Virus record (IMG/VR): IMGVR_UViG_3300027985_000843
Span: 248,001-312,000 of that record
Reading direction: 5' to 3' (one strand)
DNA length: 64,000 bases
Part shown: one piece after another, positions 1 to 64,000 of the stretch
Layout of the letters: the number at the start of each line of letters is the position of its first letter
Numbering within the stretch: the stretch's first letter is position 1
Notes under the pieces: generated by a model
Database searches by the model: none
Told to the model about the DNA's origin: nothing
What the model saw: the letters and a program-made list of their open reading frames with translations, nothing else
Position numbers and translations under genes: made by a program

Positions 1-51
1 AAGGGACAACAGTTTTTGAAACTGCCGCGTCTGCCATTTCGCCACCTGAGC
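1..51 (-). tRNA. tRNA-Leu(CAA), 3' end outside window
   Basis: rc GCTCAGGTGGCGAAATGGCAGACGCGGCAGTTTCAAAAACTGT; Leu-type D arm, loop TTCAAAA. Confidence 0.8.
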
Positions 52-139
52 AAATGTCCGCCGACCGAAGTGCCGGCAGACTGGGGGCCAAGTTTCCCTG
101 GCACCTTCCACCACTTCCTGACCCGAGGGTCGGGGAAGA

Positions 140-370
140 TCAGAACCTTATATCATGAACCCTACACCACTCGGCATAGTTGACCCACACAAATCGGTCA
201 TGCTTGCAGTTCGGGCATGGCCTCTTGCTGGGCCTGGACCGCCATGTGTGGCCGCAGCTACAGCACTTGTAGACAGCACAACCACTGCACTGACATTCCG
301 TACGCCACGAGCCGGACCCGGGGAACCCTTCCTCGACGGTCGTTCTCGTGATTGTCCTGCGCTTATTCAC
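140..370 (-). CDS. small Cys-rich (Zn-ribbon-like) hypothetical protein
   Basis: 76 aa ORF with several CxxC pairs, between tRNAs. Confidence 0.55.
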   Translation of the reverse strand: MNKRRTITRTTVEEGFPGSGSWRTECQCSGCAVYKCCSCGHTWRSRPSKRPCPNCKHDRFVWVNYAEWCRVHDIRF

Positions 371-446
371 GGTGCGTCCCCCCGGATTTGAACCGAGACA
401 CGCCCAGTTATGAGCTGGGGGCTCTGACCTATTGAGCTAGGGACGC
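371..446 (-). tRNA. tRNA-Met/Ile2(CAT)
   Basis: full cloverleaf, anticodon loop CTCATAA, T loop TTCAAAT. Confidence 0.9.
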
Positions 447-628
447 GCACACTCCGCACACCGAGCCTTCTCTTTGGGCGCTTCTCCACGATACACCTTC
501 TGGTGGCCGCATTCCAGCGTCACCGTGATGATGTCGATCCCTCGACGCCAGCTGAACGCGCCACCCCGAACCGACGTGCGATCCGGTTCCTTCTCGACCT
601 TGCGGCCTACAATCGCTCGGTATGTCAT
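437..628 (-). CDS. hypothetical protein (LECGH...CAEC)
   Basis: ORF MTYRAIVG..., ATG 10 nt after GGTGTA motif. Confidence 0.55.
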   Translation of the reverse strand: MTYRAIVGRKVEKEPDRTSVRGGAFSWRRGIDIITVTLECGHQKVYRGEAPKEKARCAECARP

Positions 629-646
629 GGGAGGACCATACACCGC

Positions 647-865
647 TCAGTCGAGCGGTACCCCCTCCAGCGTCCTGTGGATGGTCCGTATGGCCCACCC
701 CACCGCATCTTTCAAGGGGACTCGATGGAACTCCTTGCCACACTCCGTACACTGACGGAAAAACTCTCTCGTCTTGAGGTCGACATGATTCCACAAGACG
801 CCCTTACATCCCGGGTCCTCACAAGGAGGGCCTACGGGCTCGAACTGGGGGATATTTGTTGTCAT
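647..865 (-). CDS. Zn-finger-like hypothetical protein
   Basis: MTTNIPQF...CEDPGC...CTECG; the ATG shares its A with the CCA of tRNA-Leu(TAA). Confidence 0.6.
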   Translation of the reverse strand: MTTNIPQFEPVGPPCEDPGCKGVLWNHVDLKTREFFRQCTECGKEFHRVPLKDAVGWAIRTIHRTLEGVPLD

Positions 866-951
866 GGTGGCCCTCCCGGGACTCGAACCCGGACACCCAC
901 GAGGGGTAGCGGGGTTTAAGCCCGCCGCGTCTGCCATTTCACCAGAGAGCC
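865..951 (-). tRNA. tRNA-Leu(TAA)
   Basis: cloverleaf with long variable arm, loop CTTAAAC, encoded CCA. Confidence 0.95.
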
Positions 952-952
952 G

Positions 953-1028
953 TGGTAGCCGGTGCGAGGATCGAACTCGCCTAGAACTGCTTGTAAAACA
1001 GCCACCGTCGCCAGACGGTTCACCGGCC
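953..1028 (-). tRNA. tRNA-Val(TAC), atypical D arm
   Basis: acceptor GGCCGGT/ACCGGCT, loop TTTACAA, T loop TTCGATC, CCA. Confidence 0.8.
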
Positions 1029-1550
1029 GTGAAGCACCTCCTGCACCCACAAGGTGTTGAGGCGGAGAATCTCCTCCCCGATGCGACGATTGATCTCTCG
1101 GTGGGCCTCGTACATACGGGGCGTAAACTTCCTGTATCGCAAGTGATCCATAGCGGTGCAATCATTCTTGACCCTAGCCCACCCCCACTTGGCGTCAACC
1201 TTCTGACCCCACAACAGAAGAGGCACCGCTTCATACCCGTCGTAGACGTAGTACGGGACGGGTTCGGGGATGCCCTTGAACGCCCGTCGACGGCCAATTT
1301 TACGGGCGATCCACCGAACGACGCAGAAGCCATACTCGCGATCCCGGCCACCAGCTCCATACTCGAAGCCGATACGGCACTTCCCACGGTCGTACACCAG
1401 CTCCTTCTCGGTGAGAGGGCCGTGGATGCCGGAGGTCTCCCAGCTCAAGCCCATGAAGGTGTGAAAGGGTCGGTAGTTCAGGCTCAAGAACTCGACCATC
1501 CTGGCCTGAGCCTTGCGACTCCGGCAGGGCACTGCGATGGCGTAGCCCAT
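1020..1550 (-). CDS. hypothetical protein
   Basis: 176 aa ORF, coupled to upstream gene. Confidence 0.6.
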   Translation of the reverse strand: MGYAIAVPCRSRKAQARMVEFLSLNYRPFHTFMGLSWETSGIHGPLTEKELVYDRGKCRIGFEYGAGGRDREYGFCVVRWIARKIGRRRAFKGIPEPVPYYVYDGYEAVPLLLWGQKVDAKWGWARVKNDCTAMDHLRYRKFTPRMYEAHREINRRIGEEILRLNTLWVQEVLHGR

Positions 1551-1551
1551 G

Positions 1552-1830
1552 CTAGTCCTCGTTCAAGGTGCCCTTGTTGAGGATCAAAAGGCTCATAATC
1601 ACGAACCCCTCTTCAAGACCAGGGAACTCCCCGTGCTTCAAGAGGTGCGTCACCTTCGCGACCACATGTCGACCGGTGAACTTCTTCGTGATGGGGTTCC
1701 ATTCATGCAGGTCCAACAGAGACCCGACCTCGAAGCCACGGTCATCCTTCCGCAGCTCGTAGGTCTTGATACCGTCCCAGACAGCCATGAAAGCCGAGGG
1801 CCATGTCTTGAGCCTATGTAGCTTCTGCAT
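1552..1830 (-). CDS. DUF3850/ASCH (PUA-like) protein
   Basis: HRLKTWP..F..V..G.KTYELRKDDRGFEVG..L.L.EW pattern. Confidence 0.8.
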   Translation of the reverse strand: MQKLHRLKTWPSAFMAVWDGIKTYELRKDDRGFEVGSLLDLHEWNPITKKFTGRHVVAKVTHLLKHGEFPGLEEGFVIMSLLILNKGTLNED

Positions 1831-1848
1831 GACCCTAAGATACACCAC

Positions 1849-1935
1849 TGGTCGGCACGGGGGGAATTGAACCCCCACGGTCGCGAGGACCACCAGGGCC
1901 TAAACCTGGCGCGGCTGCCATTACGCCACGTGCCG
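1849..1935 (-). tRNA. tRNA-Leu(TAG)
   Basis: cloverleaf, loop TTTAGGC, long variable arm, CCA. Confidence 0.95.
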
Positions 1936-2008
1936 GTGCACGGCGCGGGAATCGAACCCGCCTATGCCATCGCGTGAAGATGGTGCCCTCCCAGAGTGCT
2001 AGCCGTGC
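1935..2008 (-). tRNA. tRNA-Val(CAC)
   Basis: acceptor GCACGGC/GCCGTGC, loop TTCACGC. Confidence 0.85.
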
Positions 2009-2010
2009 GT

Positions 2011-2086
2011 TGGATGGGGAGACGGGATTCGAACCCGTAACGGCCTGGGTCAAAGCCAGGTGCTCTACCGATTGAACTACTCCCCA
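2011..2086 (-). tRNA. tRNA-Gln(TTG)
   Basis: T1-A72 acceptor, loop CTTTGAC, CCA. Confidence 0.95.
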
Positions 2087-2087
2087 A

Positions 2088-2160
2088 TGGTCGCGATGAA
2101 GGGACTCGGACCCTTGCGGTCACGGTTATGAGCCGAGCCGGTCACCTTGACGCACCGCGA
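2088..2160 (-). tRNA. tRNA-Met(CAT)-like, atypical
   Basis: acceptor TCGCGGT/ATCGCGA, loop CTCATAA, T loop TCCGAGT (not TTC), mismatch in anticodon stem. Confidence 0.65.
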
Positions 2161-2265
2161 ATTTATCCCATTGTGCCCCAACCATCATTGGGAACACGAC
2201 CATCCATGAGGGGCGCCTCCCGCCTCGGGACATCGTGAATGCACTTGTGGTTCATATCACTTGAA

Positions 2266-3270
2266 ATGCAACGAATTCTGCTAGTAGAAGACAGCCCGTC
2301 GGACAGAGAAATCTTGAAGTACCTGCTCGAAGAGCAGTTCAAGAAGGAGGTCGTTCTACACGAAGCTCCGTCACTGTCCAAGGCAGTAGAGATTCTCGAC
2401 AAAGAGGGTATCGATTGTGTCGTGCTTGACCTTCAGCTGCCGGACTCCGCAGGTAAAGAGACGTTCCAAAAGCTGTACGCCAGGTACTCACACATCCCGT
2501 TCATCGTGATGACCAACAATAAGGACCGCTTGCTGGCCGTCGAGATGATCCAGCTCGGAGCCGCAGACTTCGTCCTGAAGAATTACACCGACGAGGAAGA
2601 CATCTTCCGACGCATCGTGTTCGCGATCGAAAAGCACAAGAGGAGCGTTCGGGTGGACCCTACTGAAGCGGACAGCTTCCGGCGCGTGTCGAGCGCCAAT
2701 TTCAGGTTGGTGCAAGCTCAGGAGGACGACGCTAGCCCCAGCACCATTCGGAACATCCAAGTCGAGACGACAGCAGCTGTTGCGGATCTGTCCCGCAAAA
2801 CGTTCGCGGCTCTCCAGGAGATCAACATCAGCTTCGCGAAGAACAACATGCAGTGGAGCGAGGTCGCGAAGACAGTTGCCATCCTCGACAAGGAGCTTCT
2901 CAGGGGGCATTCCAACAGGCCCAGCATGCGGTCGCAGATGGACCTGATGGACCATCGCATTCAGGTTCTCGAAGGCGAGGTCAACGGCTTGCAAGAAGAC
3001 GTCACCGAGACGAACATCACAGCCATCAAAGAGAACAACCAGACGGCTCGCACCAAACTGTCCATGTGGACCAAGCTGCTGATCGCGCTCCTGACCCTGC
3101 TCGGTGTTCTCGCCACCGCCGCCGCCACCTACTTCGCCGCCGCTGCCAACGCCAGCAAGAAGGAATACGAGTCCCTGAAGGACTACGACGCCTTGAGGGC
3201 GGCATCCACCGCTGCGGCACCGAAGAAAGCCCCGGCAACCCTAGACCCAAATCCAAAGAGTAGCAAATGA
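2266..3270 (+). CDS. response-regulator receiver fused to coiled coil and C-terminal TM segment
   Basis: ILLVEDS, VVLDLQLPDS (phospho-Asp), GAADFVLK; hydrophobic LLIALLTLLGVLATAAATYF. Confidence 0.85.
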   Translation: MQRILLVEDSPSDREILKYLLEEQFKKEVVLHEAPSLSKAVEILDKEGIDCVVLDLQLPDSAGKETFQKLYARYSHIPFIVMTNNKDRLLAVEMIQLGAADFVLKNYTDEEDIFRRIVFAIEKHKRSVRVDPTEADSFRRVSSANFRLVQAQEDDASPSTIRNIQVETTAAVADLSRKTFAALQEINISFAKNNMQWSEVAKTVAILDKELLRGHSNRPSMRSQMDLMDHRIQVLEGEVNGLQEDVTETNITAIKENNQTARTKLSMWTKLLIALLTLLGVLATAAATYFAAAANASKKEYESLKDYDALRAASTAAAPKKAPATLDPNPKSSK

Positions 3271-4418
3271 CTGACACCACGAGGCCCGTTCCGGAACCCC
3301 TCCCGGAATGCGACTACGACTATCAGTGCCCGCGAAGAGAGATTCTCAGCCGGCTGTACGGGATCATGAAGGCCATCCCCGATTCTGTGTTCGAGATCGA
3401 CAGAGAGGGGCGGCATCTGTTCGTGCATGCCAACGGGGATACCCCTACGGACCCAAGACGGATCAAGGGGATGACCCTTCAGGAGCTGCTACCCGAAGAC
3501 ATTGTCGAGCCCACCATGCAGGCCATTCAACAAGTCCTGGAGACGGGGCAAAACATGACCCTGGACTACTCCATCCCACCCGCCGAAGGCAGCGGCGGTC
3601 CGGTGAGGCACCTCCAGGCGCACCTAGGCCGAACGCCCAACATGACCGTCGTGGCGATCGTCCGAAATGTGTCTGACCTGGTCGAACACCAGAAGAAGCT
3701 CCTCGAAGCAAACCAAGCCCTCACCCAATTCACATCCCTCGTCTCCCACGACCTGCGAGAACCCCTCACCGGGATTGCAGGCTTCGCTACCCTGTTGCAA
3801 AACCGCTACGAGGGCGATCTCGACGAACGAGGCCAACACTTCCTGGACCGGATCGTGGAGGTGTCGAAGCAAATGGAGAAAAAGCTGGACGACCTTCTCG
3901 CTTTTTCAAAGGCCGGAAAGGAGACGCCCTTCGAGCCCTTCCCCTTCGGAGCCGCCGTAGAGGAGGCAAAACGAGCCCTAGTACGAAAAATCGCTACCAC
4001 TGGAACGCGCATCGAGATCGTCGGAGAGTTGCCAATCGTGCACGGGGATCGAAGTCTTATCGCTCAAGTCTTGCAGAATCTGTTTTCGAACTCGATCAAG
4101 TACAGACGGAAAGACGAGACGCCCCACATTACGATCGAGGTAACCTCTCACGACCTTCCCTTCTGGAAAGTTGCCGTGAAGGACAATGGTATCGGCTTCG
4201 ATATGCGACACCGGGACAAGATTTTTGGAGTTTTCCAGCGCCTGTACACGGTCGAGCAGTACCCTGGAACAGGAATCGGCCTCGCTATCGCACGCCGTAT
4301 CATCGAGCGCCATGGGGGAGACATCTGGCCTTGGTCCGAACCAGGAGCCGGAGCCACATTCTACTTCACTCTACCCAAACCGACGGTCGACGATCATGGT
4401 GGATATCCTGCTGGTTGA
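3267..4418 (+). CDS. PAS-domain sensor histidine kinase (HisKA + HATPase)
   Basis: SHDLREPL H-box, QNLFSNSIKY N-box, DNGIGF G1, GTGIGL G2. Confidence 0.95.
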   Translation: MTDTTRPVPEPLPECDYDYQCPRREILSRLYGIMKAIPDSVFEIDREGRHLFVHANGDTPTDPRRIKGMTLQELLPEDIVEPTMQAIQQVLETGQNMTLDYSIPPAEGSGGPVRHLQAHLGRTPNMTVVAIVRNVSDLVEHQKKLLEANQALTQFTSLVSHDLREPLTGIAGFATLLQNRYEGDLDERGQHFLDRIVEVSKQMEKKLDDLLAFSKAGKETPFEPFPFGAAVEEAKRALVRKIATTGTRIEIVGELPIVHGDRSLIAQVLQNLFSNSIKYRRKDETPHITIEVTSHDLPFWKVAVKDNGIGFDMRHRDKIFGVFQRLYTVEQYPGTGIGLAIARRIIERHGGDIWPWSEPGAGATFYFTLPKPTVDDHGGYPAG

Positions 4419-4836
4419 AGACAATTCCGTAGACGCCGAGCTGTTCATCGAGGCGTTTAGCGATGCATGCAAGTGTGATCCGGTCATCAGTGTCGTATCA
4501 GACGGAGAAGAGGCCCTCAAGGCCATCCACGAGGGCCCTAGGCCGACCTTCGTCCTGCTCGACCTGAACCTACCCAAGATGGGGGGCCTGGACGTCCTGA
4601 AGGCCATCAGGCTCGATGACGATCCCGAGGTCAACCTGATGCCGGTGATCATTCTCACCAACTCCAAGTTGCCCCAGGACGTACGAAGGGCCTACCGACA
4701 CAGGTGCAATGCCTTCGTCCAAAAGCCCATTGGGTACCCACAGCTATTGGACATGGCACGCAAACTCAACCACTTCTGGTGCCAGTGCGCCATCCTACCG
4801 AACCAACGGAACACCCCCGTTCCGCCTTCCATCTAG
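4396..4836 (+). CDS. single-domain response regulator (Rcp1-like)
   Basis: ILLVEDN, VLLDLNLPKMGG, ILTNS, AFVQKP. Confidence 0.9.
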   Translation: MVDILLVEDNSVDAELFIEAFSDACKCDPVISVVSDGEEALKAIHEGPRPTFVLLDLNLPKMGGLDVLKAIRLDDDPEVNLMPVIILTNSKLPQDVRRAYRHRCNAFVQKPIGYPQLLDMARKLNHFWCQCAILPNQRNTPVPPSI

Positions 4837-4840
4837 CCTA

Positions 4841-4914
4841 GCCTCCCCGGCTGGGCTCGAACCAGCATCTTGACCTTCGGAGGGTCACGTGATTTCCTTT
4901 TCACTACGAGGAGA
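4841..4914 (-). tRNA. tRNA-Arg(CCG)
   Basis: cloverleaf, loop CTCCGAA, no encoded CCA. Confidence 0.85.
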
Positions 4915-4921
4915 TACACAC

Positions 4922-4997
4922 TGGAGTCCACGGAGGGATTCGAACCCTCAACCTTTGGCTTCGAAGGCCACTGCACTATCCATTGTGCTACGCGGAC
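4922..4997 (-). tRNA. tRNA-Arg(TCG)
   Basis: cloverleaf, loop CTTCGAA, CCA. Confidence 0.95.
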
Positions 4998-5051
4998 ACA
5001 ACGCCACAACCCGTGGTATACAATAGCGTCAAGTTTTTTTTTTCAAATCCT

Positions 5052-5080
5052 CCGAACCTTCATCGTCGAGGGGCGTAGTA
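5052..5080 (+). promoter_or_regulatory. ECF-type promoter-like motif CCGAAC-N16-CGTAGTA
   Basis: one of 9 copies; ATG 5 nt downstream. Confidence 0.75.
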
Positions 5081-5085
5081 CGATC

Positions 5086-7500
5086 ATGAAAGCGACAACA
5101 ATCGCACTAGCAATAGTGGCGACGACTATCCTGGGGTGTGGAAACCCCGTAGACGTGTTCGGGGATCCCCTCAACGTTGACAGTGACAGCGCGGTCGACG
5201 GAGGGCAGGACGAGGGTACTGACATCACCCCAGATGTAGATTCGGCCACCCCAGATGTGGGTGAAGATACCGATGCTGGCACGGACAGCGACGTTCCCGA
5301 TGAATATGTCCCTGACGGAGACGCCCAAGAGGATGTTGTCGAGGAGCCTGATGCGGCGCCTGTTTGCACCCCCGACACCACCCGCTGCACTGGCCTCGCG
5401 GTCGAAACCTGCAATGCCGACGGTACAGCATGGGAAATGACCAAGACATGTCCCTATCTGTGCGATGAGGGAGCCTGCTCCGGGGAGTGTCAACCAGGTT
5501 CCAGTCAATGTGCCTGGAACGACCTCCAGATATGCGACACCCAAGGATCGTGGACGACCACAGTGGTGTGCCCTTACGTCTGCTCAAACGGGGCATGCGC
5601 CGGAGAGTGTGTCCCTGGCAGCAAGAAGTGCGATGGCCTCGTCCCGCAACTCTGTGAAGCCGACGGGCACTGGGTCAACTTCACAGCGTGCTCTCAGATG
5701 TGCACGGCCGGGGAATGTGCCTTTGGTTGCTCGACGGGCGAGACCATATGCAACGGCCTCCAGGTCCAGGTCTGCAACGCCAACCATGCGTGGGAAGTCA
5801 CGCAGACGTGCCCCTACGCCTGCTCGGGCGGGGCATGCACGGGCCTGTGCGTGCCCGGAGCCACACAGTGCTCCGGCGATTCCGTCCAGATGTGCAGCAC
5901 CCAAGGCCAATGGAGCATGGAGACATCCTGTCCCAACACATGTCTCAACGGGACCTGTGTGAACTGTACCCCCGGCGAGCGAGTCTGCGATGGCACGGGC
6001 TACAAGGAGTGCGGCTCCACGGGCATGTGGGGCGCGGTTGTCCCGTGTGCGGGCGACGCGAACGCGAGCCCGACTTGCACGGGGGCCGGCGTGTGCGGGT
6101 GGACCTGCAACCCGGGCTACGCCGACTGCACGAGCGGGGCCGGATGCGAGAGCAACCTGAATGACCCATCGACTTGCGGTTCGTGCTCGAACTCCTGTGA
6201 TGGGACCAACGGAACCCCAACGTGCACGAGCGGGACGTGCGGCATCACGTGCAACCCAGGATGGGCCAACTGTGGGAGCGGGGCCGGGTGCGAGACACCT
6301 CTGGGTACGATGACCAACTGCCAGGCATGCGGCGACTCCTGTGGGTCATCATCGCTTCCGAACTCGGAGGTGACCTGTGAGCCCACGGAGGGGTGCGTAA
6401 CGTCCTGTGAGCAAACATGGGGCGACTGCGATGGCATCGTATCCAACGGGTGCGAGCACAACGTGTGGAGCGACCCCGACAACTGCGGAGCGTGCGGGGT
6501 GACTTGCTACGGAGGGACCTGCTCGGCCGGCGTGTGCAGCCAGGACCTTGAGGTGGTGTCGGTGAGTCCTGCGAAGATCAACGCAGTCGACATCGACGCA
6601 ACACACGTCTACTGGTCGACCACGGGAGCAACGGGACCCTTCTACATCTACCGGGCCCCGAAGGCGGGCGGCCCAGCAGAGCTTCTCACGACCACCGCAG
6701 GCCAGGCGTACCCCATCGTTGTCGTTGGGTCGTACGTCGTCTTTCACGACAGCTCCACCCACGCTATCAACCGGATTCCCAAGACGGGCGGAAGCATCTC
6801 CACCATCACGAGCCCTGGCTACGCCCTCTGGGACATCGCGACGGACGGGACCAACATCTTCTGGACCGACGCAGATGGGATCCCATGCAACTGCTCGAAT
6901 CCGAGCCCTGACCACGTATATCGAATGCCCGTGACAGGCGGGGTCCAGGAGACAGTCGCGACCTACAAGTACGAGCTGACGGGGTGGATCGAAGCCGACG
7001 CTGACCGACTCTACGTGACCAGTCGAGGCATCTGGTACCCGAGCATCAGCCAATACCAGGGAGGGCTGTACTACGCCGGCACGGTCTCCACGAACCTGGT
7101 CATGAACTCGGGGCCGACGGTGAGCACCGTCTACGACCTCGGGCAAGGGCAATACTTCGAGCAGGTCGGTGACGTGGCGGTCAACGACACCCACGCGTTC
7201 TTCTACGTCCAGCCCAACTACTCGGGTTCGATGGTGGTCCGAGTCCAGAAGGGAGCTGCGGTCACGGAGAAGGTTGCCGAAGGGGCTTCGAGCTACGGCT
7301 TCAAGGCCGACACCTCCAACTTCTACTGGACCGAAAGCACCATGATCCACAGGACTTCCGTGAACGGAAGCACAACTGAGACCTTCGTCTCGGGGCAACT
7401 TGGGACGAATCAGATCCGCCTCGACGACACCCACGCCTACTGGAAGGTGGCGGGATATACCGGAACGTCAGTTTACGCCATCATGAGGGCGGAAAAATAG
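5086..7500 (+). CDS. large Cys-rich repeat lipoprotein with C-terminal beta-propeller-like domain
   Basis: signal peptide ending ILGC, acidic linker, repeated C..G..W.....C...C..G.C units, YWT/YWS blade repeats; myxobacterial-style surface protein. Confidence 0.85.
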   Translation: MKATTIALAIVATTILGCGNPVDVFGDPLNVDSDSAVDGGQDEGTDITPDVDSATPDVGEDTDAGTDSDVPDEYVPDGDAQEDVVEEPDAAPVCTPDTTRCTGLAVETCNADGTAWEMTKTCPYLCDEGACSGECQPGSSQCAWNDLQICDTQGSWTTTVVCPYVCSNGACAGECVPGSKKCDGLVPQLCEADGHWVNFTACSQMCTAGECAFGCSTGETICNGLQVQVCNANHAWEVTQTCPYACSGGACTGLCVPGATQCSGDSVQMCSTQGQWSMETSCPNTCLNGTCVNCTPGERVCDGTGYKECGSTGMWGAVVPCAGDANASPTCTGAGVCGWTCNPGYADCTSGAGCESNLNDPSTCGSCSNSCDGTNGTPTCTSGTCGITCNPGWANCGSGAGCETPLGTMTNCQACGDSCGSSSLPNSEVTCEPTEGCVTSCEQTWGDCDGIVSNGCEHNVWSDPDNCGACGVTCYGGTCSAGVCSQDLEVVSVSPAKINAVDIDATHVYWSTTGATGPFYIYRAPKAGGPAELLTTTAGQAYPIVVVGSYVVFHDSSTHAINRIPKTGGSISTITSPGYALWDIATDGTNIFWTDADGIPCNCSNPSPDHVYRMPVTGGVQETVATYKYELTGWIEADADRLYVTSRGIWYPSISQYQGGLYYAGTVSTNLVMNSGPTVSTVYDLGQGQYFEQVGDVAVNDTHAFFYVQPNYSGSMVVRVQKGAAVTEKVAEGASSYGFKADTSNFYWTESTMIHRTSVNGSTTETFVSGQLGTNQIRLDDTHAYWKVAGYTGTSVYAIMRAEK

Positions 7501-7536
7501 TCTTGACCTGAACAGGCGATGGTGTAGGATAGTGTC

Positions 7537-7704
7537 ATGAACCCTACTACATCAGAATGGTTTGCGTCTTTGGCGCCGAAAGAACGGAAGGGTCTGGTGT
7601 GCCTCCTCTTCGGCATTCGAGGCGAGCTTGAACTGCGACCGAGGTACCCTCTCTTCCTGGAGTTCATTCGGGTCCTCGACAATGAGTATCACAGCCTGAA
7701 GTAG
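7537..7704 (+). CDS. small hypothetical protein (55 aa, below ORF-track cutoff)
   Basis: MNPTTSEWFASLAPKERKGLVCLLFG...; ATG 10 nt after GGTGTA. Confidence 0.5.
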   Translation: MNPTTSEWFASLAPKERKGLVCLLFGIRGELELRPRYPLFLEFIRVLDNEYHSLK

Positions 7705-7780
7705 TGGCATCCCCGGAGGGATTCGAACCCTCACCGAACGGCTTAGAAGGCCGCTGCCCTATCCGTTGGGCGACGGGGAC
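7705..7780 (-). tRNA. tRNA-Arg(TCT)
   Basis: cloverleaf, loop CTTCTAA, CCA. Confidence 0.95.
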
Positions 7781-7781
7781 A

Positions 7782-7856
7782 TGGAGGCGACGGTGGGAAT
7801 CGAACCCACGAATGACTGTTTTGCAGACAGCTCCCTTACCACTTGGGTACGTCGCC
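7782..7856 (-). tRNA. tRNA-Cys(GCA)
   Basis: cloverleaf, loop CTGCAAA, U73, CCA. Confidence 0.95.
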
Positions 7857-7882
7857 ATTTTACCTATGGATATGCAAGGGGC

Positions 7883-8167
7883 ATGGAACCCATTGTCGCA
7901 CGCATCGTCCAACGGTACCTGAGGACCGTGGAAGCTTTCAAGTACCAGCCCCAAGAGAAGAAAAAGACCAAGGTCGACCGGATCAAGAAGCTCATCCGGG
8001 ACGAGACCGGCCTCCCCAATAGTGCTGCTGAAGGCATCGCAGACGCTCTCGTGCGAGGTCGGGACCTCGACGCCCTGGCGGTACAGAAGGACTGGCCTAT
8101 CGAGAACGGGACCATTGAGGGTCCCAAGGGCTCTCTTTCGGTCAAGAAAGTGAAGGACAGTCTGTGA
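7883..8167 (+). CDS. hypothetical protein with IVARIVQRYL leader
   Basis: 94 aa ORF, overlaps next start (GTGA). Confidence 0.7.
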   Translation: MEPIVARIVQRYLRTVEAFKYQPQEKKKTKVDRIKKLIRDETGLPNSAAEGIADALVRGRDLDALAVQKDWPIENGTIEGPKGSLSVKKVKDSL

Positions 8168-8637
8168 AAATCCTGATCGTCGAGGATAGCCTGGCCGATC
8201 GTGAACTTCTGGTCTTCGCCCTTCAAGAGAACTTCAAGACCGAAGCCAAGTTCCGAGAGGCCGACAGCCTGAAGTCCGCCCACGACTACCTGAGGCGCGG
8301 CGGCTTCGACTGTGTCATCCTCGACCTTCATCTGCCCGACTCATCAGGCATCGACACCTTTCTGCTGCTTCACGACGCCTACCCTGATGTTCCGATCGTG
8401 GTCGTGAGCAACACCAACGACTTCCGGCTGGCTCTCAGGATGATCCGGCTCGGGGCCGACGACTTCATCGTCAAGAACTTCACCGACCCCGACATGGTCT
8501 TTCGGAGGGTGGCTTTCGCCATCGAGAGGAACAGCCGTGACCGGCCACCCCCGAGCATCCTTTCGGATATCGGTGACCTTGGGGACCTCGATGACGATCC
8601 CCCGCCTGACACTCTACCGTCAAGAGCAGACCCATGA
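8164..8637 (+). CDS. response regulator receiver protein
   Basis: ILIVEDS, VILDLHLPDS, GADDFIVK. Confidence 0.9.
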   Translation: MKILIVEDSLADRELLVFALQENFKTEAKFREADSLKSAHDYLRRGGFDCVILDLHLPDSSGIDTFLLLHDAYPDVPIVVVSNTNDFRLALRMIRLGADDFIVKNFTDPDMVFRRVAFAIERNSRDRPPPSILSDIGDLGDLDDDPPPDTLPSRADP

Positions 8638-9347
8638 TCCACGACTACGACAGATCCAAGCCTTCGTACGATTACGACCGAACCTTTCTGACGTACGATC
8701 GTAGTAGAGACATGAGCCACACCGCGTCCGACATCCCTGAAGGCTACGATGCCGACGAATGGGACGACATGGACGAGGACGAGCGAGGTCGGGCTCTCAC
8801 GGAACTCACAACTCAACAGAGCAAGACACACGCAAGCATTCGATCTTGGATCAACAGATCCAAAGTCCGGGCACCCAACCCGGTCCCCAAGTATCGTACG
8901 ATCACGACCTTTGCCACGATCGACAACGACATCCGAGATGATGAGCATGGTGTTGTCATCGGGTTTGAAGCCAACACCAGCGATGGGAGCCTCGGAGACG
9001 ACGATCAGGGGCAAGGGTTTCTCACGGTCGAACACGACAATGCCCGGTACAGCAGCGTCCACGGAAACAAGACCTTCGACCTCTCGAAGGGGGCGGATGC
9101 GTTGGTCGACTTCCTCGCTGACCGGCAGAAGGTTTTCACCGTGAAGCTAAAGGTCTTGGCTGCCTTGTTCAAGCATACGCACATGACAGACAGTGACTTG
9201 GGCAGCGACGAGACCCTTTATCAAATCGGCTTGTGGGAACCCGGCAAAGACCCGACGAAGTTCCTCAAGCAGTTCATTAAAGACACAGGTACAGACCCGG
9301 CCACGCTCCCCGAGTTGGTCAAGGTCGTCAAGAAGGTACGATCATGA
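8634..9347 (+). CDS. hypothetical protein with triple (Y)DYDR leader
   Basis: MIHDYDRSKPSYDYDRTFLTYDRS; coupled ATGA overlaps. Confidence 0.75.
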   Translation: MIHDYDRSKPSYDYDRTFLTYDRSRDMSHTASDIPEGYDADEWDDMDEDERGRALTELTTQQSKTHASIRSWINRSKVRAPNPVPKYRTITTFATIDNDIRDDEHGVVIGFEANTSDGSLGDDDQGQGFLTVEHDNARYSSVHGNKTFDLSKGADALVDFLADRQKVFTVKLKVLAALFKHTHMTDSDLGSDETLYQIGLWEPGKDPTKFLKQFIKDTGTDPATLPELVKVVKKVRS

Positions 9348-10021
9348 ACATCTACGACTACGACCGAACCGCTGCGGCCACCCCCATGAGCGCTGAGGAG
9401 TTCAAGCGGGAGGTCGAGAAGCACCTGAACATCGGCGACCGTCAGGTGAGCGTGCGAGTGGACACGAGCTTCGGGACCGTCGGCGTGTACATCAACCTTG
9501 TCAACCTCCCGAAGGGTGTGGGCGGGGCCGGGGGCGGGGCGGAAGCCGAAAACAATCGGATGATGTTCTCGGTGAGGTTCCCAGACAATCCTGCCGACAA
9601 GGTCAAGGTGGAACAGACCGTCTCCAGGATGGATCGCAAGTACAAGATGCGAGCGAAGTCCGGCCACCCGGCACAGGTGGCGAAGTACGTCGCCGACTTC
9701 ATCAACAAGGTGGTGAAAGAAGTCGAGCCGAAGTTCACCCACACCAAGCAAGCCTACGACTACGATCGGTCGGGGAGCTACGACCGCTCTCGGAACGAAG
9801 TGAATCCAGGCGAACACGGAGTGTTGCAAACCATCTTCAAGTACCGTGATCGCAGCTTCGGGTACGCTACGTTGGCGAAACACCTCACCCCATTTCAACG
9901 AGGACTTGTCGACAAGCTCGTGAAAGAAGGCTACGTGAGGGAGGCAAAGAGCGACGAAGGCACAACCTACAAGCTCACATCAGACGGTGAGCGAGCCCTC
10001 AACAACTACAGGGGAACTTGA
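9344..10021 (+). CDS. hypothetical protein with N-terminal and internal YDYDR motifs; possible C-terminal winged helix
   Basis: MNIYDYDRTAAA...AYDYDRSGSYDRS...LVKEGYV...YKLTSDG. Confidence 0.75.
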   Translation: MNIYDYDRTAAATPMSAEEFKREVEKHLNIGDRQVSVRVDTSFGTVGVYINLVNLPKGVGGAGGGAEAENNRMMFSVRFPDNPADKVKVEQTVSRMDRKYKMRAKSGHPAQVAKYVADFINKVVKEVEPKFTHTKQAYDYDRSGSYDRSRNEVNPGEHGVLQTIFKYRDRSFGYATLAKHLTPFQRGLVDKLVKEGYVREAKSDEGTTYKLTSDGERALNNYRGT

Positions 10022-10093
10022 GCGGACGACGGGACTCGAACCCGCAACCCTCGACATGGGAAGCCGAAGCTCTACCAATTGAGCCACGTCCGC
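10021..10093 (-). tRNA. tRNA-Gly(CCC)
   Basis: cloverleaf, loop TTCCCAT, U73. Confidence 0.9.
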
Positions 10094-10096
10094 GAA

Positions 10097-10170
10097 TGGA
10101 GCGGGTAGTCGGACTCGAACCGACATTCCGAGGGTGGAAACCTCGTGCCCTGCCTTTGGACGATACCCGC
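10097..10170 (-). tRNA. tRNA-Gly(TCC)
   Basis: cloverleaf, loop TTTCCAC, CCA. Confidence 0.95.
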
Positions 10171-10195
10171 AAGACGGGCTTGCCCTCGAAGCCCC

Positions 10196-10270
10196 GGAGC
10201 CGGTGATGGGAATCGAACCCACAACTTCGTCCTTACCGAGGACGTGCTCTTCCAAATGAGCTTCACCGGC
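10196..10270 (-). tRNA. tRNA-Thr(GGT)
   Basis: cloverleaf, loop TCGGTAA. Confidence 0.9.
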
Positions 10271-10892
10271 GTAATTTATCCCAACGTTCGGCGGCATCCT
10301 CCCTGACCGTCATCTTCGACCTTCGACCTCGTACTTCGTCGAAAGTGAACACGTAGGCCGTGTCACTTTCGAAATCGTACCCTACGATGAAATCGAAGTC
10401 CGAAGCATCCAAGGGTCTAACACCCCACGCACCATCAGCACAGGTCACCTTGAACTCCGGCAACCCTCTGAGAGGGGCTGCCCACCGAACCTGCAACTTC
10501 TTCAAGCCTTTTGGGGTGCCCACCAACCAATCCACCCTGTCCCCATCGAACTCCGCTCGATAGACGTCAAAATCAAAAACAGCCAGTCTGAATAGCACTG
10601 CTGCCTCGGCGATCTTCATCTTCCGGCGTCTCTCGGAAGGGGACACTGATACAATCTGGGAAAACCCGGAAGGAGTCTCGCGGGCCTTTCTTCGAGTGCC
10701 CCCAGCTTTCAAGCTGCCCCGAACGATCTTTTCTCGTTTGAGATCGGTCGGCAACGGGAGGTCACGGAGCCAGCCACTCAGAGTCGCCTTAGGCACCCCA
10801 AGCAACCGATGGATTTCATTCAATGACAGGTGTTCATCTCGACGAAGCTCAACAGCTTTTGGCTTTAGGTGTAGGTAAGCGGCTTTTGGCAT
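10263..10892 (-). CDS. free-standing HTH + PD-(D/E)xK endonuclease (homing-endonuclease-like)
   Basis: SLNEIHRLLGVPKATLSGW HTH; RVDWLV...KKLQVR nuclease core; stop codon lies in 5' end of tRNA-Thr. Confidence 0.75.
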   Translation of the reverse strand: MPKAAYLHLKPKAVELRRDEHLSLNEIHRLLGVPKATLSGWLRDLPLPTDLKREKIVRGSLKAGGTRRKARETPSGFSQIVSVSPSERRRKMKIAEAAVLFRLAVFDFDVYRAEFDGDRVDWLVGTPKGLKKLQVRWAAPLRGLPEFKVTCADGAWGVRPLDASDFDFIVGYDFESDTAYVFTFDEVRGRRSKMTVREDAAERWDKLRR

Positions 10893-10953
10893 ACCCTCAA
10901 CCTAGCACCACGGAACCCCAAAGACAACCAGAACGTTTGAACTTGGGGTACGA

Positions 10954-11028
10954 TGGAGCCGACGACAGGAATTGAACCTGCAATGTCCGGTTTACAAAAC
11001 CGGTGCTCTGCCATTGAGCGACGTCGGC
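10954..11028 (-). tRNA. tRNA-Thr(TGT)
   Basis: cloverleaf, loop TTTGTAA, CCA. Confidence 0.95.
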
Positions 11029-11033
11029 ATCAG

Positions 11034-11105
11034 TGGAACCGAAGGGATTCGAACCCTCAACTTCCGGCTTGCAAAGCCAGCACTCTCCCATTGAGTTACG
11101 GTCCC
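11034..11105 (-). tRNA. tRNA-Ala(TGC)
   Basis: G3-U70, loop TTTGCAA. Confidence 0.9.
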
Positions 11106-11130
11106 AAATTACTTGTAAATCAACACCAAC

Positions 11131-11859
11131 ATGAACCTGACCGAACGCGTCGTAGCCAGATATCTCCAAGCGGCCAGACCGGGGCCTTTGCTTCAGAAGG
11201 TCCTGAGTGTTCTGCCTGTGTGGGCACGACACCTTTCCGATAAGACCTATCACACGTTCACGCCAGAGAAGCCCAAGCCTGTGAAGCAACGGGGGCGCAG
11301 TGGCTTTCAAGTTGTCCTCACGTCACAGTACAGCTCGGACGACAATCTCACGGCTGTGTTCGTTTCCAGAGACGACGGCGGCCTCGACCTGACTGTCAAG
11401 CATCGCAAGAACACCCACTCCTACGAAGACGTGCGGCCCGACAGACTCCCTGAGGACCAGCTGATCCGCGATCTCAAGATCGACCTCGGACCCGAGACCC
11501 CTGTGTGGTACGGGGTCGGAGTCACCGAGGTCACCACCGTGGGCCTGGACTACAAAGTCGTCGACGACATGCTGGAAGGCGAGGCCGAAGGGGTCATCGA
11601 TGACCGTTTGGCCGAGGTCATGTCGAACGAGCGGGAAGCATCCGAGCTGATCAGCTACGGGCCCAACCCCTTCGAAGACTTCTGGGATCTGTGGGACGCA
11701 CGAGATCCCCAGGTGAAGAAGTTCCTTCGAGAAAAGCTTGAGACGCTTGTCATAGCGGACCGCCCCACGAAGAAGACGCTCGTGGACGCTGTGAGCCCTC
11801 GAAGGGTCGAGGAAGCCATCCGCGACATCCGAACGATGGGCTACTTCCGGTATGGTTGA
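11131..11859 (+). CDS. hypothetical protein with ERVVARYL leader
   Basis: 242 aa ORF antisense to tRNA array. Confidence 0.75.
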   Translation: MNLTERVVARYLQAARPGPLLQKVLSVLPVWARHLSDKTYHTFTPEKPKPVKQRGRSGFQVVLTSQYSSDDNLTAVFVSRDDGGLDLTVKHRKNTHSYEDVRPDRLPEDQLIRDLKIDLGPETPVWYGVGVTEVTTVGLDYKVVDDMLEGEAEGVIDDRLAEVMSNEREASELISYGPNPFEDFWDLWDARDPQVKKFLREKLETLVIADRPTKKTLVDAVSPRRVEEAIRDIRTMGYFRYG

Positions 11860-11864
11860 TGTAG

Positions 11865-11937
11865 TGGAGCTGGGGGGACTCGAACCCCCCGCCTACAGAC
11901 TGCCAGTCTGTCGCTCTCCCAGATGAGCTACAGCCCC
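11865..11937 (-). tRNA. tRNA-Ala(GGC)
   Basis: G3-U70, loop CTGGCAG. Confidence 0.95.
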
Positions 11938-11938
11938 A

Positions 11939-12013
11939 TGGTGGACCCGGGGGGAATCGAACCCCCATTTCTGCCGTGCGAAAGCAGTGTGTTCCCGTTA
12001 TCACTACGAGCCC
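11939..12013 (-). tRNA. tRNA-Ala(CGC)
   Basis: G3-U70, loop TTCGCAC, CCA. Confidence 0.9.
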
Positions 12014-12117
12014 AGTCGGCACGTCGGGCTGTGTACCTACCTCTCGTGCCTCGGTCTTGCCGTCGGGGACTCGAACCCCTTGGACGTCCTACCCCTGCCG
12101 GGGGCGGCTCGACCTTG

Positions 12118-12190
12118 TGGGCGCATCAAGAATTGAACTTGAATCTCACGGGTATCAGCCGTGCGTGGAGAACCACCCTACTATACGCCC
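12118..12190 (-). tRNA. tRNA-Ile(GAT), atypical D arm
   Basis: acceptor GGGCGTA/TGCGCCC, loop CTGATAC, T loop TTCAATT. Confidence 0.75.
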
Positions 12191-12217
12191 GAATTGTTTT
12201 GGTGTATCCATTCAGCA

Positions 12218-12751
12218 ATGGGACACCTTGAAGTCATCGCCGGCTCGATGTTCAGCGGCAAGACCGAAGAACTCGTCCGGAGGGTTCGCCGAGCTGTAAT
12301 CGCTCGGCAAAAAGTGCAAGCATTCAAACCTGTCGTTGACAATCGATACGACAAGGAGAGGATCGTCAGCCACTCAGGAGTCGCCATCGACGCGGTGCCC
12401 GTCCCCAATGCAGCAGCCATCGTTGGCCTGGTGGACAAGGACACGAAGGTCATCGCCATGGACGAGGTCCAGTTCTTCGATGCCGGTATCGTTGTCGTGG
12501 CGACCGAGCTAGCCGACAAGGACTACAGGGTCATCATGGCGGGCCTGGACCAAGACTACCTAGGGAATCCCTTTGGCTCGGTGCCCATCCTCATGGCCCT
12601 CGCAGAGAGAGTCACGAAGGTCCAAGCAATATGCTCTTGCTGCGGCCAGGAGGCGTCTAGAACGCAGAGAGTCGTCAATGAGGGTTCCACGGTCCTGGTC
12701 GGGGGCAAAGAGGCATACGAGGCCCGTTGCCGGGCTTGCCACAAGCCCTAG
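12218..12751 (+). CDS. tdk: thymidine kinase
   Basis: GSMFSGKT Walker A, IAMDEVQF, AGLDQDY, CSCC...YEARCRAC zinc site. Confidence 0.95.
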   Translation: MGHLEVIAGSMFSGKTEELVRRVRRAVIARQKVQAFKPVVDNRYDKERIVSHSGVAIDAVPVPNAAAIVGLVDKDTKVIAMDEVQFFDAGIVVVATELADKDYRVIMAGLDQDYLGNPFGSVPILMALAERVTKVQAICSCCGQEASRTQRVVNEGSTVLVGGKEAYEARCRACHKP

Positions 12752-12975
12752 GGATGCACCATCTGCACAAGGCCGTCTCGAAAGACGACTTCCAGTGTGA
12801 CGAGACAGAGCCCGAAGTCCACCCCGGTGGGATGCCGAGAGCCATCGTTCACGTGGACGAAGACGCCCTTGCCATCCTCATCTTCCAGACGGAACGGGAC
12901 ACCAGGGTCCAGAGGATGCGTTTCGAGCGTGCGTTGAAAGTCTACGGCCTCGAACGTCTTCTTGAGTAGATCCAT
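12748..12975 (-). CDS. hypothetical protein
   Basis: MDLLKKTF..., ATG 10 nt after GGTGTA. Confidence 0.55.
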   Translation of the reverse strand: MDLLKKTFEAVDFQRTLETHPLDPGVPFRLEDEDGKGVFVHVNDGSRHPTGVDFGLCLVTLEVVFRDGLVQMVHP

Positions 12976-12993
12976 GCTCTCAACATACACCGT

Positions 12994-13072
12994 TGGTGCG
13001 ACCGATGGGACTCGAACCCACATGAAAACTCGGGCCACAACCGAGTGCCTTATCCTTTAGGCTACGGCCGCC
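12994..13072 (-). tRNA. tRNA-His(GTG)
   Basis: cloverleaf, loop TTGTGGC, G-1 present, discriminator A rather than C. Confidence 0.85.
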
Positions 13073-13102
13073 ACGAGGGGAGGGCTGGGCCCTCCCCGTC
13101 AC

Positions 13103-14269
<1,167 letters not shown>

Positions 14270-14357
14270 GTTCCTTACCTTGGGTTGCCAGCCCTATGTC
14301 GTCTCATGTCTCCTTACTGTTGACCCCGCCGGACCATCCGACTCCAGGGGCGTAACA

Positions 14358-14435
14358 TGGCGGTCCTGACGAGATTTGAACTCGCGGTCTTCATCGTGAC
14401 AGGATGACGGGGACTCCAGGCTCCCCTACAGGACC
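14358..14435 (-). tRNA. tRNA-Asp(GTC)
   Basis: cloverleaf, loop CTGTCAC, G73, CCA. Confidence 0.95.
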
Positions 14436-14454
14436 AAATTCCCGTGGCTTCCGA

Positions 14455-14541
14455 CCAGCATTGCGGGGCTCGAACCCGCCCACCCGGTTTGGAATGACAG
14501 CTTACGCTTGCCGGTGCTCTCCCAACTGAGCTATCCGCTGG
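14455..14541 (-). ncRNA. tRNA-like RNA with ~16-nt insertion in the anticodon loop and mismatched acceptor
   Basis: canonical D arm GCTCAGTTGGGAGAGC and T arm GCGGG-TTCGAGC-CCCGC; CCGG/CCGG stem encloses CAAGCGTAAGCTGTCATTCCAAA. Confidence 0.7.
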
Positions 14542-14675
14542 CCCTCCCCCACGGGCGTCACCACTTCCGCACGAACTTCCTCAGCACAGCCTGTCCGGGC
14601 CTTCCCCCGGCTCACGTTTTTAAAGCGTAGAGCTGTCGTTACCGTGCTGGATCCGTCCGAGCCTCCATGGCTACT

Positions 14676-14750
14676 TGGCACTCCCAAGGGGACTCGAACC
14701 CCTGTTATCCGATAGAGAGTCGGATGTCCTGGCCGCTAGACGATGGGAGC
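14676..14750 (-). tRNA. tRNA-Glu(CTC)
   Basis: cloverleaf, loop CTCTCTA, CCA. Confidence 0.9.
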
Positions 14751-14751
14751 A

Positions 14752-14828
14752 TGGTCGGCGAGGCGGGACTTGAACCCGCGATTTCCGGCTTGTCGAGCCG
14801 GCGTCTTAGCCATCTGGACCACTCGCCG
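14752..14828 (-). tRNA. tRNA-Val(GAC)
   Basis: cloverleaf, loop TCGACAA, CCA. Confidence 0.9.
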
Positions 14829-14853
14829 TTTTTTCTTGTGAGATAGGATAGGC

Positions 14854-15180
14854 ATGAAGAAGATCGCCTCCCCCATGGAACTACAGGCTGAGCTGGTCAG
14901 CCTTCAAGAGTACATCTACAGCTTCACAGGCAAGCCCGACCGAGAGGTTCTTGCCTCGAAACTGCGGGACCTTGCTGAACGGGTGGCCTCCGACAAGACC
15001 GAATCCAAGTTCAAGAAGGGTCAGAAGGTGACCTACAAGGGCAAGCCCGCGACCATCGTCGAGGTGGCCGGCAACGGCAAGGTCACGATCAAGGCCCAAG
15101 GTGGGGCTGCCGTCAAGACGTTCTCCCCGGACGAAGCCGAGAAGTCTCTCAAGACCGCCTCCTCCCCCGACTACTACTGA
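14854..15180 (+). CDS. hypothetical protein, possible SH3/KOW-like domain
   Basis: MKKIASP...ERVAS...FKKGQKVTYKGKPATIVEV. Confidence 0.7.
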   Translation: MKKIASPMELQAELVSLQEYIYSFTGKPDREVLASKLRDLAERVASDKTESKFKKGQKVTYKGKPATIVEVAGNGKVTIKAQGGAAVKTFSPDEAEKSLKTASSPDYY

Positions 15181-15181
15181 G

Positions 15182-15254
15182 CGTCCCCGGCTGGATTCGA
15201 ACCAGCGACCGCCTGTTTAGGAAACAGGTGCACTATCCGCTGTGCTACAGGGAC
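15182..15254 (-). tRNA. tRNA-Arg(CCT)
   Basis: cloverleaf, loop TTCCTAA. Confidence 0.95.
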
Positions 15255-15442
15255 ACGCCCTTCTTTTTCCGGAAGGGTGGGAGGCCCGCAAACAGGCGGC
15301 AAAGAATCTCACCCCTGCTGCCCTCAGGAAACTGATCGGCCGCCCGAGCACAGCCAGCTTGCATAGCCCGACGAAGTTGTTCTCGCCCCTGAGGCGTCCT
15401 CAGGTACGAAGCCGTGTCGCGGTCGTTCTCTTGCTTATCCAT
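15245..15442 (-). CDS. hypothetical protein
   Basis: 65 aa ORF filling the spacer between two tRNAs. Confidence 0.45.
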   Translation of the reverse strand: MDKQENDRDTASYLRTPQGREQLRRAMQAGCARAADQFPEGSRGEILCRLFAGLPPFRKKKGVSL

Positions 15443-15444
15443 AG

Positions 15445-15529
15445 CGGAAGACGGGAGAGTCGAACTCCATACCTTGCGGTACGCATTGATTAGCAGTCAA
15501 GCTTGGTTCCACAACCAATTCTGTCCTCC
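15445..15529 (-). tRNA. tRNA-Ser(GCT), atypical D arm
   Basis: GGAGGAC/GTCTTCC, G73, loop CTGCTAA, long variable arm. Confidence 0.85.
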
Positions 15530-15534
15530 AGTAG

Positions 15535-15621
15535 CGGAAGGAGGGAGAGTCGAACTCCCAAGGCCATTTCAGGCTCAACCGGGTTCGAGCCGGTCCCCAT
15601 CGCCCATTGGGTTGCCCTTCC
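15535..15621 (-). tRNA. tRNA-Ser(CGA)
   Basis: G73, loop CTCGAAC, long variable arm. Confidence 0.9.
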
Positions 15622-15713
15622 TTGGCACACGGACGGAGGCGACCCGTTTCGGTCATCTGCTTTCGGACGCCATTCCCGAACGCAGGTGACCTGGGAACCG
15701 TGTGTCCCCAGGG

Positions 15714-15794
15714 CGGAGGGAGTAGGATTCGAACCCGACCTTTCGGCAACCAGTGTTCAAAGCTGGCGTGGCGACCAACACCACCTCACCCTCC
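15714..15794 (-). tRNA. tRNA-Ser(TGA)
   Basis: G73, loop TTTGAAC, variable arm with GAAA loop. Confidence 0.85.
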
Positions 15795-15798
15795 TAGT

Positions 15799-15820
15799 GC
15801 CGGTCTATCCCGGCCGTCAC
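15799..15820 (-). ncRNA. GTGACRGC-hairpin motif copy 1 (3' end of a ~185-nt structured spacer)
   Basis: GTGACG-GCCGG-GATAGA-CCGGC, 4 nt before tRNA-Ser(TGA). Confidence 0.6.
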
Positions 15821-15988
15821 GGGCACCGCATACCCAGATTGAATTCTCTCCAGACATGGGTGTGTTGGGTGTGGGCTCGCTCCCGTCCTGAGCACCTGGT
15901 CTCTTCCCAACTGAGGGCTTCGGCATTTTGGGCTTTCCTAGGCCAGCATCGATTTTACGTCTGTCGACACCCCACGATGCAAACACGA

Positions 15989-16078
15989 TGGCGGAGAAAG
16001 GCGGAATCGAACCGCTGCCGCTTTCGCGACCTCCCGCGTTCCAGACGGGCCTGGCTCCCAACGCCAGCTCTGTTCTCC
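15989..16078 (-). tRNA. tRNA-Ser(GGA)
   Basis: G73, loop CTGGAAC, long variable arm, CCA. Confidence 0.9.
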
Positions 16079-16280
16079 AAGGTCGGGGGTGTCGAGTGAT
16101 CAAATCGAACCCCCTAGGACTCGCCCGGGTAAACCAGTCCCGGAGTGAGGAATCGAGGAGACGTCCGCGTAGGCCGAACGCCGCATGACCCCACCGTTTT
16201 TGAGCTTTCACTCGGGTGTTTAGCGATCTCAACAGGTGCTTACCTACAGCAAAGAACACCTGTCTCGAATGAGTCCCTAG

Positions 16281-16352
16281 TCGGGGTGACTGGAATTGAA
16301 CCAGCCGACGCTCGGTCCCGAACCGAGTGGCCCACCATGAGCCTTCACCCCG
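16281..16352 (-). tRNA. tRNA-Pro(CGG)
   Basis: C1-G72, loop TTCGGGA. Confidence 0.9.
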
Positions 16353-16528
16353 AGACGCCCGGTGATAGAGGGCAGGCGTATTCACCGGACTCACCTGACT
16401 CGGACAGAGGGTGTCACCAGGGCTGCCATGGAGGGTCTCGACTCCCCTCCGTACACCTTGACCTTGTCTACCAGTGCTCTCCACCAAAGTTGCCGAGGCG
16501 AATCACTCCTCAACAGGTCTCTGGTTTC

Positions 16529-16602
16529 GGTTGCGGGAGTAGGAATCGAACCTACGAAGCCGAGCGTATGAAACTTGGTTGGGAGCCAACACCCTTCCCA
16601 CA
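16529..16602 (-). tRNA. tRNA-Met(CAT)-like, atypical
   Basis: TGTGGGA/TCCCGCA acceptor, loop TTCATAC, weak anticodon stem. Confidence 0.65.
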
Positions 16603-16682
16603 CATCTGCTGCCCCTAGGAGGGGCCGTAAAGCGACTTTCATCGTCCTCAGGTCCTAGGTGACCTGAGCCTTGCGAAGACTC

Positions 16683-16758
16683 GGTAACGGGAGCTGGATT
16701 TGAACCAGCGACCTTCGGGTTATGGGCCCGACGAGCTTCCAGACTGCTCCATCCCGCT
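16683..16758 (-). tRNA. initiator tRNA-fMet(CAT)
   Basis: three G-C pairs TCGGG/CCCGA in anticodon stem, loop CCCATAA. Confidence 0.9.
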
Positions 16759-16782
16759 ATGGGTCCTGCCTAAGCAGAACCT

Positions 16783-16945
16783 GAGAGCCAGTGTGCTGTC
16801 ACGCCAAAGACTCAGGTAAATCCGGTGCTTATGGCTGCCCGTCTTCCAACGGGTCCGCTTCCGGTCAGGACGTGAGGTCGCTTTCGCTCACCCCCGAGTC
16901 ACTCTTTATAGGATGGCTGCCTCTAAGCCTACCTCCTGGACTCTC
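16783..16945 (-). ncRNA. stand-alone mimic of the 23S rRNA GTPase-associated centre (H43-H44) with ~95-nt insertion
   Basis: rc CCAGGAGGTAGGCTTAGAGGCAGCCATCCTATAAAGAGTG-[insert]-CGTGACAGCACACTGG, closed by non-rRNA GAGAG/CTCTC helix. Confidence 0.85.
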
Positions 16946-16946
16946 T

Positions 16947-17022
16947 TGGTCGGGATGGTCGGACTCGAACCGACGATCTCCTGTCCCCCAGACAGGCGCC
17001 CTTGCCGCTAGGCTACACCCCG
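16947..17022 (-). tRNA. tRNA-Pro(GGG)
   Basis: cloverleaf, loop CTGGGGG, CCA. Confidence 0.95.
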
Positions 17023-17246
17023 TGGACCACGATGACCTTCCGACCTTCACCGGTCTTGCCTCCAGCCGGGAGAGCTAACGCCGTCGTGGCGGCGACCCAT
17101 CCGGGTCGGGATCTATCTTGATCCAGGGGGTTTGCCCTGAGGGGAAGGCCCCTGGAACGTGCGGCAACCAACCGCTTCTTCGTGAGGAGATCACGCCTCA
17201 CTAGCCACTGGTCAGGTGGCACGTTGTATTCGCCCCGAAGGGAGAA

Positions 17247-17389
17247 GGTCGGCCGTCCCGGAGTCGAACCGGATGCTTGTAAGGGTCGAAGGAGCTGCTT
17301 CCCTTGCGAGAAGCGAGGTACGACACTGGAAAGAGCTTTTGGCTCCAGCTCCTAAATGCTGGCGGGGGACCCTCCCCCTATGACGGCCA
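17247..17389 (-). ncRNA. tRNA-like RNA A with ~70-nt variable-arm domain (8-nt loop ATTTAGGA)
   Basis: acceptor, D hairpin, CCAGC/GCTGG arm, insert ending CTTACAAGC, T loop TTCGACT. Confidence 0.85.
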
Positions 17390-17444
17390 AGGGGCTTCGA
17401 CGTGTGATCCCACTCAACCCTGAAGTCAAATGCACGCCGAAGCT

Positions 17445-17555
17445 TGGTGGACCGCCCTGGAATTGAACCAGGTGTGCTTGTGAGAACCGCCGAGCAGCAT
17501 TGCCGAAGCAACGCGAGGTGGTGGTGCTGGTAAGTGGAATCCTATCCAGCGGCCC
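17445..17555 (-). ncRNA. tRNA-like RNA B: acceptor + T arm + family domain, no anticodon arm, encoded ACCA
   Basis: GGGCCGC/GCGGTCC-ACCA, UUCG-capped helix, CTCACAAGC, T loop TTCAATT. Confidence 0.8.
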
Positions 17556-17558
17556 ATT

Positions 17559-17580
17559 GCCCGTCTTTCCGGGCTGTCAC
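17559..17580 (-). ncRNA. GTGACRGC-hairpin motif copy 2
   Basis: GTGACA-GCCCG-GAAAGA-CGGGC, 3 nt before RNA B. Confidence 0.6.
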
Positions 17581-17674
17581 CTCAATCCCTCTGAATCTGC
17601 CAGGACTTCGAGGGTCGTCGAGGTTACGAGTTGGTGGTCCCCGTTACCACGCCATACCCACGTGCGAGAACCAG

Positions 17675-17814
17675 CGGGCCGCCCTGGATTCGAACCAGGT
17701 GTTGCTTGTAAGAGTCGTGAGGCAGCTCCCCTTTCAAGGAGCGAGGTACGACGCTGGAAAGAGCGTTGTGCTCCAGCTTAAGAGGCTGGTGGTCTGCCAT
17801 TGACCGTGCGGCCC
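17675..17814 (-). ncRNA. tRNA-like RNA C (anticodon CTT, Lys) with ~70-nt variable-arm domain
   Basis: GGGCCGC/GCGGCCC, D arm GGTC-AATGGCA-GACC, CCAGC-CTCTTAA-GCTGG, insert, CCTGG-TTCGAAT-CCAGG. Confidence 0.9.
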
Positions 17815-17922
17815 AAACGCCCCATTCTCTCGGCTCAGTCCCATGGCACCGTTTGTGGTCCGATGGCTACCTCGCCAAGACAGCGTGAGGCACGCTGTAG
17901 GAGTCGCGATCTCCTAAATTTT

Positions 17923-18085
17923 GAAGCACTCGATGGATACGCCTGGGTAGCTTTGATGCTTGCGCCTAATGCAAGTGCCTGTACCAGTTCGGCTACTCCG
18001 CCATTGAGCGGGCCTCGCGGCCCTGGTGGCGGAGGTGGGATTCGAACCCACATATGCGTGTAAGACGAGTCGAGCTGAGTGCTTC
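17923..18085 (-). ncRNA. circularly permuted family member P1 (Leu-TAG-like)
   Basis: order: GAAGCACTC...CTTACACGC, T arm, CTCCGCC-ACCA, 21-nt linker, GGCGGAG, D arm, CTTGC-ATTAGGC-GCAAG, ...GAGTGCTTC. Confidence 0.85.
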
Positions 18086-18228
18086 GGAGGGCCATCCTGG
18101 AGTTGAACCAGAGAGCTTGTAAGGGCTGCGTGGCAGCTCCCCGTGAAGGGAGCGAGGTGCAACACTGGGTGAGCGTTGTATGCTCCTCCGTGGAAGGGAG
18201 GTGAGGAACCGATCCTCTGTGATGGCCC
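18086..18228 (-). ncRNA. tRNA-like RNA D (anticodon TCC, Gly) with variable-arm domain
   Basis: GGGCCAT/ATGGCCC, CCTCC-CTTCCAC-GGAGG, insert ending CTTACAAGC, T loop TTCAACT. Confidence 0.85.
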
Positions 18229-18231
18229 GAA

Positions 18232-18253
18232 GCTCGTCTCTCCGAGCTGTCAC
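18232..18253 (-). ncRNA. GTGACRGC-hairpin motif copy 3
   Basis: GTGACA-GCTCG-GAGAGA-CGAGC, 3 nt before RNA D. Confidence 0.6.
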
Positions 18254-18396
18254 CCCGTCACGAAACTCGACCAAAGGTACACGCAGGTTTCCAATCTGCA
18301 TTGTCCTGGTGCCCCAGGACTGAACCAGAAGCAGAGTTAACTCGACACCGAGGTTGTGAGAAAGTGGAGGCGTTCGAGGCGAAGTGCTGGATTTTG

Positions 18397-18469
18397 ATGC
18401 TAGAGACAGGAATCGAACCTGTAACCAACGGCTTGATAGGCCGTAGCTCTACCTATGAGCTACTTTAGC
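18397..18469 (-). tRNA. tRNA with ATC anticodon (nominally Asp, A34) on a non-Asp body
   Basis: GCTAAAG/CTCTAGC, A73, ACGGC-CTATCAA-GCCGT, canonical D and T arms. Confidence 0.8.
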
Positions 18470-18499
18470 GTGTGAGCACGTCTGGGCTGAACGCCTTAG

Positions 18500-18640
18500 A
18501 GGGGAAGTCTGGAGTCGAACCAGATTTGGCTTGTAAGGGCTGCTTGGCTGTCTCCCTTTCGAGAGACGATGCGCAACACTGGAAGAGCTGTTTAGCTCCC
18601 GCTTTCCTGGCGGGTGGGGCACCGTGCCCCTAACTTCCCC
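18500..18640 (-). ncRNA. tRNA-like RNA E (loop CAGGAAA, A33) with variable-arm domain
   Basis: GGGGAAG/CTTCCCC, CCCGC/GCGGG arm, GAAA-capped helix, CTTACAAGC, T loop TTCGACT. Confidence 0.85.
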
Positions 18641-18748
18641 CGTGAGTCTTCGCTTTTCAGAGAACCTGGGGTTGTCACCAACCCGCACTCACTCTCTACA
18701 CCGGTCGAGCGAAGACGCTGTCAAAAATCGACCGGCGAGAGAAAAAAG

Positions 18749-19327
18749 TCAGAGGCGGCTCGCCCCGTTCTTGTGGGCGTAGAAGCCTACCTGTCGACCA
18801 TCCTCGATGAACTGCTGTACCGAGAAGGCCATGTAGCTCGATACGAGGGCAATGAACGGTAGGAACTCGCCACCCTCACAGGTAGCAGCCCCAGCCACGT
18901 CCTCGTCATCGATCTCGAAGTTGGCGTCCCACACGACCTGGCCGAACGTACCGTCGGGCGCGAGGGCACCATGCAGGCAGGGGGTGCCCGCCTTGCGGAC
19001 GAACTTCTGAACGGTTCGGCGAGCCTCCCCATTGTCCAAGCAGTCGAGCACAAGGTCAGCTCCACCAAGAAGCGCCTCGACGTTGTCTGAGACCATCTTG
19101 TGGGGATTCGTCTTGATCTTGAGCCCGAACAGGAACTGGAGACTCTGTGCGAGACCTAGGACCTTGTTCTTGCCCACCGACGGTTTGCCGTGGAACTGGG
19201 ACTTGACGTTCTTCTGCTCCACCCGGTCGAAGTCGATCAGGGTGAAGTCGGCGTCAAAGTTGCGAGCGAACTGCATGAAGTGGGATCCAAGGGCCCCGAC
19301 TCCTACCACAACGATCTTCATCTTCAT
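18749..19327 (-). CDS. ThiF/MoeB-family E1-like adenylating enzyme
   Basis: VGVGALGS, DFDRVEQKN, LDCLDN, candidate catalytic Cys in ATCEG. Confidence 0.9.
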   Translation of the reverse strand: MKMKIVVVGVGALGSHFMQFARNFDADFTLIDFDRVEQKNVKSQFHGKPSVGKNKVLGLAQSLQFLFGLKIKTNPHKMVSDNVEALLGGADLVLDCLDNGEARRTVQKFVRKAGTPCLHGALAPDGTFGQVVWDANFEIDDEDVAGAATCEGGEFLPFIALVSSYMAFSVQQFIEDGRQVGFYAHKNGASRL

Positions 19328-20268
19328 CCTTCCAAGTCCTTGTAAGACCTGCGACTGATAATTCTACCCATAGCAGAATCAGTGATTCCAAACTTTCGGG
19401 CCAGAGAGGCTTTTGTCCAACCTTCAGCAAAAAGACCACGTGCTTCCAATACTTGGTCGTCGGACAGCTTCCTGGATGGCTTCCAATTTGGCTCCCGAAC
19501 AAACCTTAACTTGTATAAACAACAAGCCGGGAGATGGTTCTCTACCAGGGACTTGAGCTTCACGGCCTCAGCTTTTGTGTTCACAGCTATCTTGAACTGT
19601 CCTGGTCGAACAGAGCTTTCCCGAACTACAGTACGTACACCCAGCGAGCCTAGCTTCTCGGAGAGTCGAGAGACACAACCCTCAGAAAAACCATCTGTGC
19701 AGAAAAATAACTGACCTTGTCGATCATAGGTACCGTCGCCTGCAAACCACTGAGCAACAGACAAGGGTGTCAAGACAAGGTCAGAGGGAACTATCTTCAC
19801 ACCCCTGGGGTACCACCTAGCCCGCTGAGTTTTGAACTCACTGTAACAAGGTGTATACAGCAAACGACCGCCCCGCCCATGAATGACACGATCACCCAAG
19901 CACTTGGACCGAGGTGGGACGGGAATGATGGCGGATTCACAACCGTGTTCTACAAGCAGCACAGTCAAAGAGTCCAACCAACCCAACCGAACACGGCCCT
20001 GCTCCAATCGAAGACTCCCCTTAGGGTCCAAGGAGCCATCCCCCAAAAGGACGCCTTCTAAGACCTGCGACACAAGGTCCCAGTCGGCTCGGTGCTCTCG
20101 ATCACCTAGATACCTTGCATTCTGTTCCTTAGAGGAACGTACGAGAACACCCGTCTTCTTCAAACGATTGAGAACATTCCATGTAGAGCAACCAAGTCGG
20201 CGAGCGATAGAGGACGCGCTCTCGCCCGACAGATAGGCTTCGGTCAAAGCTTGGTGATCCATGATCAA
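19324..20268 (-). CDS. free-standing LAGLIDADG homing endonuclease with terminal HTHs
   Basis: LEGVLLGDGSL and AQWFAGDG motifs; inserted between Ubl and E1. Confidence 0.85.
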   Translation of the reverse strand: MIMDHQALTEAYLSGESASSIARRLGCSTWNVLNRLKKTGVLVRSSKEQNARYLGDREHRADWDLVSQVLEGVLLGDGSLDPKGSLRLEQGRVRLGWLDSLTVLLVEHGCESAIIPVPPRSKCLGDRVIHGRGGRLLYTPCYSEFKTQRARWYPRGVKIVPSDLVLTPLSVAQWFAGDGTYDRQGQLFFCTDGFSEGCVSRLSEKLGSLGVRTVVRESSVRPGQFKIAVNTKAEAVKLKSLVENHLPACCLYKLRFVREPNWKPSRKLSDDQVLEARGLFAEGWTKASLARKFGITDSAMGRIISRRSYKDLEG

Positions 20269-20293
20269 AGCCTACCAAACGGTTTATTCGGTG

Positions 20294-20533
20294 TCAACCA
20301 AAAGGTGTTTTGGGCCTGACCATGATCCTGTTGGGCAGGTCCTCGGTCGCCGAGAACCGCTGGACCACGAAGTCCTTGAACTCGACGTCATCCGCAGCCG
20401 TGATGCCCTGGACGTCGCCGCCCGTGACTGCCTCTTGGGCCCACGCAAGGATCTGCGCGTCCGAAGCGTCGAATTCGACCTCGTCCTTCAGGTCACCGTT
20501 CTGACCGTTCCAAGTGATGTTGAGCAGTGCCAT
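20294..20533 (-). CDS. ubiquitin-like (beta-grasp) protein ending in Gly
   Basis: 79 aa, C-terminus RIMVRPKTPFG-stop, next to JAB and E1. Confidence 0.7.
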   Translation of the reverse strand: MALLNITWNGQNGDLKDEVEFDASDAQILAWAQEAVTGGDVQGITAADDVEFKDFVVQRFSATEDLPNRIMVRPKTPFG

Positions 20534-20569
20534 GTTGAGTTCTCCCTTCTCTGGTTCTACATCTCGTCC

Positions 20570-20938
20570 CTAGTACAGGGACAGCTCGTGAAGCTTCGCG
20601 GTCCAAGGAGGCCGCATGATCACGGGCAAGGACTTGTACGAGAGTCGATCACGACCGACCCAGTAAGTGTGGATGAAGACACTGTCTGCCCAGATCCACC
20701 AGTCAAGCCGGCGACCGAGGCCAGACTCAATCGCCGCAAAGGTTGTGATGTCCGTGAAGGATGGGCTCCCGAAGCCACTGGGATGACTATGAGCGAACCC
20801 TGATAGGTTGTCCCGGTTCGCCCAGATGATGTCCCAAAGGTCTTGCGAGTCAGGCAGGGCTCCCCCGGATCGATCGTTCGGGGTATGCCAGAAGAGAGGC
20901 TCTCCCCGAAGGTCAAGAAGTACGCCTGCTTCCCTCAT
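20570..20938 (-). CDS. JAB/MPN (JAMM) metallopeptidase, DUB-like
   Basis: N-terminal Glu, HSHP, PSFTD. Confidence 0.85.
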   Translation of the reverse strand: MREAGVLLDLRGEPLFWHTPNDRSGGALPDSQDLWDIIWANRDNLSGFAHSHPSGFGSPSFTDITTFAAIESGLGRRLDWWIWADSVFIHTYWVGRDRLSYKSLPVIMRPPWTAKLHELSLY

Positions 20939-21138
20939 GACGGTAGTTGTTCCGAGTTCGGCTGCTTGGACTTGATCCAGGCATAGGCAATGTCGCCCAC
21001 CGGAGGCTGGTCACGAGCCCACTGCTTGAGTGAGATCCTGCCGCCTGTCTCGGCCTTCCACTTGCGGATCATCCGACGCCTATCGGAGCGACCCACGCCT
21101 GTGTACTTCTCTTCCATCTTCATCTCCTCAGTGAACAT
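20935..21138 (-). CDS. small basic hypothetical protein
   Basis: 67 aa, overlaps both neighbours in the operon. Confidence 0.55.
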   Translation of the reverse strand: MFTEEMKMEEKYTGVGRSDRRRMIRKWKAETGGRISLKQWARDQPPVGDIAYAWIKSKQPNSEQLPS

Positions 21139-22069
21139 GACGGAACACCACGAGGGCGTTCGTGTCCTGCGCTTCCAGGATGACTGAGGGCAGAGACTCT
21201 AGAGTGAACCAAGTGTCTCCCCTTGTCCCCCTGTTAAAGTCCCTGCTGTCGTATTCAGCAGTCAGGCAGATGCCGGAGTCGATGATCCGAAGGGAGCTAT
21301 CGCAAGTGCATTCGAACCGTCGACCGTTGAGGCGAAAACGAACGATGTGCTCGTTGGCGTTGTACCCGTTGCGGTGGTCGATAAGCTGGGCACCACCAAC
21401 AGCCAAAGCTGCCCGGACACCCTCCTCGAAATCCTCAAACGCCAAGAGTCGTCGACCCTCACTCGTGCCAATCCGTTCGATGGCCCGCTGACGGCGCTCT
21501 TCCGCCTCCCGACGCTTGCGGTCTTCTTCCCGACGCCTCACTTCCTCGGCCCGCCACCAGCATTCAACCTGGAAGGTGGCATCAAGGGCAGGGGTAACCC
21601 CCGGGATGTCGTTCACGCTCTTGGACTCGTCCAGGAACGCCTGTAGAACGGCCTCCTCAGGCCCCGTAGGAAACTCTTGGTTCTCGAAGATGAACGGGCC
21701 ATCCTCGTAGAACTGTCCCACGGACACACGCACGAACTTGTCTAGGCCGGGCTCTACGAGATGAGCCCGACGAAAGTTCTTGACGATGGCCTCGATCTTG
21801 GGCTCAACACGAGCTGCATTCTCGGGAACGAACAAGTCCCCGACGAGGTAGCCCCTCTGGGTGTTCCGAAGAGCACCCATGGGGGCTTCCACCGACTTCT
21901 CCCAAGTGGCCTTGCGGCCTTCGAGGCGGAACTGGTGCCACCCGTGTTCGGGTGGCCGACGCCCCTTGAGCTTCCAGGTGCGATCGAAGGTACGGATGGA
22001 CCCCTCGCCTACCCACGGTGTGACAAGCGAGCTGTCCTCATTGGTCTGCAAGAGGTCCTTCCAACCCAT
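21128..22069 (-). CDS. hypothetical protein, C-terminal domain possibly E2-like
   Basis: 313 aa; charged helix then ...IIDSGICL... resembling the E2 G.ICL active-site segment (function inferred). Confidence 0.7.
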   Translation of the reverse strand: MGWKDLLQTNEDSSLVTPWVGEGSIRTFDRTWKLKGRRPPEHGWHQFRLEGRKATWEKSVEAPMGALRNTQRGYLVGDLFVPENAARVEPKIEAIVKNFRRAHLVEPGLDKFVRVSVGQFYEDGPFIFENQEFPTGPEEAVLQAFLDESKSVNDIPGVTPALDATFQVECWWRAEEVRRREEDRKRREAEERRQRAIERIGTSEGRRLLAFEDFEEGVRAALAVGGAQLIDHRNGYNANEHIVRFRLNGRRFECTCDSSLRIIDSGICLTAEYDSRDFNRGTRGDTWFTLESLPSVILEAQDTNALVVFRHVH

Positions 22070-22077
22070 GTATCACC

Positions 22078-23952
22078 TCACGCCGCAATGGCCCATGCAG
22101 GCTTGCGGAGGATCTCCGTGTTGAGGATCTGTTCCACGAGGCTGACACGCGGGGCGGCCTTGGGAACTCCACCTGTCACCTGGCCCACCGGAGTGGCAGC
22201 GATGAGTGCGCGGACGGTACGCGGGATTGCGTATGGGTCCTTGAACACCTCTTCGTCGACACGGAAGCACGGAATGTTAAGTGCGGCTGCCGCTTCCTGT
22301 ACCACGTGATAGCCGCTGTTGCCCAGGCGAAGCAATCCGAAGGCCGTCGGGTTGATGCCCGATGTCTGAACCGCGTTGACCAGCTGAGTAGGGCCACCGA
22401 AGTCCTCTTCGTCTCCGATGAAGATGAAGATCGCGTCAGTGCCGTCAGCAGGCTTGATCTTGCTCAGGGCCTTGACGCCGGCCGCGTACGAAGTACCGCC
22501 TCCGGCACGGATGCCGAAGAAGGCTTGACGCACACCCGCAGACGATGCCTTCTTGATTGCGATCTCGCGACCGACGGTGTTGAAGATCGCGACGTGGATC
22601 TTGTCGAGCGGAAAGCTGCCGACGAACTTCTCGACATACTGCTTGGCGGCCTCGATGGCAGGGCCCATCGAGCTGGAGACGTCGACGAAGAAGTAAGGCT
22701 CGATACCCTTGACCTCTTCCTCGACAGCCTTCTGAGCTGCCGCGTCAGCCGCGTTTTCGAGCTGTTCCTTCAGTTCCTTCGACTTGACGTTGCGGGCCAG
22801 ATTCGCAGCACGCTGGTCCTCCGCCTGCTTCGTCGCCGTCTCCCACCGCTGCCGGATGTCCTGGACCTTGAGCAGGCCCAACTCTTCGAGCGTTGGAGTG
22901 AGGATGATCAAGTCCTTGTCGGACACGCTCTTGGCCTCGATGGCCGCCGCCATGATGGCACGGGTCAGACCCATGTTCTTCGGGAGGCGCCCCGTGAGGA
23001 GCTTGAAGCTCGGCTTGCCTTGGATGATCTTCTCGCACACTTGCTCTTCGGTCAGGCCCTCCCAAGAGTCTTCCTTGGAGAAGTCCTCGCCGATGCCGAT
23101 GGTCCGACGACCATCGTCAGCTTGCTTCTGCGTCCAGCCCAGGATCTCGTAGAACTTCGAGGTCGACGGCTTGTAGCCCGAGCACTTGGCGAGCTTGATG
23201 ACCGTCTTCTTGAAGCCGGCCTTGGCGAGCCCCTCCAGCAAGGGAAGATTGTCCTCCCGATGCTTGAGCCACTGCCGAACCACCTTCGACCAACGACCGA
23301 GGAACGGCTTGCGAGCGGAACGCCCGAACCCGAGTTCGCGGTTGATCTTCGCAATCCCGTCCAAGCACAGAACGTCGTGGATGCGCATGAGGAGCTTGGC
23401 GTCCAGATGCCGACGGTCCTTGCGGATGTGCAGGCACATGGCCTCACCAACCTCGCGGAAGTCCTCATCGAGGAACGTCTCGTCCTCGTCGCGGATGGGG
23501 TCTCCCTTACGGCTCTGGACCAGCATGAAGGCCGCGAGGATGACCTTCAGGTCCTTGTGCTCCTGAGGGTAGGCGAACGACGCCCAGCGGGCCGCGAATT
23601 CGTTGTCCAAGGCCCACACGTCAGCCACCTGCTGGTACATCCACGTGGCGACCTCCGGGAAGATGCCAGGCTTCTGGTATCGTCCGAGCTTCCGGCGGTC
23701 GTCGCTCCGAACCGTGCCATCCTCCCAGAGCTGACCGACCTTCTGGTTGGCCTTGCCCTTGGTCACGAGGTAGACGACCTTTTTGCCGTCCTCCACCTTG
23801 TGCGTGCAATACTGCCACTTCACACCCACCACCGAACTCGCGTCGGTGGACACGAACCCAGGACGGTTGTGGACCGCGTGGCCGGAGTAGTTGATGAGGG
23901 TGTTGATGACCTTCTCAGCAGGTCCCAGTGTCTCGTTGGCTACCATTTTCAT
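22078..23952 (-). CDS. TROVE-like helical domain + vWA domain (divergent Ro60/Rsr-like)
   Basis: vWA MIDAS FFVDVSSSM, GGGT, FIFIGDEE; upstream helical region with GRWSKVVRQW resembling the Ro60 segment (TROVE call moderate). Confidence 0.75.
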   Translation of the reverse strand: MKMVANETLGPAEKVINTLINYSGHAVHNRPGFVSTDASSVVGVKWQYCTHKVEDGKKVVYLVTKGKANQKVGQLWEDGTVRSDDRRKLGRYQKPGIFPEVATWMYQQVADVWALDNEFAARWASFAYPQEHKDLKVILAAFMLVQSRKGDPIRDEDETFLDEDFREVGEAMCLHIRKDRRHLDAKLLMRIHDVLCLDGIAKINRELGFGRSARKPFLGRWSKVVRQWLKHREDNLPLLEGLAKAGFKKTVIKLAKCSGYKPSTSKFYEILGWTQKQADDGRRTIGIGEDFSKEDSWEGLTEEQVCEKIIQGKPSFKLLTGRLPKNMGLTRAIMAAAIEAKSVSDKDLIILTPTLEELGLLKVQDIRQRWETATKQAEDQRAANLARNVKSKELKEQLENAADAAAQKAVEEEVKGIEPYFFVDVSSSMGPAIEAAKQYVEKFVGSFPLDKIHVAIFNTVGREIAIKKASSAGVRQAFFGIRAGGGTSYAAGVKALSKIKPADGTDAIFIFIGDEEDFGGPTQLVNAVQTSGINPTAFGLLRLGNSGYHVVQEAAAALNIPCFRVDEEVFKDPYAIPRTVRALIAATPVGQVTGGVPKAAPRVSLVEQILNTEILRKPAWAIAA

Positions 23953-24048
23953 CTATCCTTTCAAGCACTTGTGCTGTCCCCACTGTGAGGACGATGTGTG
24001 CCGTCTGGAGAAAACCTTCAAGCATGGATGGATCTCGTAGAAAAAGAA

Positions 24049-24113
24049 TGGTCGGGATGACCGGAATCGAACCGGCATGACCTTCGACCCAAACGAAGTG
24101 GGTTCCCGTTACC

Positions 24114-24123
<10 letters not shown>
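24049..24123 (-). tRNA. tRNA-Pro(TGG)
   Basis: cloverleaf, loop TTTGGGT, CCA. Confidence 0.9.
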
Positions 24124-24335
<212 letters not shown>

Positions 24336-24378
24336 AGAGGGGACTCTACACCGAATCCTACATTATCATAGACAGACC

Positions 24379-24456
24379 GGCGGGACCAATGGGATTTGAA
24401 CCCACGATTTCTACGGTGACAGCGTAGCGAGGACAGCCTGACTCCTCTATGGCCCC
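24379..24456 (-). tRNA. tRNA-Asp(GTC), second copy
   Basis: cloverleaf, loop CTGTCAC, G73. Confidence 0.9.
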
Positions 24457-24461
24457 GTGTT

Positions 24462-24529
24462 TGGAAGGATGGGATGTGAGCCCACCTGCCACCATGTTGA
24501 TCGGACATGTGGCACCCGACCAGGCTTCC
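24462..24529 (-). pseudogene. degenerate tRNA-like sequence (GAT loop)
   Basis: GGAAG/CTTCC, CATGT-CCGATCA-ACATG, T-arm-like GTGGG-CTCACAT-CCCAT. Confidence 0.4.
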
Positions 24530-24604
24530 GGCAGAGGTCGTGAGAATCGAACTCACCTCACGCGGTTTTGGAGACCGCATCGCCACCTTGGAACATGGAC
24601 CCCT
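24530..24604 (-). tRNA. tRNA-Trp(CCA)
   Basis: AGGGGTC/GACCTCT, G73, loop CTCCAAA. Confidence 0.9.
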
Positions 24605-24608
24605 ATAG

Positions 24609-24680
24609 TGACCCCAGGGGGAGTTGAACCCTCCATTGACTGGTTGAAAGCCAGGTCTCCTACCGTTAGAGGATGGGGCC
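24609..24680 (-). tRNA. tRNA-Glu(TTC)
   Basis: cloverleaf, loop CTTTCAA. Confidence 0.9.
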
Positions 24681-24691
24681 GTCACACAAAT

Positions 24692-24768
24692 TGGCATCCC
24701 TGGTAGGAGTCGAACCTACATAAACCTGGCTTCGTAGACCAGTGCCTTATCCATTAGGCCACAGGGAC
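24692..24768 (-). tRNA. tRNA-Arg(ACG)
   Basis: cloverleaf, loop CTACGAA, CCA. Confidence 0.95.
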
Positions 24769-24777
24769 ATAGATTAG

Positions 24778-24848
24778 AGCCCACAGCCAGAATTGAACTG
24801 GCATCTCCGCATTACGAAAGCGGCGACCTGCCATTGGCCGATGCGGGC
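24778..24848 (-). tRNA. tRNA-Thr(CGT)
   Basis: cloverleaf, loop TTCGTAA. Confidence 0.85.
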
Positions 24849-24871
24849 ATCGACGGTGTATATTACAAAAT

Positions 24872-25114
24872 GTGAACAGAGCGAAGAAGCTGAGCAAAGC
24901 AGTTGGTAAGCCGTATCTATGGTGTCAAGAATTCCTCGTGGATTTCGGGGACTTTTCCCTTGCCGTAGCCAAGACACTCAACCTGAACCACAGAGTGACC
25001 GACCGAAACATCGCCCGATCGATTGACGCAGTCCGACTCAGAGAAGGTGCCGTAAACGACCCCGACGAAGACGACCTCGCGGAAGTCTTCGGGAGCGCCG
25101 TCGGGAACCACTGA
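24872..25114 (+). CDS. hypothetical protein
   Basis: GTG start 11 nt after GGTGTA; 80 aa. Confidence 0.55.
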   Translation: MNRAKKLSKAVGKPYLWCQEFLVDFGDFSLAVAKTLNLNHRVTDRNIARSIDAVRLREGAVNDPDEDDLAEVFGSAVGNH

Positions 25115-25202
25115 TGGTGCGGTCGGAGGGAATTGAACCCTCACGGGGACTATGCCCCACTAGCCCCTCAAGCTAGCGCGTCTGCCATTTCGCCACGACC
25201 GC
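25115..25202 (-). tRNA. tRNA-Leu(GAG)
   Basis: loop TTGAGGG, long variable arm, CCA. Confidence 0.95.
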
Positions 25203-25203
25203 G

Positions 25204-25557
25204 TTACCGCCGGCTGACACCGTTGCCAGCCCGAACCTTTCCTTTGATGTCTCCACACGTCACGCTGTTGCCAGCTCGAACGTTCCCCTGAACGTTCCCG
25301 CACGTGACGCTGTTGCCACCATGAACGTCTCCCGAGACGTCCCCACACTCGACAGAGCCGCCGGCCTCCAGGGAGGCTAGAGGGCCCTCCCAGACGACCT
25401 TGACGACCCCTTGCAGACCGTCTGTGACCTTAGCACCGTTCACGTAGAGGGTGTCGTTGGTGATGGTCACGCTACTGCCCGCAGGGGCCTCGTAGACCTT
25501 GCCGTTGATAGTGATGCGGTTCGCCCGGATGCCCGGCTTACGAAAGGGATTTTCCAT
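25204..25557 (-). CDS. Gly-rich beta-helix-type repeat protein
   Basis: repeated G.V..GNSVTCG units. Confidence 0.75.
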   Translation of the reverse strand: MENPFRKPGIRANRITINGKVYEAPAGSSVTITNDTLYVNGAKVTDGLQGVVKVVWEGPLASLEAGGSVECGDVSGDVHGGNSVTCGNVQGNVRAGNSVTCGDIKGKVRAGNGVSRR

Positions 25558-25575
25558 CCCACCAACATACACCAG

Positions 25576-25646
25576 AGCGGGTGACGGGAATCGAACCCGC
25601 ACCTGGAGATTGGCAACCTCCTGCTCGACCTTCGAGCTACACCCGC
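25576..25646 (-). tRNA. tRNA-Gly(GCC)
   Basis: cloverleaf, loop TTGCCAA, U73. Confidence 0.95.
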
Positions 25647-25652
25647 AATTCG

Positions 25653-25796
25653 AGGCATCCGAGAAGAAGGGCTGTGAGTGCTTACGCACGGATTTTCTGT
25701 CCGCTGCTCATCCGATTGAGCTGTCTCCCCATAAGTGGCGGGGAGAGTAGGAGTCGAACCTACAATTGCTTGTGAGACCTTCACGGCTGGATGCCT
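25653..25796 (-). ncRNA. circularly permuted family member P2 (Phe-GAA-like, A33)
   Basis: AGGCATCC...GAAGG-TCTCACAAGC, T arm, TCTCCCC-GCCA, CTTAT linker, GGGGAGA, D arm, GCGGA-CAGAAAA-TCCGT, ...CCTTC-TTCTC-GGATGCCT. Confidence 0.85.
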
Positions 25797-25884
25797 TGGT
25801 GCCGGGAGGGGGATTCGAACCCCCACGCCCACTATGGAGCACCAGTTCCTGAAACTGGCGTGTCTACCATTCCACCACCCCGGC
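25797..25884 (-). tRNA. tRNA-Leu(CAG)
   Basis: loop TTCAGGA, long variable arm, CCA. Confidence 0.95.
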
Positions 25885-25889
25885 AGGGG

Positions 25890-26705
25890 TTACTTGGCCG
25901 CGTCTAGCACGGCCTTCAATTCAGGATGGATCTTCTTGCCCATGACGTACATGGCGAAAGCATCTGCGAAGTTCTCTTCAGGGTTGGTGCTTCCGTAGGA
26001 GGACACCGACAACCCTTCCGCCGAGAGGGCCCAGAACTTGTCCTTGAGATCCTTCGAGAGAAACTTGTTGCGGTACCGGTGACCAAGCTCGTGGACGATG
26101 GTGAACACATCGCCCTCTCGCTTCTTCGCATTCACGTCGACATACACCTTGTCGGACGACCAGGCATACTGTGCGGCTGCCACACCACCTATCTTCTTGG
26201 ACAGGTAGATGTCCCCGTAGATGACCTTCGGGAACCTGGCCTTCAACTTGACGGCCGCCGCACCAATGGCCTCAAGAGGCGCCTTCTGCTTGGCTGCGGG
26301 GATACCAGGAAGGGTTATCACCTTGAACCCGTGAACTTCTACGGCTCGATCGGGATCATCCGCCTTGACAGCAGTGTCCAGGGTCTTGAGCCTTTTGCCC
26401 CACGCTTCAAGAAGTCCCGCCACGTAGCTTCGTTGACGGTCTGAGGAAACATCCAACAACTGTCGGAGTTTCCTGCCTTGGCTGTCCAAGTAGACCACGT
26501 TCTTCCGCTGAGAGGGGCCTAAGCCATGGAACCATGCGGGTGGCTTCCCACCGGGTGGTAGCGTGATGCCCAGAACCTTCTCGACGAACTCTTGCATCGC
26601 GGGGATGTCGCCGGCCCTGTACCTGTCCAGGACATCTTGGAACTCCACGGTCAGACTTCCCGCAGCAGTCAAGTACCTGTGGACCACTCTGTCAACGACG
26701 CTCAT
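25890..26705 (-). CDS. zincin-like metallopeptidase with DRVVHRYL leader
   Basis: VHELGH and YG.TNPEENFADAF motifs. Confidence 0.75.
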   Translation of the reverse strand: MSVVDRVVHRYLTAAGSLTVEFQDVLDRYRAGDIPAMQEFVEKVLGITLPPGGKPPAWFHGLGPSQRKNVVYLDSQGRKLRQLLDVSSDRQRSYVAGLLEAWGKRLKTLDTAVKADDPDRAVEVHGFKVITLPGIPAAKQKAPLEAIGAAAVKLKARFPKVIYGDIYLSKKIGGVAAAQYAWSSDKVYVDVNAKKREGDVFTIVHELGHRYRNKFLSKDLKDKFWALSAEGLSVSSYGSTNPEENFADAFAMYVMGKKIHPELKAVLDAAK

Positions 26706-26779
26706 ACAACAACCACAGGATAAAAGGGTTCCGACGTCCGATGGGAAGAGCTGGTTGCGTATTAACGAGATAGGCTCAG

Positions 26780-26861
26780 AGCCGGGTGTGGGACTCGAAC
26801 CCACGATGTGTTTCCACGGCTGGTTAACAGCCAGCTGCCTTGGCCACTAGGCTAACCCGGC
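26780..26861 (-). tRNA. tRNA-Asn(GTT) with long variable arm
   Basis: loop CTGTTAA; variable region CGTGGAAACACATC; U73. Confidence 0.85.
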
Positions 26862-27084
26862 AAAGTGAGGGTGGGACCAAGCGGGGAGCCAGGCCCCACC
26901 CTCGAAAAAACGAACAAGCCAGGAGAGGTTCATGCTTTCCTTCCACCGTGGCAGGTGCCGGGCGGGGCCGCTTCCTTGTGAGGCTGCGACTGCTCCGGGC
27001 CACCTCCACTGTTTCCGGCTTCATTCCGGGCGTGGCGGAGGTGCGTTTTTCCAACCCCACGCGGGGGTCGGGGGACTGCATGTC

Positions 27085-27588
27085 CTAGTCCTGTCGGGTT
27101 GTCAAAGGTCGCGTGGTAGATCCCTCTACCAGGAAAAACTTCTTCAAGGGTCGCCGACGATACTTCTTCTTGATGTTCCGTCCAGCGAAGGTTGTGGTCT
27201 GAGAGTGACAGTTCGGGCAAAGAAGTCGCAGGTTCTCAATCCTATTGTCTCGACGATCTCCGTTCATGTGGTCGATCTGAAGCACCAGCGACTTACCAAG
27301 CCACTCTGTCAAACCGCACTGACTGCACTGGTCTTCGACTTTGCCTGTCTTCAAGAGGCGTTTCTTGAGCCAAACACCACTGACCACCGGCCCGACTACA
27401 AAAACCTCCTCATCCTTATATAGCCGCAGTTTTCGACACTTCAGGTCGCCTCTCTCTACTGCGGCATCCCATTGACCTCTCGTGAGTGAGAAAGCAGTTG
27501 CTGTGGCTCGACTGGAGTAACCCTCATCGTAATGCCTTTGGACAGCTTCCCAGTCCACATCCCTTGACTTGATCTCCACGTTCGCCAT
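27085..27588 (-). CDS. free-standing HNH homing endonuclease
   Basis: CSQC...LQIDHMNGDRRDNRIENLRLLCPNCH. Confidence 0.9.
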   Translation of the reverse strand: MANVEIKSRDVDWEAVQRHYDEGYSSRATATAFSLTRGQWDAAVERGDLKCRKLRLYKDEEVFVVGPVVSGVWLKKRLLKTGKVEDQCSQCGLTEWLGKSLVLQIDHMNGDRRDNRIENLRLLCPNCHSQTTTFAGRNIKKKYRRRPLKKFFLVEGSTTRPLTTRQD

Positions 27589-27627
27589 TTCCTGTTGAGT
27601 TCTGATAAACAGATCAGGAAACGGTAG

Positions 27628-27700
27628 ATGGGACGGTGGGATTCGAACCCACAACCGCCTGGATCAGAGCCAGGTGCACAGCCAATTGTGCTACGTCCCA
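27628..27700 (-). tRNA. tRNA-Gln(CTG)
   Basis: T1-A72, loop CTCTGAT. Confidence 0.95.
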
Positions 27701-27750
27701 ATGTCACTGCCCGAGGGGGCATCATACGCAAAGCTTCATCTTCATCTTCG

Positions 27751-27824
27751 TGGTGGGTCGCCGGGGAATCGAACCCCGCCCTGCCGGGTAAGAGCCGGAT
27801 GCTCCGCCTTGGAGCTAACAACCC
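27751..27824 (-). tRNA. tRNA-Lys(CTT)
   Basis: loop CTCTTAC, CCA. Confidence 0.9.
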
Positions 27825-27831
27825 GTTTCAG

Positions 27832-27903
27832 TGGGAGGCACGGGAATCGAACCCGCCTCTCTCGGATTAAAAGTCCGCTGCTTCACCTTGAAGCCAACCT
27901 CCC
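27832..27903 (-). tRNA. tRNA-Lys(TTT)
   Basis: loop CTTTTAA. Confidence 0.85.
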
Positions 27904-27953
27904 GTAGTAGGGGATGCGAACCTGTTTGAGTCGTGCCTTCATCTTCTTCTCAG

Positions 27954-28034
27954 TCCGGGAGGAGGGATTCGAACCCCCAGTACCCGAAGGCGTCGCGTTT
28001 ACAGCGCGGTGAGCAACCGTTGCTCAACTCCCGG
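27954..28034 (-). tRNA. tRNA-Tyr(GTA)
   Basis: loop CTGTAAA, long variable arm, atypical D arm. Confidence 0.85.
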
Positions 28035-28468
28035 TCACATCGTGGACGTGAGCGAGAGATATCCGTATTGGGATACTTGCGTACCCATCATCGTGTCCCC
28101 TTTCCAGGAGTCTCGACCCCTGAAACGACTGAAGGCCGCCGTGGCTTACCAGGGCGACCTTCTTTTCCTCTTGGAGGTAGGTTGGTCGCCCTATGTACCC
28201 ACCTCCGGCTTGGCGATCAGGTTGGAGGTGGGAAGCGCAAATCCAGCATAATCGCGGCGGTTCTGGGCTTCCTGATCACTCAAGACGCAGACGCACCACG
28301 ATGCCTGGACCATATGGCCTCTGGCATTCGTTGGTTGGGGTTTGCGTGTTGAGGAAGTCATCACCTTGTCCTGTGCCTTGAATCTACACCACTCAGACGT
28401 GTGGTCAACAGAAAAAGTTCAAGCAAAGATCACTTTTTTGCTGACCCTAGGAAAAACGCGGGGTTACG

Positions 28469-29497
28469 TCATACGGATTCGGATAGCTGGGCAGCCACCA
28501 CCGTCCCATTGAACTCCGCATCCCCAAGGGGCGTGCCTGCAAGGACCAGGTACATGGGCACGAAGTGCGTCCATGCGGTTGTCGGATCCGTAGCCCAGTC
28601 TGCCCCGGGGATAGCCTCCCCATTCACCACGAGGGACACGTGTCGCGTGCCGTCCACGGTGTTCGCCACGTCCCACTTCATCTGTACGTGTGCAAGCACA
28701 TTCTCCCCCACGGCCGTGTAACTCGGGGTGACAGCTGCTTGAGTCGTGGTCGTGCCGGCGCCTCCCGAAAGCACGGCACCTCCCCAGCTTGCGTTTGCAG
28801 CTGTCGTAGTGGTCGTGATCGTGTTGCCGGAAGTGCCCAGCGTCTTGGCTGTCACCACCATCGTGTTGCCAGCCCCGCGAGCTGCCGTGACCGAGGGGTG
28901 AACCGTCGTCGCAGCAGCGTAGAGTGTGCTGGCCCCGTATTCGAGGTTGATCGCAGCCACGAGGTTGTTGAGGGTCGCACCGACAGTACCGCCCTTGAGC
29001 ACGTGACCGTCCACGTTCGTGAGCACGTTCTCGATCGTGTAGGTCTTACCGCCGATGACAACGGTTTCCGTGTCCGTGAGATCCCCGGTCGCCGTAAGAG
29101 TCCCGGTTGCCGCCGACAGGGGTGTGGTCTCCTGCTGAAAGTCCACGAGAGGTCGGTTCGACGCATCGATCTTGATGGCGATGAAGTTCGATAGGCGGGA
29201 CGGATTGTCCGTGAGATACGCCACGGTTCGAGCCGTGCCGTTCGATCCGGTTCGGATCCACAGGTCGAAGGTACCACGTTGACCCGAGATGCGTGGGCCG
29301 CGAGGGAACCGGTCCGAGCCCACAAGGCTGAATACACCTCGACCACGAGCATCGAAGCACATCCCAGGGATAAGAGGCACCGACGTGTTCGGGAGCATGG
29401 CTTGCCCCTTCCAGGTAGGGGTGATACCGACCCCAGCTGTGGGGGTTGCCATGTTGGTTCGGACGTAACGGGCGGACCCGGGCATGTCGTTAGGCAT
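28469..29497 (-). CDS. Thr/Gly-rich probable virion structural protein
   Basis: TGTLTATGDLTDTETVVIGGKTYT...LVAAIN segment typical of tail/structural proteins (inferred). Confidence 0.65.
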   Translation of the reverse strand: MPNDMPGSARYVRTNMATPTAGVGITPTWKGQAMLPNTSVPLIPGMCFDARGRGVFSLVGSDRFPRGPRISGQRGTFDLWIRTGSNGTARTVAYLTDNPSRLSNFIAIKIDASNRPLVDFQQETTPLSAATGTLTATGDLTDTETVVIGGKTYTIENVLTNVDGHVLKGGTVGATLNNLVAAINLEYGASTLYAAATTVHPSVTAARGAGNTMVVTAKTLGTSGNTITTTTTAANASWGGAVLSGGAGTTTTQAAVTPSYTAVGENVLAHVQMKWDVANTVDGTRHVSLVVNGEAIPGADWATDPTTAWTHFVPMYLVLAGTPLGDAEFNGTVVAAQLSESV

Positions 29498-29555
29498 ATG
29501 CTGTGTCTCCTACGAGAGGGTGTGGCAAAAGAAGTTCTTGTGTCCGTCGAAAGGT

Positions 29556-29825
29556 ATGAGCATCTACGATTACGATCGCACAGCTGCTGCGGGGTCCCCT
29601 ACGGACAAGGTGAAGAAGATCGCGGCGAAGCTCGACAACGCCCAGTCCAGTGCGAATGCAGCCGTCAACTCGCTCAAGAGGCGGGAAGAGGGAGGTTTTA
29701 AGACTTGGGACAGCTTGAGCGGTTCGGACAAGGGCAAGATCGAGTCGGCCGTGTCTGAACTCGAAAAAGCTGCGAACGAAGCCTACCAGGCCAGCCGCAA
29801 GCTCTGGTCCCTTCTGGAACGGTAA
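29556..29825 (+). CDS. small helical protein with YDYDR leader
   Basis: MSIYDYDRTAAAG. Confidence 0.7.
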   Translation: MSIYDYDRTAAAGSPTDKVKKIAAKLDNAQSSANAAVNSLKRREEGGFKTWDSLSGSDKGKIESAVSELEKAANEAYQASRKLWSLLER

Positions 29826-29827
29826 CC

Positions 29828-30463
29828 ATGCCACTACCCAAAGACGTCCAGAAGCAACTCGACGATGCCTCCAAACGGCTATCCTTCGGGTCCCGAACCG
29901 CCTCATACCCGATGAGCTTCGAGTGCAACGTGTGCGGAAACCAATGGGATCGGTTCATCGAGCAAGCCGCCGCCAGATGCTACGCCTTCATCGGTGAGTG
30001 CCTCGGGCCCTTCCAAATGGAGCCCCAGCCCGTCATCCTGGGCATTGAGGATCCCTTTCACGCGGCAGGGGCCAACGCGAGCTTCCAACCATCCAACGGA
30101 CAGATCCGCGTGTGCAGGGACTATGTCGAAGGCCGGCCCGGAACCACCCTTGAGAAGGTCTGCCACGAGCTGACCCATGCCTCACTGAACGACTTCCCCG
30201 AGGGGGATCCATTCTACGAAGAGGGTGTGGTCGATTATTCCGTCTGGTGCATGGCCCACGCGCCCTACTGGGGCCAGTATCGAGACGACATGATCGAAGC
30301 TGCGGCTCACAACATCGCGATGCGACGGGATAGGGCCATGAGAGACCTGTCCGACTACGATCGCAAGCGATGGGCCGGGGGCTTGTTCTGCTCCACCGCC
30401 CACGGTCCGTGGATTCTGTCCAAGCTCCGGATGCGGAAGGCAGAGGGCAACCTCACGTGGTGA
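29828..30463 (+). CDS. HEXXH metallopeptidase-like protein
   Basis: CNVC, VCHELTHA, YEEG. Confidence 0.7.
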   Translation: MPLPKDVQKQLDDASKRLSFGSRTASYPMSFECNVCGNQWDRFIEQAAARCYAFIGECLGPFQMEPQPVILGIEDPFHAAGANASFQPSNGQIRVCRDYVEGRPGTTLEKVCHELTHASLNDFPEGDPFYEEGVVDYSVWCMAHAPYWGQYRDDMIEAAAHNIAMRRDRAMRDLSDYDRKRWAGGLFCSTAHGPWILSKLRMRKAEGNLTW

Positions 30464-30466
30464 CCC

Positions 30467-30715
30467 ATGACCTGGGGTGTCTACATCATCCAAAGCGAGA
30501 AGACGGGGCACCTGTACACAGGCGTGACCAATGACATGGTCCGGAGGCTCAAGGCCCACAACGACGGCTCAGGGGCCCGTAGGACGCGCGGGCAGGGTCC
30601 GTGGTGTCTCGTGTACTGGGAAGCTCAAAAGGACCACGTAGAGGCCCTCAGGCGGGAGAGGCTGGTCAAACGAATGAGTCGGACGGCGAAGCTTCGACTC
30701 ATAGGCCATCCATGA
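30467..30715 (+). CDS. small GIY-YIG nuclease (YhbQ-like)
   Basis: GVYIIQ...LYTGVTNDMVRRLKAHN...ALRRE. Confidence 0.85.
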   Translation: MTWGVYIIQSEKTGHLYTGVTNDMVRRLKAHNDGSGARRTRGQGPWCLVYWEAQKDHVEALRRERLVKRMSRTAKLRLIGHP

Positions 30716-31322
30716 CTATGTCGAACATCTCCTCGGGGCTGAGGGTATGCTGGCCGAGGGTGCCGGTCTCGGGAGTTTCCTCGGGAGGCTCCTGAGTCTT
30801 CACCGGTTCGGCTTCCTTTGTCAGGTCGAACTCGACGGATGCCTCGACCCCCTTGTCGTACCCCATGAGCACTGCACGCCGGCCTGGTTCAGCCAAGCCA
30901 AGACACGGCATGTGTGCCGCCGTAGTCTTCGCGTCCCACAGCTCGATGGTGTCCTTCGTGTGGATCTGGAGGACGGTGGCGAGCATATGGAGCTGGAGAA
31001 GCATATACCTACCGCTCGGGAACCTGAGCAGCCCCACGCTTCCCTTGGTGGTCCACTCCTGGAGCTTGGCGACAGACACCAGATACGGGTCCACCTTGTG
31101 ACACTGGATGTAGTTGAGGATCATGTTGAGAGTGTCGCCAGCCCCCTTCCACCGGCCGTAAACAGCCTTGCCCTCTACAGCCACGAGCCATACCCGATTT
31201 GTCGCCACGTTCCAGACGTTACCAGCCACGTCGACAACGGAGAACGGCTTGCCGTATGCCTGCAAGCCCCCAGGGTCCCCCTCGGTCGTGAATACGAACG
31301 GCGACAGATCTAGTTTGCCCAT
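30699..31322 (-). CDS. hypothetical protein
   Basis: 207 aa, start overlaps MTase stop. Confidence 0.6.
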   Translation of the reverse strand: MGKLDLSPFVFTTEGDPGGLQAYGKPFSVVDVAGNVWNVATNRVWLVAVEGKAVYGRWKGAGDTLNMILNYIQCHKVDPYLVSVAKLQEWTTKGSVGLLRFPSGRYMLLQLHMLATVLQIHTKDTIELWDAKTTAAHMPCLGLAEPGRRAVLMGYDKGVEASVEFDLTKEAEPVKTQEPPEETPETGTLGQHTLSPEEMFDIVMDGL

Positions 31323-34030
31323 CAATCCAGCTCCATCATGAAGTCGAAGAGGCTCATCTGTTCTTGCCGGACCTTCTCCCGACCCAGAACGATGTCCATC
31401 CGTTTGGTGGCAATGTCGCAAGCATGCGGGTCCTTGTCGATGCCGATGTAGTTTACACCTTCCAGACAGGCAGCATGCAGAGTCGATCCCGAACCACAGT
31501 AGGGGTCGAGAACGGTGCCGCCCTTGACACACACGAGACGAACGAGCCATCTCATGAGTTCGAGGGGCTTCTTGGTTGGATGGTCGTTCTCGATCAACCC
31601 TTCCAAGGTGAACTCCTTGGGCGATGGCTTGGCGACGTACCGAAAAGGAGCATCAGGCTCTTGGAACTGGCCGTAGAAGCGGGAGGCCCCTCCGGAGTCC
31701 TTGGTGCAGGTCGAGGGAATTGTACCATCAGCATCATCAGAGGATGCTCCGTGGTACCCCATACCTTTATTCTGAGCCCCTGAATACCCTGCCCTGAGTT
31801 CTCCACTCTGCTCATCCAGTTCCTTGACCGGGCACCCATCGACGCACTCCCACACGGGGATCTCTTCCTGCCCGTTTTCGTCCCCCGTCTGCGTCGACGT
31901 GTACTCGTGACCGGCCCCGCCGCCGAACGGCTTGGCCCCATCGTCGAACCGGTTGATGACGGGAGCGTCGACCTTCCTATGGCCGACGACCTTGCAGTCC
32001 GGATGGTGCGTCAGGGCCGCGTTGGGGGGCCACCGACCCTCGGGTGTGTCATCGCCCTCGAACTGAGGGTAGAACCTGGAGGCCCCGCCCTCGTCTGCGT
32101 AGACACGACTCAGATGCTCACGGTCCTCACCGAGAAACGTCGATTTGGAAGACTTGTCCGTCCCAGGGTGATCATGCACCTGGTTCGGATCGGCCCGGCC
32201 CGTGAGCGTTGAAGGACGATCCCCGCTCTGCTCATCGAGGGCAGCTACGGGGCAGCCGGGAACACACTCCCAGGCTTCGACCGTTTCGGTACCGTCTTCG
32301 TCAGCATGGCCCACCAAGGATCTGGTTTGAAACTTCCCGTACGCGTACTTGGTAGTGTCTGACTCAATCTTGTTGCCAGGATTGTTGGAAAGAACCTTCT
32401 TCGTCCCCACCTTCCGGCAATCCGGGTGATGAGCAAGCACGCCGTTCGTAGGCCATCGGCCTGCCTCGGTCACTTCACTGGCCCCGCTCAGGTCAGAGGC
32501 GTTCTTCCACGAATTGCCTCGTACCCCGCCCTTGGCCCGAACCGCCTCGACCTGGGCCTTGTGCGCTTCGAAGTCTTCCTTGCTCGCATGCTTGATGCGG
32601 CACGCATCAATGTTCAGGGCGCCGGTACCGTACTTCAGCACATTGTCTGTGACAGTGCCCTCGCAAGGCTTCCGGAAGACGAGAATTGGTTCCCAGCAGG
32701 GCTTGAGCCCCGTACCCTTGCCATCGTGAAGCTTGGCTTCTGCCGTGGCTGGCTCCGTGACCTCTCGTGTGTCCTCGGCTGCCCTGGGGAGGTCGCCGGG
32801 GGACATCGCCCGCGAGTGCTTGTTGGCCCGAGCAGCGTACGGGCTCTTACCAAGCACCTTCCGCTTCGCCCCGGCCTTCTTGTCGATTTGTTTCGAAATG
32901 TTCGTGCTCTTGGGCATGCCCGAGTTACCCGTCACAAAAATCAAATCTCCTCGACGGGCAACGAAAGCTCCCGTGGGGACAGTCACGCACCAAACAGGGC
33001 CTTGGTAGGGAACTCGTCCGAACCTCGCCAAATGGGGAGAGGCGAACCGTGATGCTCCTCTGTCCACGCAACACGGCCCTTGTGTCCGTGCTTCGCCCAC
33101 TCTCTGCCGCGAACCACCCCGTTGCACTTGCTCGAACAGAATACCTGACGAATTCCCTTCCGAACCCAACATCTCTGACGATAAAACGGACGGCCGCACT
33201 GAGAACAAGTCAGAAGAACTTTCCCCTTGTGTTCCGAGGCAGGCTTCTTCGTAGTTTTCCGAGCCCTGGATACAAGTTCGTAGTGACATTGAGGCGAGCA
33301 AGTCTCCCGACGTGCTTCCTTGGCATCGAGCACTTTGAAGGGTGTCGAGCAAACCTTGCAAGTCTTCGATAAGGGGTACTTCCGCTTGGGCATGGACTTC
33401 CTGGGCTGAGACGATCTTCCACTCCCCACCATGAAGCATCACCACACGGTGATCTGGTGTCACGTCGTAGCATCCTTGGTCCGGCAGTTCAACCCTGACC
33501 ATAGGCCCACTGTGATGGTGAGCATGAACTTCTCGGACAGGCTGCCAGTCAAAGCTACCGTCTTTCGGGTCGAAGCCCAACAGACGAATTCCCGAACGCA
33601 CTTCTTCAGAAAACACCCAACCAGAGGGTGTCAGCACCTGTACATCCGGAGTCAGGCACCCGTAGTTCCAGGCGAGGCCCGGGTACAAGTCCTCGATGGA
33701 ATCTCGATTTTCGAAACCGGCCGCTCGAAGGCCCATGCTGATGATGTCCCACGTTCGAGTGCCACCGAAAGACAGTACGTGGCCTCCGGGCTTGAGGACG
33801 CGGTAGCCTTCCTTCCACACGAGAACGGAAGGGATCTCCCAGTTGGCGCCCATGAAGTCACCACCGGTGTCAAGGTCAGCTCCCTGCAAATACGCAATGA
33901 GCTGTTCCAACGTGATCTTCTTGTTCCCGAGGCCATAAGGCACGTCGGTCACAATGGCATCAACGGAGTTGTCGGGGAGGGTTCTGAGGACTTCGAGAGA
34001 GGTCCCGCAAAGGATAGTGTTGAGTTCCAC
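31322..34030 (-). CDS. N6A/N4C DNA methyltransferase (beta type) with intein and duplicated Cys/His module
   Basis: VTDVPY motif IV, VLDPYCGSGST motif I, HPTKKP. Confidence 0.9.
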   Translation of the reverse strand: MELNTILCGTSLEVLRTLPDNSVDAIVTDVPYGLGNKKITLEQLIAYLQGADLDTGGDFMGANWEIPSVLVWKEGYRVLKPGGHVLSFGGTRTWDIISMGLRAAGFENRDSIEDLYPGLAWNYGCLTPDVQVLTPSGWVFSEEVRSGIRLLGFDPKDGSFDWQPVREVHAHHHSGPMVRVELPDQGCYDVTPDHRVVMLHGGEWKIVSAQEVHAQAEVPLIEDLQGLLDTLQSARCQGSTSGDLLASMSLRTCIQGSENYEEACLGTQGESSSDLFSVRPSVLSSEMLGSEGNSSGILFEQVQRGGSRQRVGEARTQGPCCVDRGASRFASPHLARFGRVPYQGPVWCVTVPTGAFVARRGDLIFVTGNSGMPKSTNISKQIDKKAGAKRKVLGKSPYAARANKHSRAMSPGDLPRAAEDTREVTEPATAEAKLHDGKGTGLKPCWEPILVFRKPCEGTVTDNVLKYGTGALNIDACRIKHASKEDFEAHKAQVEAVRAKGGVRGNSWKNASDLSGASEVTEAGRWPTNGVLAHHPDCRKVGTKKVLSNNPGNKIESDTTKYAYGKFQTRSLVGHADEDGTETVEAWECVPGCPVAALDEQSGDRPSTLTGRADPNQVHDHPGTDKSSKSTFLGEDREHLSRVYADEGGASRFYPQFEGDDTPEGRWPPNAALTHHPDCKVVGHRKVDAPVINRFDDGAKPFGGGAGHEYTSTQTGDENGQEEIPVWECVDGCPVKELDEQSGELRAGYSGAQNKGMGYHGASSDDADGTIPSTCTKDSGGASRFYGQFQEPDAPFRYVAKPSPKEFTLEGLIENDHPTKKPLELMRWLVRLVCVKGGTVLDPYCGSGSTLHAACLEGVNYIGIDKDPHACDIATKRMDIVLGREKVRQEQMSLFDFMMELD
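32924..33658 (-). mobile_element. intein (245 aa) in the methyltransferase
   Basis: starts CLTPDVQVLT, block B VTPDHRV, ends VWCVTVPTGAFVARRGDLIFVTGN then +1 Ser. Confidence 0.85.
32983..33393 (-). CDS. alternate-frame Zn-finger ORF nested in the intein
   Basis: MPKRKY..CKVC...CSPQC...CSQC...FCSSKC. Confidence 0.55.
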   Translation of the reverse strand: MPKRKYPLSKTCKVCSTPFKVLDAKEARRETCSPQCHYELVSRARKTTKKPASEHKGKVLLTCSQCGRPFYRQRCWVRKGIRQVFCSSKCNGVVRGREWAKHGHKGRVAWTEEHHGSPLPIWRGSDEFPTKALFGA

Positions 34031-34039
34031 GCAGGGAAC

Positions 34040-34900
34040 TTACACCGCTTCGCTCATGCGCCAAACGTATTTGTCGAAAACCTTCTTGATTTCCGGCAGA
34101 TACTTCCGAACCCAGTCGGCCATCGATCCCTTGTTGACCTTCACGTCCGGCCACCACTCGTCAGCGATCTGCTGGTTGGTGTACCCGTCGGCCTTGAACT
34201 GGACGTACTGGACCGCGCGGTCGGGATTGCGAGGATCCACTCTCTTGAGGTCCCGGATGAATGCGGCCTCGTCGCCCATCGCATCCAGGCGGTTCACGAT
34301 CCAGGACATGCTGCGAGGGTCCTCGAACTCCATCTTCGGCTGCTCGTCATCCGAGCCCGAGCCGCCGGGGTCCATCGACACCTCTCGCCTCTGCCTTCGG
34401 CCCTGGGCTCTGAGGAAGTCGATGAGCCGGTAGGCGACGAACTTCGCCACATAGGACTCAGCGCTCTTGAGACTGTCTGCGTCGCTGCCGTCGATGTGCA
34501 GCTTGTTGCCCTCAGCGAGCATGAGCATCAGCTCCCCGACGAACTCCTCGGTGAGGTCCTCGGTCTGAAGCTTCTTCCGGATCATGCCGAAGAGCTTGCG
34601 AGCGTATTGGCCGCCGTAGCCTTTGGGGATGAGCTTCCAGGCGTTCCGTCCAGCCCTGACAGCCTTCTCCTGGAGTTCCTCCCCAGGCTGCCCGTTGATG
34701 ACCATGCCGGGGACACCTGCCTTCAGGAACTCGGAGTAGATGATCCGAGCGATCATGTCCTTCGTGCCGTCGTATGCATCGGAGAAGTGTTCCAGCATCA
34801 CACCGAAGCGATACTCGAAGGGCAGGGATGCGTAGATCTTTCGGGCCGTGAGGCTGGCCTGGCTGGCGAGCTTGAGCTGGTTGGCTGACAGTTTCCGCAT
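34040..34900 (-). CDS. ECF-like sigma factor with long N-terminal extension
   Basis: sigma2-like YVAKFVAYRLIDFLR; sigma4-like DGYTNQQIADE. Confidence 0.65.
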   Translation of the reverse strand: MRKLSANQLKLASQASLTARKIYASLPFEYRFGVMLEHFSDAYDGTKDMIARIIYSEFLKAGVPGMVINGQPGEELQEKAVRAGRNAWKLIPKGYGGQYARKLFGMIRKKLQTEDLTEEFVGELMLMLAEGNKLHIDGSDADSLKSAESYVAKFVAYRLIDFLRAQGRRQRREVSMDPGGSGSDDEQPKMEFEDPRSMSWIVNRLDAMGDEAAFIRDLKRVDPRNPDRAVQYVQFKADGYTNQQIADEWWPDVKVNKGSMADWVRKYLPEIKKVFDKYVWRMSEAV

Positions 34901-34947
34901 GAGGTTCCTCTATGCTCCGAGAGGCATAGAAGAACTATAGCCGATCG

Positions 34948-35859
34948 TCAGCCAAACGCAGCCTGTTGTTGCCTCTTCAGACGCTCTTTCGACTTGGCCT
35001 GGGCCTTCTTCACCGCTTCGGTGAGGGAGTAGCCCTGACCTATCAGCGTCAAGGTGTCGATGTTCCGCTGCGGTCCGTCGTTGCAAGATTTGCCCTGCTT
35101 GACGAGAAGGTCCAGCACCTCAGCGCCCTGCTCCGATCCGAGGTCGATGTTCGCCTTCTGGATCTGTCGAGCCAGGTCGATGATGTCCTCACGGTCGAGG
35201 GTCATTGCCTCGGTAATGCTGTCCTCCCAACACGTCTGGTTCTCCAGATCGGCCGAACGGCGATACTCACCAGCAGAGGTCGGGACGAGGCCGGTCGTGT
35301 GAGCGATCGGGTGGTCCCTGTGCTTGCGATTCCGTGTCCGACAGAAGTTCGCAAAGGCGTTGTGGACAGCCTGTTCCAGATACGCCTTGAAGCCCTTGGC
35401 TGTCATTCGAGGGCGGACTCGTTCTGATCGAGTCTTGTCCCCGAGGTAATCCAAGTCCAAGTCGAGGATGTCGACCGTCCAGAAGACAGCGGTGCGCCCA
35501 AACTTCTTGCCAGCAATGGGGTCGATGCAGTGCGGAAACCGGAAGAGCGTGCCCTTCCAAACCCCCTCGGTAATCCCCAAGAACGAGAGTGCTTCCACAG
35601 TGGTCATTGTCATCGGCAGCTTGACAGACCCGGAGGTGTGGAACTTGTTGAGAACATCCGCTGCCATGAGCTTGGTCCAGACGTCTTGGACCAAGTCCTC
35701 GAAGTTACCCTCCACTCGGTTGTAGTTTCGTACCTTCGCGGCCACAAAGGTGCCGTACTGCTCGTACAGTGCCTTGTAGTCCTCCGGCACATCCAGAGGC
35801 TTCTCCGACGTGTACGGAGCCGGTCCCAAAAGGGCCTCATCCCATTCAACATACGCCAT
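34948..35859 (-). CDS. ECF-like sigma factor (sigma2 split by an insertion)
   Basis: FEDLVQDVWTKL and FKAYLEQAVHNAFANFCR; C-terminal GYSLTEAV. Confidence 0.7.
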   Translation of the reverse strand: MAYVEWDEALLGPAPYTSEKPLDVPEDYKALYEQYGTFVAAKVRNYNRVEGNFEDLVQDVWTKLMAADVLNKFHTSGSVKLPMTMTTVEALSFLGITEGVWKGTLFRFPHCIDPIAGKKFGRTAVFWTVDILDLDLDYLGDKTRSERVRPRMTAKGFKAYLEQAVHNAFANFCRTRNRKHRDHPIAHTTGLVPTSAGEYRRSADLENQTCWEDSITEAMTLDREDIIDLARQIQKANIDLGSEQGAEVLDLLVKQGKSCNDGPQRNIDTLTLIGQGYSLTEAVKKAQAKSKERLKRQQQAAFG

Positions 35860-35898
35860 AACACCACCCTCTCACTCGGAGTCTGTTTCTCGTGCTCG

Positions 35899-35927
35899 TA
35901 CTACGACAGGGACTCGAAACAGTTCGG
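35899..35927 (-). promoter_or_regulatory. ECF-type promoter-like motif upstream of the sigma genes
   Basis: CCGAAC-N16-CGTAGTA. Confidence 0.75.
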
Positions 35928-36085
35928 TAGATTTTTCCCCTACCCCGAGTCTCACTGTCCTAGCCCACCGACGGCCCCAGAGTCAAAGCATTTTTTCTGC
36001 CCGTGTCACTTTTTTGGGGACCCTGGAAAAACCAATTGGGTTTCGGATGCTTGCGTAACCCGTTCACCTGCTGTACACAAAAGAG

Positions 36086-36601
36086 GTGAATTTCGAGCGA
36101 ATTCTCACAGAAACTGAGGCCCTGTCGGCAGCGGCTTCTTTCCTCCGAGGTGACGAAGATCTAGATGTGGTGAGACACCACACACGTAGGTCTCTTCAGC
36201 ACCATGGAGGGCGCACATTCCCTGACGAAGTCACTCGCTACGCAATGCATAGGATCCTCGGGGAGGCCATTCCCTCTCCATCCGCCAGGATCCCAACCAG
36301 CCCACTACCGAAACACACACTCTACCGAGCTATCCGGGCATGGCTCACTTGGTGTAACCAAGAGGACCTGGCTCCTGCTCTTGAGGACCTCGACCAGCTG
36401 GGCCGGATGATCACCAAGAAGTCCCGGAAGGACAATCTCCGTATGCTCACCCTGCGGCCCTGGGTTCAAGCCATCGAGGCTCTTCTGTCAGATCAGACCG
36501 AGAAGTCGCAGCTTCTGTTCCGCCGATCTGTTGAGCTGGGAAGCCAGTATGGCACCGAGCCCGTCACCCAGTGGATCTACGTCGCTTCTTTCATTCGCTG
36601 A
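36086..36601 (+). CDS. hypothetical helical protein
   Basis: 171 aa, GTG start. Confidence 0.6.
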   Translation: MNFERILTETEALSAAASFLRGDEDLDVVRHHTRRSLQHHGGRTFPDEVTRYAMHRILGEAIPSPSARIPTSPLPKHTLYRAIRAWLTWCNQEDLAPALEDLDQLGRMITKKSRKDNLRMLTLRPWVQAIEALLSDQTEKSQLLFRRSVELGSQYGTEPVTQWIYVASFIR

Positions 36602-37140
36602 ATTCGTGTTCGTGTTCGTGTCATCTACTACTATGTGATTCGCATCGTTCTCACTGTCGTTCGTACGATTGCTGGGGTTGTTGTTTTTGGCTTGGGTATT
36701 GGTATTTGGGGTTCCAGGTTTCGGAAAGATCTTCCAAATGACCTCTTCTCCTAAAGAGAAGAGGTCTAGATCAAGATCACTTGATCCAAGTTCCATTTGG
36801 AGCGAGAGAGCAGAGGAGGCTGTCTCACGCATTCCCTTACTTCGTCCGCCACCCTCATGGGGTGTAGAGAACGACAGACCGATCCTGTCTGTCGATCCTC
36901 GCCGGTCCATTGGCCCCTTGGCTCCAGAACGGGGGTACAGATCGTCGGCACGGCATCCAGAGCCGAAGCTCTGGCCTGGACAGTTGGACTGCTTACGCAG
37001 AACGCCCTGAAGCTTGCTCTCGGCAGCGTTCTGGCTCCCTCTTCGGGAGATATGGCGAGTCCTGGCAACCACGATCGTGCACCATACACCAACGCGACCG
37101 GTGTATGGTTAAATTTGTTGTCGACCTTCTCGGAGGAAGC

Positions 37141-37461
37141 ATGCTCAGCGTAGTAAAGCTGCTGGAAGTAAAGGGCGAGCCCCGAATCAAATTGGACCTG
37201 CCGGATTCCCTGCGAGTCGGCGATCCACTGGCATTGAAGTTCAGGGTGGTCAGAACCAATGAAGGTGGCCGGACCGAGGAGCTTCAAGTGGACACTCGGT
37301 TCCGGGTCAAGGCCATCGGCGTAGATGCCTCTGAGGGGCCCTCAAGGCGGCTCCTGAGCGTCGAACCCATCGAGGGGGTACCCAAGTGGCGGTCGGTCAA
37401 GAAAACGCCGCCTGAGGGCCGTAGGCTGCCTCCATCGAAGTTCCCTAGGACGCCCGTATGA
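37141..37461 (+). CDS. hypothetical protein
   Basis: GGAGG SD, GGTGTATGGT upstream. Confidence 0.6.
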   Translation: MLSVVKLLEVKGEPRIKLDLPDSLRVGDPLALKFRVVRTNEGGRTEELQVDTRFRVKAIGVDASEGPSRRLLSVEPIEGVPKWRSVKKTPPEGRRLPPSKFPRTPV

Positions 37462-37772
37462 TGTTCGAACCCGAGCGGACCGTCGAGCTGAACCCTGATG
37501 AGCCTCTGTCGATCTGGATGCCGGCTCGATACCAGACGACCATCCCGGACTCGTATCGAGGCACACCCCTGGAGATCGTCCAGCAGATGGCCGACAACAT
37601 GCGGCCCGGGCTCGGCATCCACGAAGCCATCAATCTGATCACGAACAGCCTGGCCGAAAGACAGATCGCCCTCCCGGACACGCGTAGGCTGCCGTCCGAA
37701 AAAATCCGAGCTACTGCCTTCGTGGTGACCTTGCTCCTCTTGGGAGTCGCAAGGCACACTCCGAAAGCTTAG
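37458..37772 (+). CDS. hypothetical protein
   Basis: 104 aa, coupled. Confidence 0.55.
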   Translation: MMFEPERTVELNPDEPLSIWMPARYQTTIPDSYRGTPLEIVQQMADNMRPGLGIHEAINLITNSLAERQIALPDTRRLPSEKIRATAFVVTLLLLGVARHTPKA

Positions 37773-38236
37773 GCTTTCCCGCCCTGCATGACCTGCAACT
37801 CTGGCTGATCCATGGCAGCGGCCACCATCTTCGCGGCCTCTTCCTCGTCTTGACGAATCTGCTGGTAGAAGTTGTCGCCCGTCCCGAGGATATAGTTTGC
37901 CACGGCACCAAAATCGCCGAAATCGAAACTGTGATCAGGGCGCATATCGCGGACGCTCATCTGGTTCTCTTCCACCGGATGCGGACCCACCCAGGTTTCC
38001 ACGAAGATGTTCTGCTTTTCGTATTCTTCGGACATCTGGAAGTGCAGGCAGCGGTGCTTCCAGTCTGGGTGGAACATACGTAAGAGAGCCTTGCCGTCGT
38101 GGACCTCCGTCTCGACGTCGAAGACGTAGCGGTCACCGTCGAAGTCTGCGAAGAGGGGCTCGATTGTTCCTAGGAACCGGACGAGATTCAGTATCTGTTG
38201 GGGCAGCCCGAAGGTCGGGTCAGCACACGCTTGCAT
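37769..38236 (-). CDS. hypothetical protein
   Basis: AAGGAG SD and ECF-type motif upstream. Confidence 0.65.
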   Translation of the reverse strand: MQACADPTFGLPQQILNLVRFLGTIEPLFADFDGDRYVFDVETEVHDGKALLRMFHPDWKHRCLHFQMSEEYEKQNIFVETWVGPHPVEENQMSVRDMRPDHSFDFGDFGAVANYILGTGDNFYQQIRQDEEEAAKMVAAAMDQPELQVMQGGKA

Positions 38237-38257
38237 GGATGTCTCCTTTCCTGCCTG

Positions 38258-38287
38258 TACTACGACACCACCGGGGGCAATGTTCGG
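38258..38287 (-). promoter_or_regulatory. ECF-type promoter-like motif
   Basis: CCGAAC-N17-CGTAGTA. Confidence 0.7.
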
Positions 38288-38701
38288 TCAGGGTCGGACG
38301 AAAACCACTCGGCGCACGTTGTAGGTTCTTGTGGCGGATGTGCCCGGGCCGTAATAGGACGTGGTCGTGCCCGTGGCGGTCGTGTAGGCGGCCGTGTAGC
38401 TTCCGACGATCACCACCGTCTGGATGGGCCTCTGGACGGGCGGTTGCATTTGCAGCTCCTTCACCTTGGCGGCGAGGAGCCCGAGGATCTTGAATTTCTC
38501 CTCGGCGGTCGGATCGTCTTGGTTGTGGTCCGGATGGTACTTGAGGGCCAGCTTGCGGAACTGCTTGCGGACGTCCTCTTTGAGCTGCTCCAGGGCCTTG
38601 CACGCGGCCGGGTAGGGCAGCCGTTGGATACCAAGCAACCTCTCAGGGGTGGCGCCCAGCTCTATCTGAATCTGGTGAATGAGACTCGGGTCCATCACCA
38701 A
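38288..38701 (-). CDS. J-domain (DnaJ-like) protein
   Basis: [10 protein letters not shown]...AEEKFK. Confidence 0.85.
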
Positions 38702-38719
38702 GAGGGTAGCACAAGTGAG

Positions 38720-39430
38720 TCAGTGCTTGAGAACCTCTGTGCCCCCGCTCGAATCGTAGCGGCCCCCATCGAAGGGATTCAGCTTCGGCTTCTTCTCGTG
38801 GACGTCGTCCGCTGAGAACCCACTGGTACGAATCTCGGAGGACACAGGGCCCGATGCCCGGTCGCCCGTGTAGTGACCCTCGTACAGGTCGGGCTTGCCC
38901 GTGATCTCGTGGAAACGGATCTGGCAAATGCGCATGCCGGGGTAGAGGCGGACAGGAAACCGGCTCGTCACCTCCAGGGTGTACTGTCCGTCGAACCCAG
39001 GGTCGCCGAAACCGGCCGTCTCATGGATGCTCACGAACAGACGTCCGACGGATGACTTGCCGTCGACAATGGGCGTGTAGTAGTCCGTGCGAACACGCTC
39101 ACGCGTGTGCATCAGATAGCCAACCCCCGGCTGGATGACCCACCCCTTCTTGGGGTCGATCTCAAACTCTCGGACCTCGTACTTCTCTCGTACGTCGAGG
39201 GCTCGCATGACCATGACTTGCAGTGTCGACCCGTCGAAGGGGCCGAGCGACTTGTCTCTTGCCCATGCGTCGGCGCCGTCGAGGAATGTCCAGTCCTTGT
39301 AGACGGACACCTTCGAGCCAAGCGTGAGGTCGAGGGACGTGGGGTTGATGTGCCTGGGGTCGAAGGGGTCCACGAAGATGCGGCCCGCGTCGATCTCCCG
39401 CCTGATCGTCGTACCTGCCAATATCGCCAT
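38720..39430 (-). CDS. dcd: dCTP deaminase
   Basis: INPTSLDLTLG, GKSSVGRL, AGFGDPGFDGQYTLE, GMRICQ. Confidence 0.9.
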   Translation of the reverse strand: MAILAGTTIRREIDAGRIFVDPFDPRHINPTSLDLTLGSKVSVYKDWTFLDGADAWARDKSLGPFDGSTLQVMVMRALDVREKYEVREFEIDPKKGWVIQPGVGYLMHTRERVRTDYYTPIVDGKSSVGRLFVSIHETAGFGDPGFDGQYTLEVTSRFPVRLYPGMRICQIRFHEITGKPDLYEGHYTGDRASGPVSSEIRTSGFSADDVHEKKPKLNPFDGGRYDSSGGTEVLKH

Positions 39431-39479
39431 ACCGTGAAGGTTACACCGGAAGAATATCGACCGGTGTATGGTGGTCGGC

Positions 39480-39794
39480 ATGTCCAAGCATTCGAAGCAT
39501 TCGAAGGTCAAGCATCAGAACAAGCATCGCGAGAAGAAGTTCTTGGCCGCCATCAAAAGGTGGCAGGAACTAGACGCCGAACTGGACGAGGTCCAGTTGG
39601 CCTATGACGAGGACGCGGCTCAAAAGTTCGCGGCTGTCCGGTGCGAGTTCCCTGACTACGGGGAGAGCATGATTCGGCTAATCGTGAACACCCGAATCAA
39701 CAAGGACCTCAAGCGGAAGCTTCACCGTTGCAACCGTGTGACGGAGGTTGCCCGGATGACAGCCCTCCACTACGTCTACGGTCGCGGCCTCTAG
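39480..39794 (+). CDS. hypothetical protein
   Basis: ATG 11 nt after GGTGTA. Confidence 0.55.
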   Translation: MSKHSKHSKVKHQNKHREKKFLAAIKRWQELDAELDEVQLAYDEDAAQKFAAVRCEFPDYGESMIRLIVNTRINKDLKRKLHRCNRVTEVARMTALHYVYGRGL

Positions 39795-40333
39795 CCCCGT
39801 CGGCAGTGCTGGGCCCAGAACAGGATTGACTTGGCGAACTGCTCCGCCGTGAAGGTCGCCTGGGTCCCACCCTCCAGGTGAAGGAAATTGCGGGCCATGG
39901 TCATGGGGTCCATGGGCTCCTCTTCTTCCATGACACGGGCATTGACGCTGATGATCTCCCACTCGGAGTCACAGGACGCCTCCCCGTCCTCGGCGAGGAC
40001 ATCGTGGCGGTACAGGACGATGTCCACGCCCTTCGCGGGGGTCTTGGGGCAGTCGACCGCGACCACCTGCACGAAGGGCTCCTCACCCTCCCTACGGGCC
40101 GCAAATGTGGCCTTCAGAGGCGTACCCTCTTCCAGCTTCATCGTACCCGCCATGAACCGTTCCGGCGGCACAGGCACGAGGATGACGCCGTCTCGGTACC
40201 CGGGCTTGGCTTGGCCGAGGTGGTCTTCTGTGAGCCGCTCCAGCTCCTCCCACGTTCCCTTGAAATGAGAGAAGGGTATCGTGGGGAGGTGGCGGCCTTG
40301 GGCGAAGGGGCTGGTCTGGATTTGCTTGGTCAT
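39791..40333 (-). CDS. DUF3228-family protein
   Basis: PGYRDGVILVPV, VDIVLY, EPMDPMTMARN..GGT. Confidence 0.75.
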   Translation of the reverse strand: MTKQIQTSPFAQGRHLPTIPFSHFKGTWEELERLTEDHLGQAKPGYRDGVILVPVPPERFMAGTMKLEEGTPLKATFAARREGEEPFVQVVAVDCPKTPAKGVDIVLYRHDVLAEDGEASCDSEWEIISVNARVMEEEEPMDPMTMARNFLHLEGGTQATFTAEQFAKSILFWAQHCRRG

Positions 40334-40388
40334 GCCTCACAGACGCGGGTCGGTTCCACTATCTGACGCGGGCGGTGTAGAAATAGAC

Positions 40389-40568
40389 ATGGGCAATCCA
40401 AGACTACCGAAGGTCCCCAAGAATCCGCCAGTGAGCAAGACCGTCCGGATGTCCGAGGAGTTATGGAACACGTTTCAGGGAGAGGCTAGGCTTCGCGGGA
40501 TATCCGTGACGGCCGCCTTCACCGAGGCTGTGGAGCTGTGGCTGAAGAAGGGGGTCACGTCAGGGTGA
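40389..40568 (+). CDS. ribbon-helix-helix DNA-binding protein
   Basis: KTVRMSEELW...F..EA...GIS...AF.EAV. Confidence 0.65.
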   Translation: MGNPRLPKVPKNPPVSKTVRMSEELWNTFQGEARLRGISVTAAFTEAVELWLKKGVTSG

Positions 40569-41778
40569 CAACTAAGGACTTGTCGGGGTCGGCTGGATCG
40601 GTCAAGACGAAGTCCTTGCCCTTCTTGTTCAGGGTCAAGTAGAGCACGTTTCGCAGAACACGCAGCTTCAGGACCTCTCGGGCATTACCGCCTCGAAGCA
40701 CCTCCAGCTGCAATCCCTTCTTGAGGGTGTCCGGCCACTCACCCCGCTTGCTCTTTACAACCAAGGTCGACTTGTCGGGGACAAGGTCACCCCGGGTGGG
40801 TTCTGTCTCGCCTGTCCAATTGATCAGCTGGCCGGCTTGGTCCACGAGCCGGCCAAAGCTCCCGCGAACCAACTCCTCTGCGGACTGGCTAAACACGATC
40901 TTCGTCTGATATTCGTAGTAGTCCATGTGGGAGAACTCCTCGGACTCTCGACGTTCTTCGCTCACCTCATCCTTGCCACCCATGTACTTGGCGAACTTTC
41001 GGATGTCTTCATCCACGAAAGCGTCGTCCTCTGGGACTTCGACATATGAATCCACGTCTTCCGGGTCATAGAACGATTCCGAATCCTCGTCTGTGCCATA
41101 TCGGGAGAAAGCCGGACCGGAGATAGTCATCTCAAGGACAAGCTTGCGTTTGAAGCTGAAGCTAGGGGACCGAAAATCTTCGATCTGTGCTTCTGTGTAG
41201 CCGTTTGCCCGCCGAAGAGCTTCGTAGCACCAGCTGGACAAGTCGACTTTCCGAGCTTCTTCCGTCAGCTTGTCGAGAAGGGTGTCAGCCATCCCCTGAC
41301 GGTAAAATGTGTCCTTGTCCCAGCGGGAGTGCTCGTCCGTGTCGTAGTTGTGTTCGATGGCCTTCTGGATCCACGCTACCCCGCCGGATTGTTTGACGAG
41401 GTAGTTGAGCATGGCGAAGATACCCGAGACAGCTGCGACCTTGGACCGGTCGTAGTTGTGGCAGCCCATCCGGAGATACCATCCGGTCTGCTTCTCGAAT
41501 AGCTCGGCGAGCTGGTCGGCATAGACCATCTCGAATTCTTTGACCTTCTTCGCACCCGAGCCCGACATGTTGAAGAACGTCATGTCGTAGGTGTCATCCG
41601 GTCGAAGCTCAATCTTGCAGGCGTTGCCCTTGCTTCGCTGCTTGTTGGGCCACTTGAAGGTCAGGCTGTTGGCCGTCGTGTTGATGATAGAGCCGCCCAG
41701 CATGACGAGGGCTCGCCGGCCCCCCAGCTGTTGCAGGATGGTGTCAGCGACGCTTGCAGTTCGGTCGTAGTCGGCCAT
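40555..41778 (-). CDS. multi-domain hypothetical protein with DYDR leader and internal NYDRS
   Basis: MADYDRTAS...CHNYDRSKVAA. Confidence 0.75.
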   Translation of the reverse strand: MADYDRTASVADTILQQLGGRRALVMLGGSIINTTANSLTFKWPNKQRSKGNACKIELRPDDTYDMTFFNMSGSGAKKVKEFEMVYADQLAELFEKQTGWYLRMGCHNYDRSKVAAVSGIFAMLNYLVKQSGGVAWIQKAIEHNYDTDEHSRWDKDTFYRQGMADTLLDKLTEEARKVDLSSWCYEALRRANGYTEAQIEDFRSPSFSFKRKLVLEMTISGPAFSRYGTDEDSESFYDPEDVDSYVEVPEDDAFVDEDIRKFAKYMGGKDEVSEERRESEEFSHMDYYEYQTKIVFSQSAEELVRGSFGRLVDQAGQLINWTGETEPTRGDLVPDKSTLVVKSKRGEWPDTLKKGLQLEVLRGGNAREVLKLRVLRNVLYLTLNKKGKDFVLTDPADPDKSLVVTLT

Positions 41779-41781
41779 GGT

Positions 41782-42171
41782 TCACCCCAACAGAGACTGG
41801 AGGGACTTGAGGCACGCCTGCCCGATCTCCATGGCAGCGCTGTCCTCGTCGAAGGTCTTTTCGATCCGCTTCGTCCCCCTCATGGGGTGGGCCAGGGTAA
41901 TCTCGGCCCTGAGGGTGTCCTTCCGCCACGCCAGTTCGATGGTGGCGTTCCAGGCGAAGTCGGATTTGTCGATGCCGTCGATCGTGAGCGTGGGGAACAC
42001 GCCCATGTTGTGGTGCATCGCACCTGCGCCGGGCAGGTGGTTCGCGAGTTCACTCACAGCGGTGATGACGTCATGAGCCCACTGTACCTTGATCTGCCAC
42101 ACGGTCATGTGCTGAAGGTTCAGTGACTTGGTTGCTGTCTTGCCGGAGGTTCTGTCGTAATCGTAGGGCAT
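41782..42171 (-). CDS. hypothetical protein with YDYDR leader
   Basis: MPYDYDRTSGKTA. Confidence 0.7.
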   Translation of the reverse strand: MPYDYDRTSGKTATKSLNLQHMTVWQIKVQWAHDVITAVSELANHLPGAGAMHHNMGVFPTLTIDGIDKSDFAWNATIELAWRKDTLRAEITLAHPMRGTKRIEKTFDEDSAAMEIGQACLKSLQSLLG

Positions 42172-42218
42172 GATCTTCCTCGGTGCTTGTATTACGCCGT
42201 GAGCGGGCGAAAGTTCGG

Positions 42219-43061
42219 CTAGTGATAGTCGTATTTGACCCGGAGCTTGCTCCACAGGTCCCTGAGGGCGTGGATGTCCATCTTCGTGACCGACGTTTCG
42301 TTTTCCATGAGCCAGGCGTAGAAAATGGCCGCGCTCTTCTTGTCCGAGGACCAATAGGAGGTGTCTTGGCGGGCGTGCACCTTGCCGGTCGCCTTGGACT
42401 TCAGGGGTATCGAGCTGGTGACCTGGAACTCCAGGTTGGTCGCTGTCATGTCCAGCTCGTTCTCGCCCACCTTCCACCGCTTCTCGATCTTTCGAATGTC
42501 GCCGGGGCGGACATCGATACCGCGCTCGGCGCTCTCTTCGATGCGGAACCCGTCGACGTCCTCGAAGTATCGCTTGATCGAGTCGTAGCCCCCGCTCGCG
42601 TTGAGCACCACGTACTTGCTGTTGTGCTCCAGCAAATCAGCTTCCTCGACCATTGAATACGTGGTGGTCAGGAGGTGCATGACCCGGACCTTCTTGCCCC
42701 GCTTGCCGGCGTTGGTGAGGTCCCACACTTTGAAGCTGTTGCTGAACCTGTGCACCCGAACCTTGCCGTTTTCCCATGTCTTGCCGAGAGGAATGCCGGA
42801 TGCAGCCTTGCGGAGGAAGATGTCAACAACTTGGTGGGCACTGGCTTCTTTGGTCATCTTGCGAACTTTCAGGAGCGTGAGTGTCTTGGTCTGCCCCTTC
42901 TTGGGCTGACCATCCTTGTCTAGAGGCTGGACCTCAATGGTTGGGTCGCCCTTCTCGTTGGTCCCGAAGCCAATGATCTTGCCCTTGGCGTTCTTGAATT
43001 TCCCGTACAGGACGATGTCTCCGACATTCAGGTAGCCTCCGTGCCGGTCTTGGTGTGCCAT
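42219..43061 (-). CDS. two-domain hypothetical protein (SH3-like N-terminus)
   Basis: 280 aa; internal HQVVDIFLRKAAS linker. Confidence 0.7.
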   Translation of the reverse strand: MAHQDRHGGYLNVGDIVLYGKFKNAKGKIIGFGTNEKGDPTIEVQPLDKDGQPKKGQTKTLTLLKVRKMTKEASAHQVVDIFLRKAASGIPLGKTWENGKVRVHRFSNSFKVWDLTNAGKRGKKVRVMHLLTTTYSMVEEADLLEHNSKYVVLNASGGYDSIKRYFEDVDGFRIEESAERGIDVRPGDIRKIEKRWKVGENELDMTATNLEFQVTSSIPLKSKATGKVHARQDTSYWSSDKKSAAIFYAWLMENETSVTKMDIHALRDLWSKLRVKYDYH

Positions 43062-43064
43062 CTC

Positions 43065-43093
43065 TACTACGCTCGTCCTGTCAGAAGGTTCGG
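43065..43093 (-). promoter_or_regulatory. ECF-type promoter-like motif
   Basis: CCGAAC-N16-CGTAGTA, ATG 3 nt downstream. Confidence 0.75.
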
Positions 43094-43095
43094 GG

Positions 43096-43926
43096 TTATT
43101 TGAACTCGCGGCCTCGGGTCGGAACCCAAATGTCTTGAGTCACATTCCACGTGAGGTAATCCGGGGTCATGATGCAGAAGCCGCCGTCGCCCCAGTCGGT
43201 CCCCCACGAGTTCTTGATGATGAACCCGATCCCTGTCAGGTAGCCAACGATGATCATCGCGTGCCCCCCTACCGTTGCGGATGCATTCGGCCGACTGACG
43301 GGGCCCTCAGTCCGCAAGTTCGTGAAGGCTTCGGTCACACGCGTCCCGAAGACCACCGGGTGATTCGATCGCAGGGCAGAAAGGATCTCGTTGAGCCGAT
43401 CGTCTCCCGTTGCTGTGATTCGATAATAGCTGTGGATCTTGTGTCCGACTGCCCGCCGCATCGCCTTGAGGGTGGGCAGCACGTGCAAGTTCTCAGGCTT
43501 CCCCCACCCATCGAGGTCGTAGGGCCAGAGGCTTTCCTCGCAAATTCCGAACTTGCTCAGGACCTCGAAGCACAGGCGAATGTATGTGCCGTTGTCCTTG
43601 TCGATGTCGCTGCGACCGTCCAGGTCCTCGTCCATGAAGTTGCGGGCGAGGGTGTACACGAACAGGCGGGACAGCTCCACGTGGGGCTTGCCCTCGATGG
43701 AGTTCAGAACTTCGATGGAGTCCGCCGTAGCGTTCCCCGCACACGAGCCCGCCTTGTACTGGTTGGTCGAGGTTGTGTGCCTCCGCAAGTCCACGTCACC
43801 TGAATGGACAGCTGTGAGCCTTGGTTGAAGCTGCGTCTTGAATTCGAAATCCGGCTTTTCCCCAGGCTTTTTCGGGGGGTCTGGCCGGTATCCGAAGGGC
43901 CCGACATGGAGGACTGGAGTAGTCAT
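43096..43926 (-). CDS. papain-like (C1) cysteine peptidase
   Basis: Q...GSCAGNA, GGHAMIIVGY, IKNSWG. Confidence 0.9.
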   Translation of the reverse strand: MTTPVLHVGPFGYRPDPPKKPGEKPDFEFKTQLQPRLTAVHSGDVDLRRHTTSTNQYKAGSCAGNATADSIEVLNSIEGKPHVELSRLFVYTLARNFMDEDLDGRSDIDKDNGTYIRLCFEVLSKFGICEESLWPYDLDGWGKPENLHVLPTLKAMRRAVGHKIHSYYRITATGDDRLNEILSALRSNHPVVFGTRVTEAFTNLRTEGPVSRPNASATVGGHAMIIVGYLTGIGFIIKNSWGTDWGDGGFCIMTPDYLTWNVTQDIWVPTRGREFK

Positions 43927-43985
43927 GCCTTTTGCAAGCGACAAGAAGATCCGCGATTCCTCCGATACCGGTGTATGTCAGGACC

Positions 43986-44360
43986 ATGAGATCACCAGCC
44001 CTCTTGTTTGCCCTCGCCGTTCTCTTGACCGGGTGCCCTCCAACCAAGGTGAAGGCACCACCGACGCCCCCGCCCGACTCCGACTGGTGCGACGACATGT
44101 GCTACTGGATCGGGCCCGATCATCTCAACTGCGAAGAAGGGCAGAAGGTCTACAACTCCGACCTCCCCGGCCCCGATGGCGTGCCCAATCAGGAATGTGT
44201 GGACTGGTGTCACGAATTGCAGGACCCTGAGCACCTGTACTTCGTCAACCCCAAGTGCGTGAGCGAAGTCACGAGTTGCAGCCAAATCGAAGAGGCTCGC
44301 AAGCGAGACTACACGACGTGCGCGGGCAAGCCCATGCCGGAGCCGGCAGTAGCGCCGTGA
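43986..44360 (+). CDS. Cys-rich lipoprotein
   Basis: lipobox LLTGC. Confidence 0.7.
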   Translation: MRSPALLFALAVLLTGCPPTKVKAPPTPPPDSDWCDDMCYWIGPDHLNCEEGQKVYNSDLPGPDGVPNQECVDWCHELQDPEHLYFVNPKCVSEVTSCSQIEEARKRDYTTCAGKPMPEPAVAP

Positions 44361-44593
44361 TCAAGCAGGGATTCGTGCGAGCTTGCCATTGGTGCGGGCA
44401 GCTCATCAACGTGAGCGTTCAGGACCCTGTCATCGCTCACGCAGACGGACCCTATCACACGGAGTGTTCCAAGCTGAGATACCTGGAGATCAGCGAGGGT
44501 AAGCCCAGAACCCCCAAGGGGGAAGGACGGCGGCCGAAGCAGGCGAAGCCTGTACCCTCAAGGCCGACCCAGTACACTATCCCTGGCCTGTGA
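44357..44593 (+). CDS. small Zn-binding hypothetical protein
   Basis: CHWC...HTEC. Confidence 0.5.
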   Translation: MIKQGFVRACHWCGQLINVSVQDPVIAHADGPYHTECSKLRYLEISEGKPRTPKGEGRRPKQAKPVPSRPTQYTIPGL

Positions 44594-45047
44594 GATTGTC
44601 CAGGGCCCGAGCGAACTCATCGTTGGACAGGGGGATCATCCCGTTCACCGAGCCCCGATTCGCCCTCACCGTCTGAATGCACTGGCTCCCAGGCCAACCG
44701 TACAACATGTGCAGCGCGATGCTCGTCACGAGCCCAGATCTGTTCAGACCGGCGGCACACGTCACGAGTACCTTCTTCCCCTCTTGGACAGCCGAGGCCA
44801 CTCTGCGAGCTGCGGAAATGGCCGTCTGAAGCTTGTTTTTGGTCAGGTGTCCGAAGGCTGGGTGATCGTCGTTGGGAGCGTGAATTACCTGGACGTCCGG
44901 GAAGTACACGCTCGGCGGTTGGATTTCACGAGCGCACAGCACGAGAACGTCGAACCCGCCCTCAGCTACCGCAGTTCCGTACGGGGGAGCCCCTCCCTGC
45001 CACAGGTTGGGGGCGATCTCATGTGCATCTAGTGTCGGATGTTTCAC
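44577..45047 (-). CDS. dual-specificity protein phosphatase
   Basis: VLVTCAAGLNRSG (CX5R). Confidence 0.85.
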   Translation of the reverse strand: MKHPTLDAHEIAPNLWQGGAPPYGTAVAEGGFDVLVLCAREIQPPSVYFPDVQVIHAPNDDHPAFGHLTKNKLQTAISAARRVASAVQEGKKVLVTCAAGLNRSGLVTSIALHMLYGWPGSQCIQTVRANRGSVNGMIPLSNDEFARALDNLTGQG

Positions 45048-45075
45048 GCTAAAGACGAGGCATCGAAAGTTTTTT

Positions 45076-45104
45076 CCGAACTGTTCCCGAGCCCCGTCGT
45101 AGTA
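45076..45104 (+). promoter_or_regulatory. ECF-type promoter-like motif
   Basis: CCGAAC-N16-CGTAGTA, ATG 5 nt downstream. Confidence 0.75.
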
Positions 45105-45109
45105 CGGGC

Positions 45110-45469
45110 ATGCAAGCCACCATCATCTACAGCAAGTCAGACCTTCCCGAAGACGACAGCAACGATCCTCGCAACGAGTGGGCAACCCGCGACGGGCAGA
45201 AGTTCCGCCCTTCCACGGCGACTTTCATTCGATCTGTTGGGGGTGTTCGCCCGGACCGCCCGGACCTCTACGAAGTCGTGACCACCGTCGAGTTGGACGC
45301 GGATACCGAGGAGCAGGCCGCTGGCAAGCTCTTCGAGCAGTTCAACATCGGTGACCGGGCTGGCTGCCGCTGCCGTTCGATGTCGGTCGGCGACGTGATC
45401 AAGTTCGACACTGGCAAGTCCCTTGTGGTCAAGGGTGTCGGTTGGGGCGAGGTCGAGAGCCCTCTGTGA
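45110..45469 (+). CDS. YodL-like hypothetical protein
   Basis: LFEQFN...RSMSVGDVI. Confidence 0.6.
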   Translation: MQATIIYSKSDLPEDDSNDPRNEWATRDGQKFRPSTATFIRSVGGVRPDRPDLYEVVTTVELDADTEEQAAGKLFEQFNIGDRAGCRCRSMSVGDVIKFDTGKSLVVKGVGWGEVESPL

Positions 45470-45482
45470 GGGGAGGAACTGC

Positions 45483-45692
45483 ATGGATGCACAGATGAAG
45501 AAGCTGGTCAAGACGGCCAAAGAGCAGGGTTGGCTTATCGAGAAGACGGAGAACAATCACTGGATGTTCGTCCCCCCTGACGGGGGTCGGATCATATACA
45601 CGGGAAGTACGCCTTCCGACTCTCGGTCTCGACGCAACCTGATTGCAGACCTTCGGCGCGGGGGTCTGAAGACTGACAAGAGGTTCTCATGA
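45483..45692 (+). CDS. HicA-like dsRBD-fold small protein
   Basis: GW......NHW.F.......GSTPSD...RNL.ADLRR. Confidence 0.65.
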   Translation: MDAQMKKLVKTAKEQGWLIEKTENNHWMFVPPDGGRIIYTGSTPSDSRSRRNLIADLRRGGLKTDKRFS

Positions 45693-47128
45693 CGCACGCA
45701 CTGGTAGTCGACAAGGCAGGGTTGGCGAAGAAGCTCGCCAACAAGCCCAAGGCGCATCTCATCTTCGAGTTGATTCAGAATGCGTGGGATGAGGACGTGA
45801 GCCGGGTGGAGGTCTCCATGGAAATGCTCCCCGGCCGCCCAGTATGCCGCGTCTGTGTGGAAGACGACAACCCTGAGGGGTTCGAGGATCTGGCGAGCGT
45901 TTACACGCTCTTCAAGGACTCGAAGAAGGCCGCCGACCCCACGAAGCGTGGCCGGTTCGAGATTGGTGAAAAGCTCGTGGCCGCCATAGCCATTCGCATG
46001 GAGGTCGTGACCACGAAGGGGTGTGTCGTCATCGAAGGCAACGAGCGAAAGACCGCTCGCAACAAGCTCAAGGCAGGGTCCGCCGTGATGGTCGACCTTC
46101 GTATGACCCGGGAAGAGTTCCGGGAGGTCGAGGCCCAGATCTACCGGCTCATCCCGCCGATCGGCATCACGACGATCTTCCAGGGAGAAGAGCTGTCGGT
46201 GCGTAAGCCTCTGCGGACCTTCACTACGACGCTCCAGACCATTCGGAGCGACGCGGATGGGAACCTTCGGCCCACGTCTCGCAAGACGGAGGTCAGCGTG
46301 TATGAGCCACTTGCGGGTGAGGTCCCCAGCATCTACGAGATGGGCATCCCCATCACCGAGACTGGCGACAAGTGGCACTACGATGTGCAGCAGCGCGTGC
46401 CGATAAATTGGGAACGGGACCGTGTGCCTCCGAGCTACCTGCGGACTCTCCGGGTCGAGGTCCTCAATGCCATGCACGAGCAAATCCTGAAGGAATCCTC
46501 CGACGCCCTCTGGGTTACGGAAGGTCTCCAGGACGAGCGGTGCACGCAGGAAGCCGTGAAAGACATCAAGGTCAAGCGGTTCGGGGAGAAGACTGTCATC
46601 CAAGACCCAAGCGACCCTGAGGCAAACAAGGAAGCCACTGCACACGGCTACACAGTCATCCCCGGTGCCGCCCTCCCAAAGGGTGCCTGGAACAACCTAC
46701 GCAGCATCGTGAAGCCGGCCGGTCAAGTGTTCCCGACGCCGCCGGTGTATGACGAGAATGGGAAGAGTGAGAAGCTCATCCCGCCCGAGGAGCGGACGAA
46801 GGACATGACCCGTGTTGCCATCTTCGCCTCTCGTCTCTTTCGGGAACTCGTGGGCGAGCACCTCGTGGTTCACATCGCCAACGAGCCCCGCATCTGGTGG
46901 ACTGCCAACTGCGGGCCCCGAGGCATCCTGACCCTGAACTACGGCAAGCTCGGAGCCCACTGGTTTGGACGGCCGAACCGGAGCGAGGAGATTCTGGATC
47001 TGCTCATCCACGAGTTTGCTCACTACACGGAGCCCGATCACCTCAGCAAGGGCTATCACAAGGCATTGACACGCCTTGCCGCCAAGCTCGCCAACCTCTG
47101 CCTCGACGACCCGGAGTTGTTCCAATGA
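45689..47128 (+). CDS. GHKL ATPase with C-terminal HEXXH
   Basis: ELIQNAWD, EDDNPEG, RGRFEIGEK; LIHEFAH. Confidence 0.8.
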   Translation: MTHALVVDKAGLAKKLANKPKAHLIFELIQNAWDEDVSRVEVSMEMLPGRPVCRVCVEDDNPEGFEDLASVYTLFKDSKKAADPTKRGRFEIGEKLVAAIAIRMEVVTTKGCVVIEGNERKTARNKLKAGSAVMVDLRMTREEFREVEAQIYRLIPPIGITTIFQGEELSVRKPLRTFTTTLQTIRSDADGNLRPTSRKTEVSVYEPLAGEVPSIYEMGIPITETGDKWHYDVQQRVPINWERDRVPPSYLRTLRVEVLNAMHEQILKESSDALWVTEGLQDERCTQEAVKDIKVKRFGEKTVIQDPSDPEANKEATAHGYTVIPGAALPKGAWNNLRSIVKPAGQVFPTPPVYDENGKSEKLIPPEERTKDMTRVAIFASRLFRELVGEHLVVHIANEPRIWWTANCGPRGILTLNYGKLGAHWFGRPNRSEEILDLLIHEFAHYTEPDHLSKGYHKALTRLAAKLANLCLDDPELFQ

Positions 47129-47451
47129 AGGCTGTTCCCGAAGATCGGGTTGTGTGCCCGCACTGCAAGAAGAGGCTCATAGAGCCTCACTACAAGACTT
47201 TCTCTGGAATGCGCTTGATTCGAGAGGTCAACGGAAAGAACCTGTACGAAGTCAGGTGCCACCTCTGCGGGTGCGTGTTCGACGTCGCCCCAAGCAAGCC
47301 CAGGTCCAAGAAGCCGGTGCGACACATGGTCACCAACTTCGTCGGGGGTTACGGCAAGACGAAGTGCGGCATCTACTCGACCGAGGTGGTGGCGTACAGC
47401 CACGAGGTCACCTGTAAACGGTGCCGCAAGGCACTAGGACTCCCGGTGTAG
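47125..47451 (+). CDS. Zn-binding hypothetical protein
   Basis: CPHC, CHLC, CKRC. Confidence 0.5.
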   Translation: MKAVPEDRVVCPHCKKRLIEPHYKTFSGMRLIREVNGKNLYEVRCHLCGCVFDVAPSKPRSKKPVRHMVTNFVGGYGKTKCGIYSTEVVAYSHEVTCKRCRKALGLPV

Positions 47452-47460
47452 GTTCCAGCC

Positions 47461-48408
47461 ATGCATACCCCTGCAACCCTCACCGGGCTGGCCGTAGGCG
47501 ATGCTCTCGGCATGCCCTTCGAGACCAAATATTCGGAGGACCCGACCCTGCTGAACTGGGACGGGTCCTTCCAGGCGGGCCGGTTCAAGGCAGGCCAATA
47601 CACAGACGACACCCAGATGGCTTCGGCCCTGACGCAAAGCCTGCTCGCCAACGGGGTCTACTCCCCTGTCGACGTGGCTGCCCGCTACAGGAGGCTGTTC
47701 ATCAGCGACACCGACCCGATCAGGGGGCCGGGGGAGACCACTCGCAAAGCGATGAATAACCTCGGCATGCTCCCGTGGATTCAATCGGGCATCACCAACG
47801 CCGAGGGAAACGGCACGGCTATGCGAATCGCTCCTCTCGGTCTCTTCTACTATAACAACATCGAAGCCGCCGTGGCCTTCGCAAAGCTCGATGCCAACAT
47901 CACGCACAACAGCCACGAGGCCCGAACTGGTTCCGCTGCTGTTGTGATCGCTATTGCTGGAATGCTCCAGGGCAAGCTCGACAAATCCAATCTGATCTAC
48001 CGTGTAGCCGATTGGCTCCCCGAGTCAAGGATTCAGACTGCCCTCCGCACGTACGCGGCCAAAGTCGACGAAGGTGTTCCCCAAAGGAAGGGGCGAACCA
48101 TCGAGAACACCGGGCCTTGGGCGTGCTACACAGTACCCGCCGCCTTCGTAGCTTTCTGTGCCACTGACAGCTTTCAAAGCGCAGTCGAGATGGCTGTTCG
48201 GTCAGGCGGGGACACCGATACCGTTGCCGCCATCACCGGAGCCTTGGCTGGAACCTATTACGGGTGGGAGCAGGTGGAACCGTATGTTCTCAATCCGCGC
48301 GAGGTCGGGCTTGAGGACGGTTGGCGTCTTCGAGACATGGAGAGGGAGCTTTTCGACAAGGCTCCTTCGGTGTATGGACAGGTCGACCTTCCGTTGCGAA
48401 AGCCCTGA
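47461..48408 (+). CDS. ADP-ribosylglycohydrolase (ARH/DraG family)
   Basis: GDALG, YTDDTQM, GNGTAMR, GGDTDT. Confidence 0.9.
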   Translation: MHTPATLTGLAVGDALGMPFETKYSEDPTLLNWDGSFQAGRFKAGQYTDDTQMASALTQSLLANGVYSPVDVAARYRRLFISDTDPIRGPGETTRKAMNNLGMLPWIQSGITNAEGNGTAMRIAPLGLFYYNNIEAAVAFAKLDANITHNSHEARTGSAAVVIAIAGMLQGKLDKSNLIYRVADWLPESRIQTALRTYAAKVDEGVPQRKGRTIENTGPWACYTVPAAFVAFCATDSFQSAVEMAVRSGGDTDTVAAITGALAGTYYGWEQVEPYVLNPREVGLEDGWRLRDMERELFDKAPSVYGQVDLPLRKP

Positions 48409-48436
48409 TGTAGGGTGAGCACCAAAGGAGAAGATC

Positions 48437-48931
48437 ATGTCTCTTGTCGAAATCAAAGGCGACGCCACGAAACCCGCCGGCTCCGGGCCGAAGATCATCA
48501 TGCATTGCTGCAATGACCTAGGTCGTTGGGGCGCAGGGTTCACGGGATCCTTGAACAAGCTGTCCGAAAAGCCCATGGCTGCCTACCTCGCTTGGTACAA
48601 TCGGCAAGACATGCCCGAGGGTGTCGAGATGACCGGGGCCATGGGGCTCGGAGAATCCCAGCTGGTCCAGGTCGCCGATGACTTGTGGGTCGCCAACATC
48701 ATCGGTCAGCACGGTGTGGGGATGGGCTCGGGAGGCCGGGCTCCCATCCGATACGACGCCCTCCGAAAGGGCCTCGTCGCGGTACACCGGTGGGCTGGCA
48801 TTCACAAGGCATCTGTCCACGCCCCTCGCATTGGGGCCGGGCTTGCTGGAGGGCACTGGGGAAACATCAAGGCCCTGATCCAGACCGAGATTTCGGGACG
48901 CGGGGTCCCCGTCAACATCTACATTCTGTGA
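48437..48931 (+). CDS. macrodomain protein
   Basis: GDAT, HCCNDLGRWGAGF, PRIGAGLAGG. Confidence 0.9.
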   Translation: MSLVEIKGDATKPAGSGPKIIMHCCNDLGRWGAGFTGSLNKLSEKPMAAYLAWYNRQDMPEGVEMTGAMGLGESQLVQVADDLWVANIIGQHGVGMGSGGRAPIRYDALRKGLVAVHRWAGIHKASVHAPRIGAGLAGGHWGNIKALIQTEISGRGVPVNIYIL

Positions 48932-48938
48932 GCAATCC

Positions 48939-49199
48939 ATGTGCCGACAGTACCGAGAAGATGGCGTTCCGCAACGCCGAGCTGACGGAATACTCGTCTG
49001 GAGAACAGACGGGGTCGACTGTTCCGTCAAGCCCTTCTGCACTCAGAACGGCGAGCCTTTCGAATGGCTGTGTGTACTGGGCACCATAGGACCGCAGGGT
49101 CAGATACGAGTCACAGGCTCCGCCAAGACAGAGGACGAGGCCATACGAAAGGCCGACAAGTACGCAGAAGCTATCCATCGAGTGTACTACGAAGCATGA
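48939..49199 (+). CDS. hypothetical protein
   Basis: 86 aa, coupled to next gene. Confidence 0.5.
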   Translation: MCRQYREDGVPQRRADGILVWRTDGVDCSVKPFCTQNGEPFEWLCVLGTIGPQGQIRVTGSAKTEDEAIRKADKYAEAIHRVYYEA

Positions 49200-50146
49200 A
49201 GAAGAACCTGCGCATCGGCATCATCGTAGGCACGGCCATCGGAGCCCTTGTCGGAGCCTCCGCTGTTGCCCGTCATACCCGGCCTCAGCCGGAAGCCTCA
49301 CTGCCGCCACCAGAAGCCCCCTCAGCGGTCGTTTCGGTTCCGGTAGTGGCACCGACAGCCTCCGAGGCGCCCAAGCCATCCAAGAGGCTCCTGGGGCAGT
49401 ACACGACCGTCTACAAGACGGACATGAAGGACGCCCGGGTGACGAACATCGAGCTGTCAGCAAGCAAGCTCGACAACAGCGTCATTGAACCGGGCAAAGC
49501 ATGGAGCTTCAACAAGACGGTCGGCCCCCGAACCAAGGAATTGGGGTTCGATGACGCCCCCACCCTTCTGATGGGCGAAGTCATCCCTGGAGTTGGTGGG
49601 GGCGTGTGCCAGGTCAGCTCGACCCTGTTCGCAGCTGCCCTGCACATTGGGCTCGACCCAGTTCGGCGCGTTCCTCACAGTCGGCCGTCGAGCTACGTAC
49701 CAAAAGGGCTCGATGCTGCGGTGAACTACCCGGAGCAGTGTTGGAAGAGTCAGCAAGATCAGAACATCTGCTTCGATTTGCAGCTCAAGAACCCCTACAG
49801 CTTCCCGGTCGAAGTCCGAACGACAACCACCACGACTTCACCCACGACGCGAGAACTCACCGTCATGCTGTTCGGTGACGGTGATGTTGCCAAGGTCGAA
49901 ACCAAGTGGATCCAGTATGACACGCCTGGATTCAAACGGGTGTGGCGGAGGAACATCTGGAAGGCTGGCACCTGGAAGCGGAAGAAGCAAAAGGGCGAGG
50001 CCGGCCTCACAGGGGCACGTATCATCGACACCTTGTGGCCTGACGGTCACAAGACACACGAAATCCTGGTGAGCCGCTACCGGCCTCAGAACGAAGTGTG
50101 GTGGGTTGGCAAAGACTGGGACGGCGGTGACCCTTGGGGTCAGTAA
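49196..50146 (+). CDS. membrane-anchored VanW-like protein
   Basis: R..NI, WSFNKTVGPR, GGGVCQVSSTL, HS..S.Y...GLDAAV. Confidence 0.85.
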   Translation: MKKNLRIGIIVGTAIGALVGASAVARHTRPQPEASLPPPEAPSAVVSVPVVAPTASEAPKPSKRLLGQYTTVYKTDMKDARVTNIELSASKLDNSVIEPGKAWSFNKTVGPRTKELGFDDAPTLLMGEVIPGVGGGVCQVSSTLFAAALHIGLDPVRRVPHSRPSSYVPKGLDAAVNYPEQCWKSQQDQNICFDLQLKNPYSFPVEVRTTTTTTSPTTRELTVMLFGDGDVAKVETKWIQYDTPGFKRVWRRNIWKAGTWKRKKQKGEAGLTGARIIDTLWPDGHKTHEILVSRYRPQNEVWWVGKDWDGGDPWGQ

Positions 50147-50214
50147 CTTACGACATAGTTACCAAAGCACTGTGCTTTGGTCGATAGAGGAGCCTGAGGG
50201 CTCGGGAGGTTAGT

Positions 50215-51405
50215 ATGGTGAAGTTTCGAGCATTTTCCGTGCTGTTGTTCCTGCTGGCGTTGATTGGTTGTTCGGTGGAAGCGGGCCCACCGGAGGAATC
50301 CACCGGTCAGACGGCGTCCCAGCTGCCGGGGTTCTTCGAGGACTGGGATCAGACAAACAGCTTCCAGTTCGGCACCTATCGCGGCGTCACGGTTTTCCCG
50401 ACCAGCATCCAGTACCTGACGCGAATCCACATGGTGGCGATCGACAGCAGTGGCTACCTGTACTGGGCCGCCTTCGACGAGGAGGGAGACGACCTGGATA
50501 CGGCTACGGGGCATGGCTGGAACATCGTGCCCGGCCAGTCCAGCACCACAGCGATCAAGTCGACGAGCGTGCCTGCCGTCATGCGGTGTGGTACCGTGTA
50601 CTACATCTACACGATTCGCGCGAACGGCACTCCTCAGTATGTGATCTACGACCTCACGGACACGGCAGTCCCGCCAGACCCCGCCCTACAGTACGGCGTG
50701 TGGGGCACGTGGACTGCTATGCCTATCGGCTACAAGCTGACCTACGATCACGTGGCCGCGACGGACAATTGCACATCCATGCTGACGCTCAAGATGTCTG
50801 GCGGGTCTCCCGTGTACGCTCTGGGCTCCTACACCTCGTGGGCGGGACCCTACGCCATGGACACGTTGCCGACCGGCAGCACCGGGATGCTTAGCACGGC
50901 TGAGTGGAACGGCGGGCGTCAAGCCTTCGTCGAGGCCAATGGCAAGTTCTACGTCAGCACCTACGACGCAGGGAGCTGCTCCACGCAGGGGTCGCACTGC
51001 TGGAACGGATGGACGCAACTTCCGGCCTTGAGCACCTACGGCGTGAGTAAGCCCATGCTTACCGCCAACAACATCCTCAACCCGATGGACAATTCCGACG
51101 GTCAGCTGTGCCTCACAGTGGCACACAGGTTGAAGAACTTGCAGTTCGGATTCCTTGGGCCTTGGGGTGTGTTCGAGCGTTGTACGATCGACGACAGTTG
51201 GGAAAGCTGGCATAGCCTGGGCACCTACAACAACACCGTAGACTTCACCAACGAGAACGTCCCTGCGACCTACTCGAAGGATACCTACTACGACTATCAG
51301 GGCGTGGGAGCCTACCACGGCTCTCGGTGGGTTTACGATGTCAACAACTGGACCTATGGCACCACGTGCCAGGTCAAGTACAACTACAGCATGTGGGATT
51401 ACTAG
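50215..51405 (+). CDS. secreted/lipoprotein, beta-rich
   Basis: signal peptide ending LIGC, AGGAGG-like SD, Trp/Tyr-rich. Confidence 0.7.
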   Translation: MVKFRAFSVLLFLLALIGCSVEAGPPEESTGQTASQLPGFFEDWDQTNSFQFGTYRGVTVFPTSIQYLTRIHMVAIDSSGYLYWAAFDEEGDDLDTATGHGWNIVPGQSSTTAIKSTSVPAVMRCGTVYYIYTIRANGTPQYVIYDLTDTAVPPDPALQYGVWGTWTAMPIGYKLTYDHVAATDNCTSMLTLKMSGGSPVYALGSYTSWAGPYAMDTLPTGSTGMLSTAEWNGGRQAFVEANGKFYVSTYDAGSCSTQGSHCWNGWTQLPALSTYGVSKPMLTANNILNPMDNSDGQLCLTVAHRLKNLQFGFLGPWGVFERCTIDDSWESWHSLGTYNNTVDFTNENVPATYSKDTYYDYQGVGAYHGSRWVYDVNNWTYGTTCQVKYNYSMWDY

Positions 51406-51408
51406 GCC

Positions 51409-51609
51409 GTGGAAACGATAACCCTCGAAGTCGACGGTGAGCCTCAGCTCGGGACTCTCGTCAAGGTTGTCTACGAGGGGCTTACCCTTGCTTGTGTCGT
51501 CACAGACAAGAGCGAGACGCACATCGAGGTTCGGAAGCAAGGTCACATGCTGGACACGCCCTTCATCTTCGACATGGCCGGCAAGTTCGATCGGTTCGGG
51601 TTCCTCTGA
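51409..51609 (+). CDS. hypothetical protein
   Basis: 66 aa, GTG start. Confidence 0.5.
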   Translation: METITLEVDGEPQLGTLVKVVYEGLTLACVVTDKSETHIEVRKQGHMLDTPFIFDMAGKFDRFGFL

Positions 51610-51624
51610 TACCCCACTGGGGGT

Positions 51625-51852
51625 ATGAGCGAAGCTCCCAAATTCATGCACGACTGTCAGAGCTGCGTCTTTCTCGGGCATCACGAGAAGCACGACCTGT
51701 ACTTCTGCCCGAAAGAACAAACCATCACGGCCCGGTTCGATCACGATGACTCGGACTGTGTCATTGCCCTCGCGGAAGAGCCCGTGGATCCTCTTCTGCG
51801 AGAAGCCTTCATTCGAGCCTGTGATCGGGGATTGATCCGCACAGATCGGTGA
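51625..51852 (+). CDS. small Cys/His-rich hypothetical protein
   Basis: HDCQSC.FLG....DLYFC. Confidence 0.6.
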   Translation: MSEAPKFMHDCQSCVFLGHHEKHDLYFCPKEQTITARFDHDDSDCVIALAEEPVDPLLREAFIRACDRGLIRTDR

Positions 51853-51873
51853 GGCTCGGTGTATGTAGAGCCT

Positions 51874-52506
51874 ATGACGAAATTCAGTGACATTAATCTG
51901 CTCGACGTAGGCAACACCATCCAGCTTGTCGGGGCCGTCTGGCAAGGCCCGGATGAGGTATATCTCTGCATGTTCCCAGAGAACCATGGTTTTCTTGAGG
52001 ACGCCTCAGCTCGTTTTATTGACGCCAACGAGGTCGCCACGTTCGTGAGTACACTGAACATGGACGTCGCAGAGTGGGAGCAGTTCATTCGGCAGACGGA
52101 CTTGCTGGAGACAGAGGTCCTCGCCAAGGCCGGAGACGGCAAACTCTCTAAGATCATCATCCGCAAGAGCGGACGACAGATCGCCCAAGAAGTTTCGTGG
52201 GAGGTCTATCATCGGGACGACTTCAAGTGCCGTTATTGCGGGGCCGGCCCGGGCATCCCCCTGACCATCGACCATCTGGTCCTCTGGGAGGAAGGGGGCC
52301 CAAGCACAGCAGCCAACTTGGTGGCTGCTGATAAAACCTGCAATCGTAAACGGGGCAACTTACCATACGATCAATGGCTGGAACACCCGTATTACAAGAA
52401 GGTGTCTGCAAACCTGACCGAGGAACAACGCGAAGCGAACCGGCGGCTGGCAGACACTCTGAAGGACATCCCGAGGATGGTCCACAAGCCGGGCAAGCGA
52501 AAGTAG
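51874..52506 (+). CDS. HNH nuclease domain protein
   Basis: CRYCG...TIDH...GG.....NLV......CN..RG. Confidence 0.8.
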   Translation: MTKFSDINLLDVGNTIQLVGAVWQGPDEVYLCMFPENHGFLEDASARFIDANEVATFVSTLNMDVAEWEQFIRQTDLLETEVLAKAGDGKLSKIIIRKSGRQIAQEVSWEVYHRDDFKCRYCGAGPGIPLTIDHLVLWEEGGPSTAANLVAADKTCNRKRGNLPYDQWLEHPYYKKVSANLTEEQREANRRLADTLKDIPRMVHKPGKRK

Positions 52507-52637
52507 TCTGCACCAAGTGTTGTACCCCGAAAGTTCGCACGGACTTCTCCCCGTCACTTAGAGTGCCGAGAGGCTCATACAGAAGCCGAGCGGCAGCGGC
52601 GAAAGTCCAAGAATGGCGGCCAAGCAAGGGCTTCAAG

Positions 52638-52877
52638 ATGAACATCTACTTGCACGACGATCCGAACGCTCCCGATTGGAAGCCGGGTCCTGATCCGCAA
52701 GGACCGACTCACATGGGCACAGTATGTGTGGAGTATGAATACCAAGCGGAAGAGTGGGTCAAGGACATCGAAGGTGGCGTACCCATGTGTGTGCGAGTGC
52801 ACGTCCCCGCCTTAGGTCGAGAGTGGGTTCGGATCAACGGCAAGATGGTTGAGCAGCCAAGGGTCCATCCGGTGTAA
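52638..52877 (+). CDS. hypothetical protein
   Basis: 79 aa. Confidence 0.45.
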   Translation: MNIYLHDDPNAPDWKPGPDPQGPTHMGTVCVEYEYQAEEWVKDIEGGVPMCVRVHVPALGREWVRINGKMVEQPRVHPV

Positions 52878-52885
52878 CTCCCAGG

Positions 52886-53212
52886 ATGGACTTCAACACA
52901 TACGAACAGCACGCGGCGTCAACGGCCATCTATCCGAACAGAGGCAGCAACCTCCCCTACGCAGTCCTTGGGTTGGCAGGGGAGACCGGCGAGGTCGCCG
53001 AGAAGGTCAAGAAGCTGCTCAGAGGTGACAGGGTGATGGACGATGACTACAGGCAGCTCATCAAGAAAGAGCTTGGTGACGTCTTGTGGTACATCGCTGC
53101 CGTGTGCCACGAAACTGGATTGAGCATGGACGAGGTCGCTGAAGCGAACGTCCGGAAATTGGCGTCCCGCAAAGAGCGCGGGCTGCTGCACGGAGAAGGA
53201 GACAACAGATGA
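52886..53212 (+). CDS. MazG-like nucleotide pyrophosphohydrolase
   Basis: GLAGETGEVAEKVKK...KELGDVLWY. Confidence 0.9.
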   Translation: MDFNTYEQHAASTAIYPNRGSNLPYAVLGLAGETGEVAEKVKKLLRGDRVMDDDYRQLIKKELGDVLWYIAAVCHETGLSMDEVAEANVRKLASRKERGLLHGEGDNR

Positions 53213-53499
53213 ATGCGAAGCCCCTCTATGACAAGATCGTTGTTCGACGCGATGAGGCCGAGAGCGTCACGGCCGGCGGCATCTTCCTCCCCGAGATCGC
53301 CAAACGCAAGACCCGTCACGGTAGGGTCCTGGCCGTGGGCAACGGCCAAGTGTTGCCGAACGGGAAAGTCCGACCCCTCGACGTCTCCGTGGGCGACACG
53401 GTCTACTTCCGTGGAACCGCCGGTCAAGAGATCAAGATCGACGATGAGACCCTGCTGATGCTTCGAGAGGATGAGGTCGAAGCCGTCGGTCGAGAGTAG
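53209..53499 (+). CDS. groES: co-chaperonin GroES
   Basis: KPLYDKIVV, TAGGIFLP, VLAVGNG, VGDTV, LMLREDEV. Confidence 0.95.
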   Translation: MNAKPLYDKIVVRRDEAESVTAGGIFLPEIAKRKTRHGRVLAVGNGQVLPNGKVRPLDVSVGDTVYFRGTAGQEIKIDDETLLMLREDEVEAVGRE

Positions 53500-53512
53500 C
53501 AACGAGGTTGGG

Positions 53513-54373
53513 ATGTTCAACAACAGCACCATGGTGGATCGTATCTTCCGCACCCCTGTGCTCGACCCAGCACGCGTGGAAGAGTACCTTCAGGGCCTCG
53601 TAGCTGAGGCTGCCCCTGTTGAGGACCCTAGCATCGATCTTCGAGAGTTGCTGGATCGCCTCAACAGGTACGTCCACAATGACGACGTCCACCACAGCGG
53701 TGAGACAATCCTCGAACACATTCGATGGGTGGTCGAGGATGTGCCGAAAGTCCTGGCCGATCCGAGCATCTCCGCCGTGGGTGCCGAACCAATCGTGCTC
53801 AACTTTGCGGCACTCCTGCACGACCTGGGGAAGGCGTACACCTACGAGCTGATCGACGGCAGGCACACCTTCCGCAAGCATGCCAACGTGAGCGTCAAGA
53901 TCGCCAGGGCCATCCTTTGGGACATCCGCGAGGTGGCCTTGTTCGACATGATTCTCGACGTTGTCGAGCAGCACGACGCATTCATGAAGCTCATCGAAGC
54001 TCGACGAGGCAGCCAGGGCAAGACCAAGTACGTCAACAAGTTCTTGCGATCACGCATGGCTGACCACATGGACGACCTCATCGCGTTCTCCATCGCAGAC
54101 GGCTACCGAGCACAGCGGATTGGGGAAACACGAACAGAGATGCTCGGGGTCCTGTTGGACATGCTGCTGGTGTCGAACAGGCGGCAGGAAGAAGCCGAGA
54201 GGCAAGCTCGGCGGGCCAATCCCCCTCCGGAACTCCTGGAGGACGTCAAGGCCCTGTTGAGGCAAGAGACGCCCCATCTCGTGGACCTTCTGCCGGACCT
54301 ACTGGCCGTCAAGAAGGCTCTGTCCGCCGACAAGCGCTACAGTCTTCTCCAGAAGATCTCCGCCCTCGAATAA
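53513..54373 (+). CDS. HD-domain phosphohydrolase
   Basis: HH...ILEH, ALLHDLGK, QHD, IADG. Confidence 0.8.
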   Translation: MFNNSTMVDRIFRTPVLDPARVEEYLQGLVAEAAPVEDPSIDLRELLDRLNRYVHNDDVHHSGETILEHIRWVVEDVPKVLADPSISAVGAEPIVLNFAALLHDLGKAYTYELIDGRHTFRKHANVSVKIARAILWDIREVALFDMILDVVEQHDAFMKLIEARRGSQGKTKYVNKFLRSRMADHMDDLIAFSIADGYRAQRIGETRTEMLGVLLDMLLVSNRRQEEAERQARRANPPPELLEDVKALLRQETPHLVDLLPDLLAVKKALSADKRYSLLQKISALE

Positions 54374-54677
54374 TCGACGTCCCTCTGTCGATTTCGGTTG
54401 CACAGACATCATGCTTGTGAGAGAAAGGTCGGGTTCCAGGCAACCACCCAGGAATGCGGGCCCCGCAAAGCACCAGCTAGCGGGGCTTCGTCTATTTGGG
54501 ATACACCACGTAGAAACGCCGGCCTGACGGTGGCCGGCGCTCCTGAACCCTGCGTGAGGGACCCTCGACTTCCTCAGGCGCCGCACGCTCGAAAGAGTGC
54601 AGCTCGGAAATCAGGGTCAGCCGGAAGCTAACACTGGTCCAAGGGTCGGGCAAGTAAAATTCAACGAAATCGGGTAT

Positions 54678-55034
54678 CTAGCCGGTGATGGTCTCGACAG
54701 CAATACCGGCCTTCGTGGATCGCTCTCGCATATCGTTGGTGCCGCTGCCTCCCATATCGAAAGCGATCACGAGATCGATCGGCTCTTCGGGAGTGTGCTC
54801 ACGGTCCAGCATGTGTTGGTTGCGGATGTGGCCCGCCCCGTTCCCGTACTTTTCCCACTGGGCTGGATAGGGCCGTACGGGGAAGCCGAGTATTTCGGCT
54901 ACGAAGCCAGCAATGTTGTCCGCCCCTTTGCACGCCCCGTGAATGATGGTGGTGCCGGGAGGGAGCTGGCTGAGGCGGTCTTGTATGGGCCTTTGGTTCA
55001 GCCAAAACCTGGATCCGCAGACGAGGACTTTCAT
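54678..55034 (-). CDS. SLOG/DUF2493-family protein
   Basis: VLVCGSR, IIHGACKGAD, GAGHIRNQHM, GSGGT. Confidence 0.85.
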   Translation of the reverse strand: MKVLVCGSRFWLNQRPIQDRLSQLPPGTTIIHGACKGADNIAGFVAEILGFPVRPYPAQWEKYGNGAGHIRNQHMLDREHTPEEPIDLVIAFDMGGSGTNDMRERSTKAGIAVETITG

Positions 55035-55225
55035 GACGGCTGCGTCGGCCCTGGTTGCGCCGTCTTCAAGGCCGTCAACGCTTGGTACAGGGAAATCCGC
55101 GTCAGCATCAACATGCCGCGACACTTGGATACAGAATCGCCTCGCTGCCACGAATCGATCGCACAGTCGTATGCGAGTTTGGCGTCTTCCATGTACTTGA
55201 CGAACTCAGCGGGCAGTGCCATCAC
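55031..55225 (-). CDS. hypothetical protein
   Basis: 64 aa, coupled. Confidence 0.45.
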   Translation of the reverse strand: MMALPAEFVKYMEDAKLAYDCAIDSWQRGDSVSKCRGMLMLTRISLYQALTALKTAQPGPTQPS

Positions 55226-55503
55226 GGAGTCCTTTTGAACTTGGTGAGCTTGCCGTCGTCGTCGAACTCAGCACAGACGTAACCCACGCCCCGCTCGTCG
55301 GCCCCAAGTACGCCATTGAGGACGCCCAGGAAGCCCACCACGGGCTTTCCGTCCTCTTCCCGCACCTGGATGGTCGGATGGTTCGACAGCTCGGTGTTGC
55401 AGGGGTAGCGCGTCTCTACCAGCCGGTACGCGGCCTCGGGGTCGAGATGCACCATGTCGTTGAGCACGTGGATCACGTCATCGATATTCACGGTCTGGTT
55501 CAT
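55222..55503 (-). CDS. hypothetical protein
   Basis: ATG 10 nt after GGTGTA; HPTIQV...VGFLGVLNG. Confidence 0.65.
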   Translation of the reverse strand: MNQTVNIDDVIHVLNDMVHLDPEAAYRLVETRYPCNTELSNHPTIQVREEDGKPVVGFLGVLNGVLGADERGVGYVCAEFDDDGKLTKFKRTP

Positions 55504-55564
55504 GCTCCCACCATACACCAAGGCATGTGCGCGTTGTCACAAATCGGTGTATCTCTTGGACATG
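55501..55564. promoter_or_regulatory. back-to-back GGTG-TAnnn motifs, each 10 nt from an ATG (divergent leaderless-type promoters)
   Basis: TACACC at 55514-19 and GGTGTA at 55546-51; representative of ~20 copies. Confidence 0.7.
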
Positions 55565-57013
55565 CCATCCAGTCATCCTGCTATCGGCGAGACGTGGGAG
55601 ACCCCTGACGTCCAGACCGGGCAGATAGCTCAAGCGGTCGTCACGGAGTCGGACGATCAAACCGTCGTTCTCACAAGCAGACAAGGCCACACCTTCAGAG
55701 TCCCAGTAAGATCTTTCCTGTTGACGTGGAAGCTCGTCAGAGAAGCCGTGCCCCAAAGATGCCATCATCCGGGTTGTGACTCTCCGGCCATTTTCCAGAT
55801 CGACGACCTGGGCACTTGGGTGTGGGTCTGCTCAGAGCACAGACCCGCGTGGGCGATGCCCATGCTCCCTACCGACACTCCCGAGGACCCCACCATCATC
55901 GATCAGTGCCCGTCTTGTCGGGCAGCTACAGAGAACTCAATTCAGCAAGAGGCAGAGGGGCTCACTGTCCACCACTGCGCAACGTGCCGAACCTATTGGG
56001 TCGTGGACCACCTACACGATGTCGATGAGGCCGAAAGGGCCATCCTCGTGGGGGAGCACACCCAAGCGTATGCTCAGATCCTCGAAGAGAACTTCGGCCT
56101 CAAGGTCAAGATCGTGGCGGGGTCCGACGTGTGGGACATCTACAGGCGCCTCGCTGGAGAACCCAAGAACGGGGCCATCCACCTCACGGGCGTCGAGGTC
56201 CGTCTAGACACCAGATTGTTGGCTGAAGAGATGTTTTTCCTCGGGGAAGTCCCCCGAACTGGTATCCAGAGACTCGGCGGCCAACCCGTGAGGAGTCACC
56301 CGGACGAAAGAGTGTGGACCCCGACCAAGGTCGAAGAGGCTGACGACACTCTTCCTAGCGACGGGTCTGTGTGGTCTGACGGCACCACGTTCTACCGGGT
56401 TCTCGGCTCCGGCATTCACCATGACAGCCACCTTGGGCGCCGCTTGTCTGTCCATGTGATGGCCTTGTATTCATATGACGAATCAGTGACCCCGGGCTTG
56501 AGTAAGTACGTGTGGGTGCCTCACTTTCTCGACTATACCAAGGCCGATGATATCTGGCAGGGGGAGGTCGGGCCCAGACCCACCGGCCACCACGTCGAGC
56601 CGAAAGTCGGCGAGACATGGTGGTCGAAAGATCTGTACGCCATGGTCGAAGTGACCTCGATACAAGCCACCCTTGAGGGCCGGCCCTGGGTTGTCTTCAC
56701 TGATGCGTCAGAGCCTTCTCCCTACGACACACCGGACCCCTATGTGGCCTCAGTCCCCCACGCATTCTTCTCGGCGCACTTCTCTCGCGAACGTCCCGAA
56801 CCACCCTGTAAGCCGGGGGAGGAGTGGGAACGGATGGTTGACCAGGCCCTTGTGACAGTCATCAGCGTCACAGACGGCCACGTCGAATACGTCAACCTGG
56901 AGGGCGTGGAGCACAGAGGCAGAATCCCCTCATTCCTTCGAAAATACAGGCCATCCAAGCGCAAGTCTGCCATGGCTCGCCTCTTGGACGAAGACTTGTT
57001 CGAGCCAGTGTGA
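55562..57013 (+). CDS. multi-domain hypothetical protein (Zn fingers, repeated small GE.W domains)
   Basis: CHHPGC, CPSC, CATC; repeated PxxGExW modules. Confidence 0.7.
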   Translation: MPSSHPAIGETWETPDVQTGQIAQAVVTESDDQTVVLTSRQGHTFRVPVRSFLLTWKLVREAVPQRCHHPGCDSPAIFQIDDLGTWVWVCSEHRPAWAMPMLPTDTPEDPTIIDQCPSCRAATENSIQQEAEGLTVHHCATCRTYWVVDHLHDVDEAERAILVGEHTQAYAQILEENFGLKVKIVAGSDVWDIYRRLAGEPKNGAIHLTGVEVRLDTRLLAEEMFFLGEVPRTGIQRLGGQPVRSHPDERVWTPTKVEEADDTLPSDGSVWSDGTTFYRVLGSGIHHDSHLGRRLSVHVMALYSYDESVTPGLSKYVWVPHFLDYTKADDIWQGEVGPRPTGHHVEPKVGETWWSKDLYAMVEVTSIQATLEGRPWVVFTDASEPSPYDTPDPYVASVPHAFFSAHFSRERPEPPCKPGEEWERMVDQALVTVISVTDGHVEYVNLEGVEHRGRIPSFLRKYRPSKRKSAMARLLDEDLFEPV

Positions 57014-57073
57014 CTTCCCGGTGTATGATCCGAACCTCGTTCTCCTGTTCTGGCTGCACATCTTCCTTACCTT

Positions 57074-57105
57074 AGCCCCGGTTCGTCTCGCCGGGGTTTT
57101 CTTTT
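57074..57105 (+). terminator. intrinsic terminator
   Basis: AGCCCCGG/CCGGGGTT hairpin followed by TTCTTTT. Confidence 0.7.
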
Positions 57106-57121
57106 GGTGTATGTAGGGAGC

Positions 57122-57694
57122 ATGCCTGACATTCGACACATGGACTTCAGCCTGAATGTTAACCTTCGAAAGACAGTGGCAGCCAAGTGCAGTGAGTACC
57201 TCGTCGAGTTCTGCAAAGCTGTTCGCGACCCACGCACCATGAGAAAACTCGAAGAAGCCTTTCTTCTGAGCGTCTCGGACTACGCAGACTACGCCCTTCT
57301 CGGCAGTGACCGCAGTGCGAACAAGCACGCCGTCGAAATCCAATCACTCATCGATCGGGCCAAGGAGCTGTCCCGGAAGGAAGCCCTCAAGGGAGACACT
57401 TATCTGTCGCAGGAGGAGGTCTACATCCTCTTCCATCTCCTGTGGAAGCGGGGGAGCCATTGCGTCATGGGGGACCCATCACGCCTGGTCCAGCTGGGAT
57501 ACCTCCAGAAGGTGGGCCCTCAGGGAGAGACCTATCAAGTCACCGTGAAGGGTCGCGACCGCCTCAGCCCTATGACGAGAGCTGCTGCCAAGCGGCCGAC
57601 GAACTTCCACGAGCTGCCTCCTAACGAGCAGTTCGTGCTCAACAAGAAGCTCGGCATCCTCGGGTGGGAGAGTCCGACGTCCGTAGCTCCCTGA
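57122..57694 (+). CDS. hypothetical protein with winged-helix-like C-terminus
   Basis: LVQLGYL...YQVT.KG. Confidence 0.6.
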   Translation: MPDIRHMDFSLNVNLRKTVAAKCSEYLVEFCKAVRDPRTMRKLEEAFLLSVSDYADYALLGSDRSANKHAVEIQSLIDRAKELSRKEALKGDTYLSQEEVYILFHLLWKRGSHCVMGDPSRLVQLGYLQKVGPQGETYQVTVKGRDRLSPMTRAAAKRPTNFHELPPNEQFVLNKKLGILGWESPTSVAP

Positions 57695-57701
57695 CTTTTT
57701 T

Positions 57702-57730
57702 CCGAACTCCAGCGTGCTCGTGACGTAGTA
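57702..57730 (+). promoter_or_regulatory. ECF-type promoter-like motif
   Basis: CCGAAC-N16-CGTAGTA, ATG 5 nt downstream. Confidence 0.75.
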
Positions 57731-57735
57731 CGGGC

Positions 57736-58212
57736 ATGACCAGCCAAGTTTTCGAAGCCATCGTCACTGCCATCGTAGTCCTTCTGCGGAAGGTTCCCTG
57801 CATCTCTGATCGCGAGAACAGCGGATGGTACACTGTGCGCATTCCTCACGTGGGGGACGTCGAGGTTCACAGGGTCGACACGACCCTCGACATCTTCAAG
57901 ACGGTCAACGAGGTCTGGGTGCGCGTCGGGGAGGAGACTCTTCGTGGTTCGGCTGAGACAGTAGCCAAGGAACTCGCCCACCGTCGACGGGCACCGTCCA
58001 AGGCAGTCGCCAAGGTTGCCAACGCCATCGAAGCCAAGTGGTTCACCTTGAACCCGGCCCGCCACTGCGGTTTCAGTCATCTCAAAGAGCCCGAGATCGC
58101 TGCGTGGCTCGGACTCGACGAAGAGCTGACCTTCAAGGCGATGGACCACTTGGAAAAGAAGGGATACGCCGTTCGAAATGAGGTCGGCGAGTGGATTCGT
58201 CTTTCCGGCTAA
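57736..58212 (+). CDS. hypothetical protein, C-terminal winged helix
   Basis: EIAAWLGL...AMDHLEKKGY. Confidence 0.65.
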   Translation: MTSQVFEAIVTAIVVLLRKVPCISDRENSGWYTVRIPHVGDVEVHRVDTTLDIFKTVNEVWVRVGEETLRGSAETVAKELAHRRRAPSKAVAKVANAIEAKWFTLNPARHCGFSHLKEPEIAAWLGLDEELTFKAMDHLEKKGYAVRNEVGEWIRLSG

Positions 58213-58246
58213 CCGGCCGGTGTAGAGTAAACAGGCGCCTAGGAGG

Positions 58247-59101
58247 TTGCCTGTGGTAGACGAAGACGAAGACATTGAGGATGACGAGGACGATGTCGAG
58301 GTTCCAGCTGAACCTGATCACCTGTCCGGTGATGAGAAGGTGCGGCTCAGGCACATCACCCGCCGACTCAACATGCGAAAAGCAGGCTTAACCCCTACTC
58401 TCAACCGTGACGATTTCGAGGAGTGGGCCTGTGATGACATTGACTTCCTGGTGGACCTCATCAACAAGGACAACAACAACCTGGTCAGGAAGGCTAGCTA
58501 CATAGCGACCTCCGTCAAGGATACCGCGCAGAACGTGTCCAATTCCATAGGGGCCATTCCAGAGGAGCTTAAAAAGTCGGAGGCCATGCTGTCGATCTTG
58601 CTGTCTGAGCTGGACAAGCTGAAGATCAAGACACGCGCGTGCCGTCACGACATGACGGTCATATGGGGACAAGTGGGGATGTTCGTGGATCCAGACGACA
58701 ACATCGCCCTGTCTGTAGCTCGAAGGAAAATCCAGGATCTGACGGAGGACCTGCGAAGACTACGTGCGACCTCTACAGACACGAACAACCAGCTTCGCCA
58801 GAAGGTGAGCGCCCTTGAGAAAAGCAACTACCAGTTGAAGTCCGAGGTGAATAAGCTGACGTCGAAGCTAGACGCGGTGCCTCCCACGTACCTTCAAAGG
58901 CTTCTCACCAAAGAAGACACCTTCCCCAGCTGGGTTGTGCCGGGGGCGAAGGTGAAGATGATCCAGAAGGAGCTAGTCGGAGAGGTCGTCAAGCTCGACG
59001 CTACTGAGGTAACAATCCGAAATCCTCTTGGAGACTTGATCGTAGGGGTGTCAGCTTTCCTACGAGAGTGGTCAAGAATGACGGTGCCAGATGACAAATA
59101 A
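58247..59101 (+). CDS. coiled-coil protein
   Basis: acidic N-terminus, heptad region, AGGAGG SD. Confidence 0.65.
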   Translation: MPVVDEDEDIEDDEDDVEVPAEPDHLSGDEKVRLRHITRRLNMRKAGLTPTLNRDDFEEWACDDIDFLVDLINKDNNNLVRKASYIATSVKDTAQNVSNSIGAIPEELKKSEAMLSILLSELDKLKIKTRACRHDMTVIWGQVGMFVDPDDNIALSVARRKIQDLTEDLRRLRATSTDTNNQLRQKVSALEKSNYQLKSEVNKLTSKLDAVPPTYLQRLLTKEDTFPSWVVPGAKVKMIQKELVGEVVKLDATEVTIRNPLGDLIVGVSAFLREWSRMTVPDDK

Positions 59102-59525
59102 CAGGCCCCTCGTCGGGGTTGCAGTGATACTTCGCAGGTGCGCCAAACGAGGCGAGGTTCCAGATTCTGTCCTGATGGGCCTGCGAAAGGGGTCCCATGG
59201 CGCAGGTACGTGGAGCCTTCCGGGCGGGCACATGGAGTTCGGCGAGACTGAGATGCAAACAGCTCAGAGGGAACTGGAGGAGGAAACAGGCATCCGTCTG
59301 CCGTTGGACAGGTTCCACCGAAGCACATACACCAACGACTTCTTTGAGGCCGAAGGGAAGCACTACGTCACGATCTATGTCACGGCTCGGTGGTATCCGT
59401 CGGATGGTGAACCACAGCAGAAAGAACCGGACAAGTGCGCTGAGTGGCGTTGGACGCAGAAGCCCATTGAGCCAATGTTCACGTGCATTCGGAACCTGGT
59501 CGACGCCGGCTGGTGGCCCGTCTAG
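59091..59525 (+). CDS. Nudix hydrolase (MutT-like)
   Basis: GGHMEFGETEMQTAQRELEEETG; EPDKCAEWRW. Confidence 0.9.
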   Translation: MTNNRPLVGVAVILRRCAKRGEVPDSVLMGLRKGSHGAGTWSLPGGHMEFGETEMQTAQRELEEETGIRLPLDRFHRSTYTNDFFEAEGKHYVTIYVTARWYPSDGEPQQKEPDKCAEWRWTQKPIEPMFTCIRNLVDAGWWPV

Positions 59526-59526
59526 G

Positions 59527-60219
59527 CTACTGGTCGCCGGCTGGACCCTTGTCTCCAGTAGGACCCTTGTCTCCGGTTGGTCCTTGGTCCCCTCGGACGC
59601 CCTTCGGCCCCTGAGGCCCCGTGTCACCCTTGTCTCCAGTAGGGCCCTTGTCTCCGGCCGGTCCCTTCTCTCCGCGAGGGCCGCGCTCCCCGCGTTCCCC
59701 ACGCTGTCCTTTGAGCCTCTCGGTGATTCCAGGGTCCACCTTCATTGCGTTGGTCAGGACCTCTCGGAACTCGCTGTCCTTGCGAATCTTGTCGATCAAG
59801 AGCAGACGAGTGGCCTCGTTCTCGACGATCTGGTTCACAAGCGCAGTCACGCGATCCTTGTCGGACTCCTTGATTGCTGTCCGGGCCTCACTCTTCGACC
59901 ACTCCTCGACATCCCCTCGAAACTGTCCGTTGTTTCGAACATCGTCTACGAACTTGGCCTGAACCTCTCGGTCGTTGACGACTTCCCGAGCCCATTTCTT
60001 GACGAGGTCCTCCGATTTGAAGGCCGCGCCTCCGATGACGATGCACAGGAGAACGAACACGTAAGCAGAGCTTCGCTGAAAGCTCTGCTGCAACCGGTCG
60101 AGCCACGATCTGGGAGGCTCGGCAGGGGGCCTGTCAGATGGCCTTGGGGGCGGTATTACCGGCACCTTGGGGGCGGCGGGTATCTCGATTGAGTCGGTCA
60201 TACAGATCGGGCCGCACAA
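59527..60219 (-). CDS. membrane protein with collagen-like G-X-Y tail
   Basis: TM VFVLLCIVIGGAAF; about 20 G-X-Y triplets to the stop. Confidence 0.8.
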   Translation of the reverse strand: MCGPICMTDSIEIPAAPKVPVIPPPRPSDRPPAEPPRSWLDRLQQSFQRSSAYVFVLLCIVIGGAAFKSEDLVKKWAREVVNDREVQAKFVDDVRNNGQFRGDVEEWSKSEARTAIKESDKDRVTALVNQIVENEATRLLLIDKIRKDSEFREVLTNAMKVDPGITERLKGQRGERGERGPRGEKGPAGDKGPTGDKGDTGPQGPKGVRGDQGPTGDKGPTGDKGPAGDQ

Positions 60220-60248
60220 GAAGATCCACTTGTGAAACGGCCTTATCG

Positions 60249-60518
60249 ATGAGCGATAGAACCCTAGCGAATCGCGTTGTGGATCGCTTCCTCGGTAAAG
60301 GAAAGGTTGTGATCCCTACGCCGGGCCTGAGCATGCGGGGTGTGGGGAAGCGCGTGCGTAACGGACAACCCGAATACTACTGTCTTCTCGACAATGGAGG
60401 AGCCCTTGTAAGCCCTTCCCGAGAGGGCTTTCGATTCACCCTCCAGTGCAATTCCGTACCTTCTGCCCGCGCCCTTGAGCTAATCAACAAGCTGGATCTG
60501 TTCCACCTGTCGAGCTAG
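60249..60518 (+). CDS. hypothetical protein with NRVVDRFL leader
   Basis: 89 aa. Confidence 0.6.
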   Translation: MSDRTLANRVVDRFLGKGKVVIPTPGLSMRGVGKRVRNGQPEYYCLLDNGGALVSPSREGFRFTLQCNSVPSARALELINKLDLFHLSS

Positions 60519-60793
60519 TCTTCTCGTGCATGGTTACCGCGAGCCGATGCTTGCAACGACTTGCGCGGTCTTTGCAGGTACAAGTGGACTTGCGGGCTTG
60601 CCGGAAAACACGGATGGTGTACCAGTTGTCGGGGTTCGTCTCGGATCGCACCTTGTAGACATCCGGGTCCGACGTGGGGTCCACGCGTAGGAAGATCGCC
60701 CTCTCCAGGCGAGTTTTCAGCTTCGGGTGCATCTTCGACCATTTTCGCATCCATTCGAGCTTGGCCTGGAAGCGATCGTATGAGACCATGCAT
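60515..60793 (-). CDS. SWIM zinc-finger protein
   Basis: Y.V.S......Y.......CTCKD....CKH. Confidence 0.75.
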   Translation of the reverse strand: MHGLIRSLPGQARMDAKMVEDAPEAENSPGEGDLPTRGPHVGPGCLQGAIRDEPRQLVHHPCFPASPQVHLYLQRPRKSLQASARGNHARED

Positions 60794-60941
60794 GTACTAC
60801 GACCGCTGTCGCCGATGGTTCGGTTCTCTGCTAATCTTTGGGCTACCCGTAGAGGGAGGCCAATCCCTCCCCGCACCCGAGCGCGGGGTCATTGCAGGGA
60901 GAGCGTTTGGTCAGCCTCTCCCGAAAGGCTCGGGAGACCAA

Positions 60942-60970
60942 GGGCCGCCTTCGGGCGGTCCTTCTTTTTT
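60942..60970 (+). terminator. intrinsic terminator
   Basis: GGGCCGCC-TTCG-GGCGGTCC then TTCTTTTTT. Confidence 0.75.
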
Positions 60971-60999
60971 CCGAACTCTTCCCGAGCCCCGACGTAGTA
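60971..60999 (+). promoter_or_regulatory. ECF-type promoter-like motif
   Basis: CCGAAC-N16-CGTAGTA, ATG 5 nt downstream. Confidence 0.75.
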
Positions 61000-61004
61000 G
61001 GGGC

Positions 61005-61244
61005 ATGAGCATCCAGTGGAACAAGCCGGTCGGGGACGAATGGGGTGAGGGTCTGGTTCGCACGAGCAAATGCGGCCGATACCGCATCATCAAGCGGCAA
61101 GTGTGTGCCTACTTCAATGGCTGCTACCGCCCCTCCTACGAGCTGGAAGTGACGCGGAATGGTGAGACGGAGAAGCATGACGAGCTGGACACTCTCCGGG
61201 ACGCGAAGGAATGGGCCAAACAGGACGCCGAAGACAACGGCTGA
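61005..61244 (+). CDS. hypothetical protein
   Basis: MSIQWNKP..., directly after promoter motif. Confidence 0.65.
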   Translation: MSIQWNKPVGDEWGEGLVRTSKCGRYRIIKRQVCAYFNGCYRPSYELEVTRNGETEKHDELDTLRDAKEWAKQDAEDNG

Positions 61245-61256
61245 AGGGACACGACC

Positions 61257-61607
61257 ATGAACGCCACCTACTCCAACCAAGAAAACCTGACCGACTGGGA
61301 CCTCATCGTTGCGTGCCTTTCCCCCACGAAGGGCACCATCACGATCCACACTGCTGCCGACAGGCAAGCTCGCCTCCTGTGCGATGGGATGGGCAAGCTC
61401 TCTGTGGCGGACCTCCCGGCCGACCTCTACCCTCTGTATGACTGGTCGCACGTCCGCGACTCGTCCGAAGCAGCCGTGACCGAGTGTGCCAAGTTCCTTC
61501 GACAGTACCTCCGCCTGTCCGACTTGGCCCTCAAGGCCAATGACGCCCTGAGCCGGGGCGACACGGCCACCTACAATGAAGCCTTGGAAGCTTTGAAGGC
61601 ATCCTGA
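61257..61607 (+). CDS. hypothetical protein
   Basis: 116 aa. Confidence 0.6.
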   Translation: MNATYSNQENLTDWDLIVACLSPTKGTITIHTAADRQARLLCDGMGKLSVADLPADLYPLYDWSHVRDSSEAAVTECAKFLRQYLRLSDLALKANDALSRGDTATYNEALEALKAS

Positions 61608-61612
61608 TTTCT

Positions 61613-61641
61613 CCGAACCTTCGTCGACCTGTGTCGTAGTA
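61613..61641 (+). promoter_or_regulatory. ECF-type promoter-like motif
   Basis: CCGAAC-N16-CGTAGTA, ATG 5 nt downstream. Confidence 0.75.
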
Positions 61642-61646
61642 AGACC

Positions 61647-61847
61647 ATGAAGAAGCCTCAGACCTCAGAGCAGCCCCGACCCATCACCGCTTTCAACCGT
61701 GACAATGAACTCGTTTACATCAAGGAGTCCATGGATAGCCTGAATCAAAAGAGCCCCGACAGCTTCGTCAAGTGCAGCTACAAGCTTCGCGGGGGGTGCA
61801 CGTTCACCACCCAAAAACGGCTTCTCCGAGACATCTGCGAAGGCTGA
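61647..61847 (+). CDS. hypothetical protein
   Basis: 66 aa directly after promoter motif. Confidence 0.6.
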   Translation: MKKPQTSEQPRPITAFNRDNELVYIKESMDSLNQKSPDSFVKCSYKLRGGCTFTTQKRLLRDICEG

Positions 61848-61856
61848 CACTTTTCT

Positions 61857-61885
61857 CCGAACCTTCGTCGACTTACATCGTAGTA
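61857..61885 (+). promoter_or_regulatory. ECF-type promoter-like motif (near-duplicate of 61613)
   Basis: TTTCTCCGAACCTTCGTCGAC....TCGTAGTAAGACCATGAA shared. Confidence 0.75.
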
Positions 61886-61890
61886 AGACC

Positions 61891-62040
61891 ATGAACACTC
61901 CCCGTAACATCATCATGGCTGCTGTGGCGGCCAACGACCCTACCCGCTTTCACTCTCGCACCGTCCAGCCCACCAAGGGCAAGGGACGCAAGTCCCGCCC
62001 CCGCAGCTCCAACAGAAGCCGCCGTGAGTGGGGTGTCTGA
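61891..62040 (+). CDS. 49-aa basic peptide (below ORF-track cutoff)
   Basis: MNTPRNIIMAAVAANDPTRFHSRTVQPTKGKGRKSRPRSSNRSRREWGV. Confidence 0.5.
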   Translation: MNTPRNIIMAAVAANDPTRFHSRTVQPTKGKGRKSRPRSSNRSRREWGV

Positions 62041-62097
62041 TTTTGGTAGCGGTCGGTCTCTCAGTGGTGTATCTAGTCTGCATAACACCACTGGTGA

Positions 62098-62147
62098 ACG
62101 CCGACTGCCGTCTAGCCCCCCCCCCAACAGCAGTCGGCGTTTCTTTT
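62098..62147 (+). terminator. terminator-like hairpin with poly-C loop
   Basis: ACGCCGACTGC/GCAGTCGGCGT then TTCTTTT. Confidence 0.6.
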
Positions 62148-62161
62148 CCATGGTGTAGGTC

Positions 62162-62386
62162 ATGTGGCACATTGAAGTGTGGTCGAAGACACTCCACAAG
62201 TGGGTGGAGGTAGGGACCGACGAAGACTCGACTTTCGTCGAGGAAGGGATCCAGTCCCTCGCGGTCGTGCATCATACGGCTCGGGCGTGGCGAGAGTCCG
62301 GAGAGGGCTGGACGGGCATGCAAGCCAGCCTGTACCGAGGATTCTGTCGATGGACGGGATCCGGCGGCCTTGTTCGGTGTATCTAG
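62162..62386 (+). CDS. hypothetical protein
   Basis: 74 aa, Trp-rich. Confidence 0.5.
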   Translation: MWHIEVWSKTLHKWVEVGTDEDSTFVEEGIQSLAVVHHTARAWRESGEGWTGMQASLYRGFCRWTGSGGLVRCI

Positions 62387-62392
62387 TTGTTC

Positions 62393-62728
62393 ATGTCCCG
62401 TGAACAGGCTCGATCCTTGATCAAGGCCCTTGGCCTACCTGTGGCAGACGCTTCCGTCGAAGATCTTGAGGAAGCCCTGTCAGATGAACCCACGTCGAGG
62501 TTCGCGCTCTTTGACCCCGATCGTCTCATATCCGAGGAAATGAGCCCCGGGGGAATCATCCTACCTGGGAAGGAGTTGTCATGCTCATTCAAATCTCCAC
62601 GCCTCGCCCCTTGTTCGACCACTCCAGACACCCTGAATACGTCCACATCCATACAATCGCCAAGACAGGGGTGTCAGAAGGTCAGGTGCTATTCACCGGC
62701 CCAACCGACCCAGAACACGGGACGGTAG
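62393..62728 (+). CDS. hypothetical protein (3' part overlaps next ORF)
   Basis: ATG 11 nt after GGTGTA; long overlap makes the extent doubtful. Confidence 0.4.
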   Translation: MSREQARSLIKALGLPVADASVEDLEEALSDEPTSRFALFDPDRLISEEMSPGGIILPGKELSCSFKSPRLAPCSTTPDTLNTSTSIQSPRQGCQKVRCYSPAQPTQNTGR

Positions 62729-63252
62729 GGACACGGAACCTCGAACCTTACATGAGGGTTCCCATCGACGGTGAAGAGGGCTTCGAAGCTCTCATCTACG
62801 TGCTGCCCTTCTGGGAGTTGTTCAAGGAGGGGAAGAATCGATCCATGCACGACGGGGAGATTGTAAGGTCCGCTCCCATTGCCCTCGTCCGATACTGCAC
62901 GGCAGGCTTCAAGGTGACGGCCCATTCGGCCTTCCGAACCGGCCCTCAGGAGTATCAAGGACGAGCTGTTGGGTTCACCATCATGACGGCCGCCACCGGC
63001 GGAGGCGTTCTGCGCCTTGCCGATTGGCCGGTTGATGTTGCCAACCCGACCTTCGACCCGTGGGCCCTGCATCCCGCCGCCCTCACGACGGGGCAGCAGC
63101 AGGACCTGTCGGTCGTGTACAACCGAACCCACCGGCTCTCGCGTGGTGGAGCTGCCGATCTCCGAGCCCAACGCATCGCCTCCGTCGAGGCCAGCATGGC
63201 AAAGGAAGGTCGGGCTCTACCGAGTAACCGGGCACTTCCAGAGAAAACATGA
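62581..63252 (+). CDS. hypothetical protein
   Basis: 223 aa, coupled to next gene. Confidence 0.6.
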   Translation: MLIQISTPRPLFDHSRHPEYVHIHTIAKTGVSEGQVLFTGPTDPEHGTVGTRNLEPYMRVPIDGEEGFEALIYVLPFWELFKEGKNRSMHDGEIVRSAPIALVRYCTAGFKVTAHSAFRTGPQEYQGRAVGFTIMTAATGGGVLRLADWPVDVANPTFDPWALHPAALTTGQQQDLSVVYNRTHRLSRGGAADLRAQRIASVEASMAKEGRALPSNRALPEKT

Positions 63253-63848
63253 AATCATACCCATCCATTACATCCACCGTTACTTACGATACGAAGGTTC
63301 ACGTCTTCAACAAGATCGACGGTTCCCAGATTCGGGCAGAGTGGTCCCGTAAGCGCGGCTTCTACAAGCTGGGGTCCAGGAGGCAGCTCATTGACGAGGA
63401 CACCGTTCTAGGGGCCGCCAAGGGGCTGCTAGAGGTATCCTTCGTCGAACCCCTCGGCCGGATCTTCACCGACAAGAAGTTGGAGCGAGCTGTGTGCTTC
63501 TTCGAGATCTCGGGGGACCAGTCCTTCGCGGGCCGACATGTCCCCGGGGATCCCCTCAGGCTCACTCTGTTCGACGTGGCGCCCTACAAGAAGGGCATCA
63601 TGCTCCCCGAGGATTTCCTGGACGTCTTCGGGCACTTGAATGTCCCGGCCTGCATCTTCAAAGGAATGCTCACCGAGGATTTCGTCGAAGACATCCGATC
63701 CAGCACCACCCTCGACGAGGGTGTTGTGTGCAAGGGGTCGCATCGCAATAACCAGGTTCTCATGTTCAAGATCAAGACCCGGGCGTGGATTCGCAAGTTG
63801 CGGGCCTTGTGTGGTGAAGATGAAGCCCGGTTCAAGGAGCTGTTGTGA
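63249..63848 (+). CDS. ATP-dependent RNA-ligase-like nucleotidyltransferase
   Basis: motif I KIDGS, III FFE, IIIa LFDV, IV EGVVCK, V FKIK. Confidence 0.75.
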   Translation: MKSYPSITSTVTYDTKVHVFNKIDGSQIRAEWSRKRGFYKLGSRRQLIDEDTVLGAAKGLLEVSFVEPLGRIFTDKKLERAVCFFEISGDQSFAGRHVPGDPLRLTLFDVAPYKKGIMLPEDFLDVFGHLNVPACIFKGMLTEDFVEDIRSSTTLDEGVVCKGSHRNNQVLMFKIKTRAWIRKLRALCGEDEARFKELL

Positions 63849-64000
63849 CATGGCCGAAGGAAGCCGCTGACCTCATTGCCCTTCTTGTTGGGCAGCTTGC
63901 TGACGTGCCCGTTCAGAACAATCACGCGGGCGCCGCCCCCGTCGTCGACATCGTCGAGGATGGTCGTGTAGGTCGTGTAGTCAGCCGTATGGGCTTCCTA

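What the first reader, a model, noticed from the sequence alone, without database searches (positions are those of the whole stretch)
17923..18085. Circularly permuted member P1 (Leu-TAG-like), opened at the tip of the inserted helix
SEEN: in transcript order the 3' half comes first (GAAGCACTC-AGCTCG-ACTCGT-CTTACACGC-ATAT, T arm GTGGG-TTCGAAT-CCCAC, CTCCGCC-ACCA). A 21-nt linker with hairpin GGGCC-GCGA-GGCCC follows. Then comes the 5' half: GGCGGAG, D arm, CTTGC-ATTAGGC-GCAAG, agcatcaaagct-acccag-gcgtatc-catc-GAGTGCTTC. The ends GAAGCACTC/GAGTGCTTC form a perfect 9-bp helix exactly where linear copies have the tetraloop hairpin. ESTABLISHED: permuted tRNA genes are known from some algae and archaea, two-piece tmRNA from some bacteria, and YrlA Y RNAs have a permuted tRNA-like domain closed by a Ro60-binding terminal stem. 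INFERENCE: linear and permuted forms of one RNA coexisting here could be the intermediates linking tRNA to Y-RNA-type topology. RNase P plus 3' trimming at the encoded CCA would give a two-piece tRNA.
Basis: partly seen in the sequence, partly recalled or inferred. Interest (0 to 1): 0.92.

Follow-up and report, generated by a model that had tools for sequence, protein, structure and literature searches.

The report
Permuted tRNA-like Y-RNA-type phage RNA
This is a real, conserved small RNA of a huge bacteriophage, a tRNA look-alike whose two halves are encoded in swapped order and closed by a long conserved stem; it belongs to a large undescribed family that sits beside a Ro60-like protein gene and most resembles bacterial Y RNAs rather than a working tRNA.

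Summary
Minus strand 18085..17923 reads: closing-stem strand, T arm, 3' acceptor strand, ACCA, 21-nt hairpin linker, 5' acceptor strand, D arm, anticodon arm, closing-stem strand.

It is neither chance nor a mis-join. A covariance model built only from 42 relatives in other phage contigs finds it full length at 110.5 bits (E about 2e-30). All six helices show compensatory changes, with 94.8% of cells paired against 65.6% in shuffles.

At least 57 full-length members lie in 41 of 70 related huge-phage loci. The window holds a second one at 25651-25798 (-).

The constant part of the family is the long arm (terminal stem, internal loop with 3' CUCG, junction ACAnGCA), not the tRNA-like head. Anticodon loops are degenerate. 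In many relatives the acceptor is closed by only 2-6 nt, so a charged two-piece tRNA is not the family's function.

The RNAs cluster on the same strand beside a conserved 620-aa helical-plus-VWA protein. Its closest structural and language-model neighbours are TROVE/Ro60 proteins, but homology of the helical part is unproven.

Best reading: a new, divergent Y-RNA-like (YrlA-like) ribonucleoprotein family of huge phages.

The parts
17922..18086 (-). P1, the whole permuted tRNA-like RNA (the finding)
   Evidence: Full-length match to the independent model R2, 110.5 bits, E 1.8e-30. MFE fold z = -3.98.
18077..18085 (-). 5' strand of the terminal (closing) stem, GAAGCACUC
   Evidence: Pairs with 17923-17931. 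In the family this helix is 95.8% paired, and all 9 pairs show changes on both sides.
18052..18076 (-). 5' side of the arm: internal loop, inner-stem strand, conserved junction CUUACACGCA plus a 3-nt spacer
   Evidence: ACA.GCA is invariant or nearly so in 28 and in 42 aligned members. The inner stem is 87.6% paired.
18035..18051 (-). T arm GUGGG-UUCGAAU-CCCAC
   Evidence: The helix is 100% paired in the family.
18024..18034 (-). 3' acceptor strand CUCCGCC followed by ACCA
   Evidence: NCCA follows the acceptor in 12 of 28 members. Linear tRNA genes of the window encode CCA in 21 of 45 cases.
18003..18023 (-). 21-nt linker with hairpin GGGCC-GCGA-GGCCC
   Evidence: Hairpin linkers with different sequences occur in relatives, e.g. 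L004 GGCUCC/GGGGCC and L003 GGUCC/GGACC.
17996..18002 (-). 5' acceptor strand GGCGGAG
   Evidence: Pairs with 18028-18034. In the family the helix is 94.1% paired, and all 7 pairs show changes on both sides.
17977..17993 (-). D arm GCC-GAACUGGUACA-GGC
   Evidence: The helix is 97.6% paired.
17959..17975 (-). Anticodon-like arm CUUGC-AUUAGGC-GCAAG (UAG, Leu-like loop)
   Evidence: The stem is 94.7% paired in the family with 5 of 5 pairs co-varying. The loop is not conserved among relatives.
17923..17958 (-). 3' side of the arm: A-rich junction, CCAG, inner-stem strand, AUCG (family consensus CUCG), terminal-stem strand GAGUGCUUC
   Evidence: C-U-C are invariant and the following G nearly so (at least 90%) in the 42-member alignment. 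P1 has AUC-G.
25651..25798 (-). P2, the second permuted member, with a 9-nt linker GCCACUUAU
   Evidence: R2 100.7 bits, E 1.3e-27. It lies exactly between tRNA-Leu(cag), whose CCA ends at 25797, and tRNA-Gly(gcc), which starts at 25646.
17247..18640 (-). Cluster of five 'linear' arm-bearing tRNA-like RNAs around P1 (about 18640-18497, 18232-18088, 17814-17675, 17555-17443, 17391-17247). They carry the same arm, capped by a tetraloop, in the variable region.
   Evidence: 17675-17814 is an Rfam tRNA hit of 43.2 bits with a ~70-nt insert in the variable region.
22078..23952 (-). 624-aa helical-repeat plus C-terminal VWA protein, the candidate Ro60-like partner
   Evidence: Pfam finds VWA only. 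Top Foldseek PDB hits are TROVE/Ro60. ESM Atlas: 67 of 100 named hits are TROVE clusters. hhalign gives 92.6% to a TROVE profile, but this is VWA-driven. RNA family members lie beside homologues of this gene in 3 of 3 independently chosen sister-family loci.
18749..22069 (-). Genes between the VWA gene and the RNA cluster: 313-aa unknown (21128-22069), 67-aa (20935-21138), JAB/JAMM-like (20570-20938), 79-aa ubiquitin-like candidate ending in Gly (20294-20533), LAGLIDADG endonuclease (19324-20268), ThiF/E1-like (18749-19327)
   Evidence: The same block lies between the VWA gene and the P1-type RNA in L001, L003 and L004. Whether it belongs to the RNA's function is unknown.

Best explanation
P1 is one gene of a previously undescribed family of structured non-coding RNAs of huge (about 200-600 kb) bacteriophages.

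Each member has two modules. The first is a tRNA-like head. The second is a conserved long arm: a terminal stem of 9 bp or more, an internal loop with an almost invariant 3' CUCG, a 5-bp inner stem, and the junction YUACAnGCA leading into the T arm.

In P1 and P2 the RNA ends lie in the arm, and the acceptor stem is closed by a linker. This is the topology of bacterial and phage YrlA-type Y RNAs. In the neighbouring 'linear' copies the arm is capped and the acceptor is open.

Most likely mechanism (inferred):
1. The RNAs are co-transcribed with the tRNA array.
2. They are released by the tRNA-processing cuts of their neighbours. P2 lies exactly between the CCA of one tRNA and the +1 of the next.
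3. They act as Y-RNA-like scaffolds. The arm binds the phage's own Ro60-like helical-plus-VWA protein, encoded within 4 kb on the same strand. The tRNA-like head engages tRNA-recognising proteins such as modification or processing enzymes, nucleases or translation factors.

Shown: the structure, its conservation, the family, the constant arm with a variable head, and the linkage to the protein gene. Inferred: binding, processing and the cellular role.
For: Structure and family:
- Fold and coordinates.
- 28-member alignment: 21 of 25 predicted pairs have compensatory changes.
- 57 full-length members: 95.8% of cells paired against 65.7% in shuffles, 444 double changes, and slide controls of 36-49%.
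- Six-helix structure on a plain MAFFT alignment of 42 non-window members: 94.8% paired against 65.6% in shuffles, and 31 of 34 pairs with double changes.
- The independent model finds P1 at 110.5 bits and P2 at 100.7 bits.

Y-RNA likeness:
- The only non-tRNA Rfam family matching P1 and P2 is YrlA, on the permuted core.
- A genuine Bxz1 YrlA next to its Ro gene scores only 32.5 bits.
- The Rfam YrlA consensus has the same plan of a two-part terminal stem with an internal loop.

Arm constant, head variable:
- Linkers range from 2 to 31 nt, plus one of 105 nt.
- Degenerate anticodon loops: about 91% of 7-nt loops in ordinary tRNAs of the same loci are canonical, against about 44% in permuted members and about 32% in linear-insert members (a crude parser).
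- L090 and L120 carry tandem members that keep the arm but lack parts of the tRNA head.

Protein link:
- All 57 members are on the strand of the VWA gene.
- An RNA-first scan found a locus (L090) where a 25%-identical homologue lies about 100-300 nt upstream of four such RNAs.
- In a protein-first test on three loci of that sister family, full-length RNA hits of 87-92 bits lay 42 nt to 0.9 kb from the gene on the same strand in 3 of 3.

Ro60 likeness of the protein:
- Top Foldseek PDB hits are 9kop (TROVE domain), 2i91 and 1yvr (Ro60), with 9l5y (phage Ro60) also listed; they align over 527-566 columns.
- A TROVE phage protein and a DUF2828 protein appear among the viral hits.
- ESM Atlas named neighbours are mostly TROVE.
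- The merged family profile against a TROVE profile gives 92.6%.
- The only Pfam hit of the L090 homologue is vWA_Ro60, at E 0.1.
Against: - No Pfam TROVE match for any of 17 family members, even at E up to 10.
- The helical domain alone gives no Ro60-specific signal. Foldseek finds only generic ARM/HEAT repeats at E above 0.6, and hhalign of the N-terminal parts gives 0.1-0.9%. The Ro60 similarity may therefore rest on the VWA domain and the overall architecture.
- TM-scores to Ro60 are low, 0.22-0.28.
- tblastn with Bxz1 Ro finds nothing in the window or in 77 loci.
- P1 lacks the YrlA 5' motif GNCGAAN0-1G.
- The family model recognises only the tRNA core of Bxz1 YrlA, at 15 bits, so the arms are not detectably homologous to YrlA.
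- Unlike YrlA, P1 keeps a full anticodon arm, and the terminal stem leaves from the variable region.
- Most loci were collected through the VWA gene, so linkage in those is partly by construction. The independent tests involve one plus three loci.
- No expression, binding or processing data exist.
Confidence: 0.6

Rival explanations
1. P1 is a true circularly permuted tRNA-Leu(UAG) gene. RNase P cuts at G18002, the 3' end is trimmed to the encoded CCA at 18024, and the two pieces, held together by the arm, act as a chargeable two-piece tRNA. Alternatively, the ends are ligated as in algal and archaeal permuted tRNAs.
For: - P1 itself has a 7-bp acceptor, A73-CCA, a single-stranded 7-nt stretch before G+1, and a canonical 7-nt loop AUUAGGC that shares UUAGGC with the window's tRNA-Leu(tag).
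- NCCA follows the acceptor in 12 of 28 members, as often as in the phage's real tRNA genes, where it is 21 of 45.
- The phage encodes EF-Tu.
- M. smegmatis YrlA is cut by RNase P and gets CCA in vivo (PMC4201824).
Against: - Many relatives close the acceptor with 2-6 nt, including UUCG.
- Relatives at the same position after the ThiF gene have other, often non-canonical loops of 6-9 nt.
- The conserved part is the arm, which a decoder would not need.
- The termini form a roughly symmetric internal loop, not a bulge-helix-bulge motif.
- No splicing endonuclease or RNA ligase was found among the window proteins scanned.
- The window already has an ordinary tRNA-Leu(tag).
Confidence: 0.1
2. The RNAs are tRNA mimics that work without the VWA protein. 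For example, they could be decoys or sponges for host tRNA-targeting defence nucleases or tRNA-binding enzymes, with the arm serving only for stability or for recognition by some other factor.
For: - Their location is inside a 45-gene tRNA array.
- Their tRNA-like heads are diverse, with altered anticodon loops.
- There are several copies per genome.
- Ro60 homology of the neighbouring protein is not proven.
Against: - The most conserved part is the arm, with a near-invariant internal loop. This points to a dedicated ligand rather than to stability alone.
- Members that have lost much of the tRNA head still keep the arm.
- Linkage to the protein family is tight and on the same strand in both lineages.
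Confidence: 0.18
3. P1 is a by-product of tandem duplication in the array: the 3' part of one arm-bearing pseudo-tRNA fused to the 5' part of the next. It would be a cis-acting processing signal of the polycistronic tRNA transcript, with no function as a separate RNA.
For: - The permuted order is exactly what two tandem linear copies give, and the linker looks like CCA plus a spacer.
- The family model also gives artefactual hits across a T arm and the next tRNA.
- P1 abuts linear member B.
Against: - The terminal stem and the closed acceptor co-vary in 56 distinct sequences from many phages. This requires selection on the permuted fold itself.
- True members score 60-129 bits, against 20-50 bits for the tandem artefacts.
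Confidence: 0.05

Closest known systems
YrlA-type bacterial and phage Y RNAs (Rfam RF02553; Chen et al. 2014, PMC4201824)
   Same: - The gene order is T arm, closed acceptor-like stem-loop, D arm.
- The 5' and 3' ends pair in a long two-part stem with an internal loop.
- It is encoded within about 4 kb of, and on the same strand as, a helical-plus-VWA protein gene.
- There are several different RNAs per locus (compare YrlA and YrlB).
- A 7-bp acceptor with possible RNase P cutting has a precedent in M. smegmatis YrlA.
- Some relatives (L040) carry GCCGAGAUG where Bxz1 YrlA has GCCGAGAG.
   Different: - P1 keeps a complete anticodon arm, and its terminal stem leaves from the variable region, not from the anticodon position.
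- P1 has no GNCGAAN0-1G motif.
- The scores are far below Rfam's threshold, and the arms are not recognised reciprocally.
- The partner protein has no TROVE Pfam match and carries an extra N-terminal beta domain.
- Linear, permuted and a third topology coexist, in arrays of up to six.
Deinococcus radiodurans Yrn1 Y RNA
   Same: According to PMC4201824 it can be drawn with a T arm and a 5-bp 'anticodon arm' as well as the Ro-binding terminal stem. It is therefore a Y RNA that retains an anticodon-like hairpin.
   Different: Yrn1 has no clear D arm, a 6-nt loop and a different arm order. No sequence comparison was made here.
Circularly permuted tRNA genes of Cyanidioschyzon merolae and some archaea
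   Same: The 3' half is encoded upstream of the 5' half, joined across the acceptor ends. The break point coincides with an insertion site used in linear paralogues.
   Different: Those genes have a bulge-helix-bulge motif at the termini and are circularised by the splicing machinery to give ordinary decoding tRNAs (background knowledge). Here there is no such motif, the loops are degenerate, the acceptors are often capped, and the 'insert' is the conserved part.
Two-piece (permuted) tmRNA
   Same: A bacterial-type RNA with a permuted tRNA-like domain, whose acceptor ends are made by processing.
   Different: ARAGORN, which detects permuted tmRNA, reports none here. There is no tag reading frame and no pseudoknot region, and the RNA is only 163 nt long.
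Class II tRNAs (Leu, Ser, Tyr) with a long variable arm
   Same: An extra helix emerges between the anticodon and T stems. P1's loop and A73 are Leu-like.
   Different: The arm here is 25-35 nt per strand with a conserved internal loop. It is shared by heads of many 'identities', and it can carry the RNA's ends.

Membership tests
YrlA / Y RNA-like (RF02553) | Permuted tRNA-like core: T arm, then a closed acceptor-like stem-loop, then the D arm | tested here: met
   Sequence and fold. The YrlA model aligns its positions 30-81 to 17977-18052(-). The helices co-vary in the family.
YrlA / Y RNA-like (RF02553) | 5' and 3' ends pair in a terminal stem interrupted by an internal loop (the Ro60-binding module) | tested here: met
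   A 9-bp terminal stem, an internal loop and an inner stem in P1. In the family, 9 of 9 terminal pairs and 4 of 5 inner pairs have compensatory changes. The Rfam consensus has the same plan. Whether the stem binds Ro60 is untested.
YrlA / Y RNA-like (RF02553) | Conserved 5' motif GNCGAAN0-1G (PMC4201824) | tested here: not met
   The 5' strand of P1 reads GAAGCACUCAGCUCGACUCGUC and has no match. The family consensus is CC-A.CAG or CC-(C/A)GCCGAG. Only some relatives (L040: GCCGAGAUG) resemble Bxz1's GCCGAGAG.
YrlA / Y RNA-like (RF02553) | Score at or above Rfam's gathering threshold (69 bits) | tested here: not met
   P1 scores 20.5 bits and P2 23.4 bits, on the core only. The known Bxz1 YrlA reaches only 32.5 bits, so the threshold is narrow.
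YrlA / Y RNA-like (RF02553) | Encoded within about 4 kb of a Ro60 (TROVE) gene on the same strand | tested here: inconclusive
   P1 starts 3,992 nt after the end of the 624-aa gene, and P2 ends 1.7 kb before its start; both are on the same strand. The protein is Ro60-like by Foldseek, ESM Atlas and a full-length profile comparison. It is not Ro60-like by Pfam TROVE, tblastn or the helical-domain-only tests.
YrlA / Y RNA-like (RF02553) | Terminal stem occupies the anticodon-arm position of the tRNA-like domain | tested here: not met
   P1 has a separate 5-bp, 7-nt-loop anticodon arm one nucleotide after the D stem. The terminal arm lies between that arm and the T arm.
YrlA / Y RNA-like (RF02553) | Bound by Ro60; carries tRNA-type modifications | not testable with these tools
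   This needs immunoprecipitation and modification mapping.
Circularly permuted tRNA genes (algal and archaeal type) | 3' half upstream of 5' half, joined by a short intervening sequence | tested here: met
Circularly permuted tRNA genes (algal and archaeal type) | Bulge-helix-bulge motif formed by the transcript's termini | tested here: not met
   The termini form a stem, a roughly symmetric internal loop of about 4-8 nt per side, and a second stem. There are no 3-nt bulges four base pairs apart.
Circularly permuted tRNA genes (algal and archaeal type) | Product is an ordinary decoding tRNA (conserved canonical anticodon loop, free acceptor end) | tested here: not met
   P1's own loop is canonical. 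However, relatives at the same position after the ThiF gene have other loops, many of 6-9 nt or lacking U33, and many acceptors are capped by 2-6 nt.
Two-piece tmRNA | Tag reading frame and pseudoknots; detected by ARAGORN | tested here: not met
   ARAGORN finds no tmRNA in the window. Only about 36 nt follow the anticodon arm.
tRNA (RF00005) | Colinear cloverleaf recognised by tRNA models | tested here: not met
   Neither ARAGORN nor the Rfam tRNA model reports 17923-18085. Of the linear arm-bearing neighbours, only 17675-17814 is reported, at 43.2 bits.

The most novel reading that the evidence does not exclude
The arm-bearing tRNA-like RNAs and the Ro60-like VWA protein form a new kind of phage ribonucleoprotein. 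In it, members with an encoded CCA and a hairpin linker, such as P1, would really be opened by RNase P. This would yield aminoacylatable or CCA-ended two-piece tRNA mimics tethered to the protein. They might possibly feed the adjacent ubiquitin-like / E1 / JAB module or the phage's own EF-Tu. That would be a tRNA-Y RNA hybrid with a catalytic or translational role, rather than a passive scaffold.
Probability: 0.1. Interest if true: 0.93.

Novelty: new variant of a known kind. Interest (0 to 1): 0.72.

Why it matters
Y RNAs and Ro60 are conserved from bacteria to humans, yet their bacterial and viral roles are poorly understood. The route from tRNA to Y RNA has only been guessed at.

- This family shows linear, permuted and further topologies of one RNA side by side in single genomes. 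That makes the 'permutation by tandem duplication' route directly visible and testable.
- It suggests that huge phages, which already carry tRNAs, EF-Tu and aminoacyl-tRNA synthetases, also carry their own multi-RNA Ro-like particle.
- It gives more than 80 natural sequence variants of a compact protein-binding arm for structural work.
- These RNAs are missed by tRNA finders and by Rfam. In the one related GenBank phage record (Rctr197k) the element lies in unannotated sequence.

Tried and rejected
- Megablast of 17000-24000 against 50,697 phage records gave no match. The only annotated relative was found through the protein (Rctr197k, 54% identity).
- Ro60 by direct sequence: tblastn of Bxz1 Ro against the window and 77 loci gave nothing. 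hhalign of the 17-member alignment against the single Bxz1 Ro sequence gave 5%. A profile search of PDB sequences found VWA domains only.
- Folding the helical part alone and searching the PDB gave only generic solenoids.
- PHROGs and Pfam on the 313-aa and 67-aa neighbours gave nothing. The ESM Atlas search on the 313-aa protein gave no usable lead.
- Self-cleaving ribozymes or other Rfam families in the arm: nothing at E up to 10 in 17000-24100 apart from tRNA, YrlA and one weak group II fragment.
- K-turn and bulge-helix-bulge readings of the arm's internal loop were rejected on inspection of 57 sequences.
- A first MAFFT alignment was too imprecise to test the inner and anticodon stems. 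A second alignment of 42 sequences resolved them.
- Literature searches for permuted tRNA-like RNAs in phages found no description of this family.
- The promoter scan around P1 found no sigma-70-like site. It found one terminator-like hairpin at the end of the ThiF gene (18766-18752, minus strand), which says little about the transcription unit.
Full report
**Context**

The window is part of IMGVR_UViG_3300027985_000843, a 371,739-bp viral contig of about 59% G+C. Its first 28 kb carry 45 tRNA genes found by ARAGORN, all on the minus strand. Interspersed are a phage EF-Tu, a thymidine kinase, homing endonucleases and a two-component pair. No nucleotide match exists among 50,697 deposited phages. 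The only annotated relative is the metagenomic 'Virus Rctr197k'.

**The observation**

- closing strand GAAGCACUC;
- a 25-nt stretch containing CUUACACGC;
- the T arm;
- CUCCGCC-ACCA;
- a 21-nt linker with the hairpin GGGCC-GCGA-GGCCC;
- GGCGGAG;
- the D arm;
- the anticodon arm with loop AUUAGGC;
- an A-rich stretch, then GAGUGCUUC.

The minimum-free-energy fold contains all these helices at -63.9 kcal/mol, z = -3.98. Five neighbouring 'linear' tRNA-like RNAs carry the same arm, capped by a tetraloop, in their variable region. One of them is an Rfam tRNA hit with a ~70-nt insert. A second permuted copy, P2, lies at 25651-25798(-).

**It is a conserved family, not chance or a mis-join**

- A simple scan looked for a T arm whose following 7 nt pair with a 7-mer a few bases downstream. 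It found the same arrangement in related phage loci.
- 28 members align with ACA.GCA before the T arm and UCG near the 3' end invariant. 21 of 25 RNAalifold pairs show compensatory changes.
- A covariance model found 57 full-length members (E below 1e-9) in 41 of 70 loci, all on the strand of the VWA gene. On that alignment 95.8% of cells pair against 65.7% after shuffling, with 444 double changes. Sliding the partners by 1-3 columns drops pairing to 36-49%.
- To avoid circularity I aligned 42 members from other contigs with MAFFT alone and wrote a six-helix structure: terminal 9 bp, inner 5, T 5, closed acceptor 7, D 3, anticodon 5. Pairing was 94.8% against 65.6%, and 31 of 34 pairs had double changes.
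- The model built from that alignment finds P1 at 17922-18086(-) with 110.5 bits, E 1.8e-30, full length. It finds P2 at 100.7 bits. All other window hits are the expected artefacts of a T arm followed by the next tRNA (20-44 bits).
- An exact-pattern scan of 2.9 million viral contigs for CTTACAAGCA plus a T loop gave only 41 stretches, mostly on contigs over 100 kb. About 26 more full-length members were among them.

**What is conserved, and what that says about function**

The constant part is the arm:
- a terminal stem ending in CC/GG;
- an internal loop, 5' A.CAG or (C/A)GCCGAG and 3' (C)ACUC-G;
- a 5-bp inner stem closed by C-G and U-A;
- the junction YUACAnGCA.

The head varies.
- The linker closing the acceptor is 2-31 nt, and 105 nt in one case. 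It includes UC, UUCG, GAAU, GCUC and AUUA, or NCC(A/G) plus a co-varying hairpin as in P1.
- NCCA follows the acceptor in 12 of 28 members. That is as often as CCA is encoded in the window's real tRNA genes, 21 of 45.
- The 'anticodon' stem co-varies, but its loop is not conserved among relatives at the same position after the ThiF gene and is often 6, 8 or 9 nt or lacks U33. With a crude parser, about 91% of 7-nt loops in ordinary tRNAs of the same loci are canonical. The figure is about 44% for permuted members and about 32% for linear arm-bearing members.
- In a sister lineage, tandem members keep the arm but lose the T arm or acceptor, or place the arm at the acceptor position.

A decoder would conserve the opposite features. 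The family is therefore a non-decoding tRNA mimic whose essential module is the arm.

**Comparison with Y RNAs**

- Rfam's only non-tRNA match to P1 and P2 is YrlA, on the T / closed-acceptor / D core, at 20.5 and 23.4 bits against a threshold of 69.
- The threshold is not decisive. The YrlA of mycobacteriophage Bxz1, 190 nt upstream of its annotated Ro gene, scores only 32.5 bits.
- The Rfam consensus shows the same overall plan of a two-part terminal stem with an internal loop carrying GGCGAAUG. Bxz1 has GCCGAGAG at that place, and three relatives of P1 have GCCGAGAUG. P1 does not.
- My family model recognises only the core of Bxz1 YrlA, at 15 bits.
- P1 differs in topology too. It keeps a full anticodon arm, and the terminal stem leaves from the variable region.
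- Chen et al. report that M. smegmatis YrlA has a 7-bp acceptor, is cut by RNase P in vitro, and is cut and given CCA in vivo (PMC4201824).

**The neighbouring protein**

The 624-aa gene at 22078-23952(-) has more than 1,500 homologues at 55-80% identity on contigs up to 0.6 Mb. Pfam sees only a C-terminal VWA domain. The AlphaFold model (pLDDT 72) has an N-terminal beta domain, a helical region 97-411 and VWA 415-583.

Evidence for a Ro60 (TROVE) relationship:
- The best Foldseek PDB matches are the TROVE domain 9kop and Ro60 entries 2i91 and 1yvr, and the Thermus phage Ro60 9l5y is also listed. They align over 527-566 columns, but TM is only 0.22-0.28.
- Viral matches include a TROVE phage protein and a DUF2828 protein.
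- In the ESM Atlas, 67 of the 100 nearest named clusters are TROVE.
- A profile of this family merged with its sister family matches a TROVE profile at 92.6% over 305 columns.
- The sister-family member on L090 has vWA_Ro60 as its only Pfam hit, at E 0.1.

Evidence against:
- There is no TROVE Pfam hit.
- tblastn finds nothing.
- The helical parts alone give nothing specific by Foldseek or hhalign.

I rate a true TROVE relationship at about 55-60%. The architecture (solenoid plus C-terminal VWA) is shared in any case.

**Linkage of RNA and protein**

P1 begins 3,992 nt after the end of the gene and P2 ends 1.7 kb before its start; both are on the same strand. P1-type members sit just after the ThiF gene in many relatives.

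Those loci were collected through the protein, so I looked for independent tests.
- The RNA-first scan produced L090. There a 25%-identical homologue (E 3e-19) ends about 100 nt before four tandem arm-bearing RNAs.
- I then took three proteins of that sister family without knowing their surroundings. Full-length RNA hits of 87.5, 90.4 and 92.3 bits lay 42 nt after, 41 nt before and 0.75 kb before the gene, on the same strand, with further weaker copies beside them.

That is the pattern described for rsr and its Y RNAs.

**Maturation (inferred)**

- P2's terminal stem starts directly after the CCA of tRNA-Leu(cag) and ends 6 nt before the first base of tRNA-Gly(gcc).
- P1's stem starts 2-3 nt after the discriminator of linear member B.

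The ordinary 3' and RNase P cuts of the flanking tRNAs would thus release these RNAs from an array transcript. No sigma-70-like promoter was found nearby. A terminator-like hairpin sits at the end of the ThiF gene.

**Verdict**

P1 is a member of a new, large, structurally validated family of permuted and linear tRNA-like RNAs of huge phages. It most likely acts as the RNA partner of a divergent Ro60-like protein. The proposal that it matures into a chargeable two-piece tRNA-Leu is not supported by the comparative data, but it is not excluded for P1 itself. Rfam 15 has no model for the family, and no description was found in the literature searched.

Noticed in passing
window 18749-20938 (-): A ubiquitin-like conjugation set lies between the VWA gene and the RNA cluster. 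It comprises a JAB/JAMM-like protein with the motif HSHPSGFGSPSFTD (20570-20938), a 79-aa protein ending ...PKTPFG (20294-20533) and a 192-aa ThiF/E1-like protein (18749-19327). A free-standing LAGLIDADG endonuclease gene (19324-20268) is inserted between the last two. ThiF recurs about 3.5 kb downstream of the Ro-like gene in the sister lineage too (L120, L122).
   Followed up: partly
window 13103-14269 (-): A complete EF-Tu gene (all three Pfam domains, E 6e-52) lies inside the tRNA array. A relative (L003) carries a HisRS fragment, and L004 also carries EF-Tu.
   Followed up: no
window 2239-4418 (+): A response-regulator receiver protein (343 aa) and a PAS-HisKA-HATPase histidine kinase (383 aa) are encoded on the opposite strand within the tRNA array. 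This would be a phage-borne two-component pair.
   Followed up: no
window 18398-18469 (-): A well-formed tRNA (Rfam 67.3 bits) with the unusual anticodon AUC ('tRNA-Asp(atc)' by ARAGORN) sits between two arm-bearing tRNA-like RNAs.
   Followed up: no
window 953-1042 (-): ARAGORN's 'tRNA-???' with a 2-base anticodon contains UUUACAAGC before its T arm. It looks like a short or degenerate relative of the arm-bearing family.
   Followed up: partly
L120 7866-8873 (+); L090 2306-2879 (+): These are arrays of six and four tandem arm-bearing RNAs directly after the Ro-like gene. Some have a third topology (arm, then D arm, anticodon arm and T arm, with no separate acceptor stem). Others have only one or two hairpins in place of the tRNA head.
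   Followed up: partly
L004 16213-16457 (+): This permuted member has a 105-nt structured insertion as the linker between its acceptor strands, instead of the usual 2-31 nt.
   Followed up: no
L003 8297-8461 and L004 7185-7349 (+): These two P2-type relatives are almost identical, but their anticodon-like loops read UUUCAAA (UCA) and UUCCAAA (CCA). That is the pair expected for a Trp tRNA and an opal suppressor. It may be coincidence, given the degenerate loops elsewhere.
   Followed up: no
L005 21681-21820 (Rctr197k, KX853510 about 175.5 kb): The family member in the only related GenBank phage record lies in unannotated sequence between a hypothetical CDS and tRNA-Met.
   Followed up: yes
window 10263-10892 (-), 27085-27654 (-): A PD-(D/E)XK endonuclease-like gene and an HNH endonuclease gene are interspersed among the tRNA genes. 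They are probably homing endonucleases that shape the array.
   Followed up: no

What the first reader, a model, noticed from the sequence alone, without database searches (positions are those of the whole stretch)
18749..23952. Apparently complete ubiquitin-like conjugation operon on a phage-like element
SEEN: E1 (GVGALG, DFDRVE..N, DCLDN, ATCEG), a 79-aa Ubl ending PFG-stop, JAB with HSHP/PSFTD, and a 313-aa protein whose C-terminal IIDSGICL recalls the E2 G.ICL active-site segment, all translationally coupled behind a vWA protein. ESTABLISHED: bacterial E1/E2/Ubl/JAB operons (Bil, Bub, CBASS Cap2/Cap3) conjugate Ubls to proteins, some in antiphage defence. No sulfur-transfer genes (ThiS/MoaD pathway partners) are nearby. 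INFERENCE: the element may use protein conjugation itself, against host proteins or competing phages, or to decoy host Ubl defence.
Basis: partly seen in the sequence, partly recalled or inferred. Interest (0 to 1): 0.82.

Follow-up and report, generated by a model that had tools for sequence, protein, structure and literature searches.

The report
Ubiquitin-like activation cassette without recognisable E2
A huge phage carries a tightly packed gene cassette, shared with about 90 other huge-phage and myxobacterial loci, that encodes a small ubiquitin-like protein, its activating enzyme and its trimming protease, but pairs them with two uncharacterised partner proteins instead of a recognisable ubiquitin-conjugating (E2) enzyme.

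Summary
On the minus strand at 18749-23952 lie a vWA/MIDAS protein, a 313-aa orphan protein, a 67-aa ORF, a JAMM peptidase, a 79-aa Ubl ending ...RPKTPFG-stop, and a 192-aa minimal E1.

The order vWA-313-(JAB)-Ubl-E1 recurs in 55 huge-phage loci and 37 MAG loci. One of these sits on an 11.5-Mb bacterial contig with ordinary cellular neighbours. The cassette is therefore self-contained and not phage-specific.

Ubl orthologues keep the RPKTPFG motif and then carry 0-61 variable residues. All 13 JAB-less cassettes end exactly at Gly. This argues that JAB trims the Ubl so that the E1 can activate the exposed Gly.

The E2 claim is not supported. AlphaFold models of the 313-aa protein and of its C-terminal domain give no Foldseek match to any UBC fold, and no E2 profile matches. 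Its Cys268 (GxCL) is nevertheless conserved in 137 of 138 representatives, so a non-UBC thioester carrier remains plausible.

The vWA-linked cassette was not mentioned in the papers I searched and opened. I rate it a new variant of prokaryotic Ubl systems. Whether its output is protein conjugation or sulfur transfer, and what it targets, are untested.

The parts
22078..23952 (-). 624-aa protein: roughly 400-aa N-terminal domain of unknown family plus C-terminal vWA domain with a complete MIDAS site. First gene of the cassette.
   Evidence: Pfam VWA_2 1.8e-6 and VWA 3.8e-4. A profile of 46 orthologues hits PDB vWA domains (BatA-like 4jdu, 1.8e-4). D424, S426, S428, T487 and D514 are invariant. 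No TROVE hit in any of the 46 orthologues. ESM Atlas feature similarity to TROVE/Ro60 clusters of 0.87-0.92 is only a lead.
21128..22069 (-). 313-aa orphan protein: N-terminal beta-rich domain (about residues 1-145), long helix (160-201), and C-terminal alpha/beta domain (about 205-313) carrying the nearly invariant Cys268.
   Evidence: No Pfam, PHROG, PADLOC or NCBIfam match. AF2 model pLDDT 85.4. The family has 459 representative clusters, all standalone and about 300-330 aa. No structural match in PDB or BFVD.
21266..21268 (-). Codon of Cys268 (GICL), the candidate catalytic or thioester cysteine.
   Evidence: Cys in 137 of 138 full-length representatives, Gly266 in 137 of 138. The other residues conserved at 95% or more cluster in the same domain: R206, R207, L269, D285, L290, E291. 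Cys256 is not conserved (68/138), which argues against a zinc site.
20935..21138 (-). 67-aa ORF overlapping the stop of the 313-aa gene and the start of JAB. Accessory, not part of the core.
   Evidence: Homologues in only 5 related loci (L002, L013, L017, L021, L024). No family match.
20570..20938 (-). 122-aa JAMM/MPN+ metallopeptidase, the predicted C-terminal maturase (and possibly deconjugase) of the Ubl.
   Evidence: E3, H50, H52, S60 and D63 are invariant or nearly so in 43 orthologues. Prok-JAB 18.6 bits is below the 25-bit cut-off. Its presence tracks Ubl C-terminal tails.
20294..20533 (-). 79-aa ubiquitin-like protein ending ...RPKTPFG directly before the stop codon (Gly79 codon at 20297-20299).
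   Evidence: The RPKTPFG motif is conserved in about 80 orthologues and followed by 0-61 variable residues. Predicted-structure neighbours outside its own family are Ub-RnfH/ThiS and PRTRC protein C (Prok_Ub) at TM about 0.5. No Pfam Ubl family matches.
19324..20268 (-). 314-aa LAGLIDADG homing endonuclease with flanking HTH domains, a mobile insertion between Ubl and E1.
   Evidence: LAGLIDADG_2 1.6e-15. GC3 is 0.51 against 0.68-0.81 in the cassette genes. Absent from most relatives. A homologous endonuclease sits between Ubl and E1 in L059, L030 and L033, just upstream of E1 in L018 and downstream of E1 in L044.
18749..19327 (-). 192-aa minimal E1-like adenylating enzyme (adenylation domain only). 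Cys150 codon at 18878-18880.
   Evidence: ThiF 3.1e-22. Best PDB match is MoeB, 2.4e-9, followed by UBA5 and Uba4. It matches the E1 part of PADLOC Cap2 profiles at 1.6e-13. G9/G11/G14, D32, K55, D95, D98, R103 and T149-C150 are invariant. The canonical Arg of NxxRQ is Ser43 in 38 of 44 orthologues.
18740..18767 (-). Terminator-like hairpin plus T-run at the E1 stop codon. Likely end of the transcription unit.
   Evidence: It is the only terminator-like site in 18300-24300, reported as two overlapping matches against 5.3 expected in shuffles, and both lie here.
24049..24123 (-). tRNA-Pro(TGG), the last gene of the co-oriented tRNA array, 96 nt upstream of the vWA start codon.
   Evidence: ARAGORN and Rfam tRNA, 55.8 bits. 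In 38 of 45 related phage loci the cassette has at least one tRNA gene in its flanks, and many sit inside co-oriented arrays.

Best explanation
This is a self-contained ubiquitin-like activation and transfer cassette.

Proposed steps:
1. Where the Ubl is made with extra residues after ...RPKTPFG, the JAMM peptidase cuts them off and exposes Gly. In this window the Ubl already ends at Gly.
2. The minimal E1, probably a homodimer as in MoeB, adenylates that Gly and probably takes it onto its invariant Cys150.
3. The Ubl then passes to the nearly invariant Cys268 of the 313-aa protein. I read this protein as a non-UBC functional analogue of an E2/E3.
4. The Ubl finally goes onto a target chosen with the help of the vWA protein, whose intact MIDAS site is a metal-dependent protein-binding surface.

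Shown here by comparative sequence evidence: the identities of E1, JAMM and vWA; the conservation of the gene order; the requirement for a free C-terminal Gly; and the link between JAB and Ubl tails.

Inferred only: the thioester relay through Cys268, protein conjugation as the output, and the nature of the target.

The cassette is shared by large bacterial (mostly Myxococcota-labelled) contigs and huge phages. That suggests a role in host-virus or virus-virus conflict, but the role is unknown.
For: - The E1, JAMM and vWA assignments rest on motifs and profiles.
- The order vWA-313-(JAB)-Ubl-E1, on one strand, recurs in 55 IMG/VR loci and 37 MAG loci. These include an 11.5-Mb and a 1.03-Mb contig with unrelated cellular neighbours. 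These four or five genes are therefore the functional unit.
- The Ubl motif RPKTPFG is conserved and followed by 0-61 variable residues.
- All 13 JAB-less cassettes end at Gly, against 15 of 70 JAB-containing ones (Fisher p=7e-8). JAB was lost at least 4 times independently on supported branches, each time with a tail-less Ubl.
- E1 Cys150 is invariant in 44 orthologues.
- Cys268 of the 313-aa protein is conserved in 137 of 138 representatives, and the other top-conserved residues lie in the same domain.
- That domain has the element order helices, four-strand meander, Cys, helix. From my own knowledge, this is the order of elements in UBC folds.
- No sulfur-acceptor enzyme, rhodanese or desulfurase is present in the cassette or in its variable neighbourhoods.
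- The C-terminus is Phe-Gly, not the Gly-Gly of known sulfur carriers (my own knowledge). Atg8-type modifiers end FG plus a cleaved tail (my own knowledge).
Against: - No E2 fold or E2 profile is detectable in the 313-aa protein. Its role as a thioester carrier therefore rests only on one nearly invariant Cys and on strict co-occurrence.
- The loop after Cys268 is poorly modelled (pLDDT below 50).
- The E1 family lacks the canonical Arg of NxxRQ, so adenylation competence is assumed rather than shown.
- The beta-grasp fold of the Ubl is supported only by predicted-structure neighbours at TM about 0.5. No Pfam Ubl family matches.
- A JAMM-trimmed tail also occurs in at least one sulfur-carrier system, QbsE/QbsD (my own knowledge). 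The tail/JAB link therefore does not discriminate conjugation from sulfur transfer.
- There are no expression or biochemical data. Only DNA runs hold the sequence.
Confidence: 0.45

Rival explanations
1. E2-independent system. The E1 alone activates the Ubl and conjugation proceeds without any E2, as in archaeal SAMP/UbaA or Urm1/Uba4. The vWA and 313-aa proteins are then not enzymes of the cascade. They would be its substrates, or a sensor/effector pair switched by Ubl attachment, much as the CD-NTase is primed in type II CBASS.
For: No E2 fold or profile was found. E2-free conjugation has precedent (PMC9574740 for Urm1; SAMP systems in PMC4443979). The 313-aa and vWA proteins are strictly co-conserved with Ubl and E1 but have no enzymatic signature apart from one Cys and a MIDAS site.
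Against: A residue conserved in 137 of 138 representatives, together with neighbouring conserved Arg, Asp and Glu, looks more like an active site than a modification site. Acceptor residues for Ubls are usually Lys. No Lys or His in the 313-aa protein is conserved in more than 80% of the 138 representatives.
Confidence: 0.22
2. Sulfur-carrier system. The E1 adenylates the Ubl, which is converted to a C-terminal thiocarboxylate. Cys268 could act as a persulfide relay. The sulfur would go to a metabolite or to tRNA thiolation, which would fit the tRNA-rich setting in phages.
For: The best sequence matches of the E1 are ThiF and MoeB. JAMM trimming of a tail occurs in the QbsE/QbsD system (my own knowledge). 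In 38 of 45 phage loci the cassette has tRNA genes in its flanks, often arrays.
Against: The C-terminus is Phe-Gly, not Gly-Gly. No rhodanese domain, cysteine desulfurase, TtuA/Ncs6-type PP-loop enzyme, ThiG or MoaE was found in the cassette or in any neighbourhood examined. The chromosomal copies examined (L098, L100-L102) have no tRNA genes in their flanks. A vWA/MIDAS partner has no precedent in sulfur transfer, to my knowledge.
Confidence: 0.15
3. RNA-quality-control coupling. The vWA protein is a divergent Ro60-like (TROVE + vWA) RNA-binding ring, and the Ubl machinery regulates a ribonucleoprotein that handles the phage's many tRNAs.
For: In the ESM Atlas feature search, 68 of the 100 nearest clusters carry TROVE families, with scores of 0.87-0.92. 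The architecture (about 400 aa plus a C-terminal vWA) and the size resemble Ro60. The cassette is embedded in tRNA arrays in most phage loci. Weak Foldseek similarities of the 313-aa protein are to RNase II/Dis3L2 and dsRBD folds.
Against: No TROVE hit in any of 46 orthologues at E<=1. The profile search of PDB found only vWA domains and no Ro60. The Atlas structure search did not return TROVE clusters. Rfam found no Y-RNA-like or other non-tRNA RNA in the window. The chromosomal copies examined lack tRNA genes in their flanks. All the RNA-fold hits have E>0.1.
Confidence: 0.08
4. Counter-defence. The phage copy mainly serves to subvert host Ubl-based immunity of the Bil or CBASS type, with the JAMM acting as a deconjugase and the Ubl as a decoy.
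For: Ubl-based antiphage systems exist (10.1101/2023.09.26.559546; PMC10097602). All 54 IMG/VR loci retain JAB, whereas the JAB-less cassettes were found only among loci deposited as MAGs.
Against: JAB presence tracks the tail of its own Ubl, which points to a dedicated maturase. The whole cassette, not JAB alone, is conserved in phages and in large bacterial contigs alike.
Confidence: 0.05

Closest known systems
Bil (bacterial ISG15-like) systems, BilABCD, the type 6d operons of Iyer et al. 2006 (PMC1779556; 10.1101/2023.09.26.559546)
   Same: A small operon with a Ubl, an E1-like enzyme and a JAMM/JAB peptidase. The Ubl C-terminal Gly is the reactive end.
   Different: Bil has a recognisable E2 (BilB) and no vWA protein. 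Here no E2 fold or profile is found, and two other conserved partners are present (the vWA/MIDAS protein and the 313-aa Cys protein). PADLOC models matched only the E1 part.
Type II CBASS Cap2/Cap3 (PMC10097602)
   Same: The E1 domain matches Cap2 E1-E2 profiles at 1.6e-13. A JAMM peptidase is the partner.
   Different: Cap2 is an E1-E2 fusion that conjugates the CD-NTase itself, and there is no separate Ubl. Here the E1 is a 192-aa stand-alone domain, a separate Ubl exists, and there is no CD-NTase.
Bub pathways (PMC11601596)
   Same: A diverged bacterial Ubl pathway in which the Ubl is released by a dedicated peptidase before activation.
   Different: According to that paper, Bub E1 and E2 work through oxyester intermediates, the E1 lacks a catalytic Cys, and the deconjugase is a Ser-His protease. 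Here both E1 Cys150 and Cys268 are conserved, and the peptidase is a JAMM.
E2-less Ubl systems: archaeal SAMP/UbaA/HvJAMM1 (PMC4443979), Urm1/Uba4 (PMC9574740), Thermus TtuB/TtuC
   Same: A minimal set of Ubl + E1 + JAMM without a UBC-fold E2.
   Different: Those Ubls end in Gly-Gly and double as sulfur carriers (my own knowledge), and their E1s often carry rhodanese or zinc motifs. This Ubl ends in Phe-Gly, and the E1 has neither. Two extra conserved proteins are obligatory partners.
FtsH ternary vWA-MoxR conflict systems with a Ubl-conjugation apparatus (Kaur et al. 2020, PMC7159879)
   Same: A vWA protein genetically linked to E1, JAB and a Ubl in bacteria with complex lifestyles.
   Different: Those systems also have MoxR and FtsH AAA+ ATPases, a Ubl-E2 fusion, a RING-type E3 and caspase-like effectors. 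None of these is in this cassette.
PRTRC cassette (ThiF-related, with the Prok_Ub protein C)
   Same: The E1 hits the PRTRC ThiF model at 1.1e-9. The Ubl model is nearest to PRTRC protein C (Prok_Ub) among named families, at TM about 0.5.
   Different: No ParB-related or other PRTRC proteins are present. Scores are far below the family cut-offs.

Membership tests
E1-like adenylating enzymes (ThiF/MoeB/UBA superfamily) | Rossmann-type ATP-binding GxGxxG and a profile match above the curated threshold | tested here: met
   ThiF 79.3 bits against a cut-off of 28.1. G9, G11 and G14 are invariant in 44 sequences.
E1-like adenylating enzymes (ThiF/MoeB/UBA superfamily) | Mg/ATP-binding Asp of DxxDN and the conserved Lys | tested here: met
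   D95, D98 and K55 are invariant and N99 is in 43 of 44. They align to the MoeB equivalents.
E1-like adenylating enzymes (ThiF/MoeB/UBA superfamily) | Arg of the N-x-x-R-Q motif | tested here: not met
   The position is Ser43 in 38 of 44 and Ala in 5. R22, R35 and K39 are conserved and might substitute, but this is untested.
E1-like adenylating enzymes (ThiF/MoeB/UBA superfamily) | Cys after the adenylation core (the MoeB/ThiF/Atg7-type position) | tested here: met
   T149-C150 are invariant in 44 of 44. Thioester formation itself cannot be tested here.
JAMM/MPN+ metallopeptidases | E...HxHx7SxxD zinc-binding and catalytic motif | tested here: met
   H50, H52, S60 and D63 are invariant and E3 is conserved at 90% or more in 43 orthologues.
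JAMM/MPN+ metallopeptidases | Profile match above the Pfam gathering score | tested here: inconclusive
   Prok-JAB 18.6 bits against a cut-off of 25. Orthologues were pre-annotated as Prok-JAB (weak).
Ubiquitin-like beta-grasp modifiers | Beta-grasp fold | tested here: inconclusive
   The ESM Atlas model (pTM 0.70) has Ub-RnfH/ThiS and Prok_Ub clusters as its nearest named neighbours at TM about 0.5. No Pfam Ubl family matches in 40 orthologues, and there is no PDB sequence hit.
Ubiquitin-like beta-grasp modifiers | Conserved C-terminal Gly that is exposed or exposable, encoded next to an E1 | tested here: met
   The RPKTPFG motif is followed by 0-61 residues in about 80 orthologues. The gene lies upstream of the E1 in all loci where both were found, directly adjacent unless other genes are inserted between them.
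E2 / UBC-fold conjugating enzymes | UBC fold | tested here: not met
   Foldseek against PDB gave no hit with E<0.1 and no E2 among the top 50, for the full model and for the C-terminal domain model. BFVD and the ESM Atlas gave nothing. Only the order of secondary-structure elements resembles UBC.
E2 / UBC-fold conjugating enzymes | Sequence-profile match (UQ_con, Prok-E2_A-E, PADLOC E2) and the HPN motif | tested here: not met
   No E2 family at E<=1 for the protein, at E<=10 for 51 C-terminal domains, or in PADLOC. The sequence upstream of Cys268 is LRIIDSG, with no HPN.
E2 / UBC-fold conjugating enzymes | Invariant catalytic Cys | tested here: met
   Cys268 is present in 137 of 138 representatives. 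Catalysis itself is not testable with these tools.
ThiS/MoaD-type sulfur-carrier systems | Gly-Gly C-terminus | tested here: not met
   The terminus is Phe/Tyr-Gly in all listed orthologues but one, which ends Phe-Ala (L056); none ends Gly-Gly.
ThiS/MoaD-type sulfur-carrier systems | Co-encoded sulfur donor or acceptor (rhodanese, desulfurase, ThiG, MoaE, TtuA, CysM) | tested here: not met
   None in the cassette, in the window ORFs scanned, or in six fully annotated neighbourhoods.
Ro60 / TROVE + vWA RNA-binding proteins | TROVE domain N-terminal to the vWA domain | tested here: not met
   No TROVE hit in 46 orthologues at E<=1. The PDB profile search found no Ro60. Only language-model feature similarity of 0.87-0.92. 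The fold of the N-terminal domain was not modelled.
vWA domain proteins | MIDAS motif DxSxS...T...D | tested here: met
   D424, S426, S428, T487 and D514 are invariant in 46 orthologues.
Bil / CBASS type II / Bub defence systems | Full gene set of the system (BilB E2; Cap2 fusion plus CD-NTase; Bub oxyester E1/E2 plus Ser-His protease) | tested here: not met
   PADLOC matched only the E1 portion and weakly the JAB. There was no hit for the Ubl, the 313-aa protein or the vWA protein.

The most novel reading that the evidence does not exclude
The 313-aa protein founds a new, non-UBC class of Ubl-transfer enzyme. It would take the Ubl from a minimal E1 onto its Cys268 and, docked to a MIDAS-containing vWA adaptor, ligate it to specific targets. 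This would be an independently evolved E2/E3 solution. Huge phages would deploy it to tag host or rival-virus proteins, and Myxococcota would carry it chromosomally.
Probability: 0.3. Interest if true: 0.85.

Novelty: new variant of a known kind. Interest (0 to 1): 0.68.

Why it matters
Bacterial ubiquitin-like pathways (Bil, CBASS Cap2/Cap3, Bub) have recently changed views on the origin of ubiquitination and on antiviral immunity.

This cassette would add a further, widespread type. The orphan family has 459 representative clusters. It lacks a recognisable E2, always carries a vWA/MIDAS protein and an orphan Cys protein, and is encoded by viruses themselves as well as on large bacterial contigs.

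If the Cys protein is a thioester carrier, it would show that the E2 step can be solved by a different fold. If it is not, the system is a compact model for E2-free conjugation.

Either way, it makes directly testable the question of what a phage does with its own ubiquitin-like system. The module is small (four or five genes), and the Ubl leaves a distinctive TPFG tryptic remnant.

Tried and rejected
1. E2 fold for the 313-aa protein. I made two AlphaFold models, full length (pLDDT 85) and C-terminal domain (pLDDT 74). Foldseek against PDB and BFVD gave no hit with E<0.01 and no UBC fold. The best weak hits were RNase II, dsRBD, NrdR and a Dsb dimerisation domain. Pfam, PADLOC, NCBIfam and PHROGs gave nothing, as did the PDB profile search and the ESM Atlas.

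2. CxC...C...H zinc site in that domain. Rejected: Cys256 is present in only 68 of 138 representatives and His311 is not invariant.

3. Ro60/TROVE identity of the vWA protein. This was suggested by ESM Atlas features. It was not confirmed by Pfam on 46 orthologues or by the PDB profile search. Rfam found no Y-RNA-like RNA. I kept it only as a low-probability rival.

4. Strict functional tie to tRNAs. Rejected as a requirement: the chromosomal copies examined (L098, L100-L102) have no tRNA genes in their flanks.

5. Phage tail-assembly Ubl/JAB of the lambda TAPI/TAPK type (weak phrog_5556 hit). Rejected because an E1 is present and the cassette also occurs outside phages.

6. Annotated or cultured phage relatives. 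The only GenBank phage record with a match is the metagenomic Virus Rctr197k, where the region is annotated as hypothetical.

7. Literature searches for a vWA-linked Ubl/E1/JAB cassette in phages or Myxococcota found no description. Burroughs & Aravind 2016 (PMC5062991) was not available.

8. Sequencing-run search. Only DNA runs from a hydrothermal-vent metagenome hold the region and no RNA evidence was found.

Full report
**What is there.** The window matches, at 100% identity over the 313-aa protein, IMG/VR contig UViG_3300027985_000843 (371.7 kb). Public runs labelled hydrothermal vent metagenome hold the region. Its first 28 kb carry 45 tRNA genes, all on the minus strand.

Between tRNA-Pro (24049-24123) and tRNA-Asp(ATC) (18398-18469) lie seven minus-strand genes:
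- a 624-aa vWA protein (22078-23952);
- a 313-aa protein (21128-22069);
- a 67-aa ORF (20935-21138);
- a 122-aa JAMM peptidase (20570-20938);
- a 79-aa protein ending RPKTPFG-stop (20294-20533);
- a 314-aa LAGLIDADG homing endonuclease (19324-20268);
- a 192-aa E1-like enzyme (18749-19327).

The gaps between them are +8, -11, -4, +36, +25 and -4 nt. The only terminator-like site in the region sits at the E1 stop codon.

**Identities that hold.**
- E1: Pfam ThiF at 3.1e-22. It aligns to MoeB, UBA5 and Uba4 in PDB and to the E1 half of CBASS Cap2 profiles. In 44 orthologues the GxGxxG glycines, D32, K55, D95, D98, R103 and T149-C150 are invariant. One canonical residue is missing: the Arg of NxxRQ is Ser43 in 38 of 44.
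- JAMM peptidase: it falls below the Pfam threshold, but it has the complete E...HxHx7SxxD motif, conserved in 43 orthologues.
- vWA protein: the domain is confirmed by Pfam and by a PDB profile search, and it has an invariant MIDAS site.
- Endonuclease: a clear LAGLIDADG_2 member with GC3 of 0.51 against 0.68-0.81 in the cassette genes. It is absent from most relatives. It lies between Ubl and E1 in L059, L030 and L033, and next to E1 in L018 and L044. It is a mobile insertion rather than part of the system.

**Conservation and distribution.** The 313-aa protein has more than 800 homologue clusters at 90% identity, with no Pfam domain. Many are on contigs of 200-660 kb. A search of 1.84 billion representatives found 459 clusters with E<=0.001. 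Almost all of the 150 listed are about 300-330 aa, apart from fragments, and none carries a long extra region.

Around 55 IMG/VR relatives and 37 relatives in species-representative genomes (all MAGs, mostly labelled Myxococcota), the same order recurs on one strand: vWA, 313-aa, JAB, Ubl, E1. Variable small ORFs or endonucleases are sometimes inserted.

In phages the cassette usually sits inside co-oriented tRNA arrays. At least one tRNA lies within about 7 kb in 38 of 45 loci, and often there are 10-30.

It also lies on very large contigs among ordinary cellular genes that differ from case to case:
- an 11.5-Mb contig, between an acyl-CoA dehydrogenase gene and a Kelch-repeat gene;
- a 1.03-Mb contig, between a CHAT-TPR gene and a STAND kinase gene;
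- 253-kb and 119-kb contigs.

The functional unit is therefore these four or five genes. It is shared between large bacterial contigs and huge phages. The only GenBank phage record with a match is the metagenomic Virus Rctr197k, where the region is annotated as hypothetical.

**The Ubl and its maturation.** All orthologues keep a (L/I/V)RPKTPFG motif and then continue for 0 to 61 unconserved residues. This is the classic signature of a modifier whose C-terminal Gly must be exposed.

A natural experiment supports this. In 13 cassettes the JAB gene is missing and the 313-aa gene abuts the Ubl gene. In all 13 the Ubl stops exactly at Gly. Among 70 cassettes with JAB, 55 carry a tail (Fisher p=7e-8). 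On an E1 tree, JAB loss is forced at least four separate times by well-supported branches, each time next to a tail-bearing, JAB-containing sister. The sign test on four pairs cannot reach significance.

I conclude that the JAMM enzyme is the C-terminal maturase of this Ubl and that the free Gly carboxylate is what the E1 acts on.

The fold of the Ubl is less secure. No Pfam or PDB sequence match exists. The ESM Atlas model has Ub-RnfH/ThiS and PRTRC protein C (Prok_Ub) as its nearest named neighbours, at only TM about 0.5.

**Is the 313-aa protein an E2?** By every membership test I could run, it is not.
- An AlphaFold model with pLDDT 85 shows an N-terminal beta-rich domain, a 40-residue helix, and a C-terminal alpha/beta domain.
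- Foldseek of that model, and of a separately modelled C-terminal domain, against 350,000 PDB chains returned nothing below E=0.1 and no UBC fold in the top 50. BFVD and the ESM Atlas were equally silent.
- No E2 profile from Pfam or PADLOC matches the protein or any of 51 orthologous domains. There is no HPN motif.

- Cys268 in GxCL is present in 137 of 138 diverse representatives.
- The other residues conserved at 95% or more (R206, R207, G266, L269, D285, L290, E291) lie mostly in the same domain.
- The neighbouring CxC is not conserved, which argues against a zinc site.
- The order of elements (helices, four-strand meander, Cys, helix) is UBC-like in outline only.

The fair statement is that this is an orphan fold with a probable catalytic cysteine. 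It works where an E2 would be expected, but it is not a member of the E2 family.

**Mechanism.** The best-supported reading is a Ubl activation and transfer cassette.
1. JAMM trimming exposes Gly where a tail is present.
2. The minimal E1 adenylates the Gly.
3. The Ubl forms a thioester on E1 Cys150.
4. It passes to Cys268 of the 313-aa protein.
5. The vWA/MIDAS protein acts as docking or target-selecting subunit.

Step 1 and the substrate of step 2 are supported by comparative evidence. Steps 3 to 5 are inference.

Three things argue for conjugation rather than sulfur transfer:
- the Phe-Gly terminus, which from my own knowledge is like Atg8-type modifiers (FG plus a cleaved tail) and unlike the Gly-Gly of ThiS, MoaD, Urm1 and SAMPs;
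- the absence of any sulfur donor or acceptor gene in the cassette or in six annotated neighbourhoods;
- the obligatory vWA partner.

Several points argue for caution. A JAMM-trimmed tail also occurs in the QbsE/QbsD sulfur-carrier system (my own knowledge). The E1 lacks one canonical Arg. There are no expression or biochemical data.

**Rivals.**
- An E2-free system in which the vWA and 313-aa proteins are targets or a regulated effector pair (0.22).
- A sulfur carrier (0.15).
- A Ro60-like ribonucleoprotein link (0.08). This was suggested by language-model features and the tRNA context, but it was not confirmed by Pfam on 46 orthologues, by the PDB profile search or by Rfam.
- A counter-defence decoy (0.05).

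**Comparison with known systems.** The cassette belongs to the broad kind first predicted by Iyer, Burroughs and Aravind (PMC1779556), which is now exemplified by Bil, CBASS Cap2/Cap3 and Bub (10.1101/2023.09.26.559546; PMC10097602; PMC11601596).
- It differs from Bil by lacking an E2 and having vWA plus the Cys protein.
- It differs from CBASS by having a separate Ubl and no E1-E2 fusion or CD-NTase.
- It differs from Bub by keeping cysteines and a JAMM. Bub uses oxyesters and a Ser-His protease.
- It differs from SAMP/Urm1-type E2-less systems by the FG terminus and by its two obligatory partners.
- vWA-linked Ubl machinery has been described in FtsH ternary systems (PMC7159879). Those also contain MoxR, FtsH, a Ubl-E2 fusion and a RING E3, none of which is here.

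The full-text searches and the papers I opened did not describe this cassette.

**Verdict.** This is a new variant of a known kind. It is of real interest to people working on bacterial ubiquitin-like pathways and on huge-phage biology. The key open points (thioester on Cys268, conjugation versus thiocarboxylate, targets) can be tested directly with a four- or five-gene reconstitution.

Noticed in passing
window 19324-20268 (-): An intact LAGLIDADG homing-endonuclease gene with HTH domains at both ends lies between Ubl and E1, with an ATGA overlap onto the E1 start. Its GC3 is 0.51 against 0.68-0.81 in its neighbours. A homologous endonuclease lies between Ubl and E1 in L059, L030 and L033, and next to E1 in L018 and L044. 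This suggests a homing site in the conserved Ubl-3'/E1-5' DNA.
   Followed up: partly
window 18398-18469 (-); also L038 4488-4562, L041 9743-9815, L039 12701-12775, L045 14360-14433: A tRNA-Asp with the unusual anticodon ATC (A34) lies about 280 nt downstream of the E1 gene. The same odd tRNA follows E1 within about 500 nt in L038 and L041, and it also occurs in the L039 and L045 loci. Related loci carry other A34 tRNAs: Val-AAC right after E1 in L007 and L055, Ile-AAT in L048, Asn-ATT in L052, and Leu-AAG in L008, L028 and L056. Unexplained.
   Followed up: no
window 371-28034 (-): 45 tRNA genes, all on the minus strand, cover most amino acids. One has an undetermined anticodon (953-1042). 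Rfam confirms 38 at gathering score and finds no other RNA family in the window.
   Followed up: partly
window 13103-14269 (-): A full-length EF-Tu homologue (388 aa) is encoded within the tRNA region. An EF-Tu gene lies at a similar distance from the cassette in L002 (441-kb contig).
   Followed up: no
L020 14517-14877, L053 12744-13101, L056 12504-12872: tmRNA genes with tag peptides lie within a few kb of the cassette in three related huge-phage loci.
   Followed up: no
L042, L046, L049, L054, L032, L040, L053 (Ubl genes): Some Ubl orthologues carry long tails after ...FG. Several have CxxC pairs that look like a small zinc ribbon (L042, L046, L049, L054). Others are highly charged and of low complexity (L040, L053). 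These may be cleaved pro-domains with a function of their own.
   Followed up: no
L017, L019, L022, L031, L038, L044, L047, L048, L050, L055, L056 (313-aa orthologues): About a fifth of the 313-aa orthologues end in a poly-Asp/Glu tail, often finishing with Trp or Tyr. Such a tail could be a ligand for the MIDAS site of the adjacent vWA protein. This is speculation.
   Followed up: no
window 25890-26804 (-): A 304-aa protein with an HELGH zincin motif and a weak Pfam match to the anthrax lethal factor N/C-terminal domain family (ATLF, E=8e-5, below threshold). It is probably a metallopeptidase-like protein embedded among the tRNAs.
   Followed up: no
window 27085-27654 (-), 10263-10892 (-), 12161-12751 (+), 8164-8637 (+), 31322-34030 (-), 34948-35859 (-): Other annotated genes in the window: an HNH endonuclease, a PD-(D/E)XK endonuclease-like protein, thymidine kinase, a stand-alone response-regulator receiver domain, a 902-aa N6/N4 DNA methylase, and a protein containing sigma-70 region 2.
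   Followed up: no
L004 5423-5731, L005 2803-3111; L098 15337-16416: A thioredoxin gene lies directly upstream of the vWA gene in one phage lineage. A DsbA/thioredoxin-like gene lies about 3.5 kb downstream of E1, beyond a large kinase gene, in one chromosomal copy. This could matter if Cys254/Cys268 are redox-active.
   Followed up: no
L089 (CBDDAB010000014.1, 1.28-Mb Verrucomicrobiales contig): A diverged, JAB-less cassette (34% identity) lies on a 1.28-Mb contig together with 13 tRNA genes, a transposase and an HNH gene. It may be an integrated element derived from such a phage.
   Followed up: partly
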